This document shows, in pieces, positions 1 to 64,000 of a stretch of DNA of 64,000 nt. Made by a program: the position numbers and the translations under genes. The stretch lies in assembly GCF_024223415.1 (NCBI RefSeq), contig NZ_CP100500.1; one strand, given 5' to 3'. The notes beneath the pieces were generated by a model, which saw nothing but the letters and a program-made list of their open reading frames with translations, did no database searches and had not been told where the DNA came from. This stretch comes from Escherichia coli. GTDB lineage: Bacteria; Pseudomonadota; Gammaproteobacteria; Enterobacterales; Enterobacteriaceae. Each line of letters begins with the position of its first letter. Within the stretch, counting starts at the first letter, position 1.

Positions 1-712
1 GTCGTTCAACCATATGATCGAGCGTATTGAGGATGTCTTTACCCGCCAGTCCAATTTCTCAGCGGACATCGCCCACGAAATTCGCACACCAATTACGAAT
101 CTCATAACGCAAACCGAAATCGCCCTCAGCCAGTCGCGCAGCCAGAAGGAGCTGGAAGATGTGCTCTACTCTAATCTCGAAGAGCTGACGCGAATGGCGA
201 AAATGGTCAGCGATATGCTGTTTCTCGCTCAGGCCGATAACAACCAGCTAATCCCCGAAAAGAAAATGCTCAACCTGGCGGATGAAATCGGCAAAGTGTT
301 CGATTTTTTCGAGGCGTTAGCGGAAGATCGCGGCGTGGAGTTGCAGTTTGTTGGCGACGAGTGCCAGGTTGCGGGCGATCCGCTGATGCTGCGTCGGGCA
401 TTAAGCAACCTGCTTTCTAATGCCCTGCGTTATACGCCACCCGGAGAGGCTATTGTAGTGCGCTGCCAGACGGTCGAGCATCAGGTGCAAGTTATCGTCG
501 AAAACCCCGGTACTCCCATTGCGCCCGAGCACTTACCGCGATTGTTTGACCGTTTCTACCGCGTTGACCCTTCCCGCCAGCGAAAAGGCGAAGGTAGCGG
601 CATTGGGCTGGCGATAGTGAAATCGATTGTTGTCGCACATAAAGGCACGGTTGCAGTAACGTCAGATGCGCGGGGGACAAGGTTTGTGATTGTGTTGCCG
701 GAGAGGGGGTGA
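1..712 (+). CDS. cusS: sensor histidine kinase CusS, C-terminal portion (5' end upstream of window)
   Basis: Frame open from window start to stop at 712; H-box (SADIAHEIRTP) and HATPase_c motifs (NLLSNALRYT, GSGIGLAIV); synteny with nfrB/nfrA/ybcH/envY as in E. coli K-12. Confidence 0.8.
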   Translation, partial: SFNHMIERIEDVFTRQSNFSADIAHEIRTPITNLITQTEIALSQSRSQKELEDVLYSNLEELTRMAKMVSDMLFLAQADNNQLIPEKKMLNLADEIGKVFDFFEALAEDRGVELQFVGDECQVAGDPLMLRRALSNLLSNALRYTPPGEAIVVRCQTVEHQVQVIVENPGTPIAPEHLPRLFDRFYRVDPSRQRKGEGSGIGLAIVKSIVVAHKGTVAVTSDARGTRFVIVLPERG

Positions 713-1305
713 TTATTAAGTTCAAATTCAGGGCGAGGGTTTACGGCGTTTTTCGCTAAATTTCCATCATTATAAACAAGCCACCTATCATATAAAGCAA
801 TGAATAATTAAATCGCGATTAATCATCATTAATTTTTATATTATTCACCCAATCCATTTATAAAGTGAATTTGATAAATTCCTAATTTAAAATATCCACT
901 ATTGAGCCAGTATTTAACAACGTTAAGATGTGCAATGTGCAGATCATGTTATCAGGGTGGAGCGGTAGCATATATTTTTTAAGCAATCATTCATTTTAAT
1001 GATGTTAATTGGGTTATTTAGTTGTGAATAAAAACATATTATGAATATTGGTTTAACTTTGCGTTTTTGTTACTCGCTGTGATGTGCGCACCTGTCCTGA
1101 ATAACGTCAGGAAACAATAAGTTGAGCTTGTGATTATTTTTTTGACTGAACAGACACCCGTTTCTGTAAAGTAATATTTAAACAAAATTCTCACATAATC
1201 ATAGCATTTTTTGTTCCTTCCCTAATAACGTCTTAAGTCGTCCCGCTTATCTCATTATCCGCAGTTGTACGGTGCGGATTATTATTCATTTTACCGGAGG
1301 TTGCT

Positions 1306-3207
1306 ATGTCAACCGGATTACGTTTCACACTGGAAGTGGACGGCCTGCCACCGGACGCTTTTGCGGTGGTTTCCTTTCATCTCACCCAGTCACTCTCTTC
1401 GCTCTTTTCCCTCGATCTCTCCCTGGTCAGCCAGCAGTTTCTCTCCCTTGAATTCCAGCAGATCCTCGACAAAATGGCCTACCTGACGATATGGCAGGGC
1501 GATGACGTACAGCGCCGGGTGAAAGGTGTGGTGACCTGGTTTGAACTGGGGGAGAACGACAAAAACCAGATGCTGTACAGCATGAAGGTATGCCCGCCGC
1601 TGTGGCGTGCCGGTCTGCGCCAGAACTTCCGTATCTTCCAGAACGAGGACATCAAAAGCATCCTCGGCACGATATTGCAGGAAAACGGGGTGACCGAGTG
1701 GAGTCCGCTGTTCAGTGAACCGCATCCTTCCCGTGAGTTTTGTGTCCAGTACGGTGAGACTGATTACGATTTCCTGTGCCGGATGGCGGCGGAGGAAGGC
1801 ATCTTCTTTTATGAGGAGCATGCTTACAAAAGTACCGACCAGAGCCTGGTGCTGTGCGACACGGTCCGCCATCTGCCCGAATCTTTTGAAATCCCATGGA
1901 ACCCGAACACCCGTACCGAGGTGAGCACCCTCTGCATCAGCCAGTTTCGCTACAGCGCACAAATCCGCCCTTCTTCCGTGGTGACCAAAGACTACACCTT
2001 TAAACGCCCCGGCTGGGCAGGACGTTTTGATCAGGAAGGCCAGCACCAGGATTACCAGCGCACGCAGTATGAGGTGTATGACTACCCCGGACGTTTCAAG
2101 GGCGCCCACGGGCAGAACTTTGCCCGCTGGCAGATGGAGGGCTGGCGAAACAATGCAGAAACCGCGCGGGGAATGAGTCGCTCGCCGGAGATATGGCCGG
2201 GACGGCGAATTGTGCTGACGGGGCATCCGCAGGCGAACCTGAACCGGGAATGGCAGGTGGTGGCAAGTGAACTGCACGGCGAGCAGCCGCAGGCGGTGCC
2301 GGGAAGGCGGGGAGCAGGGACGGCGCTGGAGAACCATTTTGCGGTGATCCCGGCAGACCGGACATGGCGACCCCAGCCGCGGCTAAAACCGCTGGTGGAC
2401 GGTCCGCAGAGCGCCGTCGTGACGGGGCCGGAGGGTGAGGAAATCTTCTGTGATGAACATGGCCGAGTGCGGGTGAAATTCAACTGGGACCGTTATAACC
2501 CGGCAGACCAGGACAGCTCGTGCTGGATCCGTGTGGCACAGGCGTGGGCAGGCACCGGTTTTGGCAACCTGGCGATACCGCGTGTGGGTCAGGAGGTGAT
2601 AGTGGACTTCCTCAACGGCGATCCGGACCAGCCGATCATTATGGGGCGCACCTACCACCAGGAAAACCGCACCCCCGGCAGCCTGCCGGGGACGAAGACG
2701 CAGATGACCATCCGTTCCAAAACGTATATGGGCAGCGGGTTTAATGAGCTGAAGTTTGACGATGCGACAGGGAAAGAACAGGTCTACATCCACGCGCAGA
2801 AGGACATGGATACCGAGGTACTCAACGATCGTACCACCACCGTAAAACACGATCATCGCGAAACCGTAAAAAATGACCAGACGGTCACGATACAGGAAGG
2901 TAATCGCCTTCTTATGGTGGAAAAAGGCGACAAGATCACAGGAGTACGAAAAGGTTCTTTATCTGAGAATGTCTTTCAGGACAGAGGCACGATTGCCGGT
3001 TCGGTGCATGTTGACGCTGTAGACAATGGTGGCGAAGGCAACGGTATACAGGCTTATACGGCAATTAAGGAAATTATGCTGGCCGTGGAGGAAAGCAAAA
3101 TTGCGCTGACGCCGGATGGCATTCAGCTACAGGTCGGGGAATCAACGGTAATCAGGCTGTCGAAGGATGGCATCACCATCGTGGGCGGCTCTGTTTTTAT
3201 CAACTGA
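1306..3207 (+). CDS. vgrG: T6SS spike protein VgrG
   Basis: 633 aa; gp27/gp5-like architecture with conserved gp5-type segment (IPRVGQEVIVDFLNGDPDQPIIMG); good RBS (ggaggttgctATG); followed by Eag chaperone and PAAR-Rhs genes. Confidence 0.9.
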   Translation: MSTGLRFTLEVDGLPPDAFAVVSFHLTQSLSSLFSLDLSLVSQQFLSLEFQQILDKMAYLTIWQGDDVQRRVKGVVTWFELGENDKNQMLYSMKVCPPLWRAGLRQNFRIFQNEDIKSILGTILQENGVTEWSPLFSEPHPSREFCVQYGETDYDFLCRMAAEEGIFFYEEHAYKSTDQSLVLCDTVRHLPESFEIPWNPNTRTEVSTLCISQFRYSAQIRPSSVVTKDYTFKRPGWAGRFDQEGQHQDYQRTQYEVYDYPGRFKGAHGQNFARWQMEGWRNNAETARGMSRSPEIWPGRRIVLTGHPQANLNREWQVVASELHGEQPQAVPGRRGAGTALENHFAVIPADRTWRPQPRLKPLVDGPQSAVVTGPEGEEIFCDEHGRVRVKFNWDRYNPADQDSSCWIRVAQAWAGTGFGNLAIPRVGQEVIVDFLNGDPDQPIIMGRTYHQENRTPGSLPGTKTQMTIRSKTYMGSGFNELKFDDATGKEQVYIHAQKDMDTEVLNDRTTTVKHDHRETVKNDQTVTIQEGNRLLMVEKGDKITGVRKGSLSENVFQDRGTIAGSVHVDAVDNGGEGNGIQAYTAIKEIMLAVEESKIALTPDGIQLQVGESTVIRLSKDGITIVGGSVFIN

Positions 3208-3234
3208 TTCACTCAGATTATCAGGGAGTATTTT

Positions 3235-3696
3235 ATGCAGTTCACTTTTAATGAAGGCCACATTCAACTGCCGTCTCAATGGCAGGATCAGTCAATGCAG
3301 GTCCTGGTGTCCACAGATAACAGTGGCATCAACCTGGTCATTACCCGCGAAGCCGTTCCACAGGGAACCCTGACACCAGAGCTGTACCAGGAAACGCTGG
3401 CGCTGTACCAGGGCAAACTTGATGGGTACACCGCACATGCCTGCCGGGAAATCACTCTGGCAGAGGCCCCGGCCTGGCTGCTGGATTATTCCTGGAACGG
3501 TCCGGAAGATGAAGGGAATCAGGGGCGGATTAGCCAGATAGCCGTATTCCAGCGGCGTGGAGATACGCTGCTGACCTTCACTTTCAGCACCTCCTTATCC
3601 CTGAAGAACAGTCAAAAGACGATGCTGCTGGAGGTGATAAAGAGCTTCACCCCGTTGCCACCGGAGAATGATATCCAAAAGGACCAGCCGCGCTGA
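3235..3696 (+). CDS. DUF1795/Eag-family effector chaperone (EagR-like)
   Basis: 153 aa; N-terminal FNEG...LPSQWQDQS signature typical of Eag chaperones; sits between vgrG and a prePAAR Rhs effector. Confidence 0.65.
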   Translation: MQFTFNEGHIQLPSQWQDQSMQVLVSTDNSGINLVITREAVPQGTLTPELYQETLALYQGKLDGYTAHACREITLAEAPAWLLDYSWNGPEDEGNQGRISQIAVFQRRGDTLLTFTFSTSLSLKNSQKTMLLEVIKSFTPLPPENDIQKDQPR

Positions 3697-3715
3697 CATA
3701 AACGAGGGATAACAC

Positions 3716-6700
3716 ATGAGTGAAGGACCAGGCGGGCCACAGGGAGCGACCGCAGGCGGTACGCTGGCAATGCGAATGCTTTCACAGCAGGCGATGGTCG
3801 CCAGCCAGATGAAACGGGCAGCCAACAACAAAGCCATTGCACAGATGTTGGCATCAAAAAAGTCTGGCCCCCCCGCCGCCAGGCTGGGCGATGAAATTCA
3901 GCACAAGAGTTTTTTGGGGGCGCTGGCAGGGGCCGTGCTGGGGGCGATAGTGACCATCGCAGAAGGTTGCCTGATTATGGCCGCCTGTGCCACCGGCCCT
4001 TATGCGCTGGTTCTGGTGCCTGCGCTGATGTATGCCAGCTATAAGGCGAGTGATTATGTGGAGGAGAAACAGAACCAGCTTGAATCATGGATAAACAGCT
4101 TTTGTGACACGGACGGCGCCATCAATACCGGTTCTGAAAACGTAAAAATTAACGGAAAGCCCGCTGCCAGGGCCGCCGTCACCCTTCCCTCTCCTCCCCC
4201 GCCTGAAGCAATACCCGAAGCCTCACAGGGGGAGCATTCATGGGGTGACATGGCCCTTGACCTGCTTGAATCGGCAGCGGAAAAAGCAGCGCCACTGGCT
4301 AAATCCTGGGGGAACGCTGTTATCACCCTGACGGACAGCAATGCCAGTTTTATGGATCGCGTCAGTGCAGGCGCATCGCTTCTGTTTCCCGCCGGTCCGG
4401 TATTAATGGAGTTTGCCACCATGGTGGGCGGGCGTGGCGAAATCAAAAAAGATGTGGATTTCCCGGAAGCCGGTGAGGACACGGCGCTCTGCGACAAGGA
4501 GAACAAACCACCGAGGATAGCCCAGGGCAGCAGCAACGTCTTTATCAACAATCAGCCTGCCGCGCGCAAGGGCGACAAACTGGAGTGCAGCGCGGCAATC
4601 GTGGAAGGTTCGCCGGACGTCTTTATTGGGGGTGAGCAGGTCACCTATCTGGATATCCAGCCGGAGTTCCCGCCATGGCAGAGAATGATCCTGGGAGGAA
4701 TAACGATAGCCAGCTATCTTCTGCCGCCAGCAGGACTGCTGGGAAAACTGGGGAATCTGGCGAAACTGGGCAAACTGGGAAACCTGCTGGGGAAAAGCGG
4801 GAAGCTGCTGGGCGCAAAACTCGGCGCGTTGCTGGGGAAAACAGGTAAGTCGTTAAAAAGTATTGCCAATAAAGTCATCAGATGGGTAACAGATCCTGTC
4901 GATCCGGTAACCGGCGCGTACTGCGACGAACGTACCGACTTCACCCTGGGCCAGACCCTCCCCCTCTCCTTCACCCGTTTCCACAGTTCTGTACTGCCAC
5001 TGCATGGCCTGACGGGCGTGGGCTGGAGCGACTCCTGGAGCGAATACGCCTGGGTGCGTGAACAGGGAAACCGGGTGGATATCATCAGCCTGGGAGCCAC
5101 GCTGAACTTCGCCTTCGACGGTGAAAGTGATACGGCGGTTAACCCGTATCACGCCCAGTACATTCTGCGCCGCTGCGACGATTACCTGGAGCTGTTCGAC
5201 AGGAATGCACTGAGCAGCCGCTTCTTTTATGACGCCTTTCCGGGAATGCGTCTGCGCCACCCGGTGACTGACGATACCAGCGATGACCGCCTGGCACACA
5301 GCCCCGCAGACCGGATGTACATGCTGGGCGGGATGAGCGACACCGCCAGCAACCGCATCACGTTTGAGCGCGACAGCCAGTACCGGATCACGGGTGTCAG
5401 TCACACCGACGGGATCCGGCTTAAACTGACGTACCACGCCAGCGGCTACCTGAAAGCCATTCACCGCACGGATAACGGCATACAGACGCTGGCGACCTAC
5501 GAACAGGATGCGCGGGGGCGGCTGACAGAAGCGGATGCGCGGCTGGACTACCACCTGTTTTATGAGTACGACGCTGCGGACCGGATCATCCGCTGGTCCG
5601 ATAACGACCAGACGTGGAGCCGTTTCACCTACGATGAACAGGGCCGGTGCGTGACCGTCACCGGGGCGGAGGGCTATTACAACGCCACGCTGGACTATGG
5701 TGACGGCTGCACCACCGTGACGGACGGCAAGGGCATTCACCGTTATTACTATGATCCTGACGGCAATATTCTGCGGGAAGAAGCGCCGGACGGCAGCACC
5801 ACCACGTATGAATGGGATGAATTCCATCACCTGCTGGCCCGCCACTCCCCTGCCAGGCGGGTGGAGAAATTTGAATACAACGCCGCACAGGGTCAGTTAA
5901 GCCGTTACACGGCGGCAGACGGCGCGGAGTGGCAGTACTGCTATGATGAGCGCGGCCTGCTCAGCAACATCACCGACCCTGCCGGGCAGACGTGGACGCA
6001 GCAGTGTGATGAACGCGGCCTGCCGGTAAGTCTGGTGTCGCCACAGGGCGAAGAGACCCGGCTGGCGTACACGCCGCAGGGGCTGCTGTCGGGGATATTC
6101 CGCCAGGATGAACGGCGTCTGGGCATAGAGTACGACCACCACAACCGGCCGGAAACACTCACCGACGTGATGGGCCGTGAACACCACACCGAATACAGCG
6201 GTCACGACCTGCCGGTGAAGATGCGCGGCCCCGGCGGTCAGTCAGTGCGGTTGCAGTGGCAGCAGCACCATAAACTGAGCGGCCTTGAGCGGGCAGGAAC
6301 CGGCGCAGAAGGATTCCGCTATGACCGCCACGGCAACCTGCTGGCGTACACGGACGGTAACGGCGTTGTCTGGACAATGGAATACGGCCCGTTCGATTTG
6401 CCGGTGGCGCGAACGGACGGTGAAGGCCACCGCTGGCAGTACCGCTACGATAAAGACACGCTGCAGCTCACAGAAGTCATTAACCCGCAGGGTGAGTCTT
6501 ATCTTTATATTCTGGACAACTGTGGCCGGGTGACGGAAGAACGTGACTGGGGCGGCGTGGTCTGGCGTTACCGTTATGACGCTGATGGCCTGTGTACCGC
6601 CAGGGTCAACGGCCTGGAGGAAACCATCCTCTACGGCCGGGACGCCGCAGGCCGCCTGGCAGAAGTCATCACGCCGGAAGGTAAAACGCAGTATGCGTAT

Positions 6701-8536
6701 GACAAATCCGGCAGGCTGACGGGTATCTTCAGCCCGGACGGCACATCACAGCGCACCGGCTACGACGAACGCGGGCGGGTGAATGTCACCACTCAGGGCC
6801 GACGGGCCATTGAATACCACTACCCCGACGAACATACCGTCATCCGCTGTATCCTGCCACCGGAAGATGAACGCGACAGACACCCCGATGAATCCCTGCT
6901 GAAAACCACGTACCGCTACAACGCAGCCGGAGAACTGACGGAGGTTATCCTGCCGGGGAATGAGACGCTGACGTTCAGCCGTGATGAGGCAGGACGTGAA
7001 GTGTTCCGGCACAGTAACCGGGGTTTTGCCTGTGAGCAGGGCTGGAATGCAGCCGGCCAGCTTACCAGCCAGCGCGCCGGACTTTTCCCGGAGGAAGCCA
7101 CGTGGGGCGGGCTGGTTCCGTCACTGGTGCGGGAGTACCGTTACGACAGCGCGGGTAATGTGTCAGGCGTCACCAGCCGGGAAGATTACGGACGGGAAAC
7201 ACGGCGGGAATACCGGCTGGACCGGAACGGCCAAGTCACGGCGGTGACAGCCTCAGGCACCGGGCTGGGCTATGGCGAAGGCGATGAGTCCTATGGCTAT
7301 GACAGCTGTGGCTACCTGAAGGCGCAGTCTGCGGGCAGGCACCGGATAAGTGAAGAGACTGACCAGTATGCCGGAGGCCACCGGCTGAAACAGGCCGGAA
7401 ACACGCAGTATGACTATGACGCCGCAGGCCGGATGGTCAGCCGGACAAAACACCGTGACGGCTACCGCCCGGAAACAGAGCGGTTCCGGTGGGACAGCCG
7501 GGACCAGCTGACCGGGTATTGCAGCGCACAGGGTGAGCTGTGGGAATACCGCCACGACGCCAGCGGCAGACGAACAGAGAAACGCTGCGACCGGAAGAAA
7601 ATCCGCTTCACGTATCTGTGGGACGGCGACAGTATTGCGGAAATCCGGGAATACCGCGATGATGAACTGTACAGCGTACGGCACCTGGTGTTTAACGGCT
7701 TTGAGCTGATAAGCCAGCAGTTCAGCCGGGTACGGCAGCCGCACCCGTCCGTGGCTCCGCAGTGGGTGACGCGGACGAATCATGCGGTGAGCGACCTGAC
7801 GGGCCGGCCGCTGATGCTCTTTAACAGTGAAGGTAAAACCGTCTGGCAGCCGGGACAGACCAGCCTGTGGGGGCTGGCACTCAGCCTGCCCGCAGACACA
7901 GACTACCCGGACCCGCGCGGGGAACTGGACCCGGAAGCCGACCCCGGCCTGCTGTATGCGGGACAGTGGCAGGATGCGGAATCCGGGCTGTGCTATAACC
8001 GGTTCCGGTATTACGATCCGGAAACCGGAATGTACCTGGTGAGTGATCCGCTGGGGTTGCAGGGAGGGGAGCAGACTTACCGGTATGTGCCTAATCCTTG
8101 TGGGTATGTTGATCCCTCTGGGTTGGCAATGACTTCGAAAATAGTCAATAAACTACCTTCTGCAAAAGATCTTGCTACAAAAAGGGCCAGTGAGTTATTA
8201 GCAAAGGCAACATCTAATACCCAGCGAAGTAAATTACCAAGGGCAGTTTCAGCTGTTGTTGATAAGAGAACTGGCAAAATATATTATGGAGAAAGTGGCT
8301 GGCCTCACCCAACAGAAATACATCCTACATTACAAAATAATATGCCATCAGCCAGTAAGGAGCGATGGGCAATCGAGAACTGTGCGGAATTTAAAGCTGT
8401 AAATGAAGCTTTGAAGGCAAATGCGAAAATTAGTGATCTTGAAGTTCATACAGTATTGGTAAAAACAGGCGAAGCTTTTCCAATGTGTAAGAATTGTCAA
8501 ATTTCAATATTTGGCGCTGTTGTTACAAGCGGGTGA
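3716..8536 (+). CDS. prePAAR/PAAR-domain Rhs polymorphic toxin (T6SS effector) with deaminase-like C-terminal domain
   Basis: 1606 aa; prePAAR motif AARLGDEIQH, hydrophobic helices, PAAR-like segments (NGKPAARAAV, NNQPAARKGD), long YD-repeat core, DPLGL demarcation motif, then ~140 aa divergent AT-rich tail containing CAE...PMCKNC. Confidence 0.9.
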   Translation: MSEGPGGPQGATAGGTLAMRMLSQQAMVASQMKRAANNKAIAQMLASKKSGPPAARLGDEIQHKSFLGALAGAVLGAIVTIAEGCLIMAACATGPYALVLVPALMYASYKASDYVEEKQNQLESWINSFCDTDGAINTGSENVKINGKPAARAAVTLPSPPPPEAIPEASQGEHSWGDMALDLLESAAEKAAPLAKSWGNAVITLTDSNASFMDRVSAGASLLFPAGPVLMEFATMVGGRGEIKKDVDFPEAGEDTALCDKENKPPRIAQGSSNVFINNQPAARKGDKLECSAAIVEGSPDVFIGGEQVTYLDIQPEFPPWQRMILGGITIASYLLPPAGLLGKLGNLAKLGKLGNLLGKSGKLLGAKLGALLGKTGKSLKSIANKVIRWVTDPVDPVTGAYCDERTDFTLGQTLPLSFTRFHSSVLPLHGLTGVGWSDSWSEYAWVREQGNRVDIISLGATLNFAFDGESDTAVNPYHAQYILRRCDDYLELFDRNALSSRFFYDAFPGMRLRHPVTDDTSDDRLAHSPADRMYMLGGMSDTASNRITFERDSQYRITGVSHTDGIRLKLTYHASGYLKAIHRTDNGIQTLATYEQDARGRLTEADARLDYHLFYEYDAADRIIRWSDNDQTWSRFTYDEQGRCVTVTGAEGYYNATLDYGDGCTTVTDGKGIHRYYYDPDGNILREEAPDGSTTTYEWDEFHHLLARHSPARRVEKFEYNAAQGQLSRYTAADGAEWQYCYDERGLLSNITDPAGQTWTQQCDERGLPVSLVSPQGEETRLAYTPQGLLSGIFRQDERRLGIEYDHHNRPETLTDVMGREHHTEYSGHDLPVKMRGPGGQSVRLQWQQHHKLSGLERAGTGAEGFRYDRHGNLLAYTDGNGVVWTMEYGPFDLPVARTDGEGHRWQYRYDKDTLQLTEVINPQGESYLYILDNCGRVTEERDWGGVVWRYRYDADGLCTARVNGLEETILYGRDAAGRLAEVITPEGKTQYAYDKSGRLTGIFSPDGTSQRTGYDERGRVNVTTQGRRAIEYHYPDEHTVIRCILPPEDERDRHPDESLLKTTYRYNAAGELTEVILPGNETLTFSRDEAGREVFRHSNRGFACEQGWNAAGQLTSQRAGLFPEEATWGGLVPSLVREYRYDSAGNVSGVTSREDYGRETRREYRLDRNGQVTAVTASGTGLGYGEGDESYGYDSCGYLKAQSAGRHRISEETDQYAGGHRLKQAGNTQYDYDAAGRMVSRTKHRDGYRPETERFRWDSRDQLTGYCSAQGELWEYRHDASGRRTEKRCDRKKIRFTYLWDGDSIAEIREYRDDELYSVRHLVFNGFELISQQFSRVRQPHPSVAPQWVTRTNHAVSDLTGRPLMLFNSEGKTVWQPGQTSLWGLALSLPADTDYPDPRGELDPEADPGLLYAGQWQDAESGLCYNRFRYYDPETGMYLVSDPLGLQGGEQTYRYVPNPCGYVDPSGLAMTSKIVNKLPSAKDLATKRASELLAKATSNTQRSKLPRAVSAVVDKRTGKIYYGESGWPHPTEIHPTLQNNMPSASKERWAIENCAEFKAVNEALKANAKISDLEVHTVLVKTGEAFPMCKNCQISIFGAVVTSG

Positions 8537-8540
8537 TTAT

Positions 8541-8978
8541 ATGTGTGAATTAATTAATGAAGCATCAAAATATGGGAAAGTCAATGTAAGAAAGATGGAC
8601 ATTGATTTGTGTTGTAAAAAAATAGAGGAAGAAGGGTATTCTGTTTTCGTTGCGTTCTATGATTTTATAAAAAAATATGGCGGTTTATATGGCTTTCATT
8701 CAGCTTACAAAGACACCACTATAAGTGAGGCTTTTTTTATAGATCCAGAAAGGGCCTCTAATCGCATTTTTATAGAAAGAGTCAATGATTATATTGAGAG
8801 AGCTGGTTACAATATGATTCCTGTTGGCGAGTGCAGTAATGGTCATATCACATTATTATATGGGGAAAATAATGTGATATATGGCGGCTTGGATGATTAT
8901 CTTTGGAAGTATGGGGATAATTTATCTTCATCAATTGATATATTGATTAATGGTAAGGAGGCAGTTGAAATTCCGTAA
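8541..8978 (+). CDS. putative immunity protein for the Rhs C-terminal toxin
   Basis: 145 aa from internal ATG (track ORF 8511..8978), starting 5 nt after rhs stop; AT-rich like the toxin tail; assigned by position only. Confidence 0.55.
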   Translation: MCELINEASKYGKVNVRKMDIDLCCKKIEEEGYSVFVAFYDFIKKYGGLYGFHSAYKDTTISEAFFIDPERASNRIFIERVNDYIERAGYNMIPVGECSNGHITLLYGENNVIYGGLDDYLWKYGDNLSSSIDILINGKEAVEIP

Positions 8979-8986
8979 GGCCAACT

Positions 8987-10909
8987 GCCAGGGCCAACGG
9001 CCTGGAGGAAACCATCCTCAACAGCCGGGACGCCGCAGGCCGCCTGGCAGAAGTCATCTCGCCGGAAGGCAAAACGCAGTATGCGTATGACAAATCCGGC
9101 AGGCTGACGGGTATCTTCAGCCCGGACGGTACATCACAGCGCACCGGCTATGATGAACGCGGGCGGGTGAATGTCACCACTCAGGGCCGACGGGCCATTG
9201 AATACCACTACCCCGATGAACACACCGTCATCCGCTGTATCCTGCCACCGGAAGATGAACGCGACAGACACCCCGATGAATCCCTGCTGAAAACCACATA
9301 CCGCTACAACACCGCCGGAGAACTGACGGAGGTCATTCTGCCGGGGGATGAGACGCTGACGTTCAGCCGTGATGAGGCGGGACGTGAAGTGTTCCGGCAC
9401 AGTAACCGGGGTTTTGCCTGTGAGCAGGGCTGGAATGCAGCCAGCCAGCTTGTCACCCAGCGCGCCGGATTTTTCCCGGAGGAAACCACATGGGGCGGGC
9501 TGCTCCCCTCACTGGTACGGGAGTACCGTTACGACAGCGCGGGCAATGTGTCGGCTGTCACCAGCCGGGAAGATTACGGACGGGAAACACGGCGGGAATA
9601 CCGGCTGGACCGGAACGGCCATGTCACGGCGGTGACAGCCTCAGGCACCGGGCTGGGCTATGGCGAAGGCGATGAGTCCTATGGCTATGACAGCTGCGGC
9701 TACCTGAAGGCGCAGTCTGCGGGCAGGCACCGGATAAGTGAAGAGACTGACCAGTATGCCGGAGGCCACCGGCTGAAACAGGCCGGAAACACGCAGTATG
9801 ACTATGACGCCGCAGGCCGGATGGTCAGCCGGACAAAACACCGTGACGGCTACCGCCCGGAAACAGAGCGGTTCCGGTGGGACAGCCGGGACCAGCTGAC
9901 CGGGTATTGCAGCGCACAGGGTGAGCAGTGGGAATACCGCCACGACGCCAGCGGCAGACGGACGGAAAAACGCTGTGACCGGAAGAAAATCCGTTTTACG
10001 TACCTGTGGGACGGCGACAGTATTGCGGAAATCCGGGAATACCGCGATGATGAACTGTACAGCGTACGGCACCAGGTGTTTAACGGCTTTGAGCTGATAA
10101 GCCAGCAGTTCAGCCGGGTACGGCAGCCGCACCCGTCCGTGGCCCCGCAGTGGGTGACGCGGACGAATCACGCGGTGAGCGACCCGACGGGCCGCCCGCT
10201 GATGCTCTTTAACAGTGAAGGCAAGACGGTCTGGCGGCCGGGGCAGACCAGCCTGTGGGGGCTGGCACTCAGCCTGCCCGCAGACACCGACGACCCGGAC
10301 CCGCGCGGGGAACTGGACGCGGAAGCCGACCCCGGCCTGCTGTATGCAGGACAGTGGCGGGATGGGGAATCCGGGCTGTGCTATAACCGGTTCAGGTACT
10401 ACGAGCCGGAAACCGGAATGTACCTGGTGAGTGATCCACTGGGGTTGCTGGGGGGTGAGCAGACTTACCGGTATGTGCCTAATCCACTGGGTTGGATTGA
10501 CCAGTATGGACTTGCTGGTTGCCCCAGAGCTCTGGCAAGGGCAATGAAACGGGCTAACAGAAACCTAGCTAAGAGTGCCGGATACATGAATCGAGCTTGG
10601 TATAAATTCAAAGGTTCTGCCGCCCATCATATTGTTGCTTGGGATGACCCCCGTGCTTTAGGCGCAAGAAAAATTCTGGAAAAATATGGTATACACATTG
10701 ATTCCGCAGAAAATGGAATATTTTTGAAACATGTAGATCCAAACTCTCTTCAGCCAGGATCTTATCATCGTGTTATTCATACGAACAAATATTATGCTGA
10801 TGTTGAGGCACGACTCGCAGACGCAGCTAAGGCTAATGGGAAACAAGGTGTTCTTGATGAGTTAGATGCTATCAGGGATGACCTGCTTTTTAATAGACTA
10901 ATTTATTAA
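8987..10909 (+). CDS. orphan Rhs C-terminal cassette (core 3' fragment plus alternative toxin domain with AHH nuclease motif)
   Basis: DNA ~8987-10485 is a near-duplicate of main rhs ~6598-8097; after the DPLGL motif the tail differs and contains SAAHHIVAWDD; lacks N-terminus (first ATG at 9167), so may be silent. Confidence 0.7.
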   Translation, partial: ARANGLEETILNSRDAAGRLAEVISPEGKTQYAYDKSGRLTGIFSPDGTSQRTGYDERGRVNVTTQGRRAIEYHYPDEHTVIRCILPPEDERDRHPDESLLKTTYRYNTAGELTEVILPGDETLTFSRDEAGREVFRHSNRGFACEQGWNAASQLVTQRAGFFPEETTWGGLLPSLVREYRYDSAGNVSAVTSREDYGRETRREYRLDRNGHVTAVTASGTGLGYGEGDESYGYDSCGYLKAQSAGRHRISEETDQYAGGHRLKQAGNTQYDYDAAGRMVSRTKHRDGYRPETERFRWDSRDQLTGYCSAQGEQWEYRHDASGRRTEKRCDRKKIRFTYLWDGDSIAEIREYRDDELYSVRHQVFNGFELISQQFSRVRQPHPSVAPQWVTRTNHAVSDPTGRPLMLFNSEGKTVWRPGQTSLWGLALSLPADTDDPDPRGELDAEADPGLLYAGQWRDGESGLCYNRFRYYEPETGMYLVSDPLGLLGGEQTYRYVPNPLGWIDQYGLAGCPRALARAMKRANRNLAKSAGYMNRAWYKFKGSAAHHIVAWDDPRALGARKILEKYGIHIDSAENGIFLKHVDPNSLQPGSYHRVIHTNKYYADVEARLADAAKANGKQGVLDELDAIRDDLLFNRLIY

Positions 10910-10922
10910 TAAGGGCATAGTA

Positions 10923-11456
10923 ATGAATGTTTATTTAATTCGGCATGATGTGGACAACTTCAAGTTTTACTTGCAAGACGAGAGTGACTTTCTTTCAGTT
11001 GCTGCTTTTGATTTTTGTGGAGAGTCTCTATTTAATGGATGGAAACCATACAAAATAGAGCTATTTAAAGGAAAAACTAAAGCTGAGAAATCATTAAACG
11101 GGGATTTTAATTCATCATGTTTTAGTCCAGGATTATTATACGTCGAACATTCTCTCGCAGATGTATTATCTCGTCAGGCAAATGATATTGAGTTATTAAA
11201 AGTAATCACCAGTGATGATCGTGATTTTTATTATGCAAACGTGGTAGGGAAAATACCAGCCTTACATTATAACAACAGACAAGAGCTACAAATTATGAGT
11301 AGAACACAAGAATATAAATTCAATAACTCCATAAATGAAATGTTAATATTTCGTGATAAAACATTACCTTCAAACTATTTTGTTACAGATCGTTTTGTGG
11401 ATATTTTTCAGAATGATTTTCGTGGGGTAATTTTTAAAAAAGTTGGTGAGATATAA
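10923..11456 (+). CDS. putative immunity protein for the orphan Rhs-CT
   Basis: 177 aa, AT-rich, immediately downstream of orphan toxin stop; assigned by position. Confidence 0.5.
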   Translation: MNVYLIRHDVDNFKFYLQDESDFLSVAAFDFCGESLFNGWKPYKIELFKGKTKAEKSLNGDFNSSCFSPGLLYVEHSLADVLSRQANDIELLKVITSDDRDFYYANVVGKIPALHYNNRQELQIMSRTQEYKFNNSINEMLIFRDKTLPSNYFVTDRFVDIFQNDFRGVIFKKVGEI

Positions 11457-11482
11457 CTTAATGCATTGAACATCTAACCCGT

Positions 11483-12015
11483 ACCGCTATGACCGCCACG
11501 GTAACCTGCTGGCGTACACGGACGGTAACGGCGTTGTCTGGACGATGGAATACGGCCCGTTCGATTTGCCGGTCGCGCGAACGGACGGTGAAGGCCACCG
11601 CTGGTGGTACCGCTACGATAAAGACACGCTGCAACTGACAGAAGTCATCAACCCGCAGGGTGAGTCATATCTTTATGTTCTGGATAACTGTGGCCGGGTG
11701 ACGGAAGAGCGTGACTGGGGCGGCGTGGTCTGGCGTTACCGCTATGACGCCGATGGCCTCTGTACCGCCAGGGTCAACGGACTGGAGGAAACCATCCTCT
11801 ACAGCCGGGACGCTGCAGGGCGCCTGGCAGAAGTCATCACGCCGGAAGGGAAAACGCAGTATGCGTATGACAAATCCGGCAGGCTGACGGGTATCTTCAG
11901 CCCGGACGGCATATCACAGCGCACCGGCTATGACGAACGCGGGCGGGTGAATGTCACCACTCAGGGCCGACGGGCAGGGAAAGATCATCAGAAGTTCACT
12001 TTTTGTACTAAATAA
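11483..12015 (+). pseudogene. truncated rhs core fragment
   Basis: ~11483-11975 duplicates main rhs ~6316-6807, then diverges into a short tail before a stop; no toxin domain; abuts the H-repeat element. Confidence 0.7.
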
Positions 12016-13400
12016 TTCGCATTTTATGTTTAAAAATTGAGATATTCCTCATTATCCGAAGCTGTTTTTTATTGCTTATACATGATCAAATACTCCTTAC
12101 ATAATTAAGGAGAACAAAATGGAACTTAAAAAATTGATGGAACATATTTCTATTATCCCCGATTACAGACAAGCCTGGAAAGTGGAACATAAATTATCAG
12201 ATATTCTACTGTGGACTATTTGTGCCGTTATTTCTGGTGCAGAAGGTTGGGAAGATATAGAGGATTTTGGGGAAACACATCTCGATTTTTTGAAGCAATA
12301 TGGTGATTTTGAAAATGGTATTCCTGTTCACGATACCATTGCCAGAGTTGTATCCTGTATCAGTCCTGCAAAATTTCACGAGTGCTTTATTAACTGGATG
12401 CGTGACTGCCATTCTTCAGATGATAAAGACGTCATTGCAATTGATGGAATAACGCTCCGGCACTCTTATGATAAGAGTCGTCGCAGGGGAGCGATTCATG
12501 TCATTAGTGCGTTCTCAACAATGCACAGTCTGGTCCTCGGACAGATCAGGACGGATGAGAAATCTAATGAGATTACAGCTATTCCTGAACTTCTTAACAT
12601 GATGGATATTAAAGGAAAAATCATCACAACTGATGCGATGGGTTGCCAGAAAGATATTGCAGAAAAGATACAAAAACAGGGAGGGGATTATTTATTCGCT
12701 GTAAAGGGAAATCAGGGGCGACTAAATAAAGCCTTTGAGGAAAAATTCCCGCTGAAAGAATTAAATAATCCAGAGCATGACAGTTACGCAATCAGTGAAA
12801 AGAGTCACGGCAGAGAAGAAATCCGTCTTCATATTGTTTACGATGTCCCTGATGAACTTATTGATTTCACGTTTGAATGGAAAGGGCTGAAGAAATTATG
12901 CGTGGCAGTCTCCTTTCGGTCCATAATAGCAGAACAAAAGAAAGAGCCAAAAATGACGGTCAGATATTATATCAGTTCTGCTGATTTAACCGCAGAGAAG
13001 TTCGCCACAGCAATCCGAAACCACTGGCACGTGGAGAATAAGCTGCACTGGCGTCTGGACGTGGTAATGAATGAAGACGACTGCAAAATAAGAAGAGGAA
13101 ATGCAGCAGAATTATTTTCAGGGATACGGCACATTGCTATTAATATTTTGACGAATGATAAGGTATTCAAGGCAGGGTTAAGACGTAAGATGCGAAAAGC
13201 AGCCATGGACAGAAACTATCTGGCGTCAGTCCTTGCGGGGAGCGGGCTTTCGTAATCTTGCCCTGCCTGCTCACCTCCAGGCACTTCCACTACATCATGA
13301 CCTGATCGGTGCCACCACTCCTCTTCACTATGACGTTAACCTCCCCTCCTTGACACCACGCTTTTGTCTACATTCTACGCAAACGGCAACTTTTATAACC
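11976..13400 (+). mobile_element. H-repeat (ISAs1-family) insertion element; boundaries approximate
   Basis: Homology to rhs ends at ~11975; contains the transposase ORF; right end not resolved by eye. Confidence 0.45.
12119..13255 (+). CDS. ISAs1-family transposase (H-repeat-associated protein)
   Basis: 378 aa; classic H-rpt protein sequence ([31 protein letters not shown]...); known association with Rhs elements. Confidence 0.9.
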
Positions 13401-13520
13401 AGTGTAAAAATAACGTGCCGCAATAGTCATACCTATTAATGGTAAAAAGCTGTCACAATTCATAAAAAACCTTAATATACGCCACCCTAAACATAACCAG
13501 CGTTAATGTAAGGTTTTTGT

Positions 13521-15758
13521 GTGGACTGGCTTCTTGATGTTTTTGCTACCTGGCTCTACGGCTTAAAAGTAATCGCGATAACGTTAGCGGTCATCATGTT
13601 CATCAGCGGGCTGGACGATTTTTTTATTGATGTCGTCTACTGGGTACGCCGCATTAAACGCAAGTTGAGTGTTTATCGCCGCTACCCGCGAATGAGTTAC
13701 CGCGAACTGTATAAACCAGATGAAAAACCGTTAGCGATTATGGTTCCGGCGTGGAATGAAACGGGCGTCATCGGCAATATGGCCGAGCTGGCGGCGACCA
13801 CGCTCGACTACGAAAACTATCATATCTTTGTTGGCACCTACCCCAACGACCCGGACACTCAGCGTGATGTTGACGAAGTGTGCGCTCGCTTCCCGAATGT
13901 GCATAAGGTAGTCTGCGCGCGTCCTGGCCCCACCAGCAAAGCCGACTGTCTGAACAACGTGCTGGACGCCATCACCCAGTTTGAGCGTAGCGCCAATTTC
14001 GCATTTGCTGGTTTTATTCTGCATGACGCCGAAGATGTGATTTCACCGATGGAGTTGCGTCTGTTCAACTATCTGGTCGAGCGTAAAGATCTGATTCAGA
14101 TCCCGGTATACCCATTCGAACGCGAATGGACGCACTTCACCAGCATGACTTACATTGATGAGTTTTCAGAACTGCATGGCAAAGATGTTCCGGTGCGTGA
14201 AGCCCTCGCCGGACAAGTACCCAGCGCAGGCGTCGGCACCTGTTTCAGCCGCCGCGCCGTGACCGCTCTGTTAGCTGATGGTGACGGTATTGCTTTCGAC
14301 GTGCAAAGTCTTACTGAAGATTACGACATTGGCTTCCGCCTGAAAGAAAAAGGTATGACGGAAATTTTTGTCCGTTTTCCGGTGGTGGATGAAGCCAAAG
14401 AACGCGAGCAGCGTAAATTTTTACAGCACGCACGGACGTCAAACATGATCTGCGTGCGCGAATATTTCCCCGATACCTTTTCGACTGCGGTTCGACAAAA
14501 ATCCCGCTGGATCATCGGCATTGTTTTCCAGGGCTTTAAAACCCATAAATGGACCTCCAGCCTGACGCTGAACTACTTTCTCTGGCGCGACCGCAAAGGG
14601 GCAATCAGTAACTTTGTCAGCTTCCTCGCGATGCTGGTGATGATCCAGCTTTTGCTGTTGCTGGCGTATGAAAGTTTGTGGCCCGATGCCTGGCATTTCC
14701 TTTCTATTTTTAGCGGCAGCGCATGGTTAATGACCCTGCTGTGGCTAAACTTTGGCTTGATGGTTAACCGCATCGTGCAGCGGGTGATTTTCGTCACTGG
14801 CTACTACGGCCTCACGCAGGGGCTACTATCTGTCCTGCGTCTTTTCTGGGGCAACCTGATTAACTTCATGGCCAACTGGCGCGCGTTAAAACAGGTACTT
14901 CAACACGGCGATCCACGTCGCGTCGCGTGGGATAAAACAACGCATGACTTCCCCAGCGTCACTGGCGATACCCGCTCGTTGCGCCCGTTAGGTCAAATTC
15001 TGCTGGAAAATCAGGTCATCACTGAAGAACAGCTCGATACAGCACTGCGTAATCGCGTCGAAGGTCTACGCCTGGGCGGTTCAATGCTGATGCAGGGGCT
15101 GATTAGCGCCGAGCAGCTGGCACAGGCGCTGGCAGAGCAAAACGGCGTGGCGTGGGAATCCATCGATGCCTGGCAGATCCCGTCCTCGCTGATTGCCGAA
15201 ATGCCGGCCTCCGTGGCGCTGCATTATGCGGTACTGCCGCTGCGTCTGGAAAATGATGAGTTAATTGTCGGCAGTGAAGATGGTATTGACCCGGTTTCGC
15301 TGGCGGCCCTGACGCGTAAAGTCGGACGCAAAGTGCGTTACGTCATTGTTCTGCGGGGACAAATTGTCACGGGGTTACGTCACTGGTATGCACGCCGACG
15401 CGGTCACGATCCGCGGGCAATGTTGTACAATGCGGTTCAGCATCAGTGGCTCACGGAACAGCAGGCCGGTGAAATCTGGCGGCAATATGTGCCGCATCAG
15501 TTCCTGTTCGCCGAAATACTGACCACGCTCGGTCATATTAATCGTTCAGCAATTAACGTGTTGTTATTGCGCCATGAACGCAGTTCTCTGCCGCTCGGCA
15601 AGTTTTTGGTCACCGAAGGCGTTATCAGCCAGGAAACGTTGGATCGCGTCCTGACAATTCAACGCGAATTACAAGTTTCGATGCAATCACTATTACTCAA
15701 AGCAGGTTTAAACACAGAACAGGTTGCGCAACTGGAGTCCGAAAATGAAGGAGAATAA
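13521..15758 (+). CDS. nfrB: glycosyltransferase NfrB (phage N4 adsorption protein B)
   Basis: 745 aa, GTG start; family-2 glycosyltransferase with N-terminal membrane helices; synteny with nfrA. Confidence 0.9.
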   Translation: MDWLLDVFATWLYGLKVIAITLAVIMFISGLDDFFIDVVYWVRRIKRKLSVYRRYPRMSYRELYKPDEKPLAIMVPAWNETGVIGNMAELAATTLDYENYHIFVGTYPNDPDTQRDVDEVCARFPNVHKVVCARPGPTSKADCLNNVLDAITQFERSANFAFAGFILHDAEDVISPMELRLFNYLVERKDLIQIPVYPFEREWTHFTSMTYIDEFSELHGKDVPVREALAGQVPSAGVGTCFSRRAVTALLADGDGIAFDVQSLTEDYDIGFRLKEKGMTEIFVRFPVVDEAKEREQRKFLQHARTSNMICVREYFPDTFSTAVRQKSRWIIGIVFQGFKTHKWTSSLTLNYFLWRDRKGAISNFVSFLAMLVMIQLLLLLAYESLWPDAWHFLSIFSGSAWLMTLLWLNFGLMVNRIVQRVIFVTGYYGLTQGLLSVLRLFWGNLINFMANWRALKQVLQHGDPRRVAWDKTTHDFPSVTGDTRSLRPLGQILLENQVITEEQLDTALRNRVEGLRLGGSMLMQGLISAEQLAQALAEQNGVAWESIDAWQIPSSLIAEMPASVALHYAVLPLRLENDELIVGSEDGIDPVSLAALTRKVGRKVRYVIVLRGQIVTGLRHWYARRRGHDPRAMLYNAVQHQWLTEQQAGEIWRQYVPHQFLFAEILTTLGHINRSAINVLLLRHERSSLPLGKFLVTEGVISQETLDRVLTIQRELQVSMQSLLLKAGLNTEQVAQLESENEGE

Positions 15759-18717
15759 CCTTAATCGCGTCATCGGATGGTCTGGTTTACTGCTGACGTC
15801 TTTATTGAGTACCAGCGCACTCGCAGACAATATCGGCACCAGCGCAGAAGAGCTGGGGCTGAGCGATTATCGCCATTTTGTTATTTATCCCCGTCTCGAT
15901 AAGGCGCTGAAGGCACAGAAAAATAACGACGAAGCAACCGCCATCCGCGAATTTGAATATATACACCAGCAGGTGCCGGATAATATTCCGCTGACTTTAT
16001 ACCTTGCGGAAGCCTATCGCCATTTTGGTCATGATGACCGGGCGCGGCTGTTGCTTGAGGATCAACTGAAACGTCACCCAGGAGATGCCCGACTTGAGCG
16101 CAGTCTGGCGGCTATTCCAGTTGAAGTGAAAAGCGTTACGACAGTTGAAGAACTGCTTGCCCAGCAAAAAGCGTGCGATGCTGCGCCGACCCTGCGTTGT
16201 CGCAGTGAAGTCGGGCAGAATGCCCTGCGGCTGGCACAGTTACCTGTCGCCAGAGCGCAACTGAACGATGCGACGTTTGCTGCATCGCCGGAAGGAAAAA
16301 CGCTGCGAACCGATCTGCTGCAACGGGCAATCTACCTGAAACAATGGTCCCAGGCAGATACGCTATACAATGAAGCACGCCAGCAGAACACATTAAGCGC
16401 GGCAGAACGCCGTCAGTGGTTTGACGTGCTTCTTGCCGGGCAGCTGGACGATCGGATCCTGGCGCTGCAATCACAGGGGATCTTCACTGATCCTCAGTCA
16501 TATATTACTTACGCGACCGCGCTGGCTTATCGTGGCGAAAAAGCACGCCTCCAGCATTATCTCATTGAAAATAAGCCGCTGTTTACCACGGACGCACAAG
16601 AGAAAAGTTGGCTCTATCTGTTATCTAAATACAGCGCCAACCCCGTTCAGGCATTGGCGAATTATACGGTGCAGTTTGCCGATAACCGCCAGTATGTTGT
16701 TGGCGCGACGCTACCGGTGCTGTTAAAAGAAGGTCAGTACGACGCAGCGCAAAAACTGCTCGCCACCCTCCCCGCCAATGAAATGCTTGAGGAGCGTTAT
16801 GCTGTCAGCGTGGCGACCCGTAACAAGGCTGAAGCTCTGCGTCTGGCACGCTTGCTGTATCAGCAAGAACCGGCAAATCTTACCCGCCTGGATCAACTGA
16901 CCTGGCAACTGATGCAGAACGAGCAGTCACGCGAAGCTGCCGATTTATTGCTGCAACGCTATCCTTTCCAGGGCGATGCGCGTGTCAGCCAGACTTTAAT
17001 GGCGCGACTGGCGTCTCTTCTGGAAAGTCATCCTTACCTGGCAACTCCAGCGAAGGTGGCGATTTTATCGAAACCCTTACCGCTGGCGGAGCAACGTCAG
17101 TGGCAAAGTCAGTTGCCGGGTATTGCAGATAATTGCCCGGCAATAGTTCGCTTGCTGGGCGATATGTCGCCTTCCTACGATGCTGCCGCCTGGAACCGTC
17201 TGGCAAAGTGTTATCGGGATACGCTACCCGGTGTGGCGTTGTATGCATGGCTTCAGGCCGAACAACGACAACCGAACGCCTGGCAACATCGTGCGGTAGC
17301 CTATCAGGCGTATCAGGTTGAGGACTACGCCACCGCACTGGCGGCCTGGCAGAAAATCAGTCTTCACGACATGAGCAATGAGGATCTGCTTGCTGCTGCC
17401 AATACCGCCCAGGCGGCAGGAAATGGTGCGGCTCGCGATCGCTGGTTACAACAGGCAGAACAACGTGGACTGGGAAACAATGCCCTCTACTGGTGGCTGC
17501 ATGCGCAACGTTACATTCCTGGTCAGCCGGAACTCGCACTGAACGATCTCACGCGCTCAATCAATATTGCGCCTTCTGCCAACGCTTACGTTGCGCGGGC
17601 GACAATTTATCGCCAACGTCATAATGTCCCGGCCGCGGTGAGTGATTTGCGCGCCGCGCTGGAACTGGAACCGAATAATAGCAACACCCAGGCAGCGCTT
17701 GGTTACGCCTTGTGGGATAGCGGTGATATCGCACAGTCGCGGGAAATGCTCGAACAGGCGCATAAAGGGCTACCGGACGATCCGGCACTGATCCGACAAC
17801 TGGCCTATGTGAACCAGCGTCTGGATGACATGCCTGCGACGCAGCACTACGCCCGGCTGGTGATTGATGACATTGATAATCAGGCGCTGATAACCCCACT
17901 CACCCCAGAGCAAAATCAGCAACGCTTCAATTTCCGCCGTCTGCATGAGGAGGTCGGTCGCCGCTGGACGTTCAGTTTCGATTCTTCCATCGGCTTGCGT
18001 TCCGGCGCAATGAGTACCGCTAACAATAATGTCGGCGGCGCAGCGCCAGGGAAAAGCTATCGTAGCTACGGACAACTGGAAGCCGAGTACCGCATCGGAC
18101 GCAATATGCTGCTGGAAGGCGACCTGCTCTCAGTCTATAGCCGCGTCTTTGCCGATACCGGAGAAAACGGGGTGATGATGCCGGTGAAAAATCCGATGTC
18201 CGGCACCGGTCTGCGCTGGAAGCCGCTGCGCGATCAGATCTTTTTCCTCGCCGTCGAACAGCAGTTGCCGCTGAACGGGCAAAATGGCGCATCCGATACA
18301 ATGCTGCGCGCCAGCGCCTCATTCTTTAATGGCGGCAAATACAGCGACGAATGGCACCCGAACGGTTCAGGCTGGTTTGCCCAAAACCTGTACCTCGATG
18401 CGGCGCAATATATCCGCCAGGATATTCAGGCGTGGACGGCAGATTATCGCGTCAGCTGGCATCAGAAGGTAGCTAACGGACAGACTATTGAGCCTTACGC
18501 TCACGTTCAGGACAACGGCTATCGTGATAAAGGCACTCAGGGCGCGCAGCTTGGCGGTGTCGGGGTCCGCTGGAATATTTGGACCGGCGAGACGCACTAC
18601 GACGCCTGGCCGCACAAAGTCAGTCTCGGCGTCGAGTATCAACATACCTTTAAGGCGATTAATCAACGTAACGGAGAGCGCAACAACGCGTTTCTCACCA
18701 TTGGAGTGCACTGGTAA
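15745..18717 (+). CDS. nfrA: outer membrane TPR protein NfrA
   Basis: 990 aa from ATG at 15745 (MKENNLNRVIGWSGLLL, signal peptide); track ORF starts 15724; overlaps nfrB end. Confidence 0.9.
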   Translation: MKENNLNRVIGWSGLLLTSLLSTSALADNIGTSAEELGLSDYRHFVIYPRLDKALKAQKNNDEATAIREFEYIHQQVPDNIPLTLYLAEAYRHFGHDDRARLLLEDQLKRHPGDARLERSLAAIPVEVKSVTTVEELLAQQKACDAAPTLRCRSEVGQNALRLAQLPVARAQLNDATFAASPEGKTLRTDLLQRAIYLKQWSQADTLYNEARQQNTLSAAERRQWFDVLLAGQLDDRILALQSQGIFTDPQSYITYATALAYRGEKARLQHYLIENKPLFTTDAQEKSWLYLLSKYSANPVQALANYTVQFADNRQYVVGATLPVLLKEGQYDAAQKLLATLPANEMLEERYAVSVATRNKAEALRLARLLYQQEPANLTRLDQLTWQLMQNEQSREAADLLLQRYPFQGDARVSQTLMARLASLLESHPYLATPAKVAILSKPLPLAEQRQWQSQLPGIADNCPAIVRLLGDMSPSYDAAAWNRLAKCYRDTLPGVALYAWLQAEQRQPNAWQHRAVAYQAYQVEDYATALAAWQKISLHDMSNEDLLAAANTAQAAGNGAARDRWLQQAEQRGLGNNALYWWLHAQRYIPGQPELALNDLTRSINIAPSANAYVARATIYRQRHNVPAAVSDLRAALELEPNNSNTQAALGYALWDSGDIAQSREMLEQAHKGLPDDPALIRQLAYVNQRLDDMPATQHYARLVIDDIDNQALITPLTPEQNQQRFNFRRLHEEVGRRWTFSFDSSIGLRSGAMSTANNNVGGAAPGKSYRSYGQLEAEYRIGRNMLLEGDLLSVYSRVFADTGENGVMMPVKNPMSGTGLRWKPLRDQIFFLAVEQQLPLNGQNGASDTMLRASASFFNGGKYSDEWHPNGSGWFAQNLYLDAAQYIRQDIQAWTADYRVSWHQKVANGQTIEPYAHVQDNGYRDKGTQGAQLGGVGVRWNIWTGETHYDAWPHKVSLGVEYQHTFKAINQRNGERNNAFLTIGVHW

Positions 18718-19608
18718 ATGCGTAAGTTCATTTTCGTATTGCTGACACTGCTTTTGGTCAGCCCTTTTTCCTTTGCGATGAAAGGTATTATCTGGCAACC
18801 ACAAAACCGAGATAGTCAGGTTACCGATACCCAGTGGCAGGGGCTGATGAGTCAGTTACGTTTGCAAGGCTTCGATACCCTGGTTTTGCAATGGACCCGT
18901 TACGGCGATGCATTTACCCAGCCAGAACAGCGCACGTTATTGTTTAAGCGGGCCGCAGCTGCGCAACAGGCTGGTCTGAAGCTGATTGTCGGGCTGAACG
19001 CCGATCCGGAATTTTTTATGCACCAGAAACAGTCGTCCGCAGCGCTGGAAAGCTATCTTAATCGCCTGCTGGCTGCCGATCTCCAGCAAGCCAGATTATG
19101 GAGCGCCGTACCTGGCGTAACGCCGGATGGCTGGTACATCAGCGCGGAAATTGACGACCTGAACTGGCGCAGCGAAGCCGCCCGTCAGCCTTTGCTAACA
19201 TGGTTAAACAACGCGCAGCGGCTGATTAGCGATGTTTCAGCAAAACCGGTTTATATCAGTAGTTTTTTCGCCGGAAACATGTCGCCAGATGGCTATCGCC
19301 AACTGCTGGAACACGTTAAAGCAACCGGCGTTAATGTCTGGGTACAGGATGGCAGCGGCGTGGATAAACTTACCGCTGAACAGCGTGAACGTTATCTACA
19401 GGCCAGCGCCGATTGCCAAAGCTCCGCCCCAGCAAGCGGCATTGTTTATGAACTGTTTGTCGCCGGCAAAGGCAAAACCTTTACAGCGAAACCGAAACCG
19501 GACGCAGAAATTGCCTCGCTGTTAGCGAAACGTTCCTCTTGCGGTAAAGACACTCTCTATTTCTCTCTGCGCTATTTGCCCGTCGCGCACGGCATTCTCG
19601 AGTATTAA
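18718..19608 (+). CDS. ybcH: YbcH-family periplasmic protein
   Basis: 296 aa with signal peptide; start abuts nfrA stop; K-12 synteny. Confidence 0.85.
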   Translation: MRKFIFVLLTLLLVSPFSFAMKGIIWQPQNRDSQVTDTQWQGLMSQLRLQGFDTLVLQWTRYGDAFTQPEQRTLLFKRAAAAQQAGLKLIVGLNADPEFFMHQKQSSAALESYLNRLLAADLQQARLWSAVPGVTPDGWYISAEIDDLNWRSEAARQPLLTWLNNAQRLISDVSAKPVYISSFFAGNMSPDGYRQLLEHVKATGVNVWVQDGSGVDKLTAEQRERYLQASADCQSSAPASGIVYELFVAGKGKTFTAKPKPDAEIASLLAKRSSCGKDTLYFSLRYLPVAHGILEY

Positions 19609-19790
19609 ATCTCCTCCAGGTAAGTCGGGTACGACCTGGCTTACCTCTTTCGCTCTCGTCAGAATTCCATCAAGATTAATTGCTAAAAAGCGTGCTAAAG
19701 AAAGAAGATCGTTATCGGCGAACGGGCCGATCACTCATGCAGGAAGCATAGATCCTTTGAGCGGAGTTTCTGATATCTGAGGAGTGCGAA

Positions 19791-20552
19791 ATGCAATTGA
19801 GCAGCAGTGAACCTTGCGTGGTGATCCTGACCGAAAAAGAGGTAGAGGTAAGCGTCAATAACCATGCTACGTTTACCCTTCCGAAAAACTACCTGGCCGC
19901 CTTCGCGTGCAACAATAACGTCATTGAACTCTCAACGTTAAATCACGTATTAATCACCCACATCAACCGTAACATCATCAACGATTATCTGTTGTTTTTA
20001 AATAAGAACTTAACCTGTGTAAAGCCCTGGTCGCGGCTGGCTACCCCGGTTATCGCTTGTCATAGCCGTACACCGGAAGTGTTCCGGCTAGCCGCCAACC
20101 ACAGCAAGCAGCAACCCAGCAAACCCTGCGAAGCGGAGTTGACGCGCGCATTGCTTTTTACCGTATTGTCTAACTTTCTTGAGCAATCGCGGTTTATTGC
20201 CCTACTGATGTATATCTTACGCAGCAGCGTCCGCGACAGCGTCTGCCGCATTATTCAAAGCGATATTCAGCATTACTGGAATCTGCGAATTGTCGCCAGT
20301 TCGCTATGTTTAAGCCCCAGCCTGCTCAAAAAGAAATTAAAAAACGAAAATACCAGCTATAGCCAGATTGTCACAGAGTGTCGTATGCGTTACGCCGTAC
20401 AGATGTTATTGATGGATAACAAAAATATCACTCAGGTGGCGCAATTATGTGGCTATAGCAGCACGTCGTACTTTATCTCTGTTTTTAAGGCGTTTTACGG
20501 CCTGACACCGTTGAATTATCTCGCCAAACAGCGACAAAAAGTGATGTGGTGA
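19791..20552 (+). CDS. envY: AraC-family porin regulator EnvY
   Basis: 253 aa; C-terminal AraC HTH; position between ybcH and ompT. Confidence 0.85.
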   Translation: MQLSSSEPCVVILTEKEVEVSVNNHATFTLPKNYLAAFACNNNVIELSTLNHVLITHINRNIINDYLLFLNKNLTCVKPWSRLATPVIACHSRTPEVFRLAANHSKQQPSKPCEAELTRALLFTVLSNFLEQSRFIALLMYILRSSVRDSVCRIIQSDIQHYWNLRIVASSLCLSPSLLKKKLKNENTSYSQIVTECRMRYAVQMLLMDNKNITQVAQLCGYSSTSYFISVFKAFYGLTPLNYLAKQRQKVMW

Positions 20553-20597
20553 AGGGCAAAGCGGAAACGGATAAGACGGGCATAAATGAAGAAGAAA

Positions 20598-20645
20598 TGG
20601 CGCGCCCTGCAGGATTCGAACCTGCGGCCCACGACTTAGAAGTTC
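20598..20645 (-). other. partial tRNA-Arg (argU) 3' end copy, prophage attachment-site core
   Basis: Minus strand reads CTTCTAAGTCGTGGGCCGCAGGTTCGAATCCTGCAGGGCGCGCCA, i.e. anticodon loop to CCA end of argU, with no 5' half. Confidence 0.8.
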
Positions 20646-21065
20646 CTAGAACGACATTTTAAGTCAACAACTTACCGCGCCATCTCTGCGCTCACACGTC
20701 CCACTACCTCAAAACATGTAAAGCCTTGCAAGCCATTGTGAGGCCTTATGTGTCTCAGTTTTGTCCCTCTTTTTTGTACCAAAAAACATAGCAATTGAGG
20801 ATAAACCTCATGCTATTTTCGCTTATATGCCTCTAAAGGCATGGCACTTAAATAGATAAAAGCACCACAAAAGCATAAAAAAACCACACAGTAAAACCGC
20901 AATATGAAACAATAACAGATAATTAAACCAAAAACAGATAGCGCATTGTGATAATCATTCAATACTAAACAAAATATAAACAGTGGAGCAATATGTAATT
21001 GACTCATTAAGTTAGATATAAAAAATACATATTCAATCATTAAAACGATTGAATGGAGAACTTTT

Positions 21066-22019
21066 ATGCGGGCGAAACTTCTGGGAATAGTCCTGACAAC
21101 CCCTATTGCGATCAGCTCTTTTGCTTCTACCGAGACTTTATCGTTTACTCCTGACAACATAAATGCGGACATTAGTCTTGGAACTCTGAGCGGAAAAACA
21201 AAAGAGCGTGTTTATCTAGCCGAAGAAGGAGGCCGAAAAGTCAGTCAACTCGACTGGAAATTCAATAACGCTGCAATTATTAAAGGTGCAATTAATTGGG
21301 ATTTGATGCCCCAGATATCTATCGGGGCTGCTGGATGGACAACTCTCGGCAGCCGAGGTGGCAATATGGTCGATCAGGACTGGATGGATTCCAGTAACCC
21401 CGGAACCTGGACGGATGAAAGTAGACACCCTGATACACAACTCAATTATGCCAACGAATTTGATCTGAATATCAAAGGCTGGCTCCTCAACGAACCCAAT
21501 TACCGCCTGGGACTCATGGCTGGATATCAGGAAAGCCGTTATAGCTTTACAGCCAGAGGTGGTTCCTATATCTACAGTTCTGAGGAGGGATTCAGAGATG
21601 ATATCGGCTCCTTCCCGAATGGAGAAAGAGCAATCGGCTACAAACAACGTTTTAAAATGCCCTACATTGGCTTGACTGGAAGTTATCGTTATGAAGATTT
21701 TGAACTCGGTGGCACATTTAAATACAGCGGCTGGGTGGAATCATCTGATAACGATGAACACTATGACCCGGGAAAAAGAATCACTTATCGCAGTAAGGTC
21801 AAAGACCAAAATTACTATTCTGTTGCAGTCAATGCAGGTTATTACGTCACACCTAACGCAAAAGTTTATGTTGAAGGCGCATGGAATCGGGTTACGAATA
21901 AAAAAGGTAATACTTCACTTTATGATCACAATAATAACACTTCAGACTACAGCAAAAATGGAGCAGGTATAGAAAACTATAACTTCATCACTACTGCTGG
22001 TCTTAAGTACACATTTTAA
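21066..22019 (+). CDS. ompT: outer membrane protease OmpT (omptin)
   Basis: 317 aa; signal peptide and sequence recognisable as OmpT throughout. Confidence 0.95.
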   Translation: MRAKLLGIVLTTPIAISSFASTETLSFTPDNINADISLGTLSGKTKERVYLAEEGGRKVSQLDWKFNNAAIIKGAINWDLMPQISIGAAGWTTLGSRGGNMVDQDWMDSSNPGTWTDESRHPDTQLNYANEFDLNIKGWLLNEPNYRLGLMAGYQESRYSFTARGGSYIYSSEEGFRDDIGSFPNGERAIGYKQRFKMPYIGLTGSYRYEDFELGGTFKYSGWVESSDNDEHYDPGKRITYRSKVKDQNYYSVAVNAGYYVTPNAKVYVEGAWNRVTNKKGNTSLYDHNNNTSDYSKNGAGIENYNFITTAGLKYTF

Positions 22020-22268
22020 GAACGCCAACTAAAATTTCCCCGAGGTGAAAATCGCCCCGGGGAATAACTAGCCATTTCAATGTAACAATTAACCCTTAAA
22101 ATAAACCCAGAAGGTTATTAACTAAATCACATAAAAAACCATCAATTATAGTATGTATAAAATAGGCGACAGCAACCCAATTACAAATTAATGGTTCCAG
22201 AATATCACATCAAAAAAAACGCTGTATAATATTATAATTAACATGTAGACAACTTGTAATAAACATTA

Positions 22269-23018
22269 TCAGTCAATTGTTTTGTTTATTCCATCTGTGA
22301 CGCCGATTATTTTCTCAAAATAATGAGATGGCGTGACACCATAATAATCTTTAAATGCACATATGAAATATGAAGTACTGTTATAGCCACATTTCTGGGC
22401 TACGACATTGATAGAATAAGAGTTTGAAGTTATGAGTTTTTTTGCATACCTCATCCTAGTATCTCTCAATATTTCAGTAAATGACGTTCCTTCATCCCTT
22501 AATCTTTTTTTTATTAAACTTTCACTCGTATAAATCAATTCCGCAATATCTTTTAAATGCCATTGCCGCTCAATATTAAAACTGATTATTCCAGTAATTT
22601 TACAGGTAAATGTATTTATATTTGTTAGTATAAATGAATTTACACTTTCGCGTTTTTTGAACATGGCAAGTAAGGATATACATAGTCTTTCTTTTAACCA
22701 AAGGGAGTATGAGTCTGCTATTTTAATCCCTTCAAACAGAGAAAAAACAAGCGATAATGGAGGTTCCTCTTCAGCAATATAGCCATTCTTATCAAGAGTA
22801 AATTTGCCAGGCAGCTCATTATTCACGTCGATAAAAAAGGATAAACATGTTTTCTTATCTATATCAACAATTCTTAGTTTAGAGGGGCATACTGGTAACT
22901 CCCTTCTAATTTTATCGCTTACAATAAACAATGAATTTTTTTTGAACGAGATAACTCTCCTGTTTATAATTAAATCAAATGATTGACAGATGAAAACTAC
23001 GGAGCAAACATAATCCAT
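22269..23018 (-). CDS. appY: AraC-family regulator AppY
   Basis: 249 aa; AT-rich; C-terminal AraC HTH; K-12 synteny next to ompT. Confidence 0.9.
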
Positions 23019-23577
23019 CTTGCACCTATCATAAAATTAAAACAAGTTGATAGCAGTCAAATAACAACCAATTAAATACACAATCATAATCAGGATGATG
23101 TGCATTTATATTTTTATACACAAAATTATAGTTTGCAAATTTTAATAAATTTCATTTAAGATTAAATTATTATATGTATATTGTTTTTTATTCTAACGTA
23201 TTTCAAAGTTACATTTTTCAACGCTTACTATACTTTTTATTAACATAAACTCACTACAACGCACCTGAAACCTCTTGCTATATATATGTCAACCGTTTGA
23301 ATTTAAAATAAAAAGAGTATCATTTTTACTTGCATTTCTTATCAAGTCACATTCAACAACAGTAAAAAAACATTATTAGAACCATTCAATTAACAAAAAA
23401 CCAACATCCAGCTTGCTTAATTTTTCTTTATTAAACGATATTGAAAATCAATTGATAAAATACATCTAAACAACCTTTTGGGGCGCAAAAGCATAACATC
23501 AAACAAACAAATAACACACCGAAAAAACTCACAATTAATAACCTATGATATACATACTGTTTATTATGGTTGAATAA

Positions 23578-23824
23578 GCCACTCGATATCTGGTGCTACG
23601 GAAGTGTCCACACGGTTTAGCAGCACCCGATACTTTTTTCAGGCTTCCAGCAACGATCTTTCTTCCTCCGTTGCGATTTCCAGATCTACAGCATCCTGCA
23701 GTGGCGCAATATACTCACTGAATTCCTGGATGTAGAACTGTGTGGTGACGGTCTTCCAGCCATTCGGCTCCTGCTGTATTGAAGCATACCAGGCTATTTC
23801 AATATCGCTATGCTGCGGCAGCAT
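23578..23824 (-). pseudogene. tail fibre assembly gene remnant (tfaX-like)
   Basis: 61-aa ORF 23639..23824; 23578-23720 is a ~143-bp near-duplicate of the 3' part of tfa (24628-24769) with a 1-nt indel creating a stop. Confidence 0.7.
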
Positions 23825-23880
23825 TTAACCCCTTGTAATTCATTGCCATAATTGATTTAATTCACAAATAAAACTATAAC

Positions 23881-24549
23881 ATGGTGAAATTAATGAAAAA
23901 AAACACAGATGATGGGGCTAAAATTTACACACCACTTACCCTAAAGCTTTATGACTGGTGGGTTTTGGGAGTATCAAATCGGCTTGCATGGGGATCTCCT
24001 ACAAAGGAACACCTTCTTCCACACTTTCTGGAACATTTAGGTAACAACCATCTGGATATTGGTGTTGGAACTGGGTTTTACCTTACTCACGTACCTGAGA
24101 GTAGTCTGATATCTTTAATGGATTTGAACGAAGCTAGCCTGAACGCGGCATCTACAAGGGCTGGGGAATCAAAAATTAAACATAAAATTAACCATGATGT
24201 TTTTGAACCTTGTCCCGCGGCGTTACATGGTCAATTTGATTCCATTTCCATGTTTTACCTTCTTCACTGCCTGCCTGGAAATATATCTACAAAAAGCTGT
24301 GTAATACGCAATGCGGCGCAGGCCTTAACTGACGATGGAACTCTATACGGAGCCACAATTCTTGGCGATGGAGTTGTGCACAATAGCTTCGGTCAAAAAC
24401 TGATGCGCATTTACAATCAGAAAGGCATCTTTTCAAACACAAAAGATTCCGAAGAAGGCTTAACACATATACTCTCAGAGCATTTCGAGAATGTTAAAAC
24501 CAAGGTTCAAGGTACTGTAGTAATGTTTTCCGCTTCAGGGAAAAAATAG
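23881..24549 (+). CDS. SAM-dependent methyltransferase (YbcY-like)
   Basis: 222 aa; motif I DIGVGTGFY; K-12 DLP12 has ybcY at the equivalent position. Confidence 0.7.
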   Translation: MVKLMKKNTDDGAKIYTPLTLKLYDWWVLGVSNRLAWGSPTKEHLLPHFLEHLGNNHLDIGVGTGFYLTHVPESSLISLMDLNEASLNAASTRAGESKIKHKINHDVFEPCPAALHGQFDSISMFYLLHCLPGNISTKSCVIRNAAQALTDDGTLYGATILGDGVVHNSFGQKLMRIYNQKGIFSNTKDSEEGLTHILSEHFENVKTKVQGTVVMFSASGKK

Positions 24550-24603
24550 CATCCAACCGCAGCACGTTCTTGCTTAAGACGTGCTGCGGCATAATCCCAA
24601 TGA

Positions 24604-25188
24604 TTACTCCCTGACAGGGTTCGTAGGCCACTCAATATCAGGTGCAGTTGATGTATCAACACGGTTCAGCAACACCCGATACTTTTTCCAGGCTTCCAGC
24701 AATGAGGTTTCTTCCTCCGTTGCGATTTCCAGATCTACAGCATCCTGAAGTGGCGCAATATGCTCACTGGCTACCTGCATCAGGCTGTTTTTTGTTTCTT
24801 CCGCCTCCCGGATCCGGAACAGTTTTTCTGCTTCTGCATCTTTCACCCAGGCTGTGCCGTTCCACTTCTGAAACTCCCCTTCCGGCGATAACCAGGTAAC
24901 ATTTTCCGGTAACGGACCGAGTTCAGAAATAAATAACTCGTCCCCTGACGCTACGTCATAAACCGTTTTACCCCGATGGTCTTCAACGAGATGCCACGAT
25001 GCCTCATCACTGTTGAAAACAGCCACAAAGCCAGCAGGAATATCTGGTGGTGCAATATCGGTACTGTTTGCTGGCAGACCTGTATGAGGCGGAATATATG
25101 CGTCACCTTCACCAATAAATTTATTAGTTCCGGCCAGCAGATTATAAATTTTTATGGTCCGTGCTTGTTCACTCATTCTGAATGCCAT
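24604..25188 (-). CDS. tail fibre assembly protein (Tfa)
   Basis: 194 aa; immediately downstream of side tail fibre gene; conserved Tfa C-terminus ([16 protein letters not shown]). Confidence 0.85.
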
Positions 25189-27944
25189 TATGCAAGCCTC
25201 ACAATATAGTTAAATGCGATGTTTTTGACGGTGTTTTCCGCGTTACCAGCAGCGTTAACGGTGATGGTGTGTCCATGTGAGCCAATCGCAACGGAGTGCG
25301 TATGAGCACCAATACCGACAGTATGTGCGTGTGCACCTGCAGATGCTGCGGTGCCGGACAGTGAGTGGCTATGATTACCATCTGTACTGGTATTAGCTAA
25401 CGCCCCCGTAGACATACCTACTGAGCCTTGTACACCCCAAGTATTTTGACCTGAGCTTGTATAACCATATTGATAAGTATCTTTAAAAACACTGGGGTTA
25501 AATCGACGGCCATCTCTATGGCTGTGATTACCAGCTGCATTCGTGCTGCCACTTAAACTATGGGTATGCGCACCAGTGTTATTCGTAGATTTAGTGCCGT
25601 AATCAAACGACGATGTGGTTTTCGTCCCCAAATCCGTACTGGATGCGCTGGCGCTGTGGGTGTGCGATTTAATGCCGTCCTGTTCCTGAGACAATACGGC
25701 ACGACCACTGGCGGGCTTGCCCTTAATCGTCCAGCCACGCATATCAGGGATCACGCCTGACGGATAAGCCGCTGCAAGTTTCGGGTATGCAGATTTGTCA
25801 AAAGCCTGCCCCTGCATCAGGGCATAGCCAGACGGAACGGTATCTGATGGCCACGGGATTGGTGCGCCAGGCGGATAAAACTGCTCTGATGGCGTATAGA
25901 GTGAATAAACTGTACCGTCCGTTAACCCTTCCGGCTTATTAGCAGAATATGCTGGTGACGTATGAATCGTCACGCTGGCATTACTGGTATAATCCCATTG
26001 AATATTTACACCAGTCGCATAATTTCCGATTGCAACGTAAATATCGTAAGTATCACCAGATGTATTAACCCAGGCAAAATTTGTAAACCCTGTCAATGTG
26101 CGCTGCCATAAAGCACCAGTAATCCCCTTCGGATTACCATTACCTGCACGTAAAACAAGTTCAGATATACCTGCCTGTTGAGGTGACCCCACGTTAAATC
26201 CAGCGCCACCAATCAACGTAATTGAAACAACAGAACTCGCCTGTGGCATGGTTACCGTTGCTAATTTGAACCAACCAGCACCACCGCTGAATGACATTGT
26301 TGTTGAGTTAAGCGTACCAATATCTTTCGGCGTCAGTGTTATATCCGCTGAAAGCGCCTTACCATTCACCTTACGGGCAGAAGGTACCCGACCATTCGCA
26401 TTGTCATTAGCTGCTTTCACTGCTTTCGGTGTCGCAGCAAGCGTTTCAGATGTGCTGTTGGTTGCACTACTGAGCTGGACAATTCCTTTTTGTGCTGTCG
26501 TAGCGTCCTGTGCGGTGTATTTCCCGTTAGCCAGGTCATACGCGGCCTTAACGGCTTTTGGCGTTGCCGCCTGTGACTCGGAAGTGCTGTTAGTCGCACT
26601 GCTGAGCTGAACTATCCCTTTCTGTCCTGTCGTTGCATCCTGTGCGGTGTATTTCCCGTTAGCCAGGTCATACGCGGCCTTAACGGCTTTTGGCGTTGCC
26701 GCCTGTGACTCGGAAGTGCTGTTGGTCGCACTGCTGAGCTGTACTATCCCCTTTTTCGTCGTGCTCGCATCCTCAAGCGCCACGGCGGATGCAATATCCT
26801 CTGCCCGTTTTGCTGCTGTCTCGGCGCGCGTTGCCGCGGATTCCGCCGTACTTTTGCTCTGTGCTGCCGCTGCCGCACTGCCAGCAGCCTCTGTCGCCTT
26901 CGTGGATGCCGTCGTGGCGCTGCCCCTCGCTGCTGACGCCTGTCTGGTCGCCTCATCTTTTGAAGCAGACGCAGATGATGCCGATGACGCCGCCGAACTG
27001 GCGGACGATGCGGCAGCCGTTTTTGAGGATTCTGCGCTGGTTTCCGACGCTTTCGCGTTCGTTTCGGATGTCTTCGCTGCGGAAGCAGACCTCGCTGCTG
27101 CGCTGGCCTGTTCAGTGGCTTCGCCAGCCTTCGTTGTGGCTGTTGAAGCGGATGATGCGGCGCTTTCTGCCGATTTTCCGGCGGCGGTGGCACTGACTGC
27201 TGCCTCCTCTGCCTTAATGGACGCCTCACGGGCCGATGATGCAGCTGCTGTCTCAGAGTCTGCCGCAGCTGAGGCGCTCTGTTCCGCTGCCGTTTCAGAA
27301 GACTTAGCATTCGTCTCGGACGTTTTCGCCGCAGCGGCACTGGTAGCTGCCGCGCTTTTTGAGGACTCTGCAGCAGCAGCACTTTTCGATGCTTCACTGG
27401 CCTTTGTTGATGCCGTTCCTGCGCTGGAAGATGCTGACTGAGCCGACGACGCGGCCTGTCCGGCTGACGTGCTGGCTGCGCGTGCTGAGCCTGCAGCATC
27501 AGTCGTATGGGTTGCCGCCTCACGGGCTGATGTGCTGGCATCGCTGGCTGACTTCTTCGCGGCTGCCGTGTTCTGTGCCACCGCGGACGCGTTACGCGCC
27601 ACCTCTTCCACCATCAGTTCAAAACGGCGCAGTGCCTCAGGACGGGCATCATCCTCCGTCATGGCACCGAGAAAATCATTCAGCGTACCGGGTCGGGAAT
27701 CTTCATACACGGTGATGGTCCCGGCATGTGACGGCGGGAACCCCTCCACCAACAGAATAACGCTGTACTGCCCGTACTCAACGTCCATGCTGTAACGCCC
27801 GGCTTCATCCGGATTTTCTGAGGCCAGCGTGTTCACCACCACCGTGGTGCTGTTACGTTTTGCTTTCAGCTGGATTGTGCAGTTCTGTACCGGTTTTCCT
27901 GTGCCGTCTTTCAGTACACCTGAAATCTTTACTGCCATATTCAC
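25188..27944 (-). CDS. side tail fibre protein (Stf-like)
   Basis: 918 aa; lambda Stf-like N-terminus, long Ala/Ser/Thr-rich region, three 44-aa tail-fibre repeats ([41 protein letters not shown]), His-rich C-terminal tip. Confidence 0.9.
26377..26772 (-). repeat. three tandem ~132-bp coding repeats inside the tail fibre gene
   Basis: Units beginning ~26377, 26509 and 26641 are near-identical at DNA level. Confidence 0.85.
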
Positions 27945-28002
27945 CCCACAAAAAAGCCCGCCTGAACCGGCGGGCTGTCATAACACTGTGTTACCTGGCT
28001 AA

Positions 28003-28602
28003 TCAGAATTTATAACCGACACCCACGATGAAACCGTCAGTGCGCCAGTCACCACTGCCGGAGCCTTCATAAGCAATATCAATGGCCACGGATTCGGTCG
28101 GGTTAAACTGCACGCCAGCCCCCCACGCCAGAGACGTGTTGCTGTGGCGACCGTCATCACTTCCGGTCAGCACATCGTGCTTTTTCCCCTTGTTGTCAGT
28201 TACGCGAAGATAATCCCCGGAGAAAGTCGACACACGGCTGTAAGCTACACCCGCCATCGCATACGCGCTGAACCATTCATTCACGCGCACAGACGGCCCC
28301 GCCATTACGCTGAACCAGCGGTTACGAACGGAATCTTCATGCCAGCGGGTATCGCTGTAACGGGTCAGCTGGCGATTCTTGTCTCCTGCATAGCTGAATG
28401 ACGTCACCAGCCCCAGTGTGTCCGTAAACTCATAACGGTATTTCACGTTAATCCCGTTCAGATCATCACTGCCGGGGACGTTCGTCGAGGCATGAAGATA
28501 CCCCGCGCTCAGCGTGGACTGATGTTCAGACGCCCATGCAGGCGCACCGGATACGGCCAGACAAATGGCTGCGGACAAAATTGCTGCACAAACTTTACGC
28601 AT
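28003..28602 (-). CDS. lom: Lom/Ail-family outer membrane protein
   Basis: 199 aa; signal peptide, beta-barrel ending in F; directly downstream of J as in lambda. Confidence 0.9.
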   Translation of the reverse strand: MRKVCAAILSAAICLAVSGAPAWASEHQSTLSAGYLHASTNVPGSDDLNGINVKYRYEFTDTLGLVTSFSYAGDKNRQLTRYSDTRWHEDSVRNRWFSVMAGPSVRVNEWFSAYAMAGVAYSRVSTFSGDYLRVTDNKGKKHDVLTGSDDGRHSNTSLAWGAGVQFNPTESVAIDIAYEGSGSGDWRTDGFIVGVGYKF

Positions 28603-28672
28603 AATTACCTCTCGCTTTTCTGCAATAAAAAAGGCGTCATTCCTGACGCCCTTTATTGGGGTTATAAATATT

Positions 28673-31600
28673 TCAACGAATACTGATGCCGGAAGCGGCT
28701 TTTTTGGTCACAATCACCGTACAGTCGGTGATATTGCCTGCCCCCTGATTGCCTTTCTGGAAAATCTTAAACTCCAGAGTGACGCTTCCCCTGCCACTCG
28801 GCATATCAATAACTGCACTGTAACTACCGGGAATGGCCCCTTTAGTTTCTCTGGATGCGATTAATACGCCGTTTTTGCGAACTTCAAAACCATAACCCGT
28901 GTATCGCGTGCCTCCTGGGTTATTTCCGCTCCCCGGATCGTCATACGCTATACCGTTAAAAATAATGGGCGGAATAATAATCTGGCGGTCAAAGTTATGA
29001 TCATCGCTGATGGTGACTGTAACCGTACCGTTTGGTGTTTCCGTGTTACCCCACGTACCGACTTTTTTCGGGAAGGCTTTTGATACAGCTTTAACGAAAT
29101 CTCCTCTGACCTGGGTCGCCTCCAGCATGCCCTTAATCGTACAGTTCTGGTTAATCGTGACATTGTTGAGCGTTCCTGAGTTCGCATTCACACTGCCACT
29201 GATATCCGCATTTTTCGCCGTCAGTCTCCCGTCTGATGTCAGGGAAAATGCCGGAGGATTACCGCCGCTGGTAATGGTGGGGGCCGTCAGGCGTTTCAGG
29301 AACACTTCATTCATGAATATCTGATCGCCCTGACCAACAAACATCGGCTTTGTGTTGCCATTCGCAGGATTAATCATCGCAATCCTGTCTGCTGCCAGCA
29401 GCACCTGACTCTGCATGCCGTCAGGGGTGTTCTCAATACCGGCACCGATACCCGCAATATAAAGGCGTCCGTCCTGCATCTGCTGCAGCTTCACTGCCCA
29501 CATGCTGTTCAGGTTATTATTTGTATCAACCTGAACCTTCTGTATCTGCTGGATCGCTGCACTCTGGTCTTCCAGTTTCTTATTGACGGTCTGTGTTATT
29601 TCATTGCTGACATCCGTTATGGACGTCCTGATTTCAGTCAGGTCAGGCGCAAGCTGACCGTTATCAATCTGCGTCCACAGCTCCTGAGCCAGATGGGTTT
29701 TCCCTATCTCGCCTTTGAAAAAATCCAGGTAACCTTCCGCATCATCGCTCGCCCGACCGACGGCCTCCACGAATGCCGATTTGCCAACGGTGTTCACACT
29801 GCGGATATAAAAGTAATAATCATGGCCCGGTTTGATATTGATACTGGCGGCTATCCAGTACAGCCCCGTGCCAAGGTAGCGGGCTGTGGTTTCAACCTGC
29901 CTGATATCGGTAATCCGCGTTTCCGAGAACCAGAACTCAAACTGTACCGTCGGATCATAAACCGCAAGATGCGGCGTGGCAGTTATCTGAAAATAGCCCG
30001 GCGTCAGCTCAATCCGCGACGGCGCTGCCGGGGCGGCAATCCGGAACGATACCGACGCCGGATCGCCCTGCTGTCCCCGGGCATTTACCGCCCGGACCGT
30101 CAGCGTGTAACGCCCCAGCGCCAGTTGCCTGAAGCGGTAAGTGGTTTCCGTCGTCCGGGCCGTGCTGACCAGCCGCTCACGGCCGTCATCCGCTGCCACG
30201 GTCAGGCGAAGCAGGAAGCTCACGCCCTTCACCACCTTCGGCGTGTCCCAGCGGGCCAGCACCTGATACTCCCCGCTGTCTGCGGTGACTTCTGCGGTCA
30301 GGTGCTGCACCGCTGGCGGCGTGACACCATTTACCGTGCCGCTCTGGTCGCCGTCAAAGTGCGCCCCGTTATCCACGATGGCCTCTTTTTCCGGTACATG
30401 CTGCACGGCGGTGATGGCATACGTGCCGTCGTCGTTCTCACGGATACTCACACAGCGGAACAGGCGCTGGCGCAGCGTCGGCAGCTTCAGCCCCCACACG
30501 CTGTATCCGGCAACGCCGTCAGGAACACGGCTCACTTTCACCTTCACGCCGTCGGTGACGGACTGAACCTCCACGCTGACCGGATTGCCACTTCCGTCAA
30601 CCAGGCTTATCAGCGTGGTACCGGAGGATGGCAGCGTGATTTCACGGTCGAGCGTCAGCGTCCGGGTCTGGCTGTTCACCGCCAGCACACGCCCGCCGGT
30701 GCTGATCCCCGCATAGTCATCATCACAGATTTCAATGACATCGCCCGGTACATGGCGAAGCCCTTCTGCGCCCACGCTGAAGTCCACGGTCTGCGTCTCC
30801 AGCAGCTCCGTTTTAATCAGCCACAGCCCGGCGCGGTGTGCCTGCCCCCGGCTGGTACAGCCAAAGGCATCCATCTTCGTGACGTTACGACCGTAACGGA
30901 CAATGGCCTGCGTATCCTCCACAAGCTCTGTCGCCGTCTCCTGGCCGTTATTCGGGTCAATCCAGTTCACCTCAACGGCATTATGACGGTCCTTCAGGGC
31001 GCTGAAGCTGTAGCGGAACGGCGCGCCATCATCCGGCATCACCACATTACTGCGGTTATAGGTCCACACCTTATCCGATGGCCGGTCCTGCACGAACGTC
31101 AGCGTCTGCCCGTTCCATACCGGCATACAGCGCATCGCCGAGCAGAAATCACTGAGCACATCCCACGCCTTGCGCTGCGTGGTCAGGTACGCATTACAGG
31201 TGATACGCGGTTCCGTGCCACCAAAGCCATCCGGCACCGACTGGTCGCAATTCTGGCCGATGACATACAGCGCCCATTTATCCACATCCGCCGCACCAAG
31301 ACGTTTCCCCATGCCGTAGCGCGGATGGGTCAGCATATCCCACAGACACCAGGCCATGTTGTTGCTGTATGCCGGTTGTAACGTTCCGTCCCAGATACCG
31401 CTGTATTGTCGCGTCTGCGGGTTATAATTCGACGGCACCTGCAGAATACGCCCGCGAAGATGATAATTACGGCTCACCTGCTGGCTGCCGAACTGCTCCG
31501 AATCCACCTGCACACCGACCAGTGCCGTGTTCGGGTAGCACTGTTTCACATCGATGATTTCGGTGTATGACGACCAGAGCGTTTTGTTCTGCAGCTGGTC

Positions 31601-32170
31601 TGTGGTGCTGTCCGGCGTCATCCTGCGCATCCGGATACTGAACGGGCGCGGCGGCAGGTTACCCACCACCACCGGGGCCAGATACTGCGAGGTGGTTTTG
31701 CCCTTAATGGTGATGTCTTTTTCCGTTAACCAGCGACCGTTACGCTGTATCTGAACCAGCAGGCGGACTTCCGACGGATTCCGGTCCCCCTTTGAGGTGG
31801 TTTCCACCAGTGCCTGCACACCGAAGGTCAGGCGCAGACGGTCGATGTTTGCCGACGTGATGGTCCGGGTAATCGGCGTGTCGTACTTCACTTCCGTACC
31901 CAGCACCGTCTCGGAGCCGGAGGATTCAAATCCCTCCGGCGGTGTCTGCTCCTGCTCACCTGCCCGGAAAACCACCGTGACACCGGAGATATTGGTATTC
32001 CCCTCACTGTCCAGCACCGGCGTACTGTTCAGCAGCACACTTTTTAATCCGTCCACCGGACCTTCAACCGGCCCTTCACTGATGGCGTCTATCACGCTCA
32101 GCATCTGGGATGATTTCAGGTTGTCCTTCGCTTCGCGCGGGGTATGCCCCTTACTGCTGCCTTTACCCAT
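28673..32170 (-). CDS. J: tail tip host-specificity protein J
   Basis: 1165 aa; N-terminus [20 protein letters not shown] as in lambda J. Confidence 0.95.
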
Positions 32171-32230
32171 TCCTCACGCTCCAGAAACGACAAAACCGCC
32201 CTGAGGCGGTTTCACATAAAACGTTTTTCA

Positions 32231-32878
32231 TCAACGACCAATCACCACAACCTGACCACCGTCCCCCTCGTCTGCCGTGCTGATCTCCTGAGAAGCCACC
32301 CGCGACCCCACGCGCATTTCACCGTACAGAACCGGCAGAACATTGCCCTGAGCAACCATGTTATCCAGTGAGGAGAAATAGGTGTTCTGTTTGCCGTTAT
32401 CTGTACTGGCTGCCGTGGGCGTCCTGGCTTTCGGTGCCAGCATCTGCGCCACACCGCCCAGGATCATACTGGCCCCTGCCGCATACATGCCCGATACAGC
32501 CGCGGCACCCAGCCAGCCCACAGGGTTCCACCATGCCACCGCAATCAACGCCGCCCCCAGCACCACCTGAAATACACCGCCACTTTTAGCCCCCGCCAGA
32601 CGCGGCACGATATGGATCACGGCACCATTTGCCAGCGGCTCATTAAGACGGGCAGATAATTCGGTTTCACCTGCATCACGCCCGGCAATGCGCACCTGAT
32701 ACCAGCCATCATTCAGTTTCTGACGAAACGCCGGGACCTGTGTGGACAGCGCCCGGATGGCTTCAGCCCCCGTTTTCACACGAAGGTCGATGCGGCGGCC
32801 AAATCGTTGTAAATCCCCGTAAAGGCAGATGCGTGCCATGCCCGGTGACGCCAGAGGGAGTGTGTGCGTCGCTGCCAT
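32231..32878 (-). CDS. I: tail assembly protein I
   Basis: 215 aa; near-identical ends to lambda I (MAATHTLPLASPGMARICLYGDLQRFG...). Confidence 0.9.
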   Translation of the reverse strand: MAATHTLPLASPGMARICLYGDLQRFGRRIDLRVKTGAEAIRALSTQVPAFRQKLNDGWYQVRIAGRDAGETELSARLNEPLANGAVIHIVPRLAGAKSGGVFQVVLGAALIAVAWWNPVGWLGAAAVSGMYAAGASMILGGVAQMLAPKARTPTAASTDNGKQNTYFSSLDNMVAQGNVLPVLYGEMRVGSRVASQEISTADEGDGGQVVVIGR

Positions 32879-33519
32879 TTGTCGGTATACCTCTCTCGTT
32901 TACTCAGTTGTTCAGGAATATGGTGCAGCAGCTCGCCGTCACCACAGTAAATAGCGGCATGATTCGGCACCGATGAACCAAAACAGCACAGCAGCACATC
33001 GCCCGGCTGCGCCGCTGACAACGGCACCTGATATAGCCCCGTTGCCTCCAGATTATCCAGATAGAGATTCTGACCGTGACGCCACCAGTCATCCTCACGA
33101 TGAAAATCCGGCATCTCAATCCCCGCCAGATGGTAAGCATCCCGGAACAGCGTGTAACAGTCCGTCACCCCGTGCTCAAAGCGCCGCCCGGTGAGATGCG
33201 GCACACAGCGGAATTTATGAATCTCACCCCGGCAGACCAGCCACCACGGCAAATCACTCTGCACCTGCAGCCGCCGGTCGGCCTCACTCAGCCAGGGCAG
33301 ACCACCGGGGTGGCTGTGGACCAGCGCCACAATCTCACCCTGCATCTCTGCCCGCAGCCAGTCCTCCGGCGACATCCGGAAATACGCCTCCGGCTCACCG
33401 GAGATATTCACGCAGGGAAAATATCTTTCCCCCTCCGGTGTTCTCACCACGAAGCCGCACGACTCCGCTGGCGCACATCGCCGGGCGTGCGCCAGAATCG
33501 CTGATTCTGTCTGTGTCAT
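32776..33519 (-). CDS. K: tail tip assembly protein K (NlpC/P60-like)
   Basis: Start chosen at internal ATG (MTQTESAILAHARRC); track ORF extends to 33594 into L; overlaps I as in lambda. Confidence 0.85.
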   Translation of the reverse strand: MTQTESAILAHARRCAPAESCGFVVRTPEGERYFPCVNISGEPEAYFRMSPEDWLRAEMQGEIVALVHSHPGGLPWLSEADRRLQVQSDLPWWLVCRGEIHKFRCVPHLTGRRFEHGVTDCYTLFRDAYHLAGIEMPDFHREDDWWRHGQNLYLDNLEATGLYQVPLSAAQPGDVLLCCFGSSVPNHAAIYCGDGELLHHIPEQLSKRERYTDKWQRRTHSLWRHRAWHASAFTGIYNDLAAASTFV

Positions 33520-33523
33520 GGGA

Positions 33524-34222
33524 TTACTGCGAAAGTTTGTTAATGGAAAGGAAGCCGCCAAAGTTGCCGACGTTATTGCGAAACTTACAACCACTCAGGC
33601 ATTTGCTGCATTTATCCTTCGTGATATCGGACGTCGGCTGGTCATATTCATCAGCGACAGCCGGACCGCTATAACCGCACTCATCACCGCGATAGGTCCA
33701 GGTGCAGGTGTTGGCCAGCATGATGCGCCCCGGAAAAACAGCACCATCCGTTTCCGTCGGTGTGGAGAGCACAAAGGAGGCACTGACCGCACTCAGTTCG
33801 CTGCACTGCTCGATGCGCCAGCGGCTGATCACCTCCTGCTCCGGATCGGCGTCACTGTTTCCGTTGACGAAGTTCACCGCATCCAGAAAACGGGCGTAAA
33901 CCTTACGCCGGACCACCGTTCCTCCGACCAGACTCTGCAGGTCTTCCGCCATCCCGGTGACCATGCCGTGCAGGTTAGAAACCGTCAGTGTCGGACGGGC
34001 AGCACTGCCTTTGCCGTTCAGTTCAAATCCCGTCCCCTGAATGGGATACGCCTGATACTGTCGCCTCTGCCAGGTGACCGGCTCACCTTTATCGTTCTGC
34101 TCATTACAGAAAAAATAACGTTCTCCACCGACCACTGTCAGATCGATTTCCCAGAGCACCACCTGGGCTGACTGAGTGAGGCGTGTCGTCTCATGATGTG
34201 TTTCCTGTGGAATATCCTGCAT
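33524..34222 (-). CDS. L: minor tail protein L
   Basis: 232 aa; lambda L-like, C-terminal Cys cluster (CSKCLSGCKFRNN). Confidence 0.9.
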   Translation of the reverse strand: MQDIPQETHHETTRLTQSAQVVLWEIDLTVVGGERYFFCNEQNDKGEPVTWQRRQYQAYPIQGTGFELNGKGSAARPTLTVSNLHGMVTGMAEDLQSLVGGTVVRRKVYARFLDAVNFVNGNSDADPEQEVISRWRIEQCSELSAVSASFVLSTPTETDGAVFPGRIMLANTCTWTYRGDECGYSGPAVADEYDQPTSDITKDKCSKCLSGCKFRNNVGNFGGFLSINKLSQ

Positions 34223-34231
34223 CAGAGACTC

Positions 34232-34561
34232 CTATGCCACGACCTGTTCAAAATCTGCCGTTATGGTTACCCACAACGCCCCCACGCTTGCCGACCATTT
34301 ACGACAAACCACCCTGATCGGCTTCCAGTCATAAGGTGGCGTCCACTGAAATGCGCGGACGCCACCGTGCCGTTCCAGAAAGGCTTTTAAAGATGGGTGT
34401 TCACATTTACGAACACGTATCGTCACGCTGTAAATCGACAACTGGTTATTCAGTCCCGCCGCACGACGCTGTTCATAACCATCGCCCAGCTTCACTGTCA
34501 CCACTTTCGGCTCTGATACCACATTCATATCCGGGCGCACTTTCCAGTGAAACGTCTCCAT
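34232..34561 (-). CDS. M: minor tail protein M
   Basis: 109 aa; lambda M-like (GDGYEQRRAAGLN...FEQVV). Confidence 0.9.
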   Translation of the reverse strand: METFHWKVRPDMNVVSEPKVVTVKLGDGYEQRRAAGLNNQLSIYSVTIRVRKCEHPSLKAFLERHGGVRAFQWTPPYDWKPIRVVCRKWSASVGALWVTITADFEQVVA

Positions 34562-37500
34562 TACCGATATGCTCCACTTAACCGACCACCATCACGGGCC
34601 TGCTGTTGCATAAAGTCCGCTGCCGCTTTTTTCCCAAGGTCATAAACCACCTTCAGGGCAGCCGGACCTATCTGCCCGTTCGTGCCATCGTTATTGATCT
34701 CGATGTTGTACTGCGGGGCAAACATCGCCATACCTGAACCACCAATATCCGCCACAACCCCCAGCTTACCGTCAGCACCACGACGCAGTGGCAGAATGGC
34801 TTCAGGTCCAGCTTCCCCCATCACACCCGCGCCTTTTGCAAAAGCAAAAAACGTCGGACGGTTAACCACCGTGCCACTGTAACGACTCAAATCAGCAGAC
34901 TGATAAATCCCCCCATTGGCATTCAGGGAAAGGCTGCTGAGATCAAATCCCAGTACACTGCCAATCCCTTTTATCGATTTCATCATGGTTGCCTGCGCCA
35001 GGATTTTCGCCATATCTGACAGCACCGAAGAGGTGAAGGATTTGAAGTTGAGTTTGCCGGTAGTGACAAAAGTTGCCAGGCCATTTCCCATGTTGCTGAA
35101 GGCTGATGAGAACACCTGTTCTGCTGTTCCTGCCGTATTGTCTGCATCCACGGTAAAATCCTGAAATGCACGCAGGACTCCGTTTTTCCAGTTACCCTGC
35201 ACAACTTCAAGCTGTTGCCAGTAACGGCGATTCTCATTCAGTTGTCGGTTCAGGCTCTCCGTCAGCGCCTGCTCGGCCTTTCTGTAGTCATCCGTGTTAT
35301 ATGTCCCTTTCTGCTCACTATCCCGCCTCAACTGCTCCAGCTGTTGCTGGTATTTCTGGCGAAGACTCAGTTGTACCTGATATCGCTGCCGCTGCTGATC
35401 ACCCATACCCACCGTGGCGATATCCAGGTCATGTTGCTGACGCTGAGCGCGCTCTTCTTCAGCCAGTTGACTGGTCAGCTGAATTGTTTTTTTCTTCAGA
35501 TCGTTGAGTGCCGTTTGTTTCTGAAGCTCCTGCTGTTTTACATCCAGCAGCGTCAGTGCCTGAATCAGTTCATCTTTACGGGCCAGCACACTCTTTTCAT
35601 CTGCCGTCAGTTTTTTCCCGTCCAGGTCGCTGATGCGCTGCTGCAGAGCCAGAAGCTGTTTATGCGCTTCTGTCATCCTGTCAGTGGCAATGCCTGCTGA
35701 CTGTCTGGCAGCAGCAATCTGCCCTTCCACCTGTGCCTGTTGCTGGCTGTACTGCAGCAATAACCGGGTGGCCTCATCATTACGGGTTTCGCGTGTTTTT
35801 TTCTTACCGGATGCCAGGGCTTTCTCGTAACGTTCATTTTCACGTTGTATCGCCGCATCCCTGACAGCCTGATCGGCGTACTGCATGGCATTAATACGCG
35901 CAATTTCACGCTGATGTCGTGCTGCTTCCGTTTCATTCATCCGGTTCAGTGCAGCATTTTCAGCATTACGGCGTTTCTGTTGCTCCTGATAATTCCGCTC
36001 TGCCTGCTCTTTTGCATCCTGCAAATCCTTCTGGCGTTTTTTCTCCTGAAGCTCGTTAAGACGCTGCTGATCGTATTCAACCTGAGAAGATGATGCCGTC
36101 CAGGGGAGTCTTTTCGCCCGCGATACTTTCTCCTGCAAAGTGGCAATCTGCGCATCCAGCGAATCTTCACGACCAATATTCATGGCCGCATCCCAGAACT
36201 GCTTCCACCAGTCAGACAAGGTTTGCAGCGTACTACCCAGCGCATTGAGGTTATTATCAATATCCGCAGTACGCCGACCGGTTTCCTCTGCCAGTGCAGA
36301 CATGGCTATCCGTGCCGCATCACTGGAGCGCCCCTGCTCTCCAAGGACGCGTATCTGCTCAAGCTGAGTGGCAGTAAGAAAATGCAGCTCATTGTCCAGA
36401 GCCTTCGCGGCATTTACAGGATCATCCTTCAGCCGCTTAAACTGATTTATGGTATCGCTGATCGACTGGCCAACCGATCGCTCCATCTGTGCGGCAGCTC
36501 TCGCCACCATACCGATATCGTTTCCACGAAATGCACCACTCCCCACCACCTGAGCCAGCGCACCGGCTGCAGCATGTTGCGTGATACCATTCCCGGAAAT
36601 AGCACGACTGAGCGTCCACAGCTGCCCGGCAGTGACTCCGGCATAATGCCCCGTCAGCGACAGCTGGCGGTTAAATTCTTCCCCCTCCTTCTGACCGTCA
36701 TACCAGGCTTTACCCAGACCATAGACGGCCGCGGTAATACCGCCAATAACCCCGCCCAGCATCATGCCTTTCGGTGACATCAGTGTGTCTATCCATCCGG
36801 CACGGTTAGCCAGCGTTATCCCGGATCCCCTCAGCGCCCCTAAATTGCCGCGGGCCAGTTCACCTATCAGAACGCCTATCTCCTGGCGGGCCGCTGCACT
36901 TTTCAGACCCAGCGAATGCGTGGCTTTTCCTGCCCGCTCCATTTTGCGGATATACACTTCTGCAGCACTGCTTACCCCCAGCTGGGCAGCCCTGGCACGA
37001 AGCAACTCAGAAGAAGAAAGATTCTGGCGGGTTGCCTGCTCTTTAAGCTGACGGATAAACGCCACTTTCTGTCGGGTAGCCTCTGCCTCAGCCTGCGTAA
37101 GAACACGGGTTTTCGCCGTAACCTCAGAAATCAGCGCCAGATAATCCTGCTGACCAATCCCGCCACTGTTTCTGGCCTGTCGGATCTGCTGCTGAATACG
37201 CTGTAACTCCTGCAACCCCGCACTGGCCTGTTTCACACTGTCAATCTGACGATAAAACGCGGCAGCCGCTTTATCCTGAGCCTCCGCCAGAGCCATGGCC
37301 TGCGCCTGTTCCTCGCGCATTTTCTGGCTCAGCGCCTCCATGCGCTGGCGGGTTTTCTCCACCTCGCGGGCCATGCGTTCATGAGCCTGTGCGTTCTTCT
37401 CCACCGTCTGCGCATGGACGGATGCGGCTGTTGCAGCCGAAGAAGCCGCCTGCGTTGTCTGCCGGGCGGCCTGAGTCTGACGCTCCATAAAACGCTGCAT

Positions 37501-37656
37501 ACGGGCAGAAGACCGTTCTGCATCGCTGGCTGCACCATTCAGAAGGTTTTTGATACGGGGAATTTCATTTTTAAATTCTGCCGCATCAATCCCCAAATCA
37601 ATGACCAGGTTGGCTATCTGGTCCATAACGCACACCTCCGGAAATACCTTCCCCAA
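34561..37656 (-). CDS. tail tape measure protein (H-like)
   Basis: 1031 aa; long coiled-coil Q/A/E/R-rich protein between G/T and M. Confidence 0.9.
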   Translation of the reverse strand: MGKVFPEVCVMDQIANLVIDLGIDAAEFKNEIPRIKNLLNGAASDAERSSARMQRFMERQTQAARQTTQAASSAATAASVHAQTVEKNAQAHERMAREVEKTRQRMEALSQKMREEQAQAMALAEAQDKAAAAFYRQIDSVKQASAGLQELQRIQQQIRQARNSGGIGQQDYLALISEVTAKTRVLTQAEAEATRQKVAFIRQLKEQATRQNLSSSELLRARAAQLGVSSAAEVYIRKMERAGKATHSLGLKSAAARQEIGVLIGELARGNLGALRGSGITLANRAGWIDTLMSPKGMMLGGVIGGITAAVYGLGKAWYDGQKEGEEFNRQLSLTGHYAGVTAGQLWTLSRAISGNGITQHAAAGALAQVVGSGAFRGNDIGMVARAAAQMERSVGQSISDTINQFKRLKDDPVNAAKALDNELHFLTATQLEQIRVLGEQGRSSDAARIAMSALAEETGRRTADIDNNLNALGSTLQTLSDWWKQFWDAAMNIGREDSLDAQIATLQEKVSRAKRLPWTASSSQVEYDQQRLNELQEKKRQKDLQDAKEQAERNYQEQQKRRNAENAALNRMNETEAARHQREIARINAMQYADQAVRDAAIQRENERYEKALASGKKKTRETRNDEATRLLLQYSQQQAQVEGQIAAARQSAGIATDRMTEAHKQLLALQQRISDLDGKKLTADEKSVLARKDELIQALTLLDVKQQELQKQTALNDLKKKTIQLTSQLAEEERAQRQQHDLDIATVGMGDQQRQRYQVQLSLRQKYQQQLEQLRRDSEQKGTYNTDDYRKAEQALTESLNRQLNENRRYWQQLEVVQGNWKNGVLRAFQDFTVDADNTAGTAEQVFSSAFSNMGNGLATFVTTGKLNFKSFTSSVLSDMAKILAQATMMKSIKGIGSVLGFDLSSLSLNANGGIYQSADLSRYSGTVVNRPTFFAFAKGAGVMGEAGPEAILPLRRGADGKLGVVADIGGSGMAMFAPQYNIEINNDGTNGQIGPAALKVVYDLGKKAAADFMQQQARDGGRLSGAYR

Positions 37657-37927
37657 GATGCATCAGTTCTTCGTCCGTTCGCTCCGGTATCCCGTTCTCT
37701 TCCGGTAAAAGGCTGAAATCAGCCACCGCAGCATCACTGCTGCCGGACACCATTCTCACGATCAATGCCTTCAGCGAGGCAAACTGCGCATCCATCCACA
37801 CATCACTGAAGCTCTGCATCCGGAAATAATCGCCCCACTCACCAAGCTCAGTGGCCGACATTTCCGACAGCATCCGCCGCCAGTCTGCCCGCCTGAACTC
37901 CCGGGCAAGCCGCATGACAAACTGCAT
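37598..37927 (-). CDS. T segment of tail assembly chaperone GT (reached by -1 frameshift from G)
   Basis: ORF lies in the -1 frame relative to G and overlaps its 3' end; lambda G/GT arrangement. Confidence 0.6.
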   Translation of the reverse strand: MQFVMRLAREFRRADWRRMLSEMSATELGEWGDYFRMQSFSDVWMDAQFASLKALIVRMVSGSSDAAVADFSLLPEENGIPERTDEELMHLGEGISGGVRYGPDSQPGH

Positions 37928-37935
37928 TTCCCGCG

Positions 37936-38364
37936 TCAGGACTTTTCCGGCGTCAGCACCTCATGCTCCAAATCCCCGACATTCTCAATGGCTCCCATAC
38001 CGCTCAGCGACAGAACCATCTCCGCCCCCGCTCCCAGGGCATCATACGACCATGTTGTAATAACGGATGCGCAAAGCGTCTCAACATCCTGAGACTGTTC
38101 CGCATTCCACAGTGAGCGGGAAACCAGCCAGGCATTGATATCCATCCCCATCCGTAGAAAAGCAATCTGTCGTTCAGCCTCCGGCAGTTCTCCCTCTTCG
38201 GCATCAAACTTTGCCGTTCGCTGCTGAACAAACGCCAGATATTCAATTCTCTGCAGCCCGGACAGCTCACTGAGCACCACGGACTGCTTTTCATAATTAA
38301 ACGTGCCCTGTTTCAGAAACATCATGTTCTCCACCTGCAAAAAAGCCCCGGATAATCGGGGCAA
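37936..38364 (-). CDS. tail assembly chaperone G
   Basis: 142 aa; between major tail V and tape measure. Confidence 0.8.
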   Translation of the reverse strand: MPRLSGAFLQVENMMFLKQGTFNYEKQSVVLSELSGLQRIEYLAFVQQRTAKFDAEEGELPEAERQIAFLRMGMDINAWLVSRSLWNAEQSQDVETLCASVITTWSYDALGAGAEMVLSLSGMGAIENVGDLEHEVLTPEKS

Positions 38365-38382
38365 ATGATGAGTATCGTCCTG

Positions 38383-39201
38383 TTAACCTGCGGCGCTGAC
38401 GGCCACCGTAGCCACTGCCACAAAATCGCCGTCAGAAGTCATGCCCACAATGCTGACACTGCCCTGCTTCACGCCTTTCACCGTGACCACAAGCCCGTTC
38501 AGGGTCACCGTGGCAGTCTGTGGATCTGTCGAATGCACACTGATCGCTTTGTCACTGGCTCCGTCAGGTTTTACTGTAAAGGTCAGCGTGGTGGTTGCTC
38601 CCACTTTTACACTGGCAGATGCCGGTGCCACCGTCAGCCCGGTAACGCCCACGATTTCAGTGCCTTCTTCTGCCAGATACGGACGCCCCACACCGCTGAT
38701 TTTCACTGTGCGGGTCATCACGTCTTTTGAGGCAATGGTTTTACCCAGTGAACTCAGCCAGCCACGGAAAACATCAACAGTACCGTTGGGATATTTGATA
38801 CGAAACGCGCAGACTTCACCGGAGTCGAACAACTGAACCAGTTTTTTCTGCCCGCTGTCACCCGGACGCCAGGCCAGCGTCGCCGAAGTATCACCGACGG
38901 ATTTCTGCCCCTGGGTTGTCGTTTTCCAGTCTGCATCTTCATCATCGAGATAAGTGTCATCTTCTGCATCAGCGGTCATTTCGCCAGGCTGCAGATCCTT
39001 CACCATCGCAAGACGCAGCCAGTCAGTGTCCGATAAAGGGTTCGCAAACGCATCGCCCTTGCCGGTGTACATCCAGAACGTCGTTCCCGCACCTTTCGTT
39101 TTTGCCAGTGGATTTGGTGTGGTCATTGCCACCTCCTTAATTCGTGTACGTGATCTGGTACGTGATTTCCGCCATCGCCCAGGTGGCCATCTCATTATCA
39201 C
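38383..39201 (-). CDS. major tail protein V with C-terminal Ig-like domain
   Basis: 272 aa; C-terminal Big_2-like region (VTVKPDGASDKAISVHSTD...). Confidence 0.85.
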   Translation of the reverse strand: MIMRWPPGRWRKSRTRSRTRIKEVAMTTPNPLAKTKGAGTTFWMYTGKGDAFANPLSDTDWLRLAMVKDLQPGEMTADAEDDTYLDDEDADWKTTTQGQKSVGDTSATLAWRPGDSGQKKLVQLFDSGEVCAFRIKYPNGTVDVFRGWLSSLGKTIASKDVMTRTVKISGVGRPYLAEEGTEIVGVTGLTVAPASASVKVGATTTLTFTVKPDGASDKAISVHSTDPQTATVTLNGLVVTVKGVKQGSVSIVGMTSDGDFVAVATVAVSAAG

Positions 39202-39550
39202 GTTGATAGTTAAAACCGAGTGGGATCAGGGTGTCGATGAGTCCGGAAAGTGCCGGTACATCATTCAGGGCCGGGAAAATGGTGCTCTCCATCCACATAT
39301 CCAGCTCTGAATCCGGTGCCTGTGCCCGGATGAAGACGGCAATATGCAGAACAGCCTGCCAGTCATCTTCATCCGTCATTTTTCCGGTGTACTGAGCATC
39401 ACTCAGCCACACCGCCACGGCAGGCAGTTCCTGCGCATCAATAAATGCCGGAAGCCCGTCAAAAAATGTGGCGCTGTCTCCACACTGTTCCCGAAGGCGT
39501 GCCAGTACGGCCTGGCGGATTTGTGTATGTCGGTTCATCGGGTCAGCCAT
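39137..39550 (-). CDS. tail terminator protein (U-like)
   Basis: 137 aa; position between Z-like and V. Confidence 0.7.
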   Translation of the reverse strand: MADPMNRHTQIRQAVLARLREQCGDSATFFDGLPAFIDAQELPAVAVWLSDAQYTGKMTDEDDWQAVLHIAVFIRAQAPDSELDMWMESTIFPALNDVPALSGLIDTLIPLGFNYQRDNEMATWAMAEITYQITYTN

Positions 39551-40113
39551 AACCTCAGTTGTTGTTTCAGTGCATACCCCAGCTGTTTCGGCATTTCCGC
39601 AGCAATGATGCGCTCGCGGGCATCTTCAAATGCCTGTGTCAGCGGTCCGGACAGCGGGATTTTCACCACATCAATGGGGTAACGATTTTTGCCATCAATA
39701 CGCCGCATCACATGCCAGCGACCATTCGCCAGTTGCTGAATAAACGCATCCCGGAAAAGATATTTACCCACCTTCAGCACGCTGCCACGGTACTGCAGTT
39801 TTCCACCACGCCGGGCCAGTCTGACCCGGGCTGTCCCCAGCTTAATGGCGGGCAGATTGCCCCGGTTAACGCGGATCCTGGCCGTCATTTTTCCTGACGG
39901 ACTGGCTTTAAACACCCGGACACGCTGACGTACCAGTTTCAGGGGGATCCCTTTCACCTGGTTATCTCCCGCAACGGTATTCCCGGCAACCTGCCGGGTG
40001 GCAACCGAGACCGCTTTCTGTGCCACACGGTTTATCGCCCATGCGCTGGCCTGTGGCACCATACGGGTATCAAGGCTGTTCAGATTGCGGATGGCATTCT
40101 CAAGCCCCTTCAT
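39535..40113 (-). CDS. tail completion protein (Z-like)
   Basis: 192 aa; lambda gene order. Confidence 0.7.
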   Translation of the reverse strand: MKGLENAIRNLNSLDTRMVPQASAWAINRVAQKAVSVATRQVAGNTVAGDNQVKGIPLKLVRQRVRVFKASPSGKMTARIRVNRGNLPAIKLGTARVRLARRGGKLQYRGSVLKVGKYLFRDAFIQQLANGRWHVMRRIDGKNRYPIDVVKIPLSGPLTQAFEDARERIIAAEMPKQLGYALKQQLRLWLTR

Positions 40114-40124
40114 CCCACACCTCT

Positions 40125-40400
40125 TTACTCAATAAAGATCATTGGCTTACCGTTAAAGCGTTCATGCCGTGTGACCGTCCATTGTTGTCCGTCATAAACA
40201 ACGCGATCCCCGCGCCGTGGGCGGTATCCCGAAGAAAACACCACCAGAGAGACCGCAGGTCCGGACAGAGCATTCAGCTCTGCCAGTGTTTCTCCCGGGA
40301 TCACGGTCATATCGACATCATTAATCGAGGCTGTCTTTCCCATCTTTCTGACCGTGATAGCATCCATACGCGCTGCCAGCCGGGAAAAGGGATCAGACAT
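40125..40400 (-). CDS. head-tail joining protein (FII-like)
   Basis: 91 aa; position between head and tail modules. Confidence 0.55.
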   Translation of the reverse strand: MSDPFSRLAARMDAITVRKMGKTASINDVDMTVIPGETLAELNALSGPAVSLVVFSSGYRPRRGDRVVYDGQQWTVTRHERFNGKPMIFIE

Positions 40401-40716
40401 TGAGTTTTACCGGCACTTCTTCTGCACTGGTTCCGGCATCTGCCCAGACAACCCCGACCAGCGGATCAGAGCCGCTGTTAGTCAGCTGAACTTTTCCGGA
40501 CTTCAGATAAACCTTCTTACCCGTTTTCATGTCATCCGTTTTCAGCTTAGGCAGCATAAACACACCTTCGGTCATACCGTCGCCTGTTTCACCCTGTGGA
40601 ATATCGGTCAGCGCCACCGCAAAAACATCACCCACCTGCACCAGATCTCCGCTGCTGATGGCTGCACTGGCAACAATCGCCACCGTTTTTCCTTCTTCTA
40701 CAAAATTCTTTGCCAT
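40393..40716 (-). CDS. putative head decoration/cement protein
   Basis: ~107 aa from internal ATG (MAKNFVEEGKT); track ORF 40393..40761; directly downstream of capsid gene. Confidence 0.5.
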   Translation of the reverse strand: MAKNFVEEGKTVAIVASAAISSGDLVQVGDVFAVALTDIPQGETGDGMTEGVFMLPKLKTDDMKTGKKVYLKSGKVQLTNSGSDPLVGVVWADAGTSAEEVPVKLNV

Positions 40717-40802
40717 AACTGTCTCCACACAGCCCCGTTCAGGGGCTGATTTCAGGTACAAAAAAAGCCCTTACGGGCCATCAGAGTTGTTGTCTGCGAT
40801 GT

Positions 40803-42761
40803 TTACGCCGTACATTTCACCAGACCGCGGTGATCAACTGGCGCGACACCGGCGTCAATACGCACTTTCGTTGTCACGCCATCCACACTGAAGCCCTCCA
40901 TCTGATCAATATATGGCGTATCCACACCGTTGAGATAAGCCACTTCAATCGTATCGGAGCCTTTTGACGCAGCCAGGTAGAAGGTGGTCTGGCTGTTATC
41001 ATCAAGACGAGGCTCTGCAATAACGGTCGCAAAATCTTTCACCGGGTTAATAATACCGGCGTTAATGTCAGCCCCCTTGACACTTGAGGAGCGAATGACC
41101 TGGTTAGCAACAGACTCCATCGCCGTCGGTACCAGTACGAACGCAGGACGAATATTCAGATGACGCTCCCCCTCTTTCTGAACACGCATCAACTGGCGGG
41201 CTTTATCCAGCGATGCCACGTCCATTGCAGCGTCCTCCAGTACGTTTGCATGTTTCGCTTTATCGAACAGACTTACATTATCTGTGGAGATTTTCGGGTT
41301 AGACGTCAGAATGGCATAAACCAGATCGGCAATAGTGGATTTCGCCGCACGGCCCAGCTTCATCGGGACATCGGTCAGCATATTCAGATCATCATTGATA
41401 ATGGCCTGACGGGTGATACTGAACAGCTCGCCATAGGTCGCCAGTGCAATAGTGGCCTGTTTATCTCCGGTGGTGACGTATTTATATTCCGCCCCTTCAC
41501 GCACCTGACGCAGAGCACTGAAGCCCCCTATACCCACGCGATGGGCAATTTTAAAATCAGACAACTGACCTTTCCGCGTCCACTGTTCATAGGTTTCAGG
41601 GGCATCTTCCCAGCCCTGCAGAATGGCTTTGTTCGCAACATCCAGCAGAATATTACCGAAGTCAGACGTACTGTGTGTGAACGCCGCACCGACCATCTGC
41701 ATCGGGTTATAACCGGAAACCCCAATACCCCGTTCAGTCAGTGACATACGGGCATATTCACGCAGGGTCATCCCGTTGTAGACATTATCACGTTCGGTTT
41801 TTTCAAATCCGGCACGCGCCATCAGCGCCTGGCGGATCCCGTCCCCCACAAAATTACCGTTACCGGCATAAATATGAGCCGGGGTATTTTTATTGGATGG
41901 CGTGGACTCGCGCCCCATCTCGTTCAACAGCTTTTCGCGGGCCTGCTCCAGCGAACATTCAGGATCGGCAAGACACTGAGCCTGCAGCGTCTGATAACGC
42001 CCGCCAAACATGGCAAACAGATCATTAATACCGTTTACACGCGCTTTTTGCTCTGCCAGTACCTGCGCACGGATACTGTTTTCATCCACCACGGGTGCTG
42101 CTGCCTGCACTGGCGTCCGGGAGGCTGCAGGTTCATTATCCTGTACGCGTGGAGCACTGTTGCGTGGCGGAGTAATCATGTTTCGAATGGATTCCGGCAT
42201 CTTTTTAAATTCCTCTGTACGTTTTGACTGAATACATGCCATTGCCTTAACGGCTGGCGTCACCTGATCAGCAAATCCATGTGCCAGACATTCGGCACCG
42301 GACATCCAGGTCTCATCCGCCAGCATGGCAGCAATTTCATCGGTGGTTTTCCCGGTTTTCTGTGCATAAGCGGGTAACAGAACCGCCTCAACCTTATCGA
42401 GCAGGTCGGCATAGGTGCGCATGTCCTCCGCATCACCGCCCGTAAAGCCAAATGGTTTATGAATCATCATGAAGGTGTTTTCCGGCATAATGACCGGTTT
42501 TCCCACCATCGCAATGACCGACGCCATTGACGCCGCCACACCGTCGACATAAACGGTAATGGACGCACCATGTGTTTTCAGCGCATTAAAAATGGCGATG
42601 CCTTCAAAGACATCGCCACCCGGTGAATTGATATGGAGATTAATGTGGGTGATATCGCCCAGTGCATTCAGATCACTGATAAACTGCTTCGCTGTAACAC
42701 CCCAGAAACCAATCTCGTCATAAATATAAATATCCGCGTCACTCTGGTGACCAGCCTGCAT
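40803..42761 (-). CDS. prohead protease (ClpP-like) fused to major capsid protein
   Basis: ~653 aa from internal ATG (MQAGHQSDADIYIYDEIGFWG); track ORF extends to 43022 into portal; ClpP-like N-terminal half, capsid-like C-terminal half. Confidence 0.8.
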   Translation of the reverse strand: MQAGHQSDADIYIYDEIGFWGVTAKQFISDLNALGDITHINLHINSPGGDVFEGIAIFNALKTHGASITVYVDGVAASMASVIAMVGKPVIMPENTFMMIHKPFGFTGGDAEDMRTYADLLDKVEAVLLPAYAQKTGKTTDEIAAMLADETWMSGAECLAHGFADQVTPAVKAMACIQSKRTEEFKKMPESIRNMITPPRNSAPRVQDNEPAASRTPVQAAAPVVDENSIRAQVLAEQKARVNGINDLFAMFGGRYQTLQAQCLADPECSLEQAREKLLNEMGRESTPSNKNTPAHIYAGNGNFVGDGIRQALMARAGFEKTERDNVYNGMTLREYARMSLTERGIGVSGYNPMQMVGAAFTHSTSDFGNILLDVANKAILQGWEDAPETYEQWTRKGQLSDFKIAHRVGIGGFSALRQVREGAEYKYVTTGDKQATIALATYGELFSITRQAIINDDLNMLTDVPMKLGRAAKSTIADLVYAILTSNPKISTDNVSLFDKAKHANVLEDAAMDVASLDKARQLMRVQKEGERHLNIRPAFVLVPTAMESVANQVIRSSSVKGADINAGIINPVKDFATVIAEPRLDDNSQTTFYLAASKGSDTIEVAYLNGVDTPYIDQMEGFSVDGVTTKVRIDAGVAPVDHRGLVKCTA

Positions 42762-42774
42762 CCTGAACCAGGAA

Positions 42775-44283
42775 TTATTCTTCGGACTGGTCGTCGGTGT
42801 GCTGCGGCTCCTGTCGTTTCGTTGCGGCACTGCTGCCTCCTTTATCACTGGCCGGATCGGTATCAAATACCAGATCCAGCTTGCGGTTTTCATCAATTTC
42901 GGCCTTGCGCCGACGTTTGACATCATCCGGATTACGACCACCTGCACGTACCCAGTCTGATTCTGTCGCCGCTCCACCACGAATCTGGATTTTCCAGGCC
43001 TCAGCCTCCTTAACAGGGTCAATCCACGGCATCACCGGTCCGGAATACACCGCGGTATACAGTGAAGAACGGTCAAGATCGCGGGGTAGCCTGATAACAC
43101 CGGATGCCACAGCCTGTTTCAGCCAGGCACGGTACATCGGGCGGGTGACGGCACCAATAAACCAGTCCTGCAGGATCAGGTAGCCATCAGTGGATTCAAC
43201 CAGCTCCTGACGCTGGGCGCTGTAAGTGCCGTTATAGTTGCGCGCTGTACTGGAAAAACTCAGACGACTGCCAGCCGCCACTGCACGCAACTGACCATTA
43301 CGAAAAGTTTCAAGATTAGGATTGGGGCGATCCGACTTCACCATTCCGATTTCTTCGCCGGGTTTCAGATCGTCGTAAATAATGCCTGGCTGAATGGTAA
43401 GCTCGCGTTCCTTATCCTTGCTGCCATTACCATCCGGTTCATAGCTCTGCCCGTCGCCTTTGCGGATGTACATCCCCAGAGCAGCGGCGATCCTTGCTGC
43501 AGTCAGCTCATAATCTTCATAATCTTTCAGGGCACTGAGGCGGATCAGCACACCGGACAACAAAGACGTCCCGCGCATCTGGTGCAGACGGCGAACAAAT
43601 TTAAGATGCAGCATTCGCTCTGCATCCACTTCTTTGGTTTCCATCTGCCGTCCGGATACGGGACGGCTTTTATACACCAGATATTTTTCGGGACGCCCCC
43701 AGTCATCAACAAACACGCCCTGATTCAGCCTGTTGCTCTCATCACTGGTCATGGGAATAAAGTCCGGCTCGAGCGCCTCCAGCCAGAAATGAACACCGGC
43801 AGAAGGCGTCAGGCTGTTTATGCGCCCGGAAACCATCTGGGCAAACACCTCACCATCGCGCAGCCAGGTACGCAGCATCAGACGTTCCAGTATCGGACGG
43901 GTAAACTGCCCGGTGACTTCCGGGCTGACAGACCATTCACTCCATCGGGTGCGAATCTCCGCTGCCAGATCACGGGCAATGGCCCCATTGCGTAATACCG
44001 GATGTGGCTCGACAATAATCCCGTTTTTCCCCACCACCCGTTCTTCCCGCTTGTCAAATACACCAATAACCAGATCGTGGTTGTTATCAAGGTAACGGGC
44101 CTGCTCACGTAACGACACGGCCCCGTACTGGCTTAGCTGGTCGGCAGTTCGGTTCTCCCGTCGGGCTTTGTGTGTCCGCGTCGTTTTTACGGCTTCATAA
44201 GCCTGGATCACCGCACGGGAACGCAGCCTTGCCGCTTTCCATCCAGGTGAAAAAACGCCAATCACATCATCAAGAATTGCCAT
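42775..44283 (-). CDS. portal protein
   Basis: Start at internal ATG overlapping W stop (ATGA); track ORF 42775..44355; lambda B-like position. Confidence 0.85.
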   Translation of the reverse strand: MAILDDVIGVFSPGWKAARLRSRAVIQAYEAVKTTRTHKARRENRTADQLSQYGAVSLREQARYLDNNHDLVIGVFDKREERVVGKNGIIVEPHPVLRNGAIARDLAAEIRTRWSEWSVSPEVTGQFTRPILERLMLRTWLRDGEVFAQMVSGRINSLTPSAGVHFWLEALEPDFIPMTSDESNRLNQGVFVDDWGRPEKYLVYKSRPVSGRQMETKEVDAERMLHLKFVRRLHQMRGTSLLSGVLIRLSALKDYEDYELTAARIAAALGMYIRKGDGQSYEPDGNGSKDKERELTIQPGIIYDDLKPGEEIGMVKSDRPNPNLETFRNGQLRAVAAGSRLSFSSTARNYNGTYSAQRQELVESTDGYLILQDWFIGAVTRPMYRAWLKQAVASGVIRLPRDLDRSSLYTAVYSGPVMPWIDPVKEAEAWKIQIRGGAATESDWVRAGGRNPDDVKRRRKAEIDENRKLDLVFDTDPASDKGGSSAATKRQEPQHTDDQSEE

Positions 44284-44501
44284 CAGAACCTCGCCAGCCG
44301 GTACCCGGGATGCCCCCGTCGTCGTGTAATCAGAGCCGCAAGGCGGCGCTCCCACTCCTGCCGTCCCTGCCGGATCTCAGATAAGTTTTCCATGGTCATC
44401 TGCTGACCATTAAAGGTGACGGATTTTCCGTCCAGCACCGCCATTTCAGCTTCCATATAACGCTGAATCATGGCTTCGATATCATTCTGGTTCATAACCA
44501 T
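44283..44501 (-). CDS. head-tail joining protein W (gpW-like)
   Basis: 72 aa; between large terminase and portal. Confidence 0.8.
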   Translation of the reverse strand: MVMNQNDIEAMIQRYMEAEMAVLDGKSVTFNGQQMTMENLSEIRQGRQEWERRLAALITRRRGHPGYRLARF

Positions 44502-46594
44502 CCTCCGGAAGTCAGCCAGGGGTTAACATCGTCAGTTACTGTTTTCTTCCGTTTTTGTTTTTTAACAGGCGTGGATACCGGTTCCGGTGAGGATGACGGT
44601 TCGGTACTGTCCTGGACACACTCCAGCCAGGTTTCCCGGCTCGCCCACTCCGGTGCATCCGGCCAGCGGATCTTTTCGTATCCATGCAGAATGACCAGAG
44701 CCTCGGCATACACCATCAGGTCAAAAGCTTCGTTGGCACCGCGACCCGGCTTACTCCATTTCCCGTCACTGCTCCGCTCTTCATACGTCAGTTCGTCGTA
44801 AAACCAGCTCCCCAGCCAGTCAGGGAAATGCACATAGCCGGGACCTGGCGAGTCACGCCATAACGCGTTATTCACCCGGTCTTTCAGTGCATCCGTCTGA
44901 AGAAGCCAGAGCGGCACATCACCTGCGGCCTGCGCCCGTCGGCCCGTTCGTCCGGTGTTATCAGGGAATGTACGGGTGATCAGTTTTGCGCGCCGGATGC
45001 TGTCGCCCTTAAACAGGTAAATACGTTTACCAAGGCCATCACGACGGCAACGACGCCAGAATTTATAGGCATTATCAGTGACCCCGTCTTCACCGCCGGA
45101 GTCCACCGCCATTGCCATCAGTCGCATTTGTTGAGAAGGATCGGAGGCCAGCGGCCAGCTTTTATGAAAAACATCCGTCAGCAGGACATCCCAGTCTTCC
45201 GGATAGCTGGCCGGATCAATTCGCTGGCTCTCCCCGTCGCTGTCACCGCGCAATGACTGCGTGATGTTGTAACGATCAATAATCCAGCGTTCGCCACGGC
45301 TGCCATAGCCCGTTACCTGAACCACAAAACGGCGATGACGTCCCGCCTGCACATCCACTGTCGCCACAAGGAAATTAACGCCATCCGGCACACTGCGGGA
45401 AGGAACTGGCTCTGCCCGCTGCTCAAGCAGTTCACTTTTTCGTTGCTCCATGCTGGCGCGGGGAAGATAAGGTAATCCCCAGTCGGTATTGATAACCGTC
45501 TTGAGTGTTTCTTCACTTCCGGTTGTCTCGTATTCCTGTTCTGCAGTAAGCAGTTTGTAAACGAGTTGCGAGAGTGTCTGGTAAGCAGCTGCCGGACCCT
45601 CCATCCAGAATGACGCAATACGTGAGCGTCGGGGATCACCATAACGACTGCCATCCGCATTGATGGATTCACCATCCCGCAACCAGACCCCACGTCCGTT
45701 CAGCTCACGTTTGTGTTCAGGCATAATCCGTCCTGAACAGGAAGGACACTGAATATAAGCCGCCTCACTTGCCAGCACGGGATCGGCAATATCACGGAAA
45801 CCAGCAACCACATCGCCGCAGGGCTGAAAATACTCACCACAGTGTGGACAGGGCCAGTACCAGCGACGGCGATCACCACGGTTATAGAGCGACAGGATCC
45901 CCGTGGTTGGTGGAGCCTCATGCGGTGAAGTCCGTCGCCATTTCACATCCTTCACATCCCTGCCGGGGGAACTCTCCACCAACGTCATACCGCTGGACAT
46001 AAATGTGGTGGTACGTTTTGAGGCAAGAGAGAAGGCATCCCCCTCGCCATCAATATCTTCCGGAAAACGGTCATAATCCGTCAGCGCGACGCATTTATAA
46101 TCTGATGAGGACATGATATTGACTGACGGCCAGCCGATTTTCAGGTAGTTGCCAGCAAGGAATGTTCTGTCATAAACGTTGTTGTCATTTTTGTTCGGAC
46201 TCAGGCGACTGACCACTTCCGGGCTGACGCGAAACGTTCTGGCGAGTCGTTTTTTGGAGTGTTCGCGGGCTTTTTCCTCCGTCATCTGAATGATCAGCAT
46301 ATCAGCAGGATCGCAAATCACGTTGTAAATCACCCAGCCGTCAATCAGGCCGATAGTCTTGCCGGTTCGTGCCGGGCCAACAAATATCACTGCGTCGTAT
46401 TCACGCGAGGCCAGGCAGTTCATCGGCTCAATAACATACGGTGCCACCAGCGGATCCCACGGGACTGAGTTCCCGGCCCCCATGGGCACCCGCATATACT
46501 GAGCAACGGCATCAGCAACCCGCATTCGTCTCGGTGCGCGAAGGATATAACCTGAATCGGTTCGTGCTGCCTTTGCGGTTTCCTGATTCAGCAT
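44492..46594 (-). CDS. terminase large subunit
   Basis: 700 aa; Walker A-like VIFVGPARTGKT; lambda A-like. Confidence 0.9.
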   Translation of the reverse strand: MLNQETAKAARTDSGYILRAPRRMRVADAVAQYMRVPMGAGNSVPWDPLVAPYVIEPMNCLASREYDAVIFVGPARTGKTIGLIDGWVIYNVICDPADMLIIQMTEEKAREHSKKRLARTFRVSPEVVSRLSPNKNDNNVYDRTFLAGNYLKIGWPSVNIMSSSDYKCVALTDYDRFPEDIDGEGDAFSLASKRTTTFMSSGMTLVESSPGRDVKDVKWRRTSPHEAPPTTGILSLYNRGDRRRWYWPCPHCGEYFQPCGDVVAGFRDIADPVLASEAAYIQCPSCSGRIMPEHKRELNGRGVWLRDGESINADGSRYGDPRRSRIASFWMEGPAAAYQTLSQLVYKLLTAEQEYETTGSEETLKTVINTDWGLPYLPRASMEQRKSELLEQRAEPVPSRSVPDGVNFLVATVDVQAGRHRRFVVQVTGYGSRGERWIIDRYNITQSLRGDSDGESQRIDPASYPEDWDVLLTDVFHKSWPLASDPSQQMRLMAMAVDSGGEDGVTDNAYKFWRRCRRDGLGKRIYLFKGDSIRRAKLITRTFPDNTGRTGRRAQAAGDVPLWLLQTDALKDRVNNALWRDSPGPGYVHFPDWLGSWFYDELTYEERSSDGKWSKPGRGANEAFDLMVYAEALVILHGYEKIRWPDAPEWASRETWLECVQDSTEPSSSPEPVSTPVKKQKRKKTVTDDVNPWLTSGGWL

Positions 46595-47088
46595 TACTCC
46601 TCCTGCTGTAATTCCTCCTCATCATCCGCACCTGCTTCAGTCACCCGCAGGGCTATCTGATCGCGCAGATCATCAATAATGGACTGAACACGGCTCACAG
46701 CGGCAGGCTGCAGACCGCAGTCACGTTCAAGAATATCCGGTAATGTCTCCAGCACCTGCACGACCGCTTTTGCCCAGATGGCAAACTCCCGTCTGACATC
46801 ACTGGCCGGAATGAGTTGTGCCGTTTCCTGTTCGAACTTAAGACGCTCACGTTCAGACTGATACCAGGCTTTGCGCTCATGCGCGTCCATTTCGCCTTCT
46901 GCAACCGGCGGTGGTAATGCCAGAAATGCCGACACAATATCAACCACCCGATAAAGCTTGAGGTTGCTTTCATGCCCCCCTGCAACGGGTAGATTTTGCA
47001 GCCTTGCCGCAGCAGTCTGGCGATGTACACCTGACAGTGCCGCCAGTTGACTGATATTAAGCGTCAGATTTTTTAACTCTCGATCCAT
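46594..47088 (-). CDS. terminase small subunit (Nu1-like)
   Basis: 164 aa; N-terminal HTH (LNISQLAALSGVHRQTAAARL); stop overlaps terminase large start. Confidence 0.85.
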   Translation of the reverse strand: MDRELKNLTLNISQLAALSGVHRQTAAARLQNLPVAGGHESNLKLYRVVDIVSAFLALPPPVAEGEMDAHERKAWYQSERERLKFEQETAQLIPASDVRREFAIWAKAVVQVLETLPDILERDCGLQPAAVSRVQSIIDDLRDQIALRVTEAGADDEEELQQEE

Positions 47089-47409
47089 ACCCGCTCCAGA
47101 ATGTTTTAAACATGCATCTTGCGAACAACTTTAGGCAAACGGTGTTAGTGATGAACAAAAAACAATCAAAATCGACACTACAAAAATAAAACCACTGTAA
47201 TATCAATCTATTACAGTAGTGGTGATGACGAATGAAATTTCAAAAACTAGCCTTTTTCCGCGATGCTCCCGCCCCGTGCCAGCCTCCCCCATTAGGAGGA
47301 CCCACATTTCTTATCAGGTATTCAAAACGCCCACCTCAATGAGGTCGGATCAGATTGATGTGAGAGAACAAATCATGCAAACTATCTAAGCTCATGGTAA
47401 GAAGTAGCA

Positions 47410-47835
47410 GTGACAAGAGGATATTTCCTGATGGAGCAGGCAAATATTTTTCAAGAGATATTCGAACACGTTAGAAGTAATTTATACTTCCCATGGTTTT
47501 ACTCCGAATTAAAACGCCATAATATTGCGCATTATATTTATTATCTGGCTACTGATAATATAAGACTAATTACTCATGATGATAATGTTTTATTAGTTCG
47601 AGGCAGTAGAGGACTTGTGAAAGTTAGCACATCAAAAAAACCAGAGTTAATTAAAGAAGCAGCCAGGAATCTTATATCAGGTAAATCTACATTTCACCAA
47701 TATCGTCTCACTTTAGCAAAAGCAGGTGTTTATCGCTGGATTACAGATATAGATAAAAACATACGGTTTTACTATTCGTTTGATCACGATCTTTTGTACA
47801 TGGAAGATGTTGAAAATAACAGACCATTAATATAG
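47410..47835 (+). CDS. hypothetical protein (moron; possibly YbcV/DUF1398-like, unverified)
   Basis: 141 aa on the strand opposite to late genes, in an AT-rich island between terminase and lysis genes. Confidence 0.5.
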   Translation: MTRGYFLMEQANIFQEIFEHVRSNLYFPWFYSELKRHNIAHYIYYLATDNIRLITHDDNVLLVRGSRGLVKVSTSKKPELIKEAARNLISGKSTFHQYRLTLAKAGVYRWITDIDKNIRFYYSFDHDLLYMEDVENNRPLI

Positions 47836-48152
47836 GAATTAATTAAATCAGCAGTCCGGTTTCATACACCTCTGTACCGGACTAGCTGCATGAAGAGCAA
47901 ACCCGCGAAGCATAAAAGCGGTAAACCCAGGTGTGTATCGTTTTTTATTATTCCCACACACTCGTGCTCCCCGTCGGACTACACTCATGGTTAACGAAGG
48001 AATACAGCGACGATACGGCGCACAGAAATAAATCAGGCATCTATTGACCTCATAAAAACGATGCATTGCCTTGCTATGAGTAATGGTGTCAATTAAAGCT
48101 TTGGCTCTCTCTAGCCCCGGCGAATCTTCAGCGGATTATCCTTGGCCGGTTT

Positions 48153-48617
48153 TTATCTGAGGCATTGCTCTCGAATGTATAGCTGTGCCCCTTCAAGTTG
48201 TTTTTGCATTATTATCAGTCGCTCTCTGAGGGTGAAATAATCCCGTTCAGCGGTGTCTGCCAGTCGGGGGGCGGCTGCATTACCCACGCCGGAGGCGGCG
48301 GTGGCTTCACGCACGGTCTGACAGACTGCTCTGATGCGCAACCGACGACGACCAGCGGCAATATCATCACGAAGAGCATCATTTTCAGCTTTCGCATCAG
48401 CTAATTCCTTCAGGTATTTTGCATCGAGTGCAGTAATATCACGCTGGCGCTGCTGCATGTCAGTAATGGCTGCATTCGCCTGGCTGAGTTTTGTCTTCGC
48501 ATCATCTCTCTGCTCTTTGTAGATGATGGCATTATCGCGGTAATGGGCTATTGCCAGCAACAGCGCACCACTGACCACCAGTAGAATAACAATCACCGCA
48601 TACAGAACCCGTTTCAT
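48153..48617 (-). CDS. i-spanin Rz
   Basis: Start at internal ATG (MKRVLYAVIVILLVV, N-terminal TM); coiled-coil periplasmic domain; track ORF to 48668. Confidence 0.85.
   Translation of the reverse strand: MKRVLYAVIVILLVVSGALLLAIAHYRDNAIIYKEQRDDAKTKLSQANAAITDMQQRQRDITALDAKYLKELADAKAENDALRDDIAAGRRRLRIRAVCQTVREATAASGVGNAAAPRLADTAERDYFTLRERLIIMQKQLEGAQLYIREQCLR
48215..48397 (-). CDS. o-spanin Rz1 (lipoprotein embedded in Rz, +1 frame)
   Basis: 60 aa; lipobox LVVVGC; proline-rich; wholly inside Rz. Confidence 0.85.
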   Translation of the reverse strand: MRKLKMMLFVMILPLVVVGCASEQSVRPCVKPPPPPAWVMQPPPDWQTPLNGIISPSESD

Positions 48618-48618
48618 T

Positions 48619-48837
48619 TCACCACCAGCGTATCTGAGCAATGAAATAACCGGAGGCCATAATCGCAAACACCAGCCAGAAAAGAATGAATTTCCAGGTG
48701 GATAATTTTTCAGCCATAGTTCGAATCTCCCGAATCAGTTTGCTAAAATCAAACACACTTTCTCCTTTGGCTTTTCCGGAGTCAGGAAACACAAAAAACC
48801 CGACTGTTCGCGCAATCGGGGGTCTGCTCTTATTCAC
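48619..48837 (-). CDS. small hypothetical membrane protein between endolysin and Rz
   Basis: ORF up to 72 aa, possibly 32 aa from internal Met; hydrophobic C-terminal helix; stop overlaps Rz start region. Confidence 0.3.
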   Translation of the reverse strand: MNKSRPPIARTVGFFVFPDSGKAKGESVFDFSKLIREIRTMAEKLSTWKFILFWLVFAIMASGYFIAQIRWW

Positions 48838-48914
48838 TACTTCAATTCATTTATGACTAATATCGTGTTATCCACCCGCGTTGGCCAACGTCATTTTTCA
48901 GAGAAATATTCTGC

Positions 48915-49448
48915 TTATCTGTCGATCCCCCAGCACACTAACGCGCTCTCCTGATCACGACGAATAACCTGACCGTAACAGTTATTTGAACGAATGCGGC
49001 AATCACGCCCCCTGTCCTTAATCCACCAGCGAATCGCCTCGCATGCACCTTTACGATCACCAGCATTCAGCCGTTTATAAAACGTCGACGGAAAACACTT
49101 ACCGGGGCCAATGTTATAGGGACAAAATGACGCGATACCCGCTTTTTGTGGTTCGGTCAGTGGTACTTTAATATTGCGCTCCACCCATGCCAGAGCCTTA
49201 TCACGCTCAATAGCGTTAACCTGGTCGCATTTTTCCTTCGACAGTTTCATATTGGGAAAAACGGGTTTTCCATCCACCACTGTGGCACCCCGACAGATGG
49301 TCCATATGCCGGAACCATCACGGTATGCCATTGTGTGGTTACCTTCTTTTTCGTCCAGAAACTGGTCAAGTATCTGAGGAGCAGATGCACCAGCACCAAT
49401 CAGCGCCAGAACGGCAGCCGACAGGCCGTATTTGACTTTTACGTTCAT
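48915..49448 (-). CDS. SAR endolysin (T4-lysozyme-type, R21-like)
   Basis: 177 aa; N-terminal signal-anchor-release segment; catalytic E-x8-D-x5-T (EGNHTMAYRDGSGIWT). Confidence 0.9.
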   Translation of the reverse strand: MNVKVKYGLSAAVLALIGAGASAPQILDQFLDEKEGNHTMAYRDGSGIWTICRGATVVDGKPVFPNMKLSKEKCDQVNAIERDKALAWVERNIKVPLTEPQKAGIASFCPYNIGPGKCFPSTFYKRLNAGDRKGACEAIRWWIKDRGRDCRIRSNNCYGQVIRRDQESALVCWGIDR

Positions 49449-49553
49449 GGATATTTATCAGGATTTATCGATTTCTGAACCCAGGATATGTTTATCTGTC
49501 CCAACCTGTTGAATCAGGCGGAGAACAGGTAAATACAATCAAGAGGATTATTT

Positions 49554-49826
49554 ATGGACAATAACACCATTTCTCTTCAGGAGTTGCTCGACTGCATTTC
49601 CAGGCTTCGGGATGATGTTAATGCCCTTACTGTCGCATTTTCATATCTGGCATTGTCAATTCCCAGGGAACAAATGCAACCAACACTGGCATCGCTCCAG
49701 CTTGAATCACACAGCCCAAAATGGTCCCAGGAACAACAAAATTCCTTCAAGTGGCTGGTGGCATTACTGGAAGATAAATATGCTGTTAAAATTAAAATTC
49801 CGGCGGAGTCTTCAGAGAACCAGTAA
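49554..49826 (+). CDS. hypothetical protein, opposite strand within lysis cassette
   Basis: 90 aa; RBS aagagga upstream; protein-like composition while the antisense frame is low-complexity. Confidence 0.45.
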   Translation: MDNNTISLQELLDCISRLRDDVNALTVAFSYLALSIPREQMQPTLASLQLESHSPKWSQEQQNSFKWLVALLEDKYAVKIKIPAESSENQ

Positions 49827-50136
49827 TTTTTCCCGGTAGCTTTACTTTGTAAGTTATCCACACATTCTGCGCCTCTAAAATTATGGGGTGCTTTTCTGGC
49901 GACAGCTCATTCCCTTCACATAACCCGGCAGCAACATCCAGGAAGACCTGTCTGATTCTCCTTCTGGCTGCTGCCTCATAAAACTCCAGTGCAGCACCTT
50001 CAACACGATCCATAGTGATATCAAGGTCAAAAATCTCACCGTCAAAGCGTTCTTTGTCTTGTAAGGCTAAAGTTACCGCAACTTTATTCTCAAAATTACG
50101 GACTCCTTTCACAACCAGTTCGTAGACTTGAGTCAT
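49792..50136 (-). CDS. hypothetical protein between holin and endolysin (possibly DUF1327/YdfR-like, unverified)
   Basis: 114 aa; starts 5 nt after holin stop on the late-gene strand. Confidence 0.55.
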   Translation of the reverse strand: MTQVYELVVKGVRNFENKVAVTLALQDKERFDGEIFDLDITMDRVEGAALEFYEAAARRRIRQVFLDVAAGLCEGNELSPEKHPIILEAQNVWITYKVKLPGKITGSLKTPPEF

Positions 50137-50140
50137 TGGA

Positions 50141-50356
50141 TTACTCTCCTCTCTCAGCCTTACGCCTGTCTTCTTTAATCTTGAAATAAAGGTTAGTCAG
50201 ATACGTCAGCATGCCAAATACCAGACTACCCAATACACCTATTGCCGCCCACTGTGAGGGCGTGACTTTATCGAGCAACTGTAAAAACCAGTAGCCAGCA
50301 CTGCCTGCAGAGGTGCCGTAGGCGATGCCCGTTGTTAACTTATCCATGGATTTCAT
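50141..50356 (-). CDS. pinholin (phage 21 S-like), dual-start motif
   Basis: Internal start [26 protein letters not shown]... closely matches S21; two Met codons 3 codons apart; track ORF to 50440. Confidence 0.85.
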
Positions 50357-50539
50357 AGCCTCACCTCCGCAGATAACGGATGGTGTACACGGTTTGGTTC
50401 GAAGAAGGAAAAAAGTTACATTAACGTAAGGCCCGAACATCTATTCAAAAAGAAAAACGCCAGCAATTATTCTGGCGTAGCTGAAAGCATCATACAATTA
50501 TCAAATACGAAAATTACAAAATCATTAAAACGCATCACG

Positions 50540-51280
50540 TTACATCATGTCTTTTTCTAAAAAAAATCTTGATGAATATTGATGGGGAGGAACACCAAAA
50601 TATCTTCTGAAAACACTTACAAAATATGACGTGTTTTCATAACCGCATATCTCAGCAACTTTTCCAACAGAATATAAATTGTAGCTTAATAACCTTTCCG
50701 CCATCACCATTCGCTCTTCAAGAATTAACTTACTAAATGATAAGCCTTCGTGCTTTAATTTTCTTTTTAACAGGCTTTCACTCAGATACAGTCTTGAAGA
50801 TATATCACAAAGTCTCCATGCTGCAGATATATCCGTGTGAATAATAGCCTTAACTTTACTTCCTAAACTATTAAGACATCCAAATAAAAAACTTTGCACT
50901 GTTTTCTCTGAAGATAAGATAGCAAGACATGCAAGTGATATTTGATTTCTAACAAAATCCACAGTTCTGCCATCAAAATTCAAGCATGCAATCAAATTCT
51001 TTAACAATGAAAAATCTTCACATTCCACCATCAAGTATGCCGGATAAAACCTTCTTACAGAAAAAGGTGAGAGTGTGTTGTTTTTAAAGAAATCATTAAC
51101 TGTTTTCTCTTCAACATCTACGATCATTACATGATCTATATTTGATGAAAAAAAATCTTTTAAATTGTAATCAATGAGAACAGCACTTCCTTTTTTAAAC
51201 AAAATATCTTCTTTACCAATTCGGACATCAAACGAGTTCAACACCAAAATGATAGAACATATGTATGGCATATTATCCAC
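50540..51280 (-). CDS. AraC-family transcriptional regulator (prophage cargo)
   Basis: 246 aa; AT-rich; C-terminal AraC HTH (GYENTSYFVSVFRRYFGVPPHQY). Confidence 0.8.
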   Translation of the reverse strand: MDNMPYICSIILVLNSFDVRIGKEDILFKKGSAVLIDYNLKDFFSSNIDHVMIVDVEEKTVNDFFKNNTLSPFSVRRFYPAYLMVECEDFSLLKNLIACLNFDGRTVDFVRNQISLACLAILSSEKTVQSFLFGCLNSLGSKVKAIIHTDISAAWRLCDISSRLYLSESLLKRKLKHEGLSFSKLILEERMVMAERLLSYNLYSVGKVAEICGYENTSYFVSVFRRYFGVPPHQYSSRFFLEKDMM

Positions 51281-51622
51281 CTGATATCATTGGGGTTACA
51301 CCAGGTAAGTATAGGTGGAAAATCAATATTCGCCAGTTCAACAATAAGGAAAATCTCATTGCATCACAAGTATAAAATTATGTATTTAACTCACAAAGAC
51401 AAATTATTAAACCAATCTGTTATATTATATATAGCTGCGTGGAATCATAATATTATATATTTTGACTGGCATGTTTACCAACTTTAAGTTGCATCTCAAT
51501 GGTTTCTTCAGCGTAAACAGAGTTTTTATACAAACTGACACTCTGGGTATCATAGTGTAGTTTTTACGATTGTAAATATCCTGCATGCAGGAACTCATCC
51601 TTTTGGATGATATCGCATACAA

Positions 51623-52582
51623 TTAATTTACCATCAGTCTTAGAGCCAGTTCGTCCGGATAGGGATCGAAGTAATTCTGTGTAAGCAAGTAGTCATTAGG
51701 ATACTCACCCAGATAATGCTTCAGCAGAGTCAACGGCGCAAGAAGAGGTAATGTGCCAGAACGATAGTTAAGTATAACCTCGCTCAACTCTTTACGCTGG
51801 CGTGTACTTAAGTAGTTACTAAAATACCCCTGTATATGCATCAGCACATTCGTGTGATTTTTACGTGATGCAGGTTTTCTGAGAATCGCCATCAGCTTAT
51901 CACGATACACCTCAAAGTATGATTCAAGGTCCGCCCACTCGTGTATTGCAGCCACAAATGGTCCCATATCTTTATAGCCTGCCTGACTATGCGCCAACAA
52001 CTGAAGCTTATAACGACTATGAAAAGCTAATAACTCTCTTCTTGATAATTTCTCCTTGTAAAGGTGATTGAGCTCATGCAAAGCAAAAACTCTTTCAACA
52101 AAATTCTCACGAAGCACTGGATCATGTAATCGCCCATCCTCTTCAACCGGTAGCCAGGAAAACTTTTCCATCAAAGTGCTCGTAAATAGTCCCACTCCAT
52201 CTTTACGACCTCGATTACCATTTTCATCATAGACACGCACGCGCTCCATGCCACAGCTGGGAGATTTAGCACAAACCACAAACCCCGATACATCCTTTAA
52301 TTTGTCCATATAAGAACGACTAAACTCTGTCATTCTCTCTGTCACATCCTCATTCTGGTCGTGGCTGAAACACATCCGTATATTTCCTTGCGTCGAGCGC
52401 ACAAGACGTAGAGCAGGACGCGGAACTGGCAGCCCTATAGCCATTTCCGGACATACTGGTCTGAATGTTACCCATTCCACTAATTTGTCCATTAAAAAGT
52501 CAGCTCTTTTGTGACCACCATCAAAACGAACAGCAGAACCGGCCAAACAACCGCTGATTCCAATCACAGGTTTTTTTATCAT
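51623..52582 (-). CDS. DUF523 (TudS-like) / DUF1722 fusion protein
   Basis: 319 aa; N-terminal Cys-containing DUF523-like region (GISGCLAG...CPEM...SPSCG), C-terminal YbgA-like region. Confidence 0.6.
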   Translation of the reverse strand: MIKKPVIGISGCLAGSAVRFDGGHKRADFLMDKLVEWVTFRPVCPEMAIGLPVPRPALRLVRSTQGNIRMCFSHDQNEDVTERMTEFSRSYMDKLKDVSGFVVCAKSPSCGMERVRVYDENGNRGRKDGVGLFTSTLMEKFSWLPVEEDGRLHDPVLRENFVERVFALHELNHLYKEKLSRRELLAFHSRYKLQLLAHSQAGYKDMGPFVAAIHEWADLESYFEVYRDKLMAILRKPASRKNHTNVLMHIQGYFSNYLSTRQRKELSEVILNYRSGTLPLLAPLTLLKHYLGEYPNDYLLTQNYFDPYPDELALRLMVN

Positions 52583-52774
52583 ATCCTCCCCCTTGACTAA
52601 TTCATTAACACATAAACTGTGTAGTGCACGGAATAAATTGCCTTTCTGGCGTCATCACTGACAATTTTTCTGTTATGGACTATTCCTAATATAGTATGAA
52701 AGTTCTTTAAGTGATCGGTCGTAATCATCTATCTTTCATACTTACTCTCAACTATCAAAAGTACAGGATTTATT

Positions 52775-53299
52775 ATGAAGTTATGGCCTGTGTTGACTGG
52801 CATTGCACTCTCTTTCACTCTTATAGCATGTAAGGCCCCGACACCACCTAAAGGTGTGCAGCCGATTACAAATTTTGACGCCAACCGCTACCTCGGAAAA
52901 TGGTATGAAATAGCTCGCCTCGAGAACCGGTTCGAACGTGGTCTGGAACAGGTCAGCGCTACTTATGGAAAACGGAACGACGGAGGGATTCGTGTACTTA
53001 ACCGTGGATACGATCCAACGAAAAATAAATGGAGCGAGAGCGAAGGTAAAGCATACTTTACTGGAGATACTAAAACTGCAGCGTTGAAGGTTTCGTTTTT
53101 TGGCCCCTTCTATGGTGGCTATAATGTAATCAAACTGGATGATGAGTATAAGTATGCTCTTGTCAGTGGTCCGAACAGAGAATACCTATGGATTCTGGCA
53201 AGGACCCCAACTATTCCAGATAAAGTAAAAGCAGACTATGTGCGAACCGCTCAAAAGTTGGGATTCAATGTCAATGAATTATTATGGGTTAAACAATAA
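52775..53299 (+). CDS. bacterial lipocalin (Blc-like outer membrane lipoprotein)
   Basis: 174 aa; lipobox LIAC; strong resemblance to E. coli Blc (NFDANRYLGKWYEIARLENRFERGLE, GKAYFTG, KVSFFGPFYGGYNVI, YLWILARTP); opposite strand to late genes. Confidence 0.85.
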   Translation: MKLWPVLTGIALSFTLIACKAPTPPKGVQPITNFDANRYLGKWYEIARLENRFERGLEQVSATYGKRNDGGIRVLNRGYDPTKNKWSESEGKAYFTGDTKTAALKVSFFGPFYGGYNVIKLDDEYKYALVSGPNREYLWILARTPTIPDKVKADYVRTAQKLGFNVNELLWVKQ

Positions 53300-53327
53300 A
53301 ATCCCTACCCGAAATGATACTTATTAG

Positions 53328-53354
53328 AAAAAAACCAGCCTTTGGGGAGGCTGG
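53328..53354 (-). terminator. putative intrinsic terminator downstream of Q (tR'-like candidate)
   Basis: 6-bp GC stem (ccagcc/ggctgg) with 8-nt loop, followed on the minus strand by a 7-nt U run. Confidence 0.4.
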
Positions 53355-53454
53355 CTAAATCAGAAAACAAGCTGTTATATGATAATAACTACGTTGCGAT
53401 TCCAACATTTAAAATGTTAGACTAATGACAATCAGACAGCAACTTTTCCTTTAA

Positions 53455-53847
53455 TTATTTCGGACAATCAGCATCCATCTCCAATCGGAGATCCAACACC
53501 ATCAGCATGCCCTCCACTACGCCCTCAGCTTTCTGGAGCATCCTGCCAACCCAACAATCAGATCGCCCATGCTTACGTGCAAGCGCCATAAAAGTCATGC
53601 CGCCGACATAATAGTCCACCAATAAATCATGCAAATCGCTGTTGTTTTTTTTCAGGCGAGCCATACATCCACAAATGATCATCGCGTCATCGTCACAACA
53701 TTGCGGGCGAGATTTTACTTTTGAAGGAATTAATCCCTTAAAACCGGCGGCAATGGACGACCAGGTCACATCTTCATGATTATTAGCCGCCCACGCTCCC
53801 CAACGCTCAAGAACCATCTGAATATCACGCATCAACTTTCTCCACAA
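53455..53847 (-). CDS. late-gene antiterminator Q
   Basis: 130 aa; Cys-rich zinc-binding region; position upstream of lysis genes. Confidence 0.75.
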
Positions 53848-53849
53848 AA

Positions 53850-54845
53850 TCAGGCCAGCACACCAATCGCCAGCGCACGATCGATAAAACGAAATATCAG
53901 CTCCAGCTGGGAGCCATACTTCTCTTCGAATGCCACATTATCCGCATGCAGCTCGTCGTGATGCTTTCTGCACAAAGGCAACACAAAGAGGTCATGCGCT
54001 TTTGTCCCCATTCCACCCTGACCGTGGCCTATCAGGTGGTGGGGATCATCAGCAGGTTTTCCACAACATGCGCACGGCTGCGTCTTAACCCATCGCGTGT
54101 ACTTTTCATTAACCCAGCGGCGACGTTTTGGGCGTAACATAAAAGAGTCCGGCGACTCCGGATCCACTTTCAGCGCCAACACCTTTTTCGCTTTATCCTG
54201 GATGATGCTGGTGGCAGGAACCGAAGGCACCAGGTCACTTTCCCGGGTGACAGACGGCACAACAGGCTTCGGTAATCTCAGTGCCTTACGGGCTGCACTT
54301 TCCGGTAAGGCATCCGCCAGATCATTACGAATCAGCCACCAGCACAGTTCCGGCATTGTCACAACGTGACTGTCATCAAAACCGAGATCCCGACGCACAA
54401 CAGACAACACCCAGCGGGCACAGTTATCCGTTGCCATTGATTCCAGCCGTTCCGTGAACTGATCGCGCAGTTGGTTATCGCAGTGCCAGCACAGACGGAT
54501 TGCGCCCGGCGCGTGTCGCATTGTGGTCATGTTCTCGCTGTGCCAGTCGGAATGAGGCCACTGGCAGCCTTTTTCACGAAGTAACCAGCTTTCAAGACAT
54601 TCCACGCCACCAGCACGACGGATCACTGCCTCATTGCGGAACACGGCCCGAACGGCAGGATCATCCGCCAGCGGTTGTGATGCAGCCGGAACGGCACCAC
54701 TGGCAAAAGATGAATAACGTTCCGGCTCAGGCTCCAGCAGGACACGCCCCTGCATAAACAGGGGCATCAGCTCTGAACCTGGCCTGAACAATACGATCCC
54801 CATACGCGGGGCAATTTCAGGGGTCAGTAGTGCTCTCACGGTCAC
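53850..54845 (-). CDS. DUF968-like nin-region protein with C-terminal zinc/HNH-like motifs
   Basis: 331 aa; C-terminal [14 protein letters not shown]...CRKHHDELH. Confidence 0.6.
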
Positions 54846-54846
54846 C

Positions 54847-55656
54847 TCAATGAACGGTATCGAGCAGCTTTAACAGCTCAGGGAATCGGGATTCGAAGAA
54901 ATGCGGCTGCGTCTCGCGCGGATTTGCGGGACTGGTGATGTTCTTGCCGAACATGCAGCCTTTCGCTGTCAGCGACCAGAATTTTTTGATGTTGTTAATC
55001 GCGGTACGGCTGTATCGTTCGCGTTGTTCAACGATCCCCAGCTTCGCCATCTGGTGATATGCCTGATTAGCCGTCAGGCGGATACCATACTGCTTCAGCA
55101 GTGCACTCAGCGACAGCGTCGGGCGGCTTGAGCCATCAGGCGCGTCAGCAGGTGCATCAATGGCATAGCGCGGTGCCAGATTCGGTAAGCCAACAGCCTC
55201 CTGGAGTTTCTGACAGGCCCCAAGCACAGATGAGTTAGACAGATTTAACTCCCGGCGCATAAAGTCCAGCAGAATCACGCCAGCCTGCATCTTGTCAGCA
55301 GCCTGTCCGGATAACTTTTCCGGCGCGCTGGTTACCATATCGAAAGTACGGATCACCTTCAGATGGAATGACGGGCTGATCCACATTGCATAGGCATACA
55401 CCAGTTCCTTACAGACATACGTTCCCCGTTCATTTCCCCCATGAATCACGCTCACCGGGTCAACACCCAAATTCTGGGTGTTGGTTAATTCATGAACAAG
55501 CTCAACAGTTTGTTGGCTGGAAAGAAACTTTCCTGGCTCCTTGGTTCTGGCATTTGCACCAGATGCTACTGCTGCGCGATGCAGATCGTTCAGGCTGTAA
55601 CGCCCATAAGCATCACGACGAACTTCAATACCATCAATGACCATCAGATTATTCAT
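54847..55656 (-). CDS. KilA-N domain protein
   Basis: 269 aa; N-terminal KilA-N-like region (IDGIEVRRDAYGRYSLNDLHRA). Confidence 0.6.
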   Translation of the reverse strand: MNNLMVIDGIEVRRDAYGRYSLNDLHRAAVASGANARTKEPGKFLSSQQTVELVHELTNTQNLGVDPVSVIHGGNERGTYVCKELVYAYAMWISPSFHLKVIRTFDMVTSAPEKLSGQAADKMQAGVILLDFMRRELNLSNSSVLGACQKLQEAVGLPNLAPRYAIDAPADAPDGSSRPTLSLSALLKQYGIRLTANQAYHQMAKLGIVEQRERYSRTAINNIKKFWSLTAKGCMFGKNITSPANPRETQPHFFESRFPELLKLLDTVH

Positions 55657-55675
55657 ACTTCGTTTCTCCTCTTAA

Positions 55676-56065
55676 TCAGGCAGCTGCACCCGCCGTTTTC
55701 TCGTACTTACTGATAGTGATCTCGACCTTCCCTTCCGGGATAACCGGTCCCCACTCCACCAGCATTCTTTTCACCTGACTGTCGTCTTCCCACACCCCCG
55801 CGTGGGTCAGGGCGTCAAACAGCGCCTTGTTATAGTTGTCCAGATCGCGGATCCTGTTATCCGGAGGAAACAACACGATCTCCACTGAAGCAGGTGCCGA
55901 CGTTGGTTTCGGCAGACGACGTAACTGCTCAACTATTGCTGCGCACGCCGCGCTCTGGAATTTTCGCCCCGCCGCGCTTATCAGGCTCTTACCTGCAAAC
56001 GCCCCTTTGTTAGGGTGTCGCCAGTAAGTGTTCACGCTGGGCGGGAAAGGCAGGATAAGCTTCAT
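55676..56065 (-). CDS. rusA: Holliday junction resolvase RusA
   Basis: 129 aa; RusA signature (PPSVNTYWRH...RDLDNYNKALFDALTHAGVWEDDSQV). Confidence 0.9.
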   Translation of the reverse strand: MKLILPFPPSVNTYWRHPNKGAFAGKSLISAAGRKFQSAACAAIVEQLRRLPKPTSAPASVEIVLFPPDNRIRDLDNYNKALFDALTHAGVWEDDSQVKRMLVEWGPVIPEGKVEITISKYEKTAGAAA

Positions 56066-56388
56066 ACTTTCAGGCCCCTCTCATGTAACCAGTGAGTTGC
56101 ACGCAGCCTGGCGTTTTCCTCACCGGCAAGCAGTGCGCGGATAATCCCGGCTGCCTCGCTGTCGTCGTCCTTCACTGTGGTATGAAGCGTGATACCCCGG
56201 GCCACGCCACGCTTTATCGTGATGACGCCTTTTTTCTCCAGTGCGCGAAGATGCTCCACCGCTGCATTCACCGAACGGTATCCCAGCATGGCTGCCACCT
56301 CCTGATTGGTTGGCGGGAAACCACGTTCTTTCTGATAAGAAATCAGCATATCCAGCACCTGCTGCTGGCATTGAGTTAACGTCGTCAT
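56062..56388 (-). CDS. LexA-type winged-helix DNA-binding protein
   Basis: 108 aa; LexA N-terminal-like HTH (LTQCQQQVLDMLISYQKERGFPPTNQEVAAMLGYRSVNAA); ATGA overlaps with neighbours. Confidence 0.6.
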   Translation of the reverse strand: MTTLTQCQQQVLDMLISYQKERGFPPTNQEVAAMLGYRSVNAAVEHLRALEKKGVITIKRGVARGITLHTTVKDDDSEAAGIIRALLAGEENARLRATHWLHERGLKV

Positions 56389-57038
56389 GCCGCCATCTCC
56401 CTGACCAGTTTTTCTGCCTGCTGGCGAACCTGCGCCAGAAAGGCCTCACCACATGCCTCAAGTTCATCGCGCCCGATGTAGCTGATTGCCGGTCCCTTCC
56501 AGGTCTTGTCGAAAACAGCAATAGCACCAGCGAAGAAAGCGCCTGTCGGCACCTGCTTCTCATCCTTCGGGATAAACCAGGCAGGCAGTTCAAAACCAAT
56601 ACGCCCGCGAATAAAAGCAATATGATCTACATCTTCCGGCCACCACACTTCGCTGGTGGCAGCTTTGATCAGGAAAACATAGCGCCCGCCTTTATCACGC
56701 ATGGCACTGGCATGCTTCATGATGTAACGCATGCCGGTGATGTATTGCCCCTCATGCTGACTGGCGCGGCTGTATGGGGGATTACCAAAGGCAGCACCTT
56801 TAAGCTCCGCAAGGCGTTCTGACCAGTCATGCGCCAGCGCGTTGTCTTCCGCCGTGTAATACGCAGCACATTTGGCGTTATCACCGTCAGTGAACAGATC
56901 CAGAACAAACGGGCCAAACAGGGTGTTAATTCCCCAGAAAATGTTGTCCGGCGTGCGCCACTGATCGCCCACTTCCTTCAGTTCATGGGCTGGTTTGTTC
57001 CGCAGTTCCACCAGCGCCTGGCAATATTTATTACTCAT
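56385..57038 (-). CDS. phage DNA N6-adenine methyltransferase (Dam-like, orphan)
   Basis: Start at internal ATG overlapping upstream stop; NPPY catalytic motif (AAFGNPPYS); no adjacent endonuclease. Confidence 0.75.
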   Translation of the reverse strand: MSNKYCQALVELRNKPAHELKEVGDQWRTPDNIFWGINTLFGPFVLDLFTDGDNAKCAAYYTAEDNALAHDWSERLAELKGAAFGNPPYSRASQHEGQYITGMRYIMKHASAMRDKGGRYVFLIKAATSEVWWPEDVDHIAFIRGRIGFELPAWFIPKDEKQVPTGAFFAGAIAVFDKTWKGPAISYIGRDELEACGEAFLAQVRQQAEKLVREMAA

Positions 57039-57532
57039 TAAGCCCCCACGTAATTCCCTGAGAGATACCACTCTTCACCTGATGCAGCCCGCTTACTGCT
57101 TTTCCGTAAACACCGTTCACGACGCGCCAGAAAATTGTTTCGTTCTGGCAGGGAGTGGCTTTCACGGAATGCCGCCATCCACACCGTTGCAGCACGACGG
57201 TATAAGCCCCTGGACTCCAGTTCTTCCGCCTGGCGGGTCAGGCACAAAATCACCCGCGGGTCGTTAGTGCCGACATAGAAATTGCGCACAGGTCTGGTTT
57301 CACGAACTGGTTGTGGTTCCGGATCCTGCGCTCTCTCAGTCAGGCGCGGGAAATGTCTGTGTGTATCTCCTTCACAACGGTGAGCCACACGCCCACTCTG
57401 ACGTAACTTGCTTGCTGACTGCAGAACGCGCTGCCGTGAGTAACCTGCAAAAGCATCCGCAATGTCTCCGGAAGTACAGCCCGGATGGGCTTCAATGAAT
57501 TTCTGAACGTCATTCAAAAGACTCATGCTCAC
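57038..57532 (-). CDS. hypothetical protein
   Basis: 164 aa; translationally coupled between replication gene and methyltransferase. Confidence 0.5.
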   Translation of the reverse strand: MSMSLLNDVQKFIEAHPGCTSGDIADAFAGYSRQRVLQSASKLRQSGRVAHRCEGDTHRHFPRLTERAQDPEPQPVRETRPVRNFYVGTNDPRVILCLTRQAEELESRGLYRRAATVWMAAFRESHSLPERNNFLARRERCLRKSSKRAASGEEWYLSGNYVGA

Positions 57533-58470
57533 CCCCTGAATCCTGCCGGGATCTGGCTGTAGTCCACATTGTCGTAACTGGCTTTGAAGTACGGGTCTTC
57601 GCGTTTTTCTGTGTACGTGCTGACGGACGGCGATAAGCGCAGGGAAAGCTCATCCCATTTTTCCCGCAGCTTCGACGGGCTGAGCACGTTACGGCACCAG
57701 AACGGATCGCGGCTGACGCGGCTGTAAATCTCGCAGATTTGTTTGTGAGTACGACCATCCTGCACACACATCAGGCGAATTTCGTTTGCCCAGGCTGTCC
57801 AGTTCGGTTCTTTGGGACGAACCACCTCGCCGTCACATTCGGCAGCCTGCTCGTACAGGGCGATGATTTTTTTCCAGAGCCACTGTGCGCAGGTCAAATC
57901 ATCCTGCGTCCCCCACTGGCGTTTTTTAGGGCTGAATACAACCGCATCAGGATGGCGAGTTAAAAAATCCTGTTCAGCCGTCTGCGTGTCCGGTTGCGAA
58001 GAGTCCGGACGAGAAGGTTTTTTATCTGACGGATCATGTTTTGATTTTACTGACGGATCCCCGCCAGATTCTGACGGGTGAAAACCCGCTTTTTTGCCAG
58101 ATTTCGACGCATCAAATTTTGACGGGTCAGATTTTGATGCGTCAGATTTTGACGGGTCAGAATCTGACAGTTGAGAAAATGCCGCTGCCTGAAGCTTCGC
58201 AACGTTAAGCTGATAAACATTCGACGCATTGCGGTTACCCTGGCGACGCGCCTTACGCGTTAACCAGCCTTCTGCTTCCAGCCGTGCGATAGCCGTTCTG
58301 ACGGTACTCATCCCCGCGCCAATCTGGCGGGCAATGGTTTCAATCGATGGCCAGCACACACCTTCGTCATTACTGAAATCAGCCAGGCGGGCCATAATTG
58401 CCACGCTGGATAATTTCATGCCTGACGCTGCGCAACCATCCCATACATAGCCGGTTAATTTAGTGCTCAT
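57529..58470 (-). CDS. phage replication initiator (HTH N-terminal domain, O-like)
   Basis: 313 aa; N-terminal replication-protein HTH; central low-complexity SKSD repeat coinciding with DNA iterons. Confidence 0.75.
   Translation of the reverse strand: MSTKLTGYVWDGCAASGMKLSSVAIMARLADFSNDEGVCWPSIETIARQIGAGMSTVRTAIARLEAEGWLTRKARRQGNRNASNVYQLNVAKLQAAAFSQLSDSDPSKSDASKSDPSKFDASKSGKKAGFHPSESGGDPSVKSKHDPSDKKPSRPDSSQPDTQTAEQDFLTRHPDAVVFSPKKRQWGTQDDLTCAQWLWKKIIALYEQAAECDGEVVRPKEPNWTAWANEIRLMCVQDGRTHKQICEIYSRVSRDPFWCRNVLSPSKLREKWDELSLRLSPSVSTYTEKREDPYFKASYDNVDYSQIPAGFRG
58020..58170 (-). repeat. iteron-like direct repeats (candidate replication origin) inside the replication gene
   Basis: Recurring (C/T)TGACGG(A/G)TC with ~15-bp period, e.g. 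tcagattttgacgggtcagattttgatgcgtcagattttgacgggtcag. Confidence 0.5.
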
Positions 58471-58479
58471 GACCGACCT

Positions 58480-58818
58480 CTATTTCCCTGAATTTACGAC
58501 GAAACTGTTCGAGCGGACTGAAGCACTCATGCTCATAGCCTTCGCGGAGGTAGATAACCCGTTGTGTTTCCGGTTCCCAACGAATGACTCTGACGGGCAC
58601 TCCGTAGTGATCTTTGAACCAGCGGTTAACTTGTCGCAAAGGACTGTCTCCTTCTGCCGGTTGAAATCCCCCACAGCCCACTCTGCAAAGCTGTGGGTTA
58701 CAATTTCCCTGTCACCTGGTACATTCACTGCATAGCAATATTCCACCTTCGCTTTTCCACCCGGTACAGGAAGCGCAATCAGTTGCGAGCGACGGTAGTG
58801 TGTTGTTAAACTGTTCAT
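58480..58818 (-). CDS. hypothetical protein (frame uncertain)
   Basis: 112-aa ORF with ATGA start/stop overlap to upstream gene, ending 10 nt before replication gene start; an alternative 73-aa ORF (58460..58681) overlaps in another frame. Confidence 0.35.
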
Positions 58819-59486
58819 GCGTTAGTTTCTCCACAACCAGAAGCAATCGACGCCACGACGCCCGGAGCTGCACACTCGCGGGCGTCATTACTTTCTGAAA
58901 TGCAAAAGATTTTGTAGACCAGTGCTGCATGCTCCTGCAGCTTCGAAATTGAGAGATACAGCTCGTCGTTAATTGCTGTCTTCTCATGCGGTTCCACTAC
59001 ACCGTCTTCGATTGCTGAACGAATCTGTTTTGAATAACTGCCGATCTGTTCAATGACTTCCAGCAGACGCTGGTTAATATCGGCGTTGTCCACATCCTCG
59101 ACGTCAGGAAGAGACACAAAGACGCCATTTGCAGACTGCGCCACAGCGTCAGCAATGAAGTGAGTTCCACCAGCACGTTGCAAAATCATTGCCCATCCCA
59201 GCGGGAAAATCTGATCGCCATCGGCACGAAGGCGGTTAAATAATGCGTTCTCTGTTACATCCAGCCAGTCAGCTGCTTCAGCGTAACCACCCGGCAACTT
59301 TGCGATAGTTTTTCTGACAGCTTTCACGTACCACTCAGGCTGTTTTTCTACTTTCCAGTGATGCTTACCCACGGTTAGCCTCATCGTTCTGTGGTTTCTG
59401 TTAATCGATTTATCCATTAGATTTTTCATAAAGCTCAGGTTTAAATGGCAACCGTCCGCAAGTTCTATATGCAGCTTCTGCTGCAC
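58815..59486 (-). CDS. putative CII-like early regulatory protein
   Basis: ORF directly downstream of cro-like gene; true start probably an internal Met at ~59384-59429 because the longest ORF overlaps cro. Confidence 0.45.
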
Positions 59487-59610
59487 GTCCTTTTGGAATT
59501 AACTGGCCCGGACGGTTTCGCCACTGATAAACGGCTTCAGTTGTTATGCCGAAAAAAGCAGCAACTTTCTCAATACTGCCGAAGTAGCTTTCGATATCGT
59601 CAGTTGTCAT
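59410..59610 (-). CDS. Cro-like HTH regulator
   Basis: 66 aa; divergent from repressor gene; HTH-like segment (VAAFFGITTEAVYQWRNR). Confidence 0.75.
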   Translation of the reverse strand: MTTDDIESYFGSIEKVAAFFGITTEAVYQWRNRPGQLIPKGRAAEAAYRTCGRLPFKPELYEKSNG

Positions 59611-59707
59611 ACGCCCTCCAAACTAAGTTTTGTTAGATGCTAATTACAAATCTATCTTTGGTCAATAAAAACTAAGATTACTTAGCAATTAAAGAAATGG
59701 TGCTCCT
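59611..59707. promoter_or_regulatory. divergent cro/cI control region with two operator-like 14-bp palindromes
   Basis: CTAAGttttGTTAG at 59623-59636 and perfect CTAAGattaCTTAG at 59672-59685 between divergent starts. Confidence 0.55.
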
Positions 59708-60334
59708 ATGGAAACGGTTGGTCAGCGTATAAAAGCTCTGAGAAGAGTTACCAGAACGTCCCAGAAAGAATTGGGTAAATTTTGTGGAGTAAGCGACGTT
59801 GCTGTGGGGTACTGGGAGAAAGACATCAATACCCCTGGTGGGGAGGCACTTTCGAAATTAGCGAAGTTCTTCAATACGTCAATAGATTACATTCTTTATG
59901 GTGCTGAGTTTGAAGGCAAACTCGTCACAAACATGCGCAGAGTTCCTGTAATATCGTGGGTTCAGGCTGGGCAGTTTACTGAGTGCAGGGCAGCAGAAGT
60001 GTTTAGTGAAGTGGACAAGTGGGTAGATACATCATTAAAGGTTGGTGATAACTCATTTGCATTAGAGGTTAAAGGTGACTCCATGACTAACCCTAATGGC
60101 CTCCCAACAATACCAGAAGGCGCAACAGTGATTGTAGATCCAGATGCAGAACCTCGTCATGGAAAAATAGTCATCGCTCGACTTGATGGAACAAACGAAG
60201 CTACAGTAAAAAAATTAGTCATCGATGGCCCTCAAAAGTTTTTAGTGCCATTAAATCCTCGGTATCCCAACATCCCTATCAATGGTAATTGCCTTATCAT
60301 TGGTGTAGTCAAAGGAGTTCAATACGAACTCTAA
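59708..60334 (+). CDS. CI-type repressor (HTH + S24 LexA-like peptidase domain)
   Basis: 208 aa; N-terminal HTH (SQKELGKFCGVSDVAVGYWE); C-terminal catalytic Ser/Lys context (VKGDSMTNP ... KKLV). Confidence 0.9.
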   Translation: METVGQRIKALRRVTRTSQKELGKFCGVSDVAVGYWEKDINTPGGEALSKLAKFFNTSIDYILYGAEFEGKLVTNMRRVPVISWVQAGQFTECRAAEVFSEVDKWVDTSLKVGDNSFALEVKGDSMTNPNGLPTIPEGATVIVDPDAEPRHGKIVIARLDGTNEATVKKLVIDGPQKFLVPLNPRYPNIPINGNCLIIGVVKGVQYEL

Positions 60335-60413
60335 GGCCTCTCTTCTCTAACTAAGGCACCGAACTAAGAAAAGTTTGGTGTTTTCTCTTGCCATAATAAC
60401 TAAGTTAAGTTAG
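60331..60413. promoter_or_regulatory. cluster of CTAAG operator-like motifs just downstream of cI
   Basis: CTAAG at 60331, 60351, 60364 and palindrome CTAAGttaaGTTAG at 60400-60413, same half-site as the cro/cI region. Confidence 0.4.
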
Positions 60414-60564
60414 ATTTTATATCAAAGATAACGAACAGGCAGGACGCCCACGAAGTAGCCGCCTGGGGCATATAAAGTCCAGGATGATTCGTTAGCAACA
60501 AAAAAGCGCCCTACAGGACGCTTAGCTCTTTAACAATCTGGGTATCATCCAACCAATGCAAGAT

Positions 60565-61086
60565 TTAAGGAATCCAAGGCGAATTCAGATCTCGCCCCAA
60601 CTCACGTAATGATCTTGGTCGTTCGTACATCGGATTTTTTTCCATAAGAAATTTATTTTCACAGTGAAGGCAACGGCTTGTAAGAAAATGAGAAGTTTTA
60701 CCTACTGGAAGCGGATGAAGTATCGATTTTATATTTTTGGAATAACAAAGTGGGCACAGATGCACAGTTATTTCTTTTCCACTCACAATTTCATTTTTAG
60801 AGTAAACAAAAGCACCAGAGTCAAGCTGATCAAGGACATATCCTTCTACCTTGGCACAAAAATCTTCAAACTCTGCAATTTTTGCTTTGAGATGCATCAC
60901 CTCTTCATCACGAAGGCGGATCGCATCGCCAAGAGAGAAGCATTCTGCCTGAAGCGTGATTAGTTTGTTCTGGAGTTCAATGGTTGCAGCTTTAACTTCT
61001 GCATCCGTTTTCGCGTCATTAATAACCTTAGCAAGACCGGCAGTCTCCTTTATAGCGGCCATAGCCGCAGACAGTTCAGCTATCAC
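60565..61086 (-). CDS. hypothetical coiled-coil / zinc-ribbon protein beside the immunity region
   Basis: 173 aa; N-terminal coiled-coil-like region; C-terminal CPLC-x24-CLHC; convergent with cI; antisense frame is low-complexity. Confidence 0.6.
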   Translation of the reverse strand: MIAELSAAMAAIKETAGLAKVINDAKTDAEVKAATIELQNKLITLQAECFSLGDAIRLRDEEVMHLKAKIAEFEDFCAKVEGYVLDQLDSGAFVYSKNEIVSGKEITVHLCPLCYSKNIKSILHPLPVGKTSHFLTSRCLHCENKFLMEKNPMYERPRSLRELGRDLNSPWIP

Positions 61087-61373
61087 GTTGAATACTCAGC
61101 TAGTTGTTGGGGATATCCAGATTAACCAAATCCTTGTTGTTGGGGAATAACTAGGTCCACCTCGCCTGATGTGGCTAAAAGCAGGCACATAACAGCTAAG
61201 TATTTTCAACCAGAGAGAATCCTTAGCGTTGTGGTGAATGCGGCTCAGCGCACGCGGGTTAAGGTTGAGGCTGACAGTCGACCTTCTGTGGATACCCACC
61301 CGCCTGGTGTGCAACCTTCGCCAGGCACCGGGAGGCACCCGGCACCACAACTTTATGCTGTGTGTAGTCCTGG

Positions 61374-61418
61374 CGGTACCAGCTTGTACCCTTGCTTCCG
61401 GCTGGTACCGTCCTTTTT
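61374..61418 (+). terminator. strong stem-loop plus U run in the leftward-operon leader
   Basis: Perfect 10-bp stem cggtaccagc / gctggtaccg with 17-nt loop, then tccTTTTT. Confidence 0.5.
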
Positions 61419-61555
61419 ACAAAACAGAGAAGAGCATCACCGGACGACGGGCTCATAACCCAATCCATCCGGGCGGCAGTCACCGCAGGTGTTCTTCTCT
61501 GTTTTGTGGAGAAACTAACCGACCTTGCAGGGTCGATATGATGAGGAGCAGCAAA

Positions 61556-61918
61556 ATGGCTAGCGAACGCAGTACTGATGTGCAGGCATTTATCGGGGAG
61601 CTGGACGGCGGCGTATTTGAAACCAAAATCGGCGCAGTTCTCAGTGAAGTCGCTTCCGGTGTGATGAACACGAAAACCAAAGGTAAGGTCTCGCTCAACC
61701 TAGAAATCGAACCGTTTGATGAGAACCGAGTGAAAATCAAACACAAACTCTCATATGTTCGCCCGACTAACCGCGGGAAAATTTCCGAAGAAGACACCAC
61801 CGAAACGCCGATGTATGTCAATCGCGGTGGTCGCCTGACTATTCTGCAGGAAGACCAGGGACAATTACTGACTCTTGCCGGTGAGCCTGACGGAAAACTC
61901 CGCGCAGCAGGTCGTTAA
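61556..61918 (+). CDS. hypothetical early protein (YfdP-like, unverified)
   Basis: 121 aa from ATG with RBS gaggag; the upstream in-frame extension to 61238 is Arg-rich and judged non-coding. Confidence 0.55.
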   Translation: MASERSTDVQAFIGELDGGVFETKIGAVLSEVASGVMNTKTKGKVSLNLEIEPFDENRVKIKHKLSYVRPTNRGKISEEDTTETPMYVNRGGRLTILQEDQGQLLTLAGEPDGKLRAAGR

Positions 61919-61983
61919 TATCGTTCTTAATAAACTGATTATTTATCTCATCACTGAATATCTTTATATAGTGAGGACTTATT

Positions 61984-62808
61984 ATGTCTCAGAACTTAGA
62001 CGCAACCGCAATTAATCAAATCCATGCCCTTATTTCTGCTCAGGGTGTTAATGAAATTATCAGTAAGATTGGTGCCGATGCTGTGGCATTGCCTGAGAAT
62101 TTCCGCATTCATGATCTGGAAAAACTTAATTTAAATCGCTTCCGTTTCCGTGGTGCGCTTTCCACTGCCAGCATCGATGACTTTACCCGTTATTCTAAAG
62201 ATCTTGCAGATGAAGGCACCCGCTGCTTTATCGATGCCGATAATATGCGAGCCGTCAGTGTGCTTAACCTGGGTACTATTGATGAACCAGGTCACGCAGA
62301 TAACACCGCCACTCTCAAACTGAAAAAGACAGCACCGTTCTCTGCCCTGTTGTCTGTTAACGGCGAGCGTAACTCCCAGAAGTCACTGGCAGAATGGATT
62401 GAAGACTGGGCCGACTACCTTGTGGGCTTTGATGCTAATGGTGACGCCATTCAGGCAACCAAAGCGGCTGCGGCGATCCGTAAAATCACAATTGAAGCGA
62501 ACCAGACCGCTGATTTTGAAGATAATGACTTCAGCGGCAAACGCTCCCTGATGGAGTCTGTCGAAGCGAAGACCAAAGACATTATGCCAGTGGCATTTGA
62601 ATTTAAATGCGTTCCGTTTGAAGGTCTGAAAGAACGTCCGTTTAAATTACGCCTCAGCATTATCACTGGCGATCGTCCTGTACTGGTACTACGCATTATT
62701 CAGCTGGAAGCAGTGCAGGAGGAAATGGCTAACGAATTTCGTGATCTGCTTGTTGAGAAGTTCAAAGACAGCAAAGTAGAAACCTTTATTGGTACTTTCA
62801 CCGCCTGA
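61984..62808 (+). CDS. DUF2303-family protein (YfdQ-like)
   Basis: 274 aa; resembles CPS-53 prophage YfdQ by length and composition; followed by yfdR-like gene. Confidence 0.6.
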
Positions 62809-62936
62809 TTTCATTACTGCAAATGCCCCTGCGGGGGCATTTATGGAAACGTAATTGACTCAATATTCGCCTGATGGCGAGGTTTTTCTTTAACCAAATT
62901 TCAGCGCGGTGCAGCGCATATAACGTGGAGAACAAA

Positions 62937-63473
62937 ATGTCATTTATTAAAACTTTTTCCGGGAAGCATTTTTATTATGACAGGATAAATAAAGACAACA
63001 TCGATATTAACGATATCGCGGTTTCCCTTTCAAATATCTGTCGCTTTGCAGGACATCTTTCACACTTCTACAGCGTCGCCCAACATGCGGTGCTTTGCAG
63101 CCAGCTGGTACCGCAGGAATTTGCTTTTGAAGCGTTAATGCATGATGCAACAGAAGCTTATTGTCAGGACATCCCCGCGCCACTGAAACGCCTTCTTCCT
63201 GACTATAAACGGATGGAAGAAAAAATAGACGCCGTAATCCGTGAGAAATACGGGTTACCCCCGGTTATGAGCACGCCTGTGAAATATGCCGATCTCATCA
63301 TGCTGGCAACCGAACGCCGCGATCTCGGGCTTGATGATGGCTCTTTCTGGCCTGTACTGGAAGGCATCCCGGCAACAGAGATGTTCAACGTGATTCCACT
63401 GGCACCGGGCCATGCCTACGGGATGTTTATGGAACGTTTTAACGAGTTATCGGAGTTACGCAAATGCGCATGA
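62937..63473 (+). CDS. HD-domain phosphohydrolase (YfdR-like 5'-deoxynucleotidase)
   Basis: Start at internal ATG (MSFIKTFSGKHFYYDR); HD-motif residues (HD at MHDATEAY, downstream His/Asp); track ORF 62874..63473. Confidence 0.65.
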   Translation: MSFIKTFSGKHFYYDRINKDNIDINDIAVSLSNICRFAGHLSHFYSVAQHAVLCSQLVPQEFAFEALMHDATEAYCQDIPAPLKRLLPDYKRMEEKIDAVIREKYGLPPVMSTPVKYADLIMLATERRDLGLDDGSFWPVLEGIPATEMFNVIPLAPGHAYGMFMERFNELSELRKCA

Positions 63474-63742
63474 ATGTTTTCGAAATGGAAGGGTTTCTTC
63501 GTGGGAGATGTGTACCGCGAGATCTGAAAGTGAATGAAACAGATGCTGAATACCTAGTGCGCAAATTCGATGCGCTTGAAGCTAAATGTGCAGCACAGGA
63601 AAACAAAGCAATACCAGTGTCAACTGAACTGCCACCAGCAAATGAAAGTGTTTTGTTATTCGATGCTAACGGAGAAGGCTGGCTAATTGGCTGGTGTTCT
63701 CTCTGGTACACCTGGGGACAAAAAGAAACCGGAGAATGGTAG
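63464..63742 (+). CDS. hypothetical early protein
   Basis: 92 aa; start overlaps yfdR-like stop. Confidence 0.45.
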   Translation: MRMNVFEMEGFLRGRCVPRDLKVNETDAEYLVRKFDALEAKCAAQENKAIPVSTELPPANESVLLFDANGEGWLIGWCSLWYTWGQKETGEW

Positions 63743-63825
63743 TGGACATTTCAGGTCGGGGACCTTGAAAACGTCAATATCACTCACTGGGCAGTAATGC
63801 CAAAAGCACCGGAGGCTGGAGCATA

Positions 63826-64000
63826 ATGACCACATTTACCAATAAAGGACTGATTAAAGAAATCAAAGAACGAATCAGCAGCCTAGATGTTCGAGACGAT
63901 ATTGAGCGCCGTGCTTATGAAATCGCACTCGTATCTCTGGAAGTAGAGCCAGATGAACGCGAAGCCTATGAATTATTCATGGAAAAGCGTTTCGGTGACT
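63826..64000 (+). CDS. hypothetical early protein, 5' part (continues beyond window)
   Basis: ATG at 63826 after RBS ggaggctggagcATAATG; frame open to window end (MTTFTNKGLIKEIKERISS...). Confidence 0.4.
   Translation, partial: MTTFTNKGLIKEIKERISSLDVRDDIERRAYEIALVSLEVEPDEREAYELFMEKRFGD

Follow-up and report, generated by a model that had tools for sequence, protein, structure and literature searches.

The DNA lying between cusS and nfrB is very probably one allele of an accessory T6SS effector locus already known in E. coli, an auxiliary vgrG-Eag-Rhs toxin set that goes by the names Rhs "position 4," EHEC vgrG1 island, and VgrGO1-EagR-Rhs-CT module. We observed directly which genes, domains, and motifs the island contains, where its junctions lie, how frequent it is in the population, and that a related T6SS core cluster is present. 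The first-pass annotation, which had read the region as an auxiliary vgrG-Rhs island between these two genes, was essentially right in both observation and interpretation, and the feature is one that had already been described. The island is real but ordinary, as about half of sequenced E. coli carry one at cusS-nfrB.

The window, a 64-kb stretch of DNA analyzed as a whole, is a 100% match to the chromosome of E. coli KV7 (NZ_LT795502.1), which is a pig commensal. In K-12 MG1655, a 149-bp spacer is all that lies between cusS and nfrB, in keeping with the gene order given in the first-pass annotation. Alignment to K-12 placed the loss of homology at window position ~692/693, within the final six codons of cusS, and its resumption at 13379. 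The whole island thus spans positions 693 to 13378 on the forward strand, with ~12.7 kb in place of 27 bp at the K-12 junction; the earlier estimate of ~12.7 kb between the two genes (713 to 13400) holds, with these limits from the K-12 comparison. Unless otherwise stated, the features described below lie on the forward strand.

The island opens with a leader (713 to 1305) upstream of vgrG that is AT rich (32.5% G+C) and ORF-free, the longest ORF being 51 aa, as had been noted at first reading. The leader yielded no Rfam match and no excess of promoter-like sites over chance; its part from 865 to 1305 shares 87% identity with the leader of a yncH-vgrG-Rhs island of another strain. It is presumably a promoter or regulatory region. 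vgrG (1306 to 3207) encodes a minimal spike protein of 633 aa (TIGR03361, E = 1.1e-189) with the Pfam domains Phage_GPD (2e-75), Phage_base_V, and Gp5_trimer_C, laid out as gp27-like, gp5 OB, and gp5 C-terminal trimerization domains followed by a C terminus of ~100 aa. Between vgrG and rhs, and separated from the latter by 19 nt, sits an eag/eagR-type chaperone gene (3235 to 3696; 153 aa) of the DcrB/DUF1795 family (Pfam DcrB PF08786, i-E = 6e-26), whose product is named "DcrB-related protein" in RefSeq; z0706 holds the same intervening position in EHEC (PMC7216683).

Pfam, NCBIfam, motif, and hydropathy scans identified the next gene (3716 to 8536) as a full-length Rhs effector of 1,606 aa. 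A prePAAR motif of the AARxxDxxxH form, AARLGDEIQH, lies at residue 54 (Pfam prePAAR_I, i-E = 1.5e-4), hydrophobic segments occupy residues 63 to 105 and 324 to 343 (Kyte-Doolittle peaks), and a PAAR domain is found at residues 267 to 310 (Pfam PAAR_motif, i-E = 1e-9), with a weak match at 132 to 153; a match to NF033420 fell under its curated cutoff. Further along are DUF6531, with PVDPVTG at residue 394, YD/RHS repeats in 11 stretches (TIGR01643), an RHS-associated core (TIGR03696, E = 1.6e-19), and two putative autoproteolysis motifs of the DPxGL type, DPLGL at 1444 and DPSGL at 1466, beyond which the C-terminal toxin begins at about residue 1471. The closest solved relative of the protein is Tre23 (7pq5), matched over residues 254 to 1476 (E = 7e-255). 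VgrG, DcrB/Eag, and the prePAAR-PAAR-Rhs protein are all supported by profile matches, which bears out the complete spike, chaperone, and effector set proposed for the island at the outset.

The toxin tip (8126 to 8536) resembles a YwqJ-like deaminase (Pfam PF14431, i-E = 3.5e-5); the score is weak, with nearly full-length coverage of the model (positions 5 to 130 of 138). Its zinc/catalytic motifs, CAE at residue 1556 and PMCKNC at 1589, follow the [HC]xE ... PCxxC signature. Among 384 cluster representatives related to the tip (E ≤ 1e-3), the domain is always C-terminal, in carriers of 130 to 4,077 aa, and the CxE...PCxxC pattern, with a median spacing of 33 residues, was present in 87 of 151 relatives; by these sequence comparisons the domain behaves as a polymorphic-toxin tip. 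Sequence searches detected no solved (PDB) relative of the tip. Five nucleotides past the rhs stop begins a SUKH-3 immunity gene (8541 to 8978; 145 aa; Pfam SUKH-3, i-E = 2.9e-11), in agreement with the RefSeq annotation. Its product is likely the cognate immunity protein to the deaminase tip. The gene is also a common orphan: in many genomes, IAI1 among them, it follows a different toxin. The intact deaminase cassette occurs in only 4 of 5,426 genomes.

Downstream lie the orphan cassettes and the H-repeat that had been listed for the island. Orphan cassette 1 (8984 to 10909) consists of an N-truncated Rhs core with an AHH (HNH/EndoVII) nuclease tip (Pfam AHH PF14412, i-E = 5e-15); the AHH motif is at residue 486 of the ORF, and DPLGL is also present. 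It lacks a native start codon ahead of an internal GTG at 9167, and RefSeq calls it a pseudogene "missing N-terminus." Its core (8987 to 10487) is 95.5% identical to the main Rhs (6599 to 8099); from about 8098 onward, the main-Rhs DNA departs from this orphan copy. The next ORF (10923 to 11456; 177 aa; 31% G+C) has no Pfam or NCBIfam family and, by its position, is a putative immunity gene for the AHH tip, which it accompanies in 88 of 5,426 genomes. Orphan fragment 2 (11482 to 11974), an internal piece of Rhs core with 94.2% identity to about 6315 to 6807, is cut short by an insertion sequence and listed by RefSeq as a pseudogene without both ends. The Rhs core has 60 to 62% G+C, versus 31 to 42% for tips and immunity genes. 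The insertion sequence (11975 to 13265; 1,291 bp) is an ISAs1-family, ISEc1-like "H-repeat" element (NF033564, E = 3.5e-122) with an intact transposase gene (12119 to 13255; 378 aa). Its ends are imperfect terminal repeats of the form CAGGGnAAGAT, reading CAGGGAAAGAT and ATCTTGCCCTG, and no target duplication was seen. A remnant of 113 bp (13266 to 13378; no strand assigned) separates the element from the resumption of K-12 homology.

By homology to systems that have been studied, we infer how secretion, toxicity, immunity, and recombination may proceed. The island VgrG would provide the aspV-linked T6SS ~425 kb away with an alternative spike, with the Eag chaperone binding and shielding the prePAAR/transmembrane region at the N terminus of Rhs and the PAAR domain capping the VgrG tip. 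The YD-repeat shell would encase the C-terminal toxin, autoproteolysis at the DPxGL motifs would free it, and sheath contraction would carry it into neighboring bacteria. The loaded toxin would be the YwqJ-like (CxE...PCxxC) nucleic acid deaminase, which the neighboring SUKH-3 protein would neutralize inside the producing cell, while the immunity gene of the AHH cassette could protect against kin with an AHH toxin. Through the 1.5-kb core of 95.5% identity, homologous recombination could swap the AHH tip onto the full-length Rhs, as in the C-terminal displacement model.

The absence of hcp and other T6SS core genes from the island, noted at first reading, was confirmed and extends to the rest of the 64-kb window in both the ORF list and RefSeq. 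A search of the same genome located a T6SS core cluster, comprising hcp, vgrG, and tssA to tssM, adjoining aspV (NZ_LT795502.1, 3.914 to 3.938 Mb). The island VgrG is 93% identical to the VgrG of this cluster across residues 1 to 529 and divergent beyond. The literature is split on the name of the servicing system, T6SS1 versus T6SS2. The first-pass proposal that a T6SS encoded elsewhere services the island thus gains a candidate with a related spike, but servicing is not assured, as tssG of the cluster is truncated. A 23-bp deletion in KV7 tssG entails the loss of TssG residues 326 to 360, removing the final 21 TssG model positions, the conserved 280 to 300 of TIGR03347; because it is common to 7 independently sequenced genomes, we consider the deletion real, and it is absent from 2,107. 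The cluster also has a frameshifted VasL-domain gene. Since TssG is truncated, firing in KV7 may be impaired, and deployment of the island in this strain is uncertain on sequence grounds.

These observations lend some weight to a less favored but possible alternative, in which the KV7 island is a disarmed relic that cannot be fired with the truncated TssG and persists as a reservoir of immunity genes (SUKH-3 and the AHH-linked ORF) and recombination substrates. Of the two T6SS types searched for, KV7 has one copy of the aspV type and no CFT073-type tssC, and orphan immunity genes are widely kept at the cusS-nfrB locus, as this alternative would have it. However, vgrG, eag, and the 1,606-aa rhs are intact ORFs in all four genomes with the deaminase tip, a state that points to recent or ongoing selection, and the loss of the last 35 residues would not necessarily abolish TssG function.

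The distribution of the locus bears on whether the island was instead acquired recently, as an element mobilized by ISAs1 or an integrase into an ancestral K-12-like junction. We consider this improbable. The intact transposase at the right end, the atypical composition, with AT-rich leader and tips against a G+C-rich core, and the empty site in K-12, ST131, and other genomes would fit such an origin. Nonetheless, annotation and repeat analysis revealed no integrase, tRNA, or flanking direct repeats at the island, and the single IS copy lies inside the right end. In the IAI1 and O157:H7 genomes, the island and its flanks are the same and the ISAs1 element sits at the equivalent place, so that the same junctions and the same IS recur across phylogroups B1 (IAI1), E (O157:H7), and D (KV7) (PMC5609401). 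Nearly every one of the final six cusS codons differs between the occupied and K-12 alleles; the junction is therefore not a clean insertion relative to K-12, as the cusS 3' end differs too, a pattern more in line with long-standing allelic divergence or with recombination than with a clean recent event. Jackson et al. treat the site as a conserved chromosomal locus (PMC2935791). The word "inserted" in the first-pass annotation accordingly stands for extra DNA relative to K-12 alone, the locus having long been known as polymorphic. It had also been recognized that presence in most strains would make the island ordinary core-adjacent content; among 5,426 complete E. coli genomes, the left junction was found in 2,629 and the empty K-12-type junction in 2,340, so that about half are occupied and neither state is the exception.

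It is more improbable still that the Rhs protein acts without a T6SS, as an intracellular or other-route toxin: K-12 retains Rhs elements without any T6SS (PMC6730261) and the KV7 T6SS may be defective, but the protein bears prePAAR and PAAR domains, its gene directly follows those for VgrG and the Eag chaperone, and the nearest homolog of solved structure, Tre23, is an Rhs mounted on a T6SS.

The reading as an accessory T6SS effector locus can be set beside several known systems. The bacterial polymorphic deaminase toxins of PF14431 share with the KV7 tip its C-terminal placement, the Cys/His-x-Glu and PCxxC zinc-binding signature, and a small immunity partner. DddA (PDB 6u08) belongs to a different clade of deaminase toxins; its sole match to the KV7 Rhs is a shared Rhs-type linker outside the deaminase domain. 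In Tre23 of Photorhabdus laumondii, for which VgrG-EagR-Rhs mounting and autocleavage have been solved (PDB 7pq5; PMC8636562), the PAAR-Rhs architecture, Eag chaperone, cage, and N- and C-terminal autocleavage motifs correspond to those predicted for KV7; the species differs, as does the toxin tip, which is an ADP-ribosyltransferase (PMC8661411).

Ma et al. (2017, Environ Microbiol 19:345) described VgrGO1-EagR-Rhs-CT modules in E. coli, STEC included, and their report, as relayed by PMC6730261 and bioRxiv 10.1101/2024.03.05.583533, states that Rhs-CT delivery needs vgrGO1 and eagR; T6SS-dependent secretion and killing by related islands are likewise relayed (PMC6730261). According to these accounts, the modules share the vgrG-eagR-PAAR-Rhs-CT-immunity architecture, and both deaminase and AHH tips are reported, whereas the deaminase there is of the MafB19 type rather than YwqJ-like, and VgrGO1 is likened to the KV7 spike by description.

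The vgrG1 island of EDL933 runs z0707 (vgrG1)-z0706 (eagR/DUF1795)-z0705 (rhsF)-z0702 (rhsG) (PMC7216683, PMC13141884). It has the same gene order and terminal ISAs1 element, and its vgrG is likewise an orphan located away from the aspV T6SS cluster; in the O157:H7 PV15-279 genome, the site is cusS-nfrB, as in KV7. In contrast, the O157 RhsF has another tip, which is unassigned, the orphan there is a zincin-like metallopeptidase, and the main rhs is frameshifted in the O157 strain examined, versus intact with a deaminase tip in KV7. EHEC VgrG1 and RhsF went undetected even with promoter swapping (PMC13141884); therefore, such islands may be silent in laboratory conditions.

In the scheme of Jackson et al. 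(2009, BMC Genomics 10:584; PMC2935791), Rhs "position 4" is the site flanked by nfrB and cusS that is occupied by Clade IV rhs, and the KV7 rhs element lies between these genes. The chromosomal place, the flanking genes, and the succession of a full-length rhs and displaced C-terminal tips are the same, whereas that paper is earlier than the T6SS, Eag, and toxin-domain reading, and the KV7 deaminase and AHH pair is one allele among many. Altogether, we identify the KV7 island as an auxiliary T6SS island because it encodes a VgrG spike, is free of tss and hcp genes, and is matched by a core cluster with a related VgrG at aspV.

Over its first 16 kb, the window is a 100% match to the E. coli KV7 chromosome (NZ_LT795502.1, beginning at position 3,488,460). 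KV7, an ESBL-producing O27 strain of phylogroup D, was isolated from a healthy Danish pig and sequenced with PacBio and MiSeq (PMC5609401). In the RefSeq annotation, cusS ends at window position 712 and nfrB starts at 13521. In K-12 MG1655 they are neighbours separated by a 149-bp spacer, the adjacency stated in the first-pass annotation. Side-by-side reading of the sequences showed that K-12 homology ends at ~692/693 and restarts at 13379 (caaacggcaac...); thus, about 12.7 kb of extra DNA (~693-13378), the size initially proposed, stands in place of 27 bp of K-12. The left break falls within the final six codons of cusS (window 693-712), almost all of which differ (...VIVLPERG in KV7, ...VITLPA in K-12). 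The cusS product of KV7, which carries the occupied allele, is two residues longer than that of K-12, which carries the empty one, and the 3' part of cusS is just ~94-95% identical between the two allele classes. Neither RefSeq annotation nor repeat analysis revealed flanking direct repeats, a tRNA or an integrase at the island ends, and the idea of a recent insertion was rejected on this ground. A 113-bp segment (13266-13378) separates the ISAs1 element, at its right end, from the restart of K-12 homology. The rest of the window comprises nfrA, ybcH, envY, ompT and a lambdoid prophage. This prophage (~23800-64000; 8333-48501 of L010, the later part of the window) lies at the DLP12 site downstream of ompT and looks complete, with genes from terminase to tail fibres, lysis genes, the Q antiterminator and the integrase intD.

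The island opens with a leader (713-1305) that is AT-rich and free of sizeable ORFs, with 32.5% G+C and a longest ORF of 51 aa. It is followed by a complete spike, chaperone and effector set: vgrG (1306-3207; 633 aa; TIGR03361, E 1e-189, with Phage_GPD, Phage_base_V and Gp5_trimer_C matches), a gene for a DcrB/DUF1795 protein of the Eag chaperone family (3235-3696; i-E 6e-26) and a gene for a 1606-aa Rhs protein (3716-8536). Profile matches and a motif scan of the Rhs protein identified a prePAAR motif (AARLGDEIQH, residue 54), hydrophobic segments at residues 63-105 and 324-343, a split PAAR domain, DUF6531 (PVDPVTG at residue 394), a shell of many YD repeats with the RHS-associated core, and two DPxGL motifs (DPLGL at 1444 and DPSGL at 1466). 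The tip scores as a YwqJ-like deaminase over almost the full model length (i-E 3.5e-5), with CAE at 1556 and PMCKNC at 1589. Immediately downstream are a SUKH-3 immunity gene (8541-8978; i-E 3e-11) and an Rhs copy that has no N-terminus and bears an AHH nuclease tip (8984-10909; AHH i-E 5e-15); the core of this copy (8987-10487) is 95.5% identical to 6599-8099. An AT-rich ORF of 177 aa (10923-11456), with no family in Pfam or NCBIfam, is by its position a putative AHH immunity gene. A second Rhs core fragment (11482-11974; 94.2% identical to about 6315-6807) stops where an ISAs1/ISEc1-type element of 1291 bp cuts it off at 11975 (element 11975-13265; transposase match NF033564, E 3.5e-122; terminal sequences CAGGGnAAGAT). 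Two "Serglycin" matches in the Pfam search were artefacts of the Gly-Ser linkers used to join three query proteins. The Rhs core has 60-62% G+C and the tips and immunity genes 31-42%, and the island's composition is the classic Rhs pattern. The annotation of the island contains no hcp or tss gene. With this anatomy, the observation made in the first-pass annotation is confirmed.

We searched 5426 complete E. coli genomes for the left junction, using window positions 300-1700 (the 3' end of cusS, the leader and the 5' end of vgrG) as the query and counting a genome if at least 80% was covered in one place. The island's left junction was present in 2629 of the 5426 genomes and, by the same criterion, the empty K-12 junction in 2340; these counts are descriptive because clinical lineages are over-represented in the collection. 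The remaining ~460 genomes have other junction states, such as a partial island. Neither the occupied nor the empty cusS-nfrB state is exceptional. Judged by the refuting condition set in the first-pass annotation, the island counts as ordinary accessory DNA at an established hotspot.

The T6SS core that the island was expected to need elsewhere in the genome is found ~425 kb away, between yafV and aspV/dnaQ (3,914,352-3,937,760 of the KV7 record). This cluster carries hcp, vgrG, Rhs, tssB, C, E, F and G, tagH, tssJ, K, L and H, vasI, tssA, tssM, a VasL-domain gene and a second hcp. Over residues 1-529 its VgrG shares 93% identity with the island VgrG, and beyond them the two are unrelated, which indicates that the island spike fits the aspV machine and differs at the cargo-binding end. 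KV7 has one copy of the aspV-type T6SS, and a chimeric query scored at one place per record found no CFT073-type (phospholipase-associated) tssC in KV7, in a search that covered these two T6SS types. Clusters of the aspV type were detected in 2183 genomes (at least 80% of the tssBC query), and another ~580 carry a 72%-identical tssBC allele at the same locus. We rejected these latter matches as a second T6SS; sequence comparison identifies the B2 yafV-aspV cluster as a deeply divergent allele. In the B2 strain O18 (NZ_CP007275.1, 4,274,996-4,306,718), for example, the yafV-aspV cluster has the same gene order, with ~72% DNA identity in tssBC, and a DUF2169/PAAR-like cargo set in place of Rhs. 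The EHEC equivalent of the aspV cluster has been named T6SS-2 (PMC7216683), and a preprint attributes VgrGO1-dependent killing to T6SS1 (bioRxiv 10.1101/2024.03.05.583533); we leave the name aside and use the sequence relationship.

These data support the interpretation of an auxiliary island serviced by a T6SS encoded elsewhere. By homology with studied systems, VgrG would form the spike, Eag would shield the prePAAR/transmembrane N-terminus of Rhs, PAAR would cap VgrG and the YD shell would enclose the tip, which autocleavage at the DPxGL motifs would free. The aspV T6SS would then fire the tip into neighbouring cells, with SUKH-3 protecting the producer. The 1.5 kb of 95.5% identity could allow the orphan AHH module to recombine onto the full-length rhs.

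The main rival explanation holds that the KV7 lineage cannot at present deploy the island, its basis being a truncated, possibly non-functional TssG. tssG of the aspV cluster (L004, the KV7 aspV locus, 14442-15501; KV7 record 3,922,441-3,923,500) is annotated as frameshifted, and alignment with EC1515 resolved the lesion to a clean 23-bp deletion, after which TssG stops at residue 325 of 360 and lacks the part that corresponds to 280-300 of the TssG model, which has 300 positions. The deletion is real rather than a sequencing error, since it is common to seven independently sequenced genomes; it is absent from 2107. The VasL-domain gene of the cluster is likewise annotated as frameshifted in KV7 (L004 27906-29316) and in EC1515, which is of unrelated source (L005 38011-39421); this may point to a pseudogene of wide occurrence or to a peculiarity of the annotation. 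KV7 is a good pig-gut coloniser with ESBL, and its interbacterial weaponry is present while the launcher may be broken.

The toxin tip and its immunity gene differ widely in distribution. The complete cassette of deaminase tip and SUKH-3 gene (8090-8980) occurs in 4 of the 5426 genomes, namely KV7, SCU-316, O78 strain 3 and NCTC9112. KV7, SCU-316 and O78 strain 3, at least, are among the tssG-deletion carriers listed; NCTC9112 is not among the five listed of the seven counted. Of the 365 genomes that match any part of the cassette, about two thirds, as estimated from evenly spaced rows of the match ranking, keep no more of the toxin than its last ~125 bp, together with the SUKH-3 gene. This remnant (window 8410-8980) sits downstream of a different active tip, for example in IAI1 (L006 8847-9569). 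Four genomes have the intact toxin, against a few hundred in which the SUKH-3 gene stands as an orphan. The AHH cassette, comprising tip and 177-aa ORF, was found in 88 of 5426 genomes. Earlier work on Rhs loci has described this pattern of displaced tips and orphan immunity genes.

A sequence search of the tip against the PDB gave no match, and a word-indexed protein database returned just two; the latter result carries no information, since full-length Rhs proteins that are alike except for the tip can fall into one 90% cluster, and an exhaustive HMMER search was therefore needed. That search recovered 384 cluster representatives at E ≤ 1e-3, in which the YwqJ-like domain is always C-terminal, in carriers of 130 to 4077 aa. 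CxE...PxCxxC is present in 87 of 151 listed relatives and HxE in none of the 151. Family size, C-terminal placement and motif together place the tip in a widespread polymorphic-toxin deaminase family, with putative activity. Among the 5426 complete genomes, the only intact Rhs-borne copies of a YwqJ-like deaminase are those of the KV7 lineage. We give a low probability to the reading that the tip is a novel deaminase whose substrate or mutagenic activity is unusual, and that it was formerly so common as to have selected for widespread immunity; it would now be retained either by a T6SS that copes with the shortened TssG or for a function independent of T6SS.

Searching the leader for regulatory elements, we obtained no Rfam match at E ≤ 0.1 over window positions 1-14000, and a sigma-70/terminator scan gave four promoter-like sites, against 2.8 expected from shuffles, and no terminator; hence, no regulatory element can be assigned. 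The leader does not recur between hcp and vgrG in the aspV cluster, where homology begins just ~12 nt before the ATG. Over its proximal ~440 bp (865-1305) it matches, at 87% identity, the leader of a yncH-vgrG-Rhs-ISAs1 island at the RhsE locus of another strain (L011 9001-9466), which suggests that orphan vgrG islands share a regulatory region.

The island is already known, its locus, architecture and mode of action having been described for E. coli and close relatives. It therefore has little value as a discovery; it is useful as a clean, wholly intact vgrG-eag-Rhs island with two stacked orphan modules, and it illustrates toxin-tip turnover, with a rare intact deaminase tip beside a widely kept orphan immunity gene. 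Jackson et al. (2009) catalogued eleven E. coli Rhs loci, of which position 4, between nfrB and cusS, holds a Clade IV rhs (PMC2935791). In EHEC EDL933, the "vgrG1 island" consists of z0707 (vgrG1), z0706 (DUF1795/eagR), z0705 (rhsF) and z0702 (rhsG), the last being a 444-aa metallopeptidase orphan (PMC7216683); the island also matches the VgrGO1-EagR-Rhs-CT module of Ma et al. (2017, as cited in PMC6730261). An O157:H7 genome has the same set between cusS and nfrB, namely VgrG, a DcrB-related protein, Rhs, a 444-aa zincin-like toxin and ISAs1. IAI1 also carries the island, with a tip of restriction-endonuclease fold. Among solved structures, the nearest to the island Rhs is that of Photorhabdus Tre23 (7pq5; E 7e-255), a system in which VgrG-EagR-Rhs mounting and autocleavage have been elucidated (PMC8636562).

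Follow-up and report, generated by a model that had tools for sequence, protein, structure and literature searches.

An rhs gene of 4.8 kb whose product begins with a conserved motif and hydrophobic helices, preceded at short distance by a small reading frame, raises the question of whether the two genes encode a type VI secretion system (T6SS) toxin and the chaperone that it needs for loading onto VgrG, as the initial annotation of this DNA proposed. The window, by which we mean the whole 64-kb stretch of DNA that was analyzed, is E. coli chromosome adjoining cusS, and the locus forms an orphan vgrG island between cusS and nfrB. We consider it very probable that this locus is a vgrG-eagR-rhs-immunity cassette of an E. 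coli T6SS, with an Rhs protein that belongs to the class I prePAAR effectors. Such an architecture has been described before, and the cassette is an ordinary, catalogued E. coli T6SS toxin locus; the main value of the analysis is a clean annotation, with an EagR-type chaperone and a class I prePAAR Rhs effector, predicted to be loaded on the adjacent VgrG, at a place where RefSeq gives only the labels "DcrB-related protein" (eag) and "RHS repeat-associated core domain-containing protein" (rhs).

All genes of the cassette lie on the plus strand. The product of vgrG (1306 to 3207; 633 aa), a T6SS spike protein labeled "type VI secretion system tip protein VgrG" in RefSeq, matched the NCBIfam model TIGR03361 with 631 bits, as well as the Pfam families Phage_GPD, Phage_base_V, and Gp5_trimer_C, and is the expected loading site of the Rhs PAAR domain. 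The stop of vgrG is separated by 27 nt from the start of eag (eagR type; 3235 to 3696), the end of which lies 19 nt before the start of rhs (3716 to 8536), and because these gaps are short and the strand is shared, the gene order fits a single operon. A terminator scan revealed no convincing plus-strand terminator between vgrG, eag, and rhs, and promoter and terminator scans of the cassette stayed at chance level and were uninformative next to the short intergenic gaps. This vgrG-DUF1795-PAAR-Rhs layout, located apart from the main T6SS cluster, has been described for the vgrGO1-eagR-rhs-ct islands of E. coli (Ma et al. 2017b) and for EHEC EDL933, which carries vgrG1(z0707)-eagR(z0706)-rhsF (PMC7216683), the identity of our locus with these being judged from the descriptions only. 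The C-terminal toxin/immunity pair of the E. coli islands differs by strain, and some genomes carry the annotation "restriction endonuclease fold toxin" at that position.

The N terminus of the Rhs protein

The rhs gene is an intact open reading frame encoding 1,606 aa, with matches to RHS_repeat (245.7 bits in 10 stretches), YD_repeat (231 bits), Rhs_assc_core (70 bits), PAAR (59 bits), and DUF6531 (48 bits). Its prePAAR sequence, PAARLGDEIQH (3872 to 3904; aa 53 to 63), combines the first PAAR motif with the DxxxH element. The portion AARLGDEIQH (aa 54 to 63; nt 3875 to 3904), which had drawn attention initially, proved to be the sole AARxxDxxxH match when all six frames of the window were searched with a regular expression, the number expected by chance being about 0.07 as a rough estimate from typical amino acid frequencies. 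Among 62 homologues, A54, A55, R56, and D59 were at least 95% conserved and H63 was invariant. The Pfam family prePAAR_I (PF25799) scored 23.3 bits with the whole protein and 24.4 bits with aa 1 to 400, under the gathering cutoff of 25, and precomputed PF25799.2 matches are on record for proteins 96 to 97% identical to this Rhs. The motif was modeled by AF2 as a beta-strand with a pLDDT of 97. Before it lies an N-terminal extension (aa 1 to 52; 3716 to 3871) with a predicted helix at aa 16 to 47, for which pLDDT exceeded 90 over aa 21 to 40; prePAAR starts at aa 54 here, at aa 3 to 9 in most homologues, and at aa 32 to 40 in those resembling Tre23.

The motif is followed by a 44-residue hydrophobic stretch (aa 64 to 107; 3905 to 4036) that constitutes the transmembrane-domain (TMD) region and holds a GxxxGxxxG zipper (G68/G72/G76). 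The 19-residue Kyte-Doolittle mean exceeded 1.6 over most of this stretch, and its peaks of 2.13 and 1.89 were the highest in the whole protein; AF2 placed two helices in the region, at aa 66 to 92 and 97 to 128, and the stretch aligns to TMD1 of Tre23. Hydropathy, modeled helices, and homology thus lead us to predict that these helices are transmembrane, and the claim that hydrophobic helices follow the motif, within residues 1 to 330, was borne out. Two adjacent helices with Kyte-Doolittle values above 1.8 would be capable of inserting into a membrane, and the initial annotation referred to a "membrane-anchored" effector; the helices might accordingly anchor Rhs in the producer's own inner membrane, inserted by Sec or YidC, instead of forming a chaperoned translocation domain. 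We regard this as very unlikely, since the helices sit between the halves of one PAAR fold, the assembly of which on VgrG has to take place in the cytoplasm, and since homologous TMDs are held in a noninserted state by Eag, with insertion confined to target membranes or vesicles (PMC7773334, PMC12881460). In the published model, Eag keeps the helices from the producer's membrane and insertion is thought to occur in the target cell's membrane (PMC7773334), so that the prePAAR architecture stands while "membrane-anchored" is too loose a term for it.

The PAAR-like segments reported downstream of the helices are parts of a single domain. PAAR tetrapeptides occur at aa 53, 149, and 281, and an HMM search with Pfam PF05488 gave 59.3 and 66.7 bits (cutoff, 27), with the PAAR_motif match falling in two stretches. 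The first piece (aa 134 to 155; 4115 to 4180), which includes the second PAAR motif at aa 149, aligns with Tre23 residues 118 to 139 and was modeled with a pLDDT of 95 to 97. The second (aa 255 to 315; 4478 to 4660) includes the third motif at aa 281 and the cysteines C259 and C291, matches PF05488 at aa 266 to 310 and the sequence of 4JIW with an E value of 2.6e-7, and was modeled with a pLDDT of 89 to 97; confident beta-strands were predicted for prePAAR and both pieces. In class I prePAAR effectors the zinc site is split, with a single ligand supplied by prePAAR and three His/Cys supplied by PAAR (PMC7773334). Both cysteines were invariant among the 62 homologues, and the remaining zinc-ligand column, at aa 262, contained His in 42 of the 62 and Glu in this Rhs. 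The best PDB structural matches of the 400-aa N-terminal model were 4JIW and 4JIV, with TM scores on the target of 0.62 to 0.65 and E values of 0.04 to 0.2, which are weak because the model consists mostly of helices; Foldseek therefore lends modest backing to the modeled PAAR fold, and the point is carried by the Pfam and sequence matches. The N terminus is one "split" PAAR domain, in which prePAAR is parted from the rest by the two hydrophobic helices. Like the orphan PAAR proteins E. coli c1882 (4JIW) and Vibrio cholerae VCA0105 (4JIV), it has three PAAR motifs, a DxxxH element, putative Cys ligands, and a predicted cone fold, but the fold of about 95 residues is interrupted twice here, once between motifs 1 and 2 by the TMD and once between motifs 2 and 3 by an insertion, and is fused to a 1,300-aa Rhs cargo.

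This second interruption, a lineage-specific insertion of about 98 aa (aa 156 to 254; 4181 to 4477), begins with a Pro-rich part, continues with predicted helices, and has an AF2 pLDDT of 50 to 75 and no Pfam match over aa 156 to 254. A word-indexed homologue search with aa 1 to 400 returned almost exclusively near-identical E. coli fragments, from which the insertion could not be judged, and the question was settled by an exhaustive search of a representative library, which yielded 1,051 homologues of the N terminus (among them the 62 compared above), together with local domain mapping: in some 90 of approximately 100 diverse homologues, aa 155 and 255 map 0 to 6 residues apart, and the insertion is common only to proteins of E. 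coli/Shigella, Erwinia tracheiphila, and "Serratia microhaemolytica." Neither the insertion, nor the N-terminal helix of about 50 aa, nor the Glu in place of the fourth zinc-ligand His is discussed in the literature cited here. It is conceivable, if rather doubtful, that an E. coli/Shigella/Erwinia subfamily has a "doubly split" PAAR domain in which a conserved helical insertion, accompanied by the N-terminal helix and the His-to-Glu change, serves as a functional module. If so, the insertion would extend the prePAAR loading domain in a way not described so far, and it might provide an extra contact surface for Eag or VgrG, act on membranes, or determine specificity for the orphan VgrG. The insertion and the Glu residue could each alter loading, and in this respect they tell against our preferred reading of the locus as a T6SS cassette with a class I prePAAR effector.

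Downstream of the PAAR domain, the postPAAR region (aa 316 to 391; 4661 to 4888) contains a moderately hydrophobic helix at aa 320 to 335, followed by a Gly/Leu/Lys-rich stretch. Its hydropathy (Kyte-Doolittle value of 1.62 at aa 324 to 342) is weaker than that of the TMD region, and it aligns with Tre23 residues 200 to 256, which include the second EagR-binding site of that protein (PMC8636562). Membership in class II, which a hydrophobic segment after PAAR might suggest, was rejected because of the length of 1,606 aa, the YD shell, and the correspondence of this segment to the postPAAR helix of the class I effector Tre23. The region singled out initially (3716 to 4700; aa 1 to 328) does span prePAAR, TMD, and PAAR, and the N-terminal loading region as a whole runs to about nt 4918, including postPAAR and a cleavage motif.

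The closest solved relative of the N terminus is Photorhabdus Rhs1/Tre23 (PDB 7PQ5), which matched over aa 46 to 377 with an E value of 4.6e-33, a span that covers prePAAR, TMD, PAAR, and postPAAR; the VgrG-EagR-Rhs complex of Photorhabdus laumondii Rhs1/Tre23 has been dissected experimentally (Jurenas et al. 2021, PMC8636562). The two proteins share the order of a pre-motif segment, (P)AARxxDxxxH, TMD1, PAAR, postPAAR helix, and D|P cleavage motif, continued by a YD shell, DPxGL-17-DPxGL with the same spacing, and a C-terminal toxin, and in both cases rhs adjoins eagR and vgrG. They differ in the insertion of about 98 aa, located where Tre23 is continuous at residue 139, in the longer pre-motif extension of our protein (motif at aa 54), in the toxin, which is deaminase-like here and an ADP-ribosyltransferase in Tre23, and in gene order, which is vgrG-eag-rhs here. 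All of the features by which Ahmad et al. 2020 defined Eag-dependent prePAAR effectors (the motif, TMDs located in the first 300 residues, a PAAR domain further downstream, and the presence of an eag gene; PMC7773334) are present at this locus, with vgrG also adjacent, and the effector architecture proposed at the outset is thereby upheld. Their list (Supplementary file 1) contains the near-identical E. coli N termini D7ZHB4_ECOLX and U9YIV9_ECOLX (MSEGPGGPQGATAGG...PPAARLGDEIQHKSFLGALAG...) (PMC7773334). Class I is exemplified by Salmonella Rhs1-SciW, P. protegens RhsA-EagR1, and Shigella SF0266-SF3490 (PMC7773334), and unlike the class I effectors of that study, in which prePAAR lies within the first approximately 15 residues, our protein has prePAAR at aa 54 and an extra insertion in its PAAR domain.

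The product of the gene upstream of rhs

The 153-aa protein encoded immediately upstream of rhs had been assigned a DUF1795/Eag signature, and an HMM search agreed: PF08786 (DcrB, formerly DUF1795) matched end to end with 96 bits against a cutoff of 27.2, with aa 7 to 137 on profile positions 1 to 127 of 127. When a profile of 13 sequences was compared with the PDB, EagT6 was recovered with an E value of 3e-11 and SciW with one of 6e-5; the profile was required to recover SciW, since a search with the single sequence found EagT6 and no SciW at an E value of ≤1. The protein is thus nearer in sequence to the class II chaperone EagT6 than to SciW, a difference from the class I systems of Ahmad et al. 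Its AF2 model (pLDDT, 85.3; pTM, 0.81) gave 6XRF, 6XRB, 6XRR, and 1TU1 as top Foldseek matches, with TM scores of 0.64 to 0.72, and ranks 1 to 12 were all chains of EagT6 or SciW (probability, 1.00; TM score, 0.60 to 0.72). The modeled structure is that of an Eag fold.

Eleven residues of EagT6 contact the TMDs of its effector: I22, I24, S37, S41, Q58, A62, L66, L98, Q102, F104, and I113 (PMC7773334). In a HMMER alignment, six were identical or conservatively replaced in our protein (I22>M21, I24>V23, S41>T37, L66>L62, Q102>Q101, and I113>L113), three were changed (S37>N33, Q58>T54, and A62>Y58), and L98 and F104 fell beside indels. M21, L62, Q101, and L113 were invariant or nearly so in the alignment of Eag proteins, and the conserved residues therefore include the knob L62 and the polar clamp Q101.

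The family name DcrB, the corresponding RefSeq label, the caution of Ahmad et al. that DUF1795 searches recover DcrB homologues too (PMC7773334), and the presence of DcrB itself (6E8A) at rank 29 among the fold matches of the model might together suggest a DUF1795 protein of the DcrB type with no role in secretion, such as a periplasmic lipoprotein, whose position upstream of rhs is accidental. We find this extremely unlikely. On inspection, the N terminus, MQFTFNEGHIQLPSQWQDQS, had no signal peptide, lipobox, or hydrophobic h-region, and the sole Cys is at aa 70; EagT6 and SciW outrank DcrB both by sequence and by fold; the knob and the polar clamp are conserved; and the gene lies 19 nt upstream of a prePAAR effector gene, about 90% of which are directly beside an eag gene according to Ahmad et al. 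(PMC7773334). A DcrB lipoprotein was rejected as a candidate on the N terminus and the ranking of the matches. For the family, there is a precedent in Shigella SF0266, which copurified with its Eag (PMC7773334).

Putative cleavage motifs, toxin, and immunity gene

Both sets of motifs for the double autocleavage of T6SS Rhs toxins, as known from Tre23 and Aeromonas dhakensis TseI and defined in PMC8636562, are present, and cleavage is predicted at both ends of the shell. The putative N-terminal motif, TD|PVDPVTGA (aa 392 to 401; 4889 to 4918), stands where DUF6531 and the Rhs shell begin and corresponds in alignment to the D-P-V/I-x-x-x-T/S-G motif of homologues; in Tre23, cleavage occurs at D288|P289 within PVYVASGE (PMC8636562). 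The C-terminal aspartyl autoprotease motifs (aa 1444 to 1470; 8045 to 8125), located with a regular expression, are DPLGL at aa 1444 and DPSGL at aa 1466, separated by 17 residues, in a region to which Rhs_assc_core (TIGR03696) contributed its 70-bit match.

Beyond these motifs lies a C-terminal toxin domain (aa 1472 to 1606; 8129 to 8533) of deaminase-like character (CAE ... PMCKNC), which scored 23.1 bits with Pfam YwqJ-deaminase, under the cutoff of 25.9, and gave no PDB sequence match even at an E value of ≤10. The putative immunity gene (8511 to 8978), of which the true start may be 3' of the listed TTG, encodes a candidate SUKH-3 protein (PF14433, 48.5 bits; cutoff, 23). This deaminase-like toxin with its SUKH-3 immunity protein and the PAAR-domain insertion are possibly worth study, and neither alters the overall reading of the locus.

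Predicted delivery and distribution of the cassette

Experiments on homologues (EagT6-Tse6, SciW-Rhs1, and EagR-Tre23) suggest how the cassette would function. In the cytoplasm of the producer, an Eag dimer would clamp the hydrophobic helices, and possibly the postPAAR helix too, so that they stay soluble and do not enter the membrane of the producer itself. The prePAAR segment would fold back onto the PAAR pieces, with H63 joining C259 and C291 in the zinc site, and the completed PAAR cone would then cap the beta-helix of the VgrG encoded just upstream. The loaded spike would be fired by a T6SS whose genes lie elsewhere in the genome into a neighboring bacterium, where the released helices may help the toxin across the inner membrane and autocleavage would free it, sibling cells being protected by the SUKH-3 protein. 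Eag-dependent stability, T6SS export, and prePAAR-dependent VgrG binding are expected from the homologues (PMC7773334, PMC8636562), and a physical Eag-Rhs-VgrG interaction is predicted by analogy for this allele.

The architecture could be read correctly and the cassette nonetheless be an unused relic, an orphan vgrG island whose host strain lacks an active T6SS to match it and which is kept only by linkage or by the value of its immunity gene. The surroundings of the cassette revealed no T6SS core genes, its immediate downstream flank holds orphan rhs C-terminal fragments and an ISAs1 element, a slippage-prone 9-bp tandem repeat occurs at 4739 to 4783 within the postPAAR region, and truncated or frame-shifted versions are frequent among database relatives; in NCTC10444, the N-terminal region is identical, yet rhs is annotated as frameshifted, so that decay of the locus does occur. 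Against this, the vgrG, eag, and 4.8-kb rhs reading frames are all intact here, EHEC strains with the island have a T6SS-2 cluster elsewhere (PMC7216683), and vgrGO1 and eagR were reported to be necessary for Rhs-CT delivery in E. coli, according to the summary of Ma et al. 2017b given in PMC6730261. The N-terminal region is, moreover, 95 to 100% conserved across more than 2,000 E. coli genomes, and we judge it unlikely that the cassette is a relic. The locus was present at ≥95% identity in 2,296 of 5,426 complete E. coli genomes (about 40%) and is therefore a common module of interbacterial competition rather than a rarity.

A catalogued VgrG-EagR-prePAAR-Rhs cassette

The feature is a well-conserved E. 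coli VgrG-EagR-prePAAR-Rhs cassette that has already been catalogued. Every element of the initial annotation, which had read an AARxxDxxxH motif, hydrophobic helices, and PAAR-like segments in an Rhs protein encoded after an Eag-type (DUF1795) open reading frame (ORF), was confirmed, and the architecture that it proposed is supported by the Eag fold, by a match to Tre23 (Rhs1) of Photorhabdus laumondii, and by catalogued E. coli N termini. On the plus strand, cusS (ending at 712) is followed by vgrG (1306-3207; 633 aa), the eag candidate (3235-3696; 153 aa), rhs (3716-8536; 1606 aa), and an ORF for a SUKH-3 immunity-type protein (8511-8978); vgrG and eag are separated by 27 nt and eag and rhs by 19 nt, and AGGGA lies 5' of the rhs ATG. 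The window is E. coli chromosome. Several complete genomes carry the 1.7 kb surrounding the finding at 100% identity, and 2296 of the 5426 complete E. coli genomes compared have it at ≥95% identity. The corresponding stretch of strain NCTC10444 (NZ_LR134092.1) is flanked by cusS and nfrB. Across the vgrG-eag-rhs 5' region this strain and the window do not differ (100% identity), yet its rhs (12617-17423) is annotated by RefSeq as a frameshifted pseudogene, whereas the rhs in the window is intact at 1606 aa.

Ahmad et al. screened Escherichia and Shigella genomes, and Shigella SF0266 was copurified with an Eag (PMC7773334). Over the N-terminal excerpts available for two E. coli entries in Supplementary file 1 of that study (Ahmad et al. 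2020), D7ZHB4_ECOLX and U9YIV9_ECOLX, the only difference from our Rhs is one residue, N38D. An island of enterohemorrhagic E. coli EDL933, vgrG1(z0707)-eagR(z0706)-rhsF, has been described (PMC7216683), and a review (PMC6730261) that summarizes Ma et al. reports that eagR and vgrGO1 are needed for Rhs-CT delivery in E. coli; judged from these descriptions, the loci appear equivalent to that in the window.

Organization of the Rhs N terminus

The sole AARxxDxxxH match in the six frames of the window, AARLGDEIQH, lies at aa 54-63 of Rhs (nt 3875-3904), within a prePAAR segment spanning aa 53-63. The transmembrane domain (TMD; aa 64-107) follows immediately, as the hydrophobic-helix claim had it, and Kyte-Doolittle 19-residue means peak there at 2.13 and 1.89, above those of any other part of the protein; the domain contains a GxxxGxxxG zipper, and helices are predicted at aa 66-92 and 97-128 (AlphaFold2, 62-sequence alignment). 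The PAAR-like segments correspond to two pieces, aa 134-155 and 255-315, with Pfam PAAR_motif scores of 59-67 bits (cutoff, 27) and PAAR tetrapeptides at aa 53, 149, and 281. A postPAAR helix (aa 320-335; Kyte-Doolittle mean, 1.62) leads into a Gly/Leu/Lys-rich stretch, and TD|PVDPVTGA (aa 392-401), a putative autocleavage motif, marks the start of DUF6531, after which come the YD shell, DPLGL-17 aa-DPSGL (aa 1444-1470), and the C-terminal toxin.

In 62 homologues, H63, C259, and C291 never vary, and conservation of A54, A55, R56, and D59 is 95% or higher; this pattern fits the "split PAAR" model from the literature, whereby prePAAR contributes one zinc ligand (PMC7773334). AlphaFold2 pLDDT values were 89-97 for prePAAR and both PAAR pieces, and the best PDB matches of the N-terminal model were the PAAR proteins 4JIW and 4JIV (TM on target, 0.62-0.65), with weak E values because the 400-residue model is mostly helical. 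The nearest solved relative is Tre23 (PDB 7PQ5; E, 4.6e-33), the N terminus of which was parsed by Jurenas et al. into prePAAR, TMD1, PAAR, and postPAAR; EagR binds at TMD1 and postPAAR, VgrG is engaged through prePAAR-PAAR, and autocleavage occurs at D288|P289 (PMC8636562). All of these N-terminal parts are also present in the E. coli Rhs.

The Eag candidate and its putative role

The assignment of the upstream ORF to DUF1795 held, with a score of 96 bits over the whole of PF08786 (DcrB, formerly DUF1795). A profile built from 13 homologues, which came from E. coli, Salmonella, Citrobacter, Kluyvera, and more remote sources, matched both EagT6 (E, 3e-11) and SciW (E, 6e-5) when searched against the PDB. 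In the AlphaFold2 model (pLDDT, 85; pTM, 0.81), the 12 top Foldseek matches were EagT6 and SciW chains, whereas DcrB appeared at rank 29, and no signal peptide or lipobox was found at the N terminus; the protein is therefore predicted to be cytoplasmic rather than a DcrB-type lipoprotein, and a DcrB-type function is poorly supported. Of the EagT6 residues that Ahmad et al. list as touching the TMD (11 in all; PMC7773334), six are kept or conservatively replaced in this protein, among them the "knob" L66 (L62) and the polar clamp Q102 (Q101); another three differ, and the remaining two adjoin indels. By sequence, this Eag, which is encoded next to a class I Rhs effector, resembles EagT6, a class II chaperone, more than it does SciW, a class I chaperone; the Salmonella, Citrobacter, and Kluyvera copies are 75-88% identical.

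The proposal that the hydrophobic helices anchor Rhs in the membrane of the producing cell is poorly supported. By analogy with homologues, we suggest that for this class I prePAAR Rhs effector an Eag dimer would keep both hydrophobic helices in the cytoplasm, and might do the same for the postPAAR helix; the prePAAR and PAAR pieces would build a cone capping the adjacent VgrG. A T6SS encoded elsewhere would fire the spike, the helices would enter the inner membrane of the target, autocleavage would free the toxin, and the SUKH-3 protein would shield kin cells.

Within-family variation, possible decay, and the toxin module

Four variations from the textbook prePAAR effector are compatible with membership, and none contradicts it; no discussion of them was met in the papers cited here, which were consulted on the family as a whole. 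After an exhaustive search (1051 homologues), residues 155 and 255 mapped 0-6 positions apart in roughly nine-tenths of diverse representatives, and aa 156-254 (window 4181-4477) therefore constitute a ~98-aa insertion that separates the second PAAR motif from the third. Only other E. coli/Shigella copies (85-89% identity) and the proteins of Erwinia tracheiphila and "Serratia microhaemolytica" share it; in the last two its identity is ~40%, against 72-73% for the PAAR pieces, and a few other lineages carry shorter, unrelated insertions at the same site. The insertion has a Pro-rich start, a low-confidence helical prediction (pLDDT, 50-75), no Pfam match, and its best conservation in the last third, and it is the sole element that might be new. 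An N-terminal extension (aa 1-52; window 3716-3871) includes a helix predicted with confidence at aa 16-47 (pLDDT >90 over aa 21-40), such that prePAAR starts at aa 54, versus aa 3-9 in most homologues and aa 32-40 in Tre23-like ones. The zinc-ligand column at aa 262 (window 4499-4501), the CxxH position after C259, holds His in 42 of the 62 homologues and Glu here, as in E. coli relatives, and Pfam prePAAR_I scored 23.3-24.4 bits, just below the cutoff of 25.

An imperfect 9-bp tandem repeat, CTGGGGAAA (five copies; window 4739-4813), for which a 21-bp period was also reported, encodes the (L-G-K)n of postPAAR, and three proteins that databases name "PAAR domain-containing" (P0019-P0021; 377-379 aa) go out of frame inside postPAAR. 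A frameshift in postPAAR could plausibly have given rise to loci with prePAAR-PAAR and Rhs on separate ORFs, for example the SF0266/SF0267 arrangement that Ahmad et al. describe (PMC7773334). Of the rival readings, only decay into an unused cassette carries real weight. Relatives with truncations or frameshifts are frequent, and no T6SS core genes were seen near the cassette; every ORF of the cassette, however, is intact here.

In the intact effector, the C-terminal toxin (aa 1472-1606; window 8129-8533) carries two motifs characteristic of zinc deaminases, CAE at aa 1556 and PMCKNC at aa 1589. Against Pfam YwqJ-deaminase it scored 23.1 bits, below the threshold of 25.9, and a PDB sequence search with this domain returned no match. 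The SUKH-3 ORF lies 3' of it. Farther 3' is an array of orphan modules (9167-13255). The first, at 9167-10909, is an rhs C-terminal fragment that carries an AHH (HNH/EndoVII) nuclease domain; next come a 177-aa ORF (10923-11456) without a Pfam match, possibly the immunity gene of that fragment, another RHS-repeat fragment (11545-12015), and an ISAs1-family transposase (12119-13255).

Follow-up and report, generated by a model that had tools for sequence, protein, structure and literature searches.

The question raised by this locus of Escherichia coli is what the C-terminal tip of its large Rhs protein attacks, and how the cell that makes the protein is spared. A preliminary description of the window (the whole stretch of 64,000 nucleotides that was analysed, on contig NZ_CP100500.1) had read the tip as a deaminase-like toxin followed by its immunity gene; all the elements that it named were found again, with slightly corrected coordinates (Table 1). 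The delivery parts, the fold of the tip, the conservation of its catalytic residues, the partnership between genes and the pattern in the population are established in this study. Put together, they compose a type VI effector-immunity module of the E. coli cusS-nfrB vgrG island, which would target cytosine in a polynucleotide; taken as a whole, this is the explanation towards which we lean, with modest confidence.

Table 1. Features of the vgrG-rhs island, with their positions in the window.
Feature	Positions	Strand	Basis
VgrG spike protein, 633 aa, first gene of island	1306..3207	+	NCBIfam TIGR03361 VI_Rhs_Vgr E 1.1e-189; RefSeq type VI tip protein VgrG
Eag-type chaperone gene (DcrB/DUF1795 family), 153 aa	3235..3696	+	Pfam DcrB PF08786 E 2.9e-27; RefSeq DcrB-related protein
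PAAR-Rhs effector gene, intact, 1606 aa	3716..8536	+	ORF and translation; Pfam prePAAR_I, PAAR_motif, DUF6531; NCBIfam YD repeats, Rhs_assc_core
prePAAR motif AARLGDEIQH (aa 54-63), then hydrophobic glycine-zipper segment	3875..3904	+	Translation; Pfam prePAAR_I aa 54-100 E 4.4e-5
Rhs core end: DPLGL (aa 1444-1448) and PCGYVDPSGL (aa 1461-1470)	8045..8125	+	Motif positions; Rhs_assc_core TIGR03696 E 2e-19; IAI1 breakpoint 8136
Toxin tip aa 1471-1606 (136 aa and stop), predicted divergent YwqJ-like zinc deaminase, ends after strand 4	8126..8536	+	
C1556-A-E1558, predicted first zinc ligand and catalytic Glu, start of helix 2	8381..8389	+	Cys 132/134, Glu 132/134 family members; aligns with NCAE of tetrameric cytidine deaminases
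P-M-C1591-K-N-C1594, predicted second and third zinc ligands, start of helix 3	8480..8497	+	Cys 134/134 and 133/134, Asn1593 131/134 family members
SUKH-3 immunity gene, 145 aa, pI 4.7	8541..8978	+	Pfam SUKH-3 PF14433 E 1.3e-12; RefSeq "SUKH-3 domain-containing protein" (WP_033815380.1)
Orphan rhs 3' fragment with AHH-nuclease tip	8984..10909	+	blastn, repeat finder; Pfam AHH PF14412 E 1.8e-16; RefSeq pseudogene without N-terminus
Small ORF, 177 aa, after AHH tip; presumed immunity gene of orphan cassette	10923..11456	+	Position only; NCBIfam no match; RefSeq hypothetical
Second short rhs core fragment, repeat of core 6316-6807, 95.5% identity	11484..11988	+	blastn, repeats; RefSeq partial pseudogene
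ISAs1-family transposase gene, closes island	12119..13255	+	NCBIfam NF033564 E 3.5e-122

How would such a tip leave the cell? The Rhs protein carries the features of a class I prePAAR effector: a prePAAR motif with a membrane segment, a PAAR domain (Pfam E 2.9e-10), and an Eag gene and a vgrG gene directly upstream. Its motif fits the pattern AARxxDxxxH, which Ahmad and colleagues are said to have described in 2020. The same gene order around the Eag-type gene is found at a homologous locus (L004), and the RefSeq annotation of strain NCTC9112 holds an identical 1606-aa Rhs coding sequence, in an rhs region 99.92% identical to the present one. VgrG, the Eag-type chaperone and prePAAR together point to delivery by a type VI system. 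The chaperone would keep the PAAR-Rhs protein, with its prePAAR motif and membrane segment, soluble while it is mounted through PAAR on the VgrG spike, and the Rhs shell would enclose the tip. As summarised in a later paper (PMC6730261), Ma et al. (2017) found that delivery of other Rhs tips in E. coli needed vgrGO1 and eagR upstream of rhs, and demonstrated type VI dependence for other tips with such an arrangement of genes. The vgrGO1-eagR-PAAR-Rhs-CT islands of that work (Environ Microbiol 19:345), as far as they are related in PMC6730261 and bioRxiv 2024.03.05.583533, follow the order seen here: vgrG, eagR/DUF1795, PAAR-Rhs with a variable tip, immunity gene, orphan cassettes. Rhs-AHH, an E. 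coli tip of the same study according to these two sources, is here the orphan cassette, whereas the deaminase tip that these citing papers attribute to it is MafB19-like and the present one YwqJ-like. Type VI core genes are absent from the 64-kb window, and a scan of positions 1-14000 with Rfam returned no RNA family.

The border between core and tip has first to be placed with care. The core ends with two DPxGL motifs, DPLGL (nt 8045-8059) and DPSGL (aa 1466-1470, nt 8111-8125). The preliminary description had taken DPLGL as the demarcation; that motif is indeed there, but the demarcation proper is the later one, PCGYVDPSGL, and it fits the classical PxxxxDPxGL. Similarity to the rhs alleles of other E. 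coli breaks off at nt 8136 (IAI1 allele, blastn), and the GC content falls from 0.60 in the core to 0.39 in the tip and 0.33 in the small ORF that follows. From demarcation, homology breakpoint and drop in GC, the tip is therefore delimited as aa 1471-1606 (136 aa, nt 8126-8533 without the stop), and the switch to AT-rich codons noticed over the last ~140 residues holds. The aspartates D1444 (in DPLGL) and D1466 (in PCGYVDPSGL), about 22 residues apart, match the pattern of self-cleaving Rhs proteins. By analogy, this end of the core, with both motifs, is probably the aspartyl autoprotease and cleavage site, and release of the tip would be expected after L1470. Firing into a neighbouring bacterium would then set free a basic domain (pI 9.5).

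What kind of enzyme could this domain be? Pfam recognizes it as a YwqJ-like deaminase (PF14431; E 3.8e-6 and 2.7e-6, model positions 5-130 of 138) and, apart from a weak dCMP_cyt_deam_1 match, as nothing else. The score is modest, about 28 bits, which points to a divergent subfamily; 44 of 64 members of the tip family match the same model at E <= 1e-3, the best at 8e-9. A word-index search for homologues retrieved only two relatives of the tip and four of the immunity protein, and an exhaustive search of representatives was needed to reveal the family, with 384 representatives. The four catalytic and zinc residues are conserved in 132-134 of 134 family sequences (C86, E88, C121 and C124, in tip numbering, are invariant in alignment A1), and the tip also has the other near-invariant positions of the family. 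CAE (aa 1556-1558) and PMCKNC (aa 1589-1594) are separated by 30 residues. The zinc signature had been announced as CAE followed by PCxxC: CAE and CxxC are there at the distance of some 30 residues then given, but the second motif reads P-x-C-x-x-C.

The AlphaFold model of the tip, very confident (pLDDT 96.6, pTM 0.89), has the deaminase fold. In it helix 1 is followed by strands 1 and 2, a 26-residue insert, helix 2 with C1556 and E1558, strand 3, helix 3 with C1591 and C1594, and a short strand 4 where the chain ends; with [C/H]xE at helix 2, CxxC at helix 3 and a beta-alpha-beta core, this is the arrangement of the zinc-dependent deaminase superfamily (CDA fold). The insert, between G58 and N85 in tip numbering, has the median length of the family (26), and forms a short helix at 67-72. 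It contains H1536 in the sequence I-H-P, where the histidine is kept in 66 and the next proline in 96 of 134 family members. Between strand 3 and CxxC, where the clade is described as having an insert (PMC3239186), eleven residues separate T109 from C121, for a family range of 10-17. The protein stops 12 residues past C1594, after a strand 4 of two residues in the model and with neither strand 5 nor helix 4; most homologues terminate within about five residues of the same point. Of 133 homologues, nearly all have the domain at their very C-terminus, and the carriers are Rhs, PAAR and other giant proteins. The profile match and the fold model thus answer the call for HMM and structure-prediction checks that came with the deaminase proposal, and they agree with it. 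Taken with the conserved Cys, Glu, Cys and Cys, they support a reading of the tip as a minimal hydrolytic deaminase that depends on zinc and belongs to a divergent YwqJ-like subfamily, where the three cysteines would hold the zinc and E1558 would shuttle a proton.

Comparison with known structures brings in a second group of enzymes. Searched as a single sequence against the PDB, the tip had no match, and the immunity protein produced noise only (E above 1); the profile of the tip family, by contrast, hit tetrameric cytidine deaminases at E 7e-4, over about 48 residues around NCAE...PxCxxC, the sole sequence matches in the PDB. The solved folds nearest to the tip model are cytidine and blasticidin-S deaminases; among the nearest AFDB models are an Rhs tip of Pectobacterium versatile (64% identity) and proteins that bear the name YwqJ-like deaminase. 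Like the homotetrameric cytidine and blasticidin-S deaminases (CDD/CDA clade), the tip has a zinc site of three cysteines and the motif N-C-A-E. The enzymes of that clade work as tetramers, in which the C-terminal part and the neighbouring subunits help form the nucleoside pocket; they have housekeeping or resistance roles, with free nucleosides as substrates, and they keep their C-terminal strands. The tip would differ from them in having nothing past a vestigial strand 4, in its insert before helix 2, and in being secreted as a toxin that has its own inhibitor. In NCBIfam, neither the tip nor the immunity protein has a model, and the same is true of the Eag-like gene and of the second small ORF.

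The combination as such was foreseen. A comparative genomics study (Iyer, Zhang, Rogozin and Aravind, 2011; PMC3239186) predicted YwqJ-like deaminases with Rhs/PAAR carriers and SUKH-3 immunity, and the present module is a further instance, with nothing conceptually new. Examples of the clade are the LXG toxin YwqJ of Bacillus subtilis with YwqK, YenC2 of Yersinia entomophaga, TccC6 of Photorhabdus and the Rhs tip cluster Prhs24 of Pectobacterium. As in that clade (PMC3239186, Table 1), CxE lies in helix 2, CxxC at helix 3, and the domain ends after helix 3/strand 4; the carriers are likewise Rhs/PAAR proteins and the partner is SUKH-3 (SUKH-3 or Imm6 in the clade). However, the clade motif Gx[CH]xE (PMC3239186) has here E1554 in place of the leading glycine, a glycine found in 16 of 134 members of the subfamily, whose own signature is x-N-C-A-E, with C-x-N-C and its invariant Asn. 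For want of this glycine we file the tip as a divergent relative within the Pfam YwqJ-like family and not as a canonical clade member. YwqJ itself differs further, as an LXG/type VII toxin of a Gram-positive bacterium, while the present tip has a PAAR-Rhs carrier.

Protection of the producer has a ready candidate. The start codon of the small ORF, an ATG, is placed four bases past the rhs stop, and the ORF coincides with the RefSeq coding sequence. A SUKH-3 gene stands directly downstream of the toxin in six of six distant homologous loci (toxin identity 35-53%), and a model of toxin and immunity protein linked in one chain predicts docking with a pTM of 0.86, an indirect measure, and a pLDDT above 93 for both domains. 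These results, with the SUKH-3 profile match, go in the direction of the adjacent cognate immunity gene already put forward, and support its product as the immunity protein of the tip; this acidic protein would bind the tip directly and so protect the producer. Promoter- and terminator-like sites around the cassette occur at chance frequency, among them one within the tip (8259-8287, 10 of 12), and thus lend no support to an internal promoter for the immunity gene.

Which base is attacked, and on what carrier? The preferred reading, cytosine in a polynucleotide with DNA slightly ahead of RNA, is favoured because the Cys-x-Glu family is closest to cytidine and blasticidin-S deaminases and because the toxin clades tested so far hit DNA cytosine. 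YwqJ-like proteins form one of eight deaminase subfamilies tied to interbacterial toxin systems, of which DddA, SsdA and BaDTF3 only have been tested, and all act on DNA cytosine (PMC7901873). Growth of intoxicated cells would then halt, owing to uracil-driven damage or to miscoding. Several observations count against the preferred explanation, in one or another of its parts. The solved folds that come closest belong to enzymes of free nucleosides or of a nucleoside antibiotic, not of polynucleotides; the Pfam score is modest and Gx[CH]xE reads E-N-C-A-E; the family alignment has no conserved basic column (none with at least 60% Lys+Arg) that might line a nucleic-acid groove; and the tip falls outside the DddA, SsdA and BaDTF3 clades.

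The same effector, with the same fold and immunity, might instead consume a free nucleotide, a nucleoside or another small molecule, for example by turning (d)CTP/(d)CMP into uracil nucleotides, killing the cell through a metabolite pool that collapses or is poisoned, with no editing of polymers. The tetrameric enzymes that share NCAE...PxCxxC, the only sequence relatives in the PDB, agree with this, as does the very small size of a tip that in the model has no extra nucleic-acid-binding elements. In B. subtilis, YwqJ arrested growth with no visible change of chromosome or rRNA, also an argument against a polynucleotide target, and its authors suggested that it 'may act on small molecules' (PMC8321402). 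Yet the chain of the tip ends short of the C-terminal part that helps build a nucleoside pocket, and DNA is the substrate of all interbacterial deaminase toxins tested to date (PMC7901873). A basic toxin facing an acidic inhibitor (pI 9.5 and 4.7) is, moreover, common among nucleic-acid enzymes, though compatible with binding of nucleotide phosphates too. On the whole we regard a small-molecule substrate as rather unlikely.

Within the preferred polynucleotide reading, a specific action on double- or single-stranded DNA, mutagenic for survivors and yielding a very compact base-editor domain, as the preliminary description implied, is a possible sub-case that takes up roughly one third of the total. 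DddA (BaDTF1/SCP1.201), SsdA (BaDTF2/DYW-like) and BaDTF3 (Pput_2613-like) are likewise zinc deaminase tips of small size, each paired with an immunity protein of its own; they are delivered by type VI systems, DddA being also linked to prePAAR/PAAR. All three toxins, from three clades, deaminate cytosine in DNA, SsdA against what its homology to RNA editors led one to expect (PMC7901873). The present tip, by contrast, sits in no DNA-deaminase toxin clade, shows no sequence-level match to these toxins and has an immunity protein of another family, while their DNA substrate has been demonstrated (PMC7901873); the chromosome of B. subtilis, besides, stayed visibly intact after induction of YwqJ (PMC8321402). 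[quoted passage not shown]

Conversely, the tip might be a type VI deaminase effector with a target other than DNA, the first of its kind: a stripped-down, four-stranded enzyme killing via a nucleotide pool such as (d)CTP or by editing of a specific RNA, which we put forward tentatively, as somewhat short of an even chance. In the literature searched, no substrate determination was found for the YwqJ-like clade. Were the non-DNA reading true, it would define the activity of the whole clade, and with it that of YwqJ from B. subtilis and of YenC2 and other insecticidal TcC tips. The substrate question is easy to put to the test with this toxin, which is native to E. coli and comes with a delivery module already known and its matching immunity gene. 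At 136 residues this is, furthermore, one of the smallest deaminase domains, of interest for base editing if it acts on DNA or RNA.

Is the weapon still alive in E. coli? The whole tip occurs in only four of 5426 complete genomes, whereas a truncated, dead remnant of the tip with an intact immunity gene is found in about 300, including IAI1 and the O26:H11 and O111 lineages. This rarity, with the modest Pfam score, might suggest a decaying or inactive relic whose motifs are kept by descent without killing, or even a chance occurrence of CAE...CxxC. Coincidence is excluded by the Pfam matches, the family of 384 representatives with its conserved residues and the confident fold model. As for decay, the frame of 1606 codons is intact, all four catalytic and zinc residues and the near-invariant positions are kept, and the four genomes carry this tip at 99.9-100% identity, each with an intact immunity gene. 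Intact orphan immunity genes, counted in about 280 genomes, are what one would expect if the toxin were still a threat. We therefore deem a relic, or a coincidence, very improbable.

The distribution among genomes illustrates C-terminal displacement cleanly, with the immunity gene outliving the weapon. The prophage part of the window has no match of at least 80% coverage in the four toxin-bearing genomes, while only one unrelated genome covers 83% of it at 96.8% identity. Finally, the module itself looks exchangeable: positions 8984-10485 of the orphan fragment repeat the core at 6596-8097 with 95.6% identity, and this downstream rhs repeat of 1.5 kb could recombine with the intact gene, swapping in the orphan AHH-nuclease tip.

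We hold it very probable that this locus encodes an active type VI Rhs effector with a zinc deaminase as its C-terminal tip, and that a SUKH-3 protein blocks this tip by binding it directly. The Rhs core is closed by two DPxGL motifs, DPLGL (residues 1444-1448) and DPSGL (residues 1466-1470), the latter embedded in PCGYVDPSGL, a classical PxxxxDPxGL demarcation. This second motif, the end of homology to the IAI1 allele of the same rhs gene (nucleotide 8136) and a fall in GC content from 0.60 in the core to 0.39 (0.33 in the small ORF downstream) set the variable tip at residues 1471-1606, that is, 136 residues. C1556-A-E1558 and P-M-C1591-K-N-C1594 lie within it, separated by 30 residues. The AT-rich switch and this spacing had both been noticed in the preliminary description, which took DPLGL as the demarcation and read a PCxxC zinc signature. 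DPLGL is present, but the operative demarcation is PCGYVDPSGL; CAE and a two-cysteine motif are there, but the latter reads PxCxxC. Apart from these two points, that description is confirmed.

The deaminase fold proposed from the motifs is borne out by a profile match, by residue conservation and by structure prediction, and we regard the assignment as secure. In Pfam, the tip matches the YwqJ-like deaminase family (PF14431, E 3.8e-6, only 28 bits) and, weakly, dCMP_cyt_deam_1. The NCBIfam profiles gave no match and a word-index protein search almost no relatives; when 1.84 billion cluster representatives were scanned exhaustively with HMMER, 384 homologues came up at E <= 1e-3, 158 of them at E <= 1e-10. 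In nearly all of the 133 homologues covering the domain, it ends a few residues from the protein C-terminus, a hallmark of polymorphic-toxin tips; Rhs and PAAR proteins as well as giant repeat proteins are among those that carry it. The zinc and catalytic residues are kept almost throughout (C1556 and E1558 each in 132 of 134 sequences, C1591 in all 134, C1594 in 133), while S1527, G1528, P1544, S1547, N1555, A1557, N1563, G1569, T1579 and N1593 are near-invariant and 114 of the 134 retain W1551. Built from a 64-sequence alignment, the AlphaFold2 model (mean pLDDT 96.6, pTM 0.89) runs from helix 13-27 through strands 40-46 and 52-56 and an insert that includes a short helix (67-72) to helix 87-97, starting from CAE, strand 105-111 and helix 122-127, starting from CxxC; after a vestigial strand (132-133) the chain stops. 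Its nearest models in AFDB50 are Rhs tips, such as that of Pectobacterium versatile (64% identity, TM 0.86), together with proteins named YwqJ-like deaminase (TM about 0.7). [quoted passage not shown]

As defined by Iyer et al. (2011, PMC3239186), the YwqJ clade has Gx[CH]xE in helix 2 and an insert ahead of CxxC; its chains are often cut short after helix 3 or strand 4, it rides on Rhs, PAAR and other carriers, and its immunity proteins are SUKH-3 or Imm6. [quoted passage not shown] Unlike the clade, it lacks the leading glycine of Gx[CH]xE, with E1554 in its place (glycine is found there in 16 of the 134 subfamily members). Because that glycine is missing and the Pfam score is so low, we would file the tip in a divergent subfamily (NCAE/CxNC) that belongs to the YwqJ-like family or borders on it. 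Later surveys record tips of the YwqJ-like type, functionally untested there, on Rhs proteins of Pectobacterium and on TcC proteins. The pair formed by the tip and its SUKH-3 neighbour is thus a new member of a kind already predicted bioinformatically, and its interest is moderate, lying in the substrate of the clade and in the ease of testing in E. coli.

What such an enzyme deaminates has to be weighed from its relatives. A cytosine ring is favoured by the three-cysteine site and by the nearest relatives, cytidine and blasticidin-S deaminases; the tip-family profile matches tetrameric cytidine deaminases (E 7e-4), aligned across NCAE...PxCxxC. A polynucleotide is favoured by the record of toxin deaminases tested so far: only DddA, SsdA and BaDTF3 represent clades with a defined substrate, and it is DNA in all three (PMC7901873). 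The preliminary description had asked after DNA or RNA; DNA is possible, and tentatively our first choice, and RNA seems unlikely. Action on a small molecule or nucleotide ranks between them as a doubtful alternative, against which the same record speaks. It draws on the structural neighbours of the tip and on the phenotype of Bacillus subtilis YwqJ, a potent toxin neutralised by YwqK, which left chromosome and rRNA visibly unchanged and for which that study proposed a small-molecule target (PMC8321402). The remainder goes to other substrates. In the literature searched, with incomplete coverage, we found no paper defining the substrate of the YwqJ clade.

The adjacent ORF had been proposed as the cognate immunity gene, and here several lines of evidence agree. 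Its product matches SUKH-3 (PF14433), as the RefSeq annotation also has it. Among seven distant tip homologues (35-53% identity), one lay on a contig that stopped at the toxin; in all six loci with downstream DNA the next gene encodes a SUKH-3 protein of 146-153 residues, overlapping the toxin stop or beginning within about 80 bases. The tip was also modelled in one chain with the immunity protein through a (G4S)6 linker, from an alignment of seven paired rows plus unpaired rows. The chain reached pTM 0.86, with both domains above pLDDT 93 and only the linker below 50; for two domains of near-equal size, such a pTM means that their mutual position is confidently fixed, implying a predicted complex. 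The pI values are 9.5 for the tip (basic) and 4.7 for the immunity protein (acidic). The interpretation is supported for fold, family and immunity. A Salmonella enterica SUKH-3 protein is 65% identical to this one, so that the toxin-immunity type, or at least the immunity gene, circulates beyond E. coli.

The genes around the pair lie on the E. coli chromosome, whose positions 3000-13500 in the window, located between cusS and nfrB, are 99.92% identical to strain NCTC9112.

Features of the rhs island, in gene order
Feature	Coordinates	Strand	Evidence
vgrG	1306-3207	+	TIGR03361, E 1e-189
DcrB/DUF1795-family (Eag-type) gene	3235-3696	+	Pfam E 2.9e-27
PAAR-Rhs gene, 1606 codons	3716-8536	+	ORF and translation
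SUKH-3 immunity ORF, 145 codons	8541-8978	+	ORF; Pfam PF14433 E 1.3e-12
rhs 3' fragment with own AHH tip	8984-10909	+	repeat of rhs core; Pfam
Small ORF, 177 aa	10923-11456	+	ORF call
Short rhs fragment	11484-11988	+	repeat of rhs core
ISAs1 transposase gene	12119-13255	+	profile match and RefSeq annotation of NCTC9112

The Rhs N-terminus has a prePAAR motif (AARLGDEIQH, residues 54-63), a glycine-zipper hydrophobic segment, a split PAAR domain and DUF6531 (Pfam). With vgrG and an Eag-type chaperone gene upstream, this arrangement is the standard layout of a class I prePAAR effector. As relayed in PMC6730261 and a 2024 preprint, vgrGO1 and eagR upstream of rhs are needed in E. coli for delivery of other Rhs tips (Ma et al., 2017). 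The tip would free itself by self-cleavage after PCGYVDPSGL, as two aspartates 22 residues apart suggest. Type VI core genes are absent from the 64-kb window.

The whole tip is rare, present in 4 of 5426 complete E. coli genomes (SCU-316, O78 strain 3, NCTC9112 and KV7; 99.9-100% identical). Another 302 of the 5426, IAI1, O26:H11 and O111 strains included, keep only its last 127 nucleotides, and almost all of the remnants listed start at the same breakpoint, window position 8410, which lies past the CAE codons and so rules out activity of the remnant. The immunity gene occurs in 365 of the 5426 genomes; in 278 its coverage is at least 80%, with 95-99% identity, and the annotation there gives an intact SUKH-3 CDS. 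In IAI1 the main tip is another one, a toxin of restriction-endonuclease fold; it is followed by its own immunity gene and then by the remnant and the immunity gene of the deaminase (window 8410-8986, corresponding to 7157-7733 of the IAI1 sequence compared). This is a case of C-terminal displacement: in a common lineage the deaminase cassette was driven from its place in the main gene, and its immunity gene was retained. In the window it is the deaminase tip that holds the main position, with an AHH-nuclease cassette downstream.

That orphan cassette (8984-11456) is made up of a 3' fragment of the core, a tip of the AHH family of HNH nucleases (motif AAHHIVAWDD, Pfam E 1.8e-16) and the 177-residue ORF, which has no family match and presumably serves as its immunity gene. 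The demarcation of the cassette is PNPLGWIDQYGL, in place of the usual DPxGL ending. Long direct repeats of the rhs core flank the deaminase-immunity cassette: 6596-8097 against 8984-10485 (1.5 kb, 95.6% identity) and 6316-6807 against 11484-11975 (about 95.5%). Recombination across the 1.5-kb pair would remove the deaminase cassette and leave the full-length gene ending in the AHH tip. Further on, the window has an intact ORF for the ISAs1-family transposase (378 residues); the NCTC9112 copy of this element is annotated as a pseudogene with an internal stop. A lambdoid prophage follows ompT, at about 22000-64000, its genes for tail, head, lysis and replication lying on the minus strand; NCTC9112 has a DLP12-related lambdoid prophage at that site, and just one of the 5426 complete E. 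coli genomes covers at least 80% of window 20000-40000, at 96.8% identity.

Follow-up and report, generated by a model that had tools for sequence, protein, structure and literature searches.

The rhs core fragment that begins at 11484 of the window, by which we mean the whole 64,000-nucleotide stretch of Escherichia coli DNA analysed here, is probably the stump of the oldest displaced rhs copy in its island. About 2.8 kb of the 3′ part of this copy would have been deleted at an ISEc1 element that was already resident there, a reading to which we assign a probability of roughly 0.55. The preliminary description of this DNA had the arriving element truncate the fragment. Our searches of 5,426 complete E. 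coli genomes do not bear this out and correct the order of events, with a long-established IS and a young truncation.

The rhs array and its core fragment

The fragment belongs to the clade IV Rhs island already known from the cusS–nfrB interval of E. coli, and the island features around it are collected in Table 1. In a Pfam profile search the main rhs gene shows prePAAR/PAAR, DUF6531 and RHS repeats, and its C-terminus gives only a weak YwqJ-deaminase match. The C-terminus of the first orphan copy matches the AHH nuclease domain (PF14412, E=2.6e-15); in KV7 and NCTC9112 this AHH orphan rhs is labelled ‘missing N-terminus’ by PGAP. The 177-aa ORF behind it has no Pfam match, and its counterparts in NCTC10444/E203449 are annotated as hypothetical proteins (WP_001103754/WP_001103753).

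Table 1. Features of the rhs array, the ISEc1 element and the island tail (window coordinates)
Feature	Position	Strand	Remarks
Full-length PAAR-Rhs gene (main rhs)	3716-8536		segment 6316-6807 (+) is the part duplicated in the fragment
First displaced (orphan) rhs copy	8984-10909	+	5′ boundary equivalent to main rhs 6596; C-terminal AHH nuclease domain
177-aa ORF 3′ of the AHH orphan	10923-11456	+	presumed immunity gene of the AHH orphan
27-bp spacer	11457-11483		with the 177-aa ORF, conserved module junction upstream of the fragment
Tip-less rhs core relic, 491 bp	11484-11974	+	163 in-frame codons, YD/RHS repeats
Chance fusion ORF, 156 aa (predicted)	11545-12015	+	rhs frame plus 40 bp of the IS left end; TAA 12013-12015
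ISEc1 (H-rpt, ISAs1 family), 1291 bp	11975-13265	+	ends CAGGG...CCCTG
Left terminal inverted repeat	11975-11986	+	CAGGGAAAGATC; 10/12 bases match the right-end reverse complement
ISAs1-family DDE transposase, 378 aa, intact	12119-13255	+	PF13808 E=2.7e-33, PF01609 E=2.8e-29, both full-length
Right terminal inverted repeat	13254-13265	-	reverse complement CAGGGCAAGATT
Island tail, 113 bp	13266-13378	+	between the IS and resumed K-12 homology upstream of nfrB

The fragment is indeed a third, partial copy of the rhs core, as had been described. By BLASTN within the 64-kb window, 11484-11975 aligns with main rhs 6316-6807 over 492 bp without gaps and with 95.5% identity (22 mismatches, E=0), and the first 212 bp of the orphan (8984-9195) align with the last 212 bp of the fragment (11764-11975) with 94.8% identity. 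Besides these two, neither the fragment nor the IS has any further match in the window. The rhs reading frame is kept free of stops, with 4 of the 163 residues differing from the main copy. Four RHS repeats (PF05593, E=7.5e-32) place the fragment in the Rhs core, and the Pfam search of its translation found YD repeats only and no toxin domain. As a 5′-truncated core copy that follows the full-length rhs at its locus and runs in the same direction, it is of the kind found in orphan modules. The N-terminal PAAR region and DUF6531 are missing, since homology begins at the equivalent of core position 6316 with stop codons directly upstream. The end of the core, the toxin domain and the immunity gene are missing as well, and the rhs frame enters the IS at 11975 and stops at 12013-12015.

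No C-terminal tip with its cognate immunity gene follows the fragment; the IS adjoins it directly, while the homologous orphans of E203449 and VG35A2 have a tip and small ORFs, so that the fragment is a tip-less core fragment. In NCTC10444, PGAP annotates the identical sequence as an Rhs pseudogene that lacks both termini, with an ISAs1 family transposase after it, and the same pseudogene call is made in other genomes with the fragment. The fragment has no function of its own. The 156-aa fusion ORF is predicted only, from a mechanical ORF listing.

Upstream, the ORF tail, spacer and fragment (11400-11975) are contiguous in more than 40 other genomes with 95-96.5% identity. More than 40 genomes that have the 5′ junction of the fragment carry a complete orphan rhs-toxin gene there, which is why we regard the fragment as what was left of the oldest displaced rhs after ~2.8 kb had been removed. 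The window and E203449 are collinear and ungapped over 8984-11975 with 96.5% identity; at 3.5% divergence E203449 is not a direct ancestor. Its orphan runs 1920 bp past the window junction, with a C-terminal tip, two small ORFs and an 820-bp spacer, and is then followed by the IS. The downstream rhs copies of the window differ in their 5′ boundaries (equivalents of main rhs 6596 and 6316), and intermediate array architectures are found in NCTC10444 and E203449. The preliminary description had counted at least two displacement or insertion events; two C-terminal displacements are supported by these boundaries and architectures, and an insertion into the fragment is not.

The ISEc1 element and its junctions

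The ends of the IS were set from eight aligned copies and from the simple insertion in VG35A2. The 1291 bp that start at 11975 share 97.6% identity with K-12 H-rptB/yhhI. Thus 11976-12118 belongs to the IS, as its non-coding left end, rather than to rhs, and the continuation of rhs homology through this stretch, named beforehand as the observation that would speak against an interruption, does not occur. The rhs homology stops abruptly at the first base of the ISAs1-family H-repeat, as had been reported; this base, C 11975, is common to the rhs homology and the IS end. A single DDE ORF with PF01609 and PF13808, in an element within ~1.2-1.5 kb, assigns the IS to the ISAs1 family. The transposase is identical to WP_071337660.1 of NCTC10444 and KV7, and its orthologues are named ‘ISAs1-like element ISEc1 family transposase’ by PGAP. 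The terminal inverted repeats are short and imperfect, and the ends are conserved across all aligned copies. An inverted-repeat listing gives the same arms; the two extra flanking bases that it includes are peculiar to the window copy.

A check for inverted repeats and a target-site duplication (TSD) had been proposed, and the former were found and the latter was not: the 10 bp to the left of the window IS are GGCCGACGGG and the 10 bp to its right are CCTGCTCACC. In contrast, the rhs of VG35A2 contains a true simple ISEc1 insertion, with a perfect 10-bp TSD, TCGGTTAACC, and with rhs continuing on the right side. The presence of a TSD there and its absence here point to a later rearrangement at the window copy, and leave its membership in the ISAs1 family untouched.

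The two junctions of the window IS have very different distributions. The right junction, from IS end to island tail, is present in 2,288 of the 5,426 genomes, and the tail itself in 2,463. The exact rhs::IS junction of the window is found in 4 of the 5,426 (NCTC10444, NCTC9112, KV7 and SCU-316). From this difference it follows that the IS was present first and that the 3′ end of the fragment was made later, by a rearrangement at the IS terminus. The IS-less strain MFDS1019527 has the tail with a single CCTGCTCACC, and its match to the window begins precisely at the boundary of the IS. The first 10 bp of the tail (13266-13275) would therefore be the original ISEc1 target. K-12 homology resumes at 13379. 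We also considered the tail as diverged rhs, which would imply a simple insertion, and rejected this because local alignment to the whole array gives chance matches of 11-12 bp only. In FDAARGOS_1282, 66 bp of the tail are missing exactly at the right IS terminus.

On the left side, no fewer than eight different flanks adjoin the same resident IS exactly at CAGGG. Five of them are rhs core, ending at the equivalents of positions 5319, 5492, 6799, 6807 and ~7120, and three are non-rhs (EDL933, 2014C-4423 and E203449/VG35A2). The left flank of EDL933 (O157:H7) is 99.0% identical to that of 16F5M1D1 over 900 bp and collinear until 315 bp from the IS, where the IS terminus follows; judged from this alignment, the 315-bp loss represents a nested IS-adjacent deletion relative to 16F5M1D1. 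Such a nested relation was found for this pair of types only. The flanks of EDL933, 2014C-4423 and E203449 are unrelated in sequence and were rejected as nested deletions of each other. A truncated main rhs joined to the IS, the CP53 type, occurs in at least 36 genomes. The CP53 flank GCTGCTCCCC matches CCTGCTCACC at 8/10 bases and was considered as the remnant of a left TSD; this was dismissed, since other rhs alleles contain the string natively, as at window 9478. In ~114 genomes of the FDAARGOS_1282 type the rhs::IS junction lies 8 bp from that of the window, with its 5′ boundary at 6588 and a different upstream module, and the IS and fragment differ by 4-5% between the two junction types.

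Two intermediates were predicted. The right junction of a simple insertion would consist of the IS right end, GGCCGACGGG and continuing rhs, and the original left junction of the resident IS would consist of an MFDS1019527-like flank with CCTGCTCACC before the IS left end. Neither is retained by any of the 5,426 complete genomes. The two matches with at least 80% coverage to the former are two-piece joins ~570 bp apart.

Order of events and alternative explanations

Our favoured explanation starts with an incoming core-toxin-immunity unit, comprising the AHH nuclease and the 177-aa ORF, which would have displaced the resident rhs downstream and so given rise to the 5′ end at 11484. This boundary (main rhs 6316) would be inherited, being common to many strains with a complete orphan. 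At the right edge of the island ISEc1 would already have been long resident, in its original target CCTGCTCACC in the tail, when a later deletion of ~2.8 kb made the 3′ end of the fragment. With its endpoint exactly at the ISEc1 left terminus, this deletion would have removed the remaining orphan core and its toxin tip together with the immunity genes and spacer behind it. How much DNA was lost, and which, can only be estimated, because no comparator is a direct ancestor: the fragment is 3.2-5% diverged from every other rhs copy examined and has ~8 private substitutions. The deletion was probably caused by the IS itself, either by intramolecular transposition of its left end into the rhs core or by homologous recombination with a second, directly oriented ISEc1 inserted there. 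The sequence alone cannot separate these two routes, and we know of no characterisation of the transposition chemistry of the ISAs1 family.

The reverse order is possible though rather unlikely. An IS-adjacent deletion would first have cut the main rhs at 6807, as in the CP53-like state, and a circular core-AHH-immunity unit with its 5′ boundary at 6316 would then have integrated by a single crossover within 6316-6807, restoring the full-length gene and leaving the 6316-6807 stump against the IS. Truncated main rhs::IS states do exist (CP53 type), NCTC10444 carries exactly the predicted product, and the scheme fits the circular-intermediate model of Jackson et al. One ancestral stump meeting different circles also predicts nearly the same junction with differing 5′ boundary and module, and the FDAARGOS_1282-type junction is derivable from that of the window by slippage between GGGC repeats. 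However, this order requires horizontal transfer and a crossover inside 492 bp, where a single deletion suffices for the alternative. Simple recombination between direct core repeats is another way to reset the 5′ boundary, and with 4-5% differences in IS and fragment between the two junction types the common descent of their junctions is not demonstrated. It is improbable that the stretch from the fragment to the IS left end was imported by double homologous recombination, in rhs core and IS, with the junction made elsewhere. In such a replacement the IS would act as a portable homology, which could account, in place of nested deletion, for the mutually unrelated left-flank DNAs of several strains; recombination or conversion between copies would also be compatible with the divergence of up to 4% among the resident IS copies at the cusS-nfrB site. 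Yet the window-type junction is confined to cusS-nfrB in four closely related genomes, with no second locus, and 98 variable sites in eight copies reveal no clear switch that would mark a mosaic breakpoint in the window IS.

An IS-independent illegitimate deletion through microhomology, with its right endpoint at the IS terminus by chance, is very improbable. The shared base C 11975 makes a 1-bp junction formally possible, but endpoints placed at random would be spread across hundreds of bases, and many of them would have cut into the IS or left the TSD in place. Among the sampled loci no such endpoints, within the IS or short of its end, are present: no fewer than eight independent types of left flank, and a deletion in the right flank as well, stop precisely at the terminal base of the IS. 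We can give hardly any credence to a new ISAs1/H-rpt transposition that truncated the fragment or the orphan gene by inserting into it. In its favour, ISEc1 does enter rhs cores in this island (VG35A2), and the fragment does end exactly at the IS terminus. It is contradicted by the absent TSD, by DNA other than rhs on the right of the IS, by the identical right junction in 2,288 genomes with other left flanks, and by the junction of IS end, GGCCGACGGG and rhs in none of the 5,426 genomes.

Relation to known Rhs and IS systems

The underlying biology is already known: a description of the locus with its tip arrays dates from 2009, and the fragment and IS are annotated in RefSeq genomes with identical sequence. 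Dissociated rhs ‘tips’ and tip-less core fragments were reported at E. coli Rhs locus 4 (nfrB/cusS, clade IV; Jackson et al. 2009, BMC Genomics 10:584, PMC2935791), and the same locus has been termed rhsW3 or EcolC_3079 at b0570-b0569 (Archer et al. 2011, PMC3032704). The window shares with locus 4 the chromosomal site, the vgrG, DcrB-like (Eag) and PAAR-Rhs architecture, and the downstream array of 5′-truncated core copies with differing toxin/immunity tips. Two strains of Jackson et al. have a downstream core fragment without an associated tip, and the window copy corresponds to the tip-less state drawn in their Fig. 5 (PMC2935791). Neither paper discusses the H-rpt/ISEc1 at the array end as the cause of the missing tip, which is traced here to a rearrangement exactly at the IS terminus; the text of Jackson et al. 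(PMC2935791) contains no mention of H-rpt, H-repeat, insertion sequence or transposase.

A comparison with other Rhs-associated H-rpt copies had been proposed. The window IS and the K-12 copies (H-rptB/yhhI, H-rptE/ydcC) have the same length, CAGGG...CCCTG ends and a 378-aa transposase, with 97.1-97.6% identity. In both cases the IS borders an Rhs element on the downstream side and is oriented like rhs, and the K-12 copies are likewise without target duplications. Unlike these, the window copy occupies another Rhs locus and neighbours an rhs of another clade. The left flank of the K-12 RhsB IS is not rhs core, whereas that of the window and of at least four other junction types at cusS-nfrB is. 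The K-12 yrhC/H-rptB neighbourhood was compared as well and rejected as a counterpart: its IS matches, and its left flank is not the rhs of the fragment.

Two kinds of IS-related deletion are comparable, namely IS-mediated adjacent deletions, classical for IS1, IS10 and IS903, and deletions by recombination between directly repeated IS copies. The window junction resembles these in its endpoint exactly at the IS terminus, the unchanged IS and opposite flank, the lost TSD and the nested series in relatives. It differs from them in that transposase dependence is undemonstrated for the ISAs1 family and that the evidence here is comparative only. H-repeat-mediated recombination was proposed for the origin of the Salmonella enterica group D2 O-antigen cluster (Reeves et al. 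2013, PMC3715488, citing Xiang et al. 1994). There too, an H-repeat lies exactly at the junction of unrelated DNA segments as the proposed mediator of rearrangement; the D2 case joined two gene clusters with an IS remnant, while here an intact IS adjoins a gene truncated after deletion. H-rpt transposition is reported as never observed (PMC3032704), and no ISAs1 or rhs circles are reported in a mobilome preprint (10.1101/2024.07.17.603846). PMC10711316, considered as a source on ISEc1, is about ISEc12.

Beyond correct annotation, with the fragment as a pseudogene and the IS as a standard ISEc1, the importance of the junction itself is small. Since the IS is old and the truncation young, analyses of the mobilome or of evolution should not score such junctions as new IS insertions.

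ISEc1/H-rpt is commonly regarded as an inert passenger of Rhs elements. The comparative series at cusS-nfrB offers natural evidence that ISEc1 has been active and shapes the content of Rhs toxin/immunity arrays, in the form of one right junction that stays constant in ~2,300 genomes, many left junctions precise to the IS terminus and a single clean insertion with a TSD. We tentatively raise the idea that the resident ISEc1 is a recurrently active editor of the toxin arrays at this site, acting by terminus-precise deletions. If this were true, ISEc1 would trim old toxin/immunity modules and sometimes inactivate the main effector, which would be rescued by incoming tips. The observations cited for this idea are at least five rhs-core::IS junctions, the 315-bp deletion in O157:H7, the 66-bp deletion on the right side and at least one insertion into rhs with a 10-bp TSD. 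The fragment, for its part, supplies 492-bp and 212-bp direct-repeat homologies, at which RecA-type recombination can delete or amplify toxin/immunity modules.

The rhs array between cusS and nfrB

In this E. coli DNA, a T6SS-associated Rhs island is located between the 3' end of cusS, whose reading frame ends at 712, and nfrB, which starts at 13521. Homology to K-12 stops near 690 and restarts at 13379, and the cusS-nfrB gap of K-12 is only 149 bp. This locus is position 4 (nfrB/cusS, clade IV) of Jackson et al. 2009 (PMC2935791); the E. coli W genome paper places it at b0570-b0569 (PMC3032704). The K-12 cusS homology breaks off about 20 bp short of the stop codon (690-712), and CusS has 482 aa in island-bearing strains versus 480 aa in K-12, which places the left boundary of the island inside the 3' end of cusS. 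For the tip at the C-terminus of the main Rhs protein (8200-8536), the YwqJ-like deaminase match reaches 23.1 bits, below the Pfam cutoff of 25.9, and the active effector is thus of uncertain toxin class, although a clear SUKH-3 immunity gene follows the tip.

Features of the Rhs island, in order along the window
Feature	Position	Remark
vgrG	1306-3207	
DcrB/Eag-type chaperone gene	3235-3696	
main rhs (full-length prePAAR/PAAR-Rhs gene)	3716-8536	weak YwqJ-deaminase-like match at C-terminus
SUKH-3 immunity gene	8511-8978	
first orphan rhs (5'-truncated)	8984-10909	AHH nuclease tip
177-aa ORF	10923-11456	
rhs fragment	11484-11974	base 11975 shared with IS end
ISEc1 (H-rpt, ISAs1 family)	11975-13265	
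island tail	13266-13378	113 bp

A BLASTN comparison of this region with the window itself aligns 11484-11975 with 6316-6807 of the main rhs gene (492 bp, 95.5% identity, 0 gaps) and 11764-11975 with 8984-9195 of the first orphan (94.8% identity). The rhs homology ends at 11975, where ISEc1 starts, and 11976-12118 is the left end of the IS and not rhs. The preliminary description of a third rhs core copy ending abruptly at an H-repeat element is thus borne out.

Read in the rhs frame, the fragment has no stop codon and matches four RHS repeats; four of its 163 residues differ from the main copy, and the frame terminates at a TAA 40 bp into the IS. PGAP labels the identical sequence a pseudogene. 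The fragment has no function of its own; delivery domain, core end, toxin and immunity gene are all absent. The only plausible role is a passive one as a direct repeat of the main gene (492 bp) and of the first orphan (212 bp), through which recombination would remove or amplify the toxin/immunity modules in between. NCTC10444, which differs from the window by one unit, exemplifies this kind of change, here between the main copy and the first orphan. Fragment and IS are 100% identical in NCTC10444 and the window. The unit lacking in NCTC10444 (its locus 8804-13610 versus window 3716-10909) comprises the deaminase-like tip and SUKH-3, and the one rhs gene of this strain has a frameshift. Either recombination between main and orphan cores deleted the unit, or NCTC10444 represents the array before the unit came in.

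Ends of ISEc1 and simple insertion

The 1291-bp IS is 97.6% identical to K-12 H-rptB (yhhI) and 97.1% to H-rptE (ydcC), and encodes an intact transposase of 378 aa (PF13808 and PF01609). Alignment of eight copies defines its ends as CAGGGAAAGATC...AATCTTGCCCTG, with inverted repeats agreeing at 10 of 12 positions. Its flanks differ (left GGCCGACGGG, right CCTGCTCACC), without target duplication, and no rhs sequence is found to its right. A simple insertion into the fragment is therefore excluded. Of the signatures proposed earlier for checking, the terminal inverted repeats are present while the target-site duplication is not. Of the suggested "displacement or insertion events", two successive displacements stand, but the insertion has to be replaced by a rearrangement beside an old IS.

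A simple ISEc1 insertion has a different look in VG35A2, where a second copy lies inside the main rhs gene of the same island (VG35A2 locus 2543-3833; window equivalent 5135-5144). Its target duplication of 10 bp, TCGGTTAACC, is perfect, and rhs runs on at both sides. This is a clean natural case of H-rpt/ISEc1 transposition, a process described as not observed (PMC3032704). The two ISEc1 copies of VG35A2 are directly repeated 16 kb apart and could recombine. In K-12, neither H-rptB (flanks GTCAACGGC / AATACAGGAC) nor H-rptE (GCGTTAAACA / GGCATTATTG) has a target-site duplication, which points to flank rearrangement as a general feature of Rhs-linked H-rpts.

A young truncation at an old element

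The IS is old and the truncation young. Among 5,426 complete E. coli genomes, 2,288 have the right end of the IS joined to the tail and 2,463 have the island tail; the rhs::IS junction of the window occurs ungapped in only four (NCTC10444, NCTC9112, KV7 and SCU-316), three of them with an array identical to the window's and NCTC10444 without one 2.39-kb repeat unit. In an IS-less spacer (MFDS1019527, also E. coli 042 and others), the tail carries CCTGCTCACC once, and homology of MFDS1019527 to the window starts exactly at the IS boundary. This spacer (3951-6236 of the MFDS1019527 locus) has neither rhs nor vgrG. Besides the tail it retains three small ORFs, among them a member of the SMI1/KNR4 family, a typical immunity fold, and it may be a remnant of the island reduced to immunity genes.

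From 8984 to 11975, through the AHH copy, the 177-aa ORF, a 27-bp spacer and the fragment, the window is collinear with E203449, ungapped at 96.5% identity. The 5' junction of the fragment is common to more than 40 genomes. The 5' boundary of the fragment is therefore inherited and marks the edge of a module in the displacement array. In E203449 the downstream copy is intact as an orphan of 1920 bp that includes a C-terminal tip, and after it come two small ORFs, about 820 bp of spacer and the same IS. Compared with such an array, about 2.8 kb beside the IS are missing from the window lineage. The fragment is identical to no sampled allele (3.2-5% different, about 8 private substitutions), so we infer the content of the lost DNA.

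In the retrieved loci, all left-flank types meet the IS at its exact first base. The rhs core extends to equivalent position 6807 of the main gene in the window type (4 genomes), ends 8 bp earlier in the FDAARGOS_1282 type (about 114 genomes), and reaches about 7120 in a truncated main gene in the CP53 type (at least 36 genomes), 5492 in DSM 103246 and 5319 in the 16F5M1D1 type (4 of 6 randomly sampled junction-bearing genomes). Slippage between GGGC repeats could have turned a window-type junction into that of the FDAARGOS_1282 type. Three mutually unrelated non-rhs flanks are found in EDL933, 2014C-4423 and E203449/VG35A2. Over 900 bp left of its IS, EDL933 (O157:H7) is 99.0% identical to 16F5M1D1 and then jumps 315 bp to the IS terminus (EDL933 locus 12708 versus 16F5M1D1 locus 1974-2289). 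This loss, which took out a 180-bp rhs core fragment present in 16F5M1D1-like strains, is a nested IS-adjacent deletion. FDAARGOS_1282 lacks 66 bp of the tail, missing from the exact right end of the resident IS onward (locus position 6001).

The junction is best read as the product of a deletion whose endpoint coincides exactly with the terminus of an already resident ISEc1. This deletion could have proceeded by intramolecular transposition of the IS left end into the rhs core, or a second ISEc1 copy, inserted in the core in direct orientation, could have recombined with the resident one; two-copy intermediates of this kind do occur in the same island, as seen in VG35A2. The predicted simple-insertion junction is absent from the 5,426 genomes, the inferred original left flank with duplicated target is found in no genome, and the window IS has no clear mosaic breakpoint. 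A serious rival reverses the order: the main rhs gene would have been truncated first, as in CP53, and a circular core-AHH-immunity unit would afterwards have restored it by recombination within 6316-6807. This follows the circular-intermediate model of Jackson et al. (PMC2935791) and fits the near-identical junction with a different 5' boundary in about 114 genomes, which is also explicable by later recombination between core repeats. A microhomology deletion independent of the IS is unlikely, as the endpoints are repeatedly terminus-precise.

Relation to described Rhs loci

All parts fall in described categories. The clade IV Rhs locus itself has been described (PMC2935791), including dissociated tips as well as core fragments that lack a tip; K-12 RhsB and RhsE likewise carry H-rpt/ISEc1 at the downstream edge of the Rhs element; and H-repeat-associated recombination (PMC3715488) is a precedent for the IS-adjacent deletion. 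Only the population-scale evidence that ISEc1 was active at the site and edits the array is mildly new.

To be noted, FDAARGOS_1282 carries in mid-array (2377-2756) a PAAR-region rhs fragment (main 4433-4731) followed by a degenerate 81-bp remnant of the ISEc1 left end (81% identity). The commonest terminal rhs fragment at the locus (16F5M1D1 2108-2289 versus window 5140-5319) begins at core-equivalent 5140, within the 10-bp target of the VG35A2 insertion. This start and the mere 8 bp between the window-type and FDAARGOS_1282-type junctions may reflect hot spots, shared ancestry or chance.
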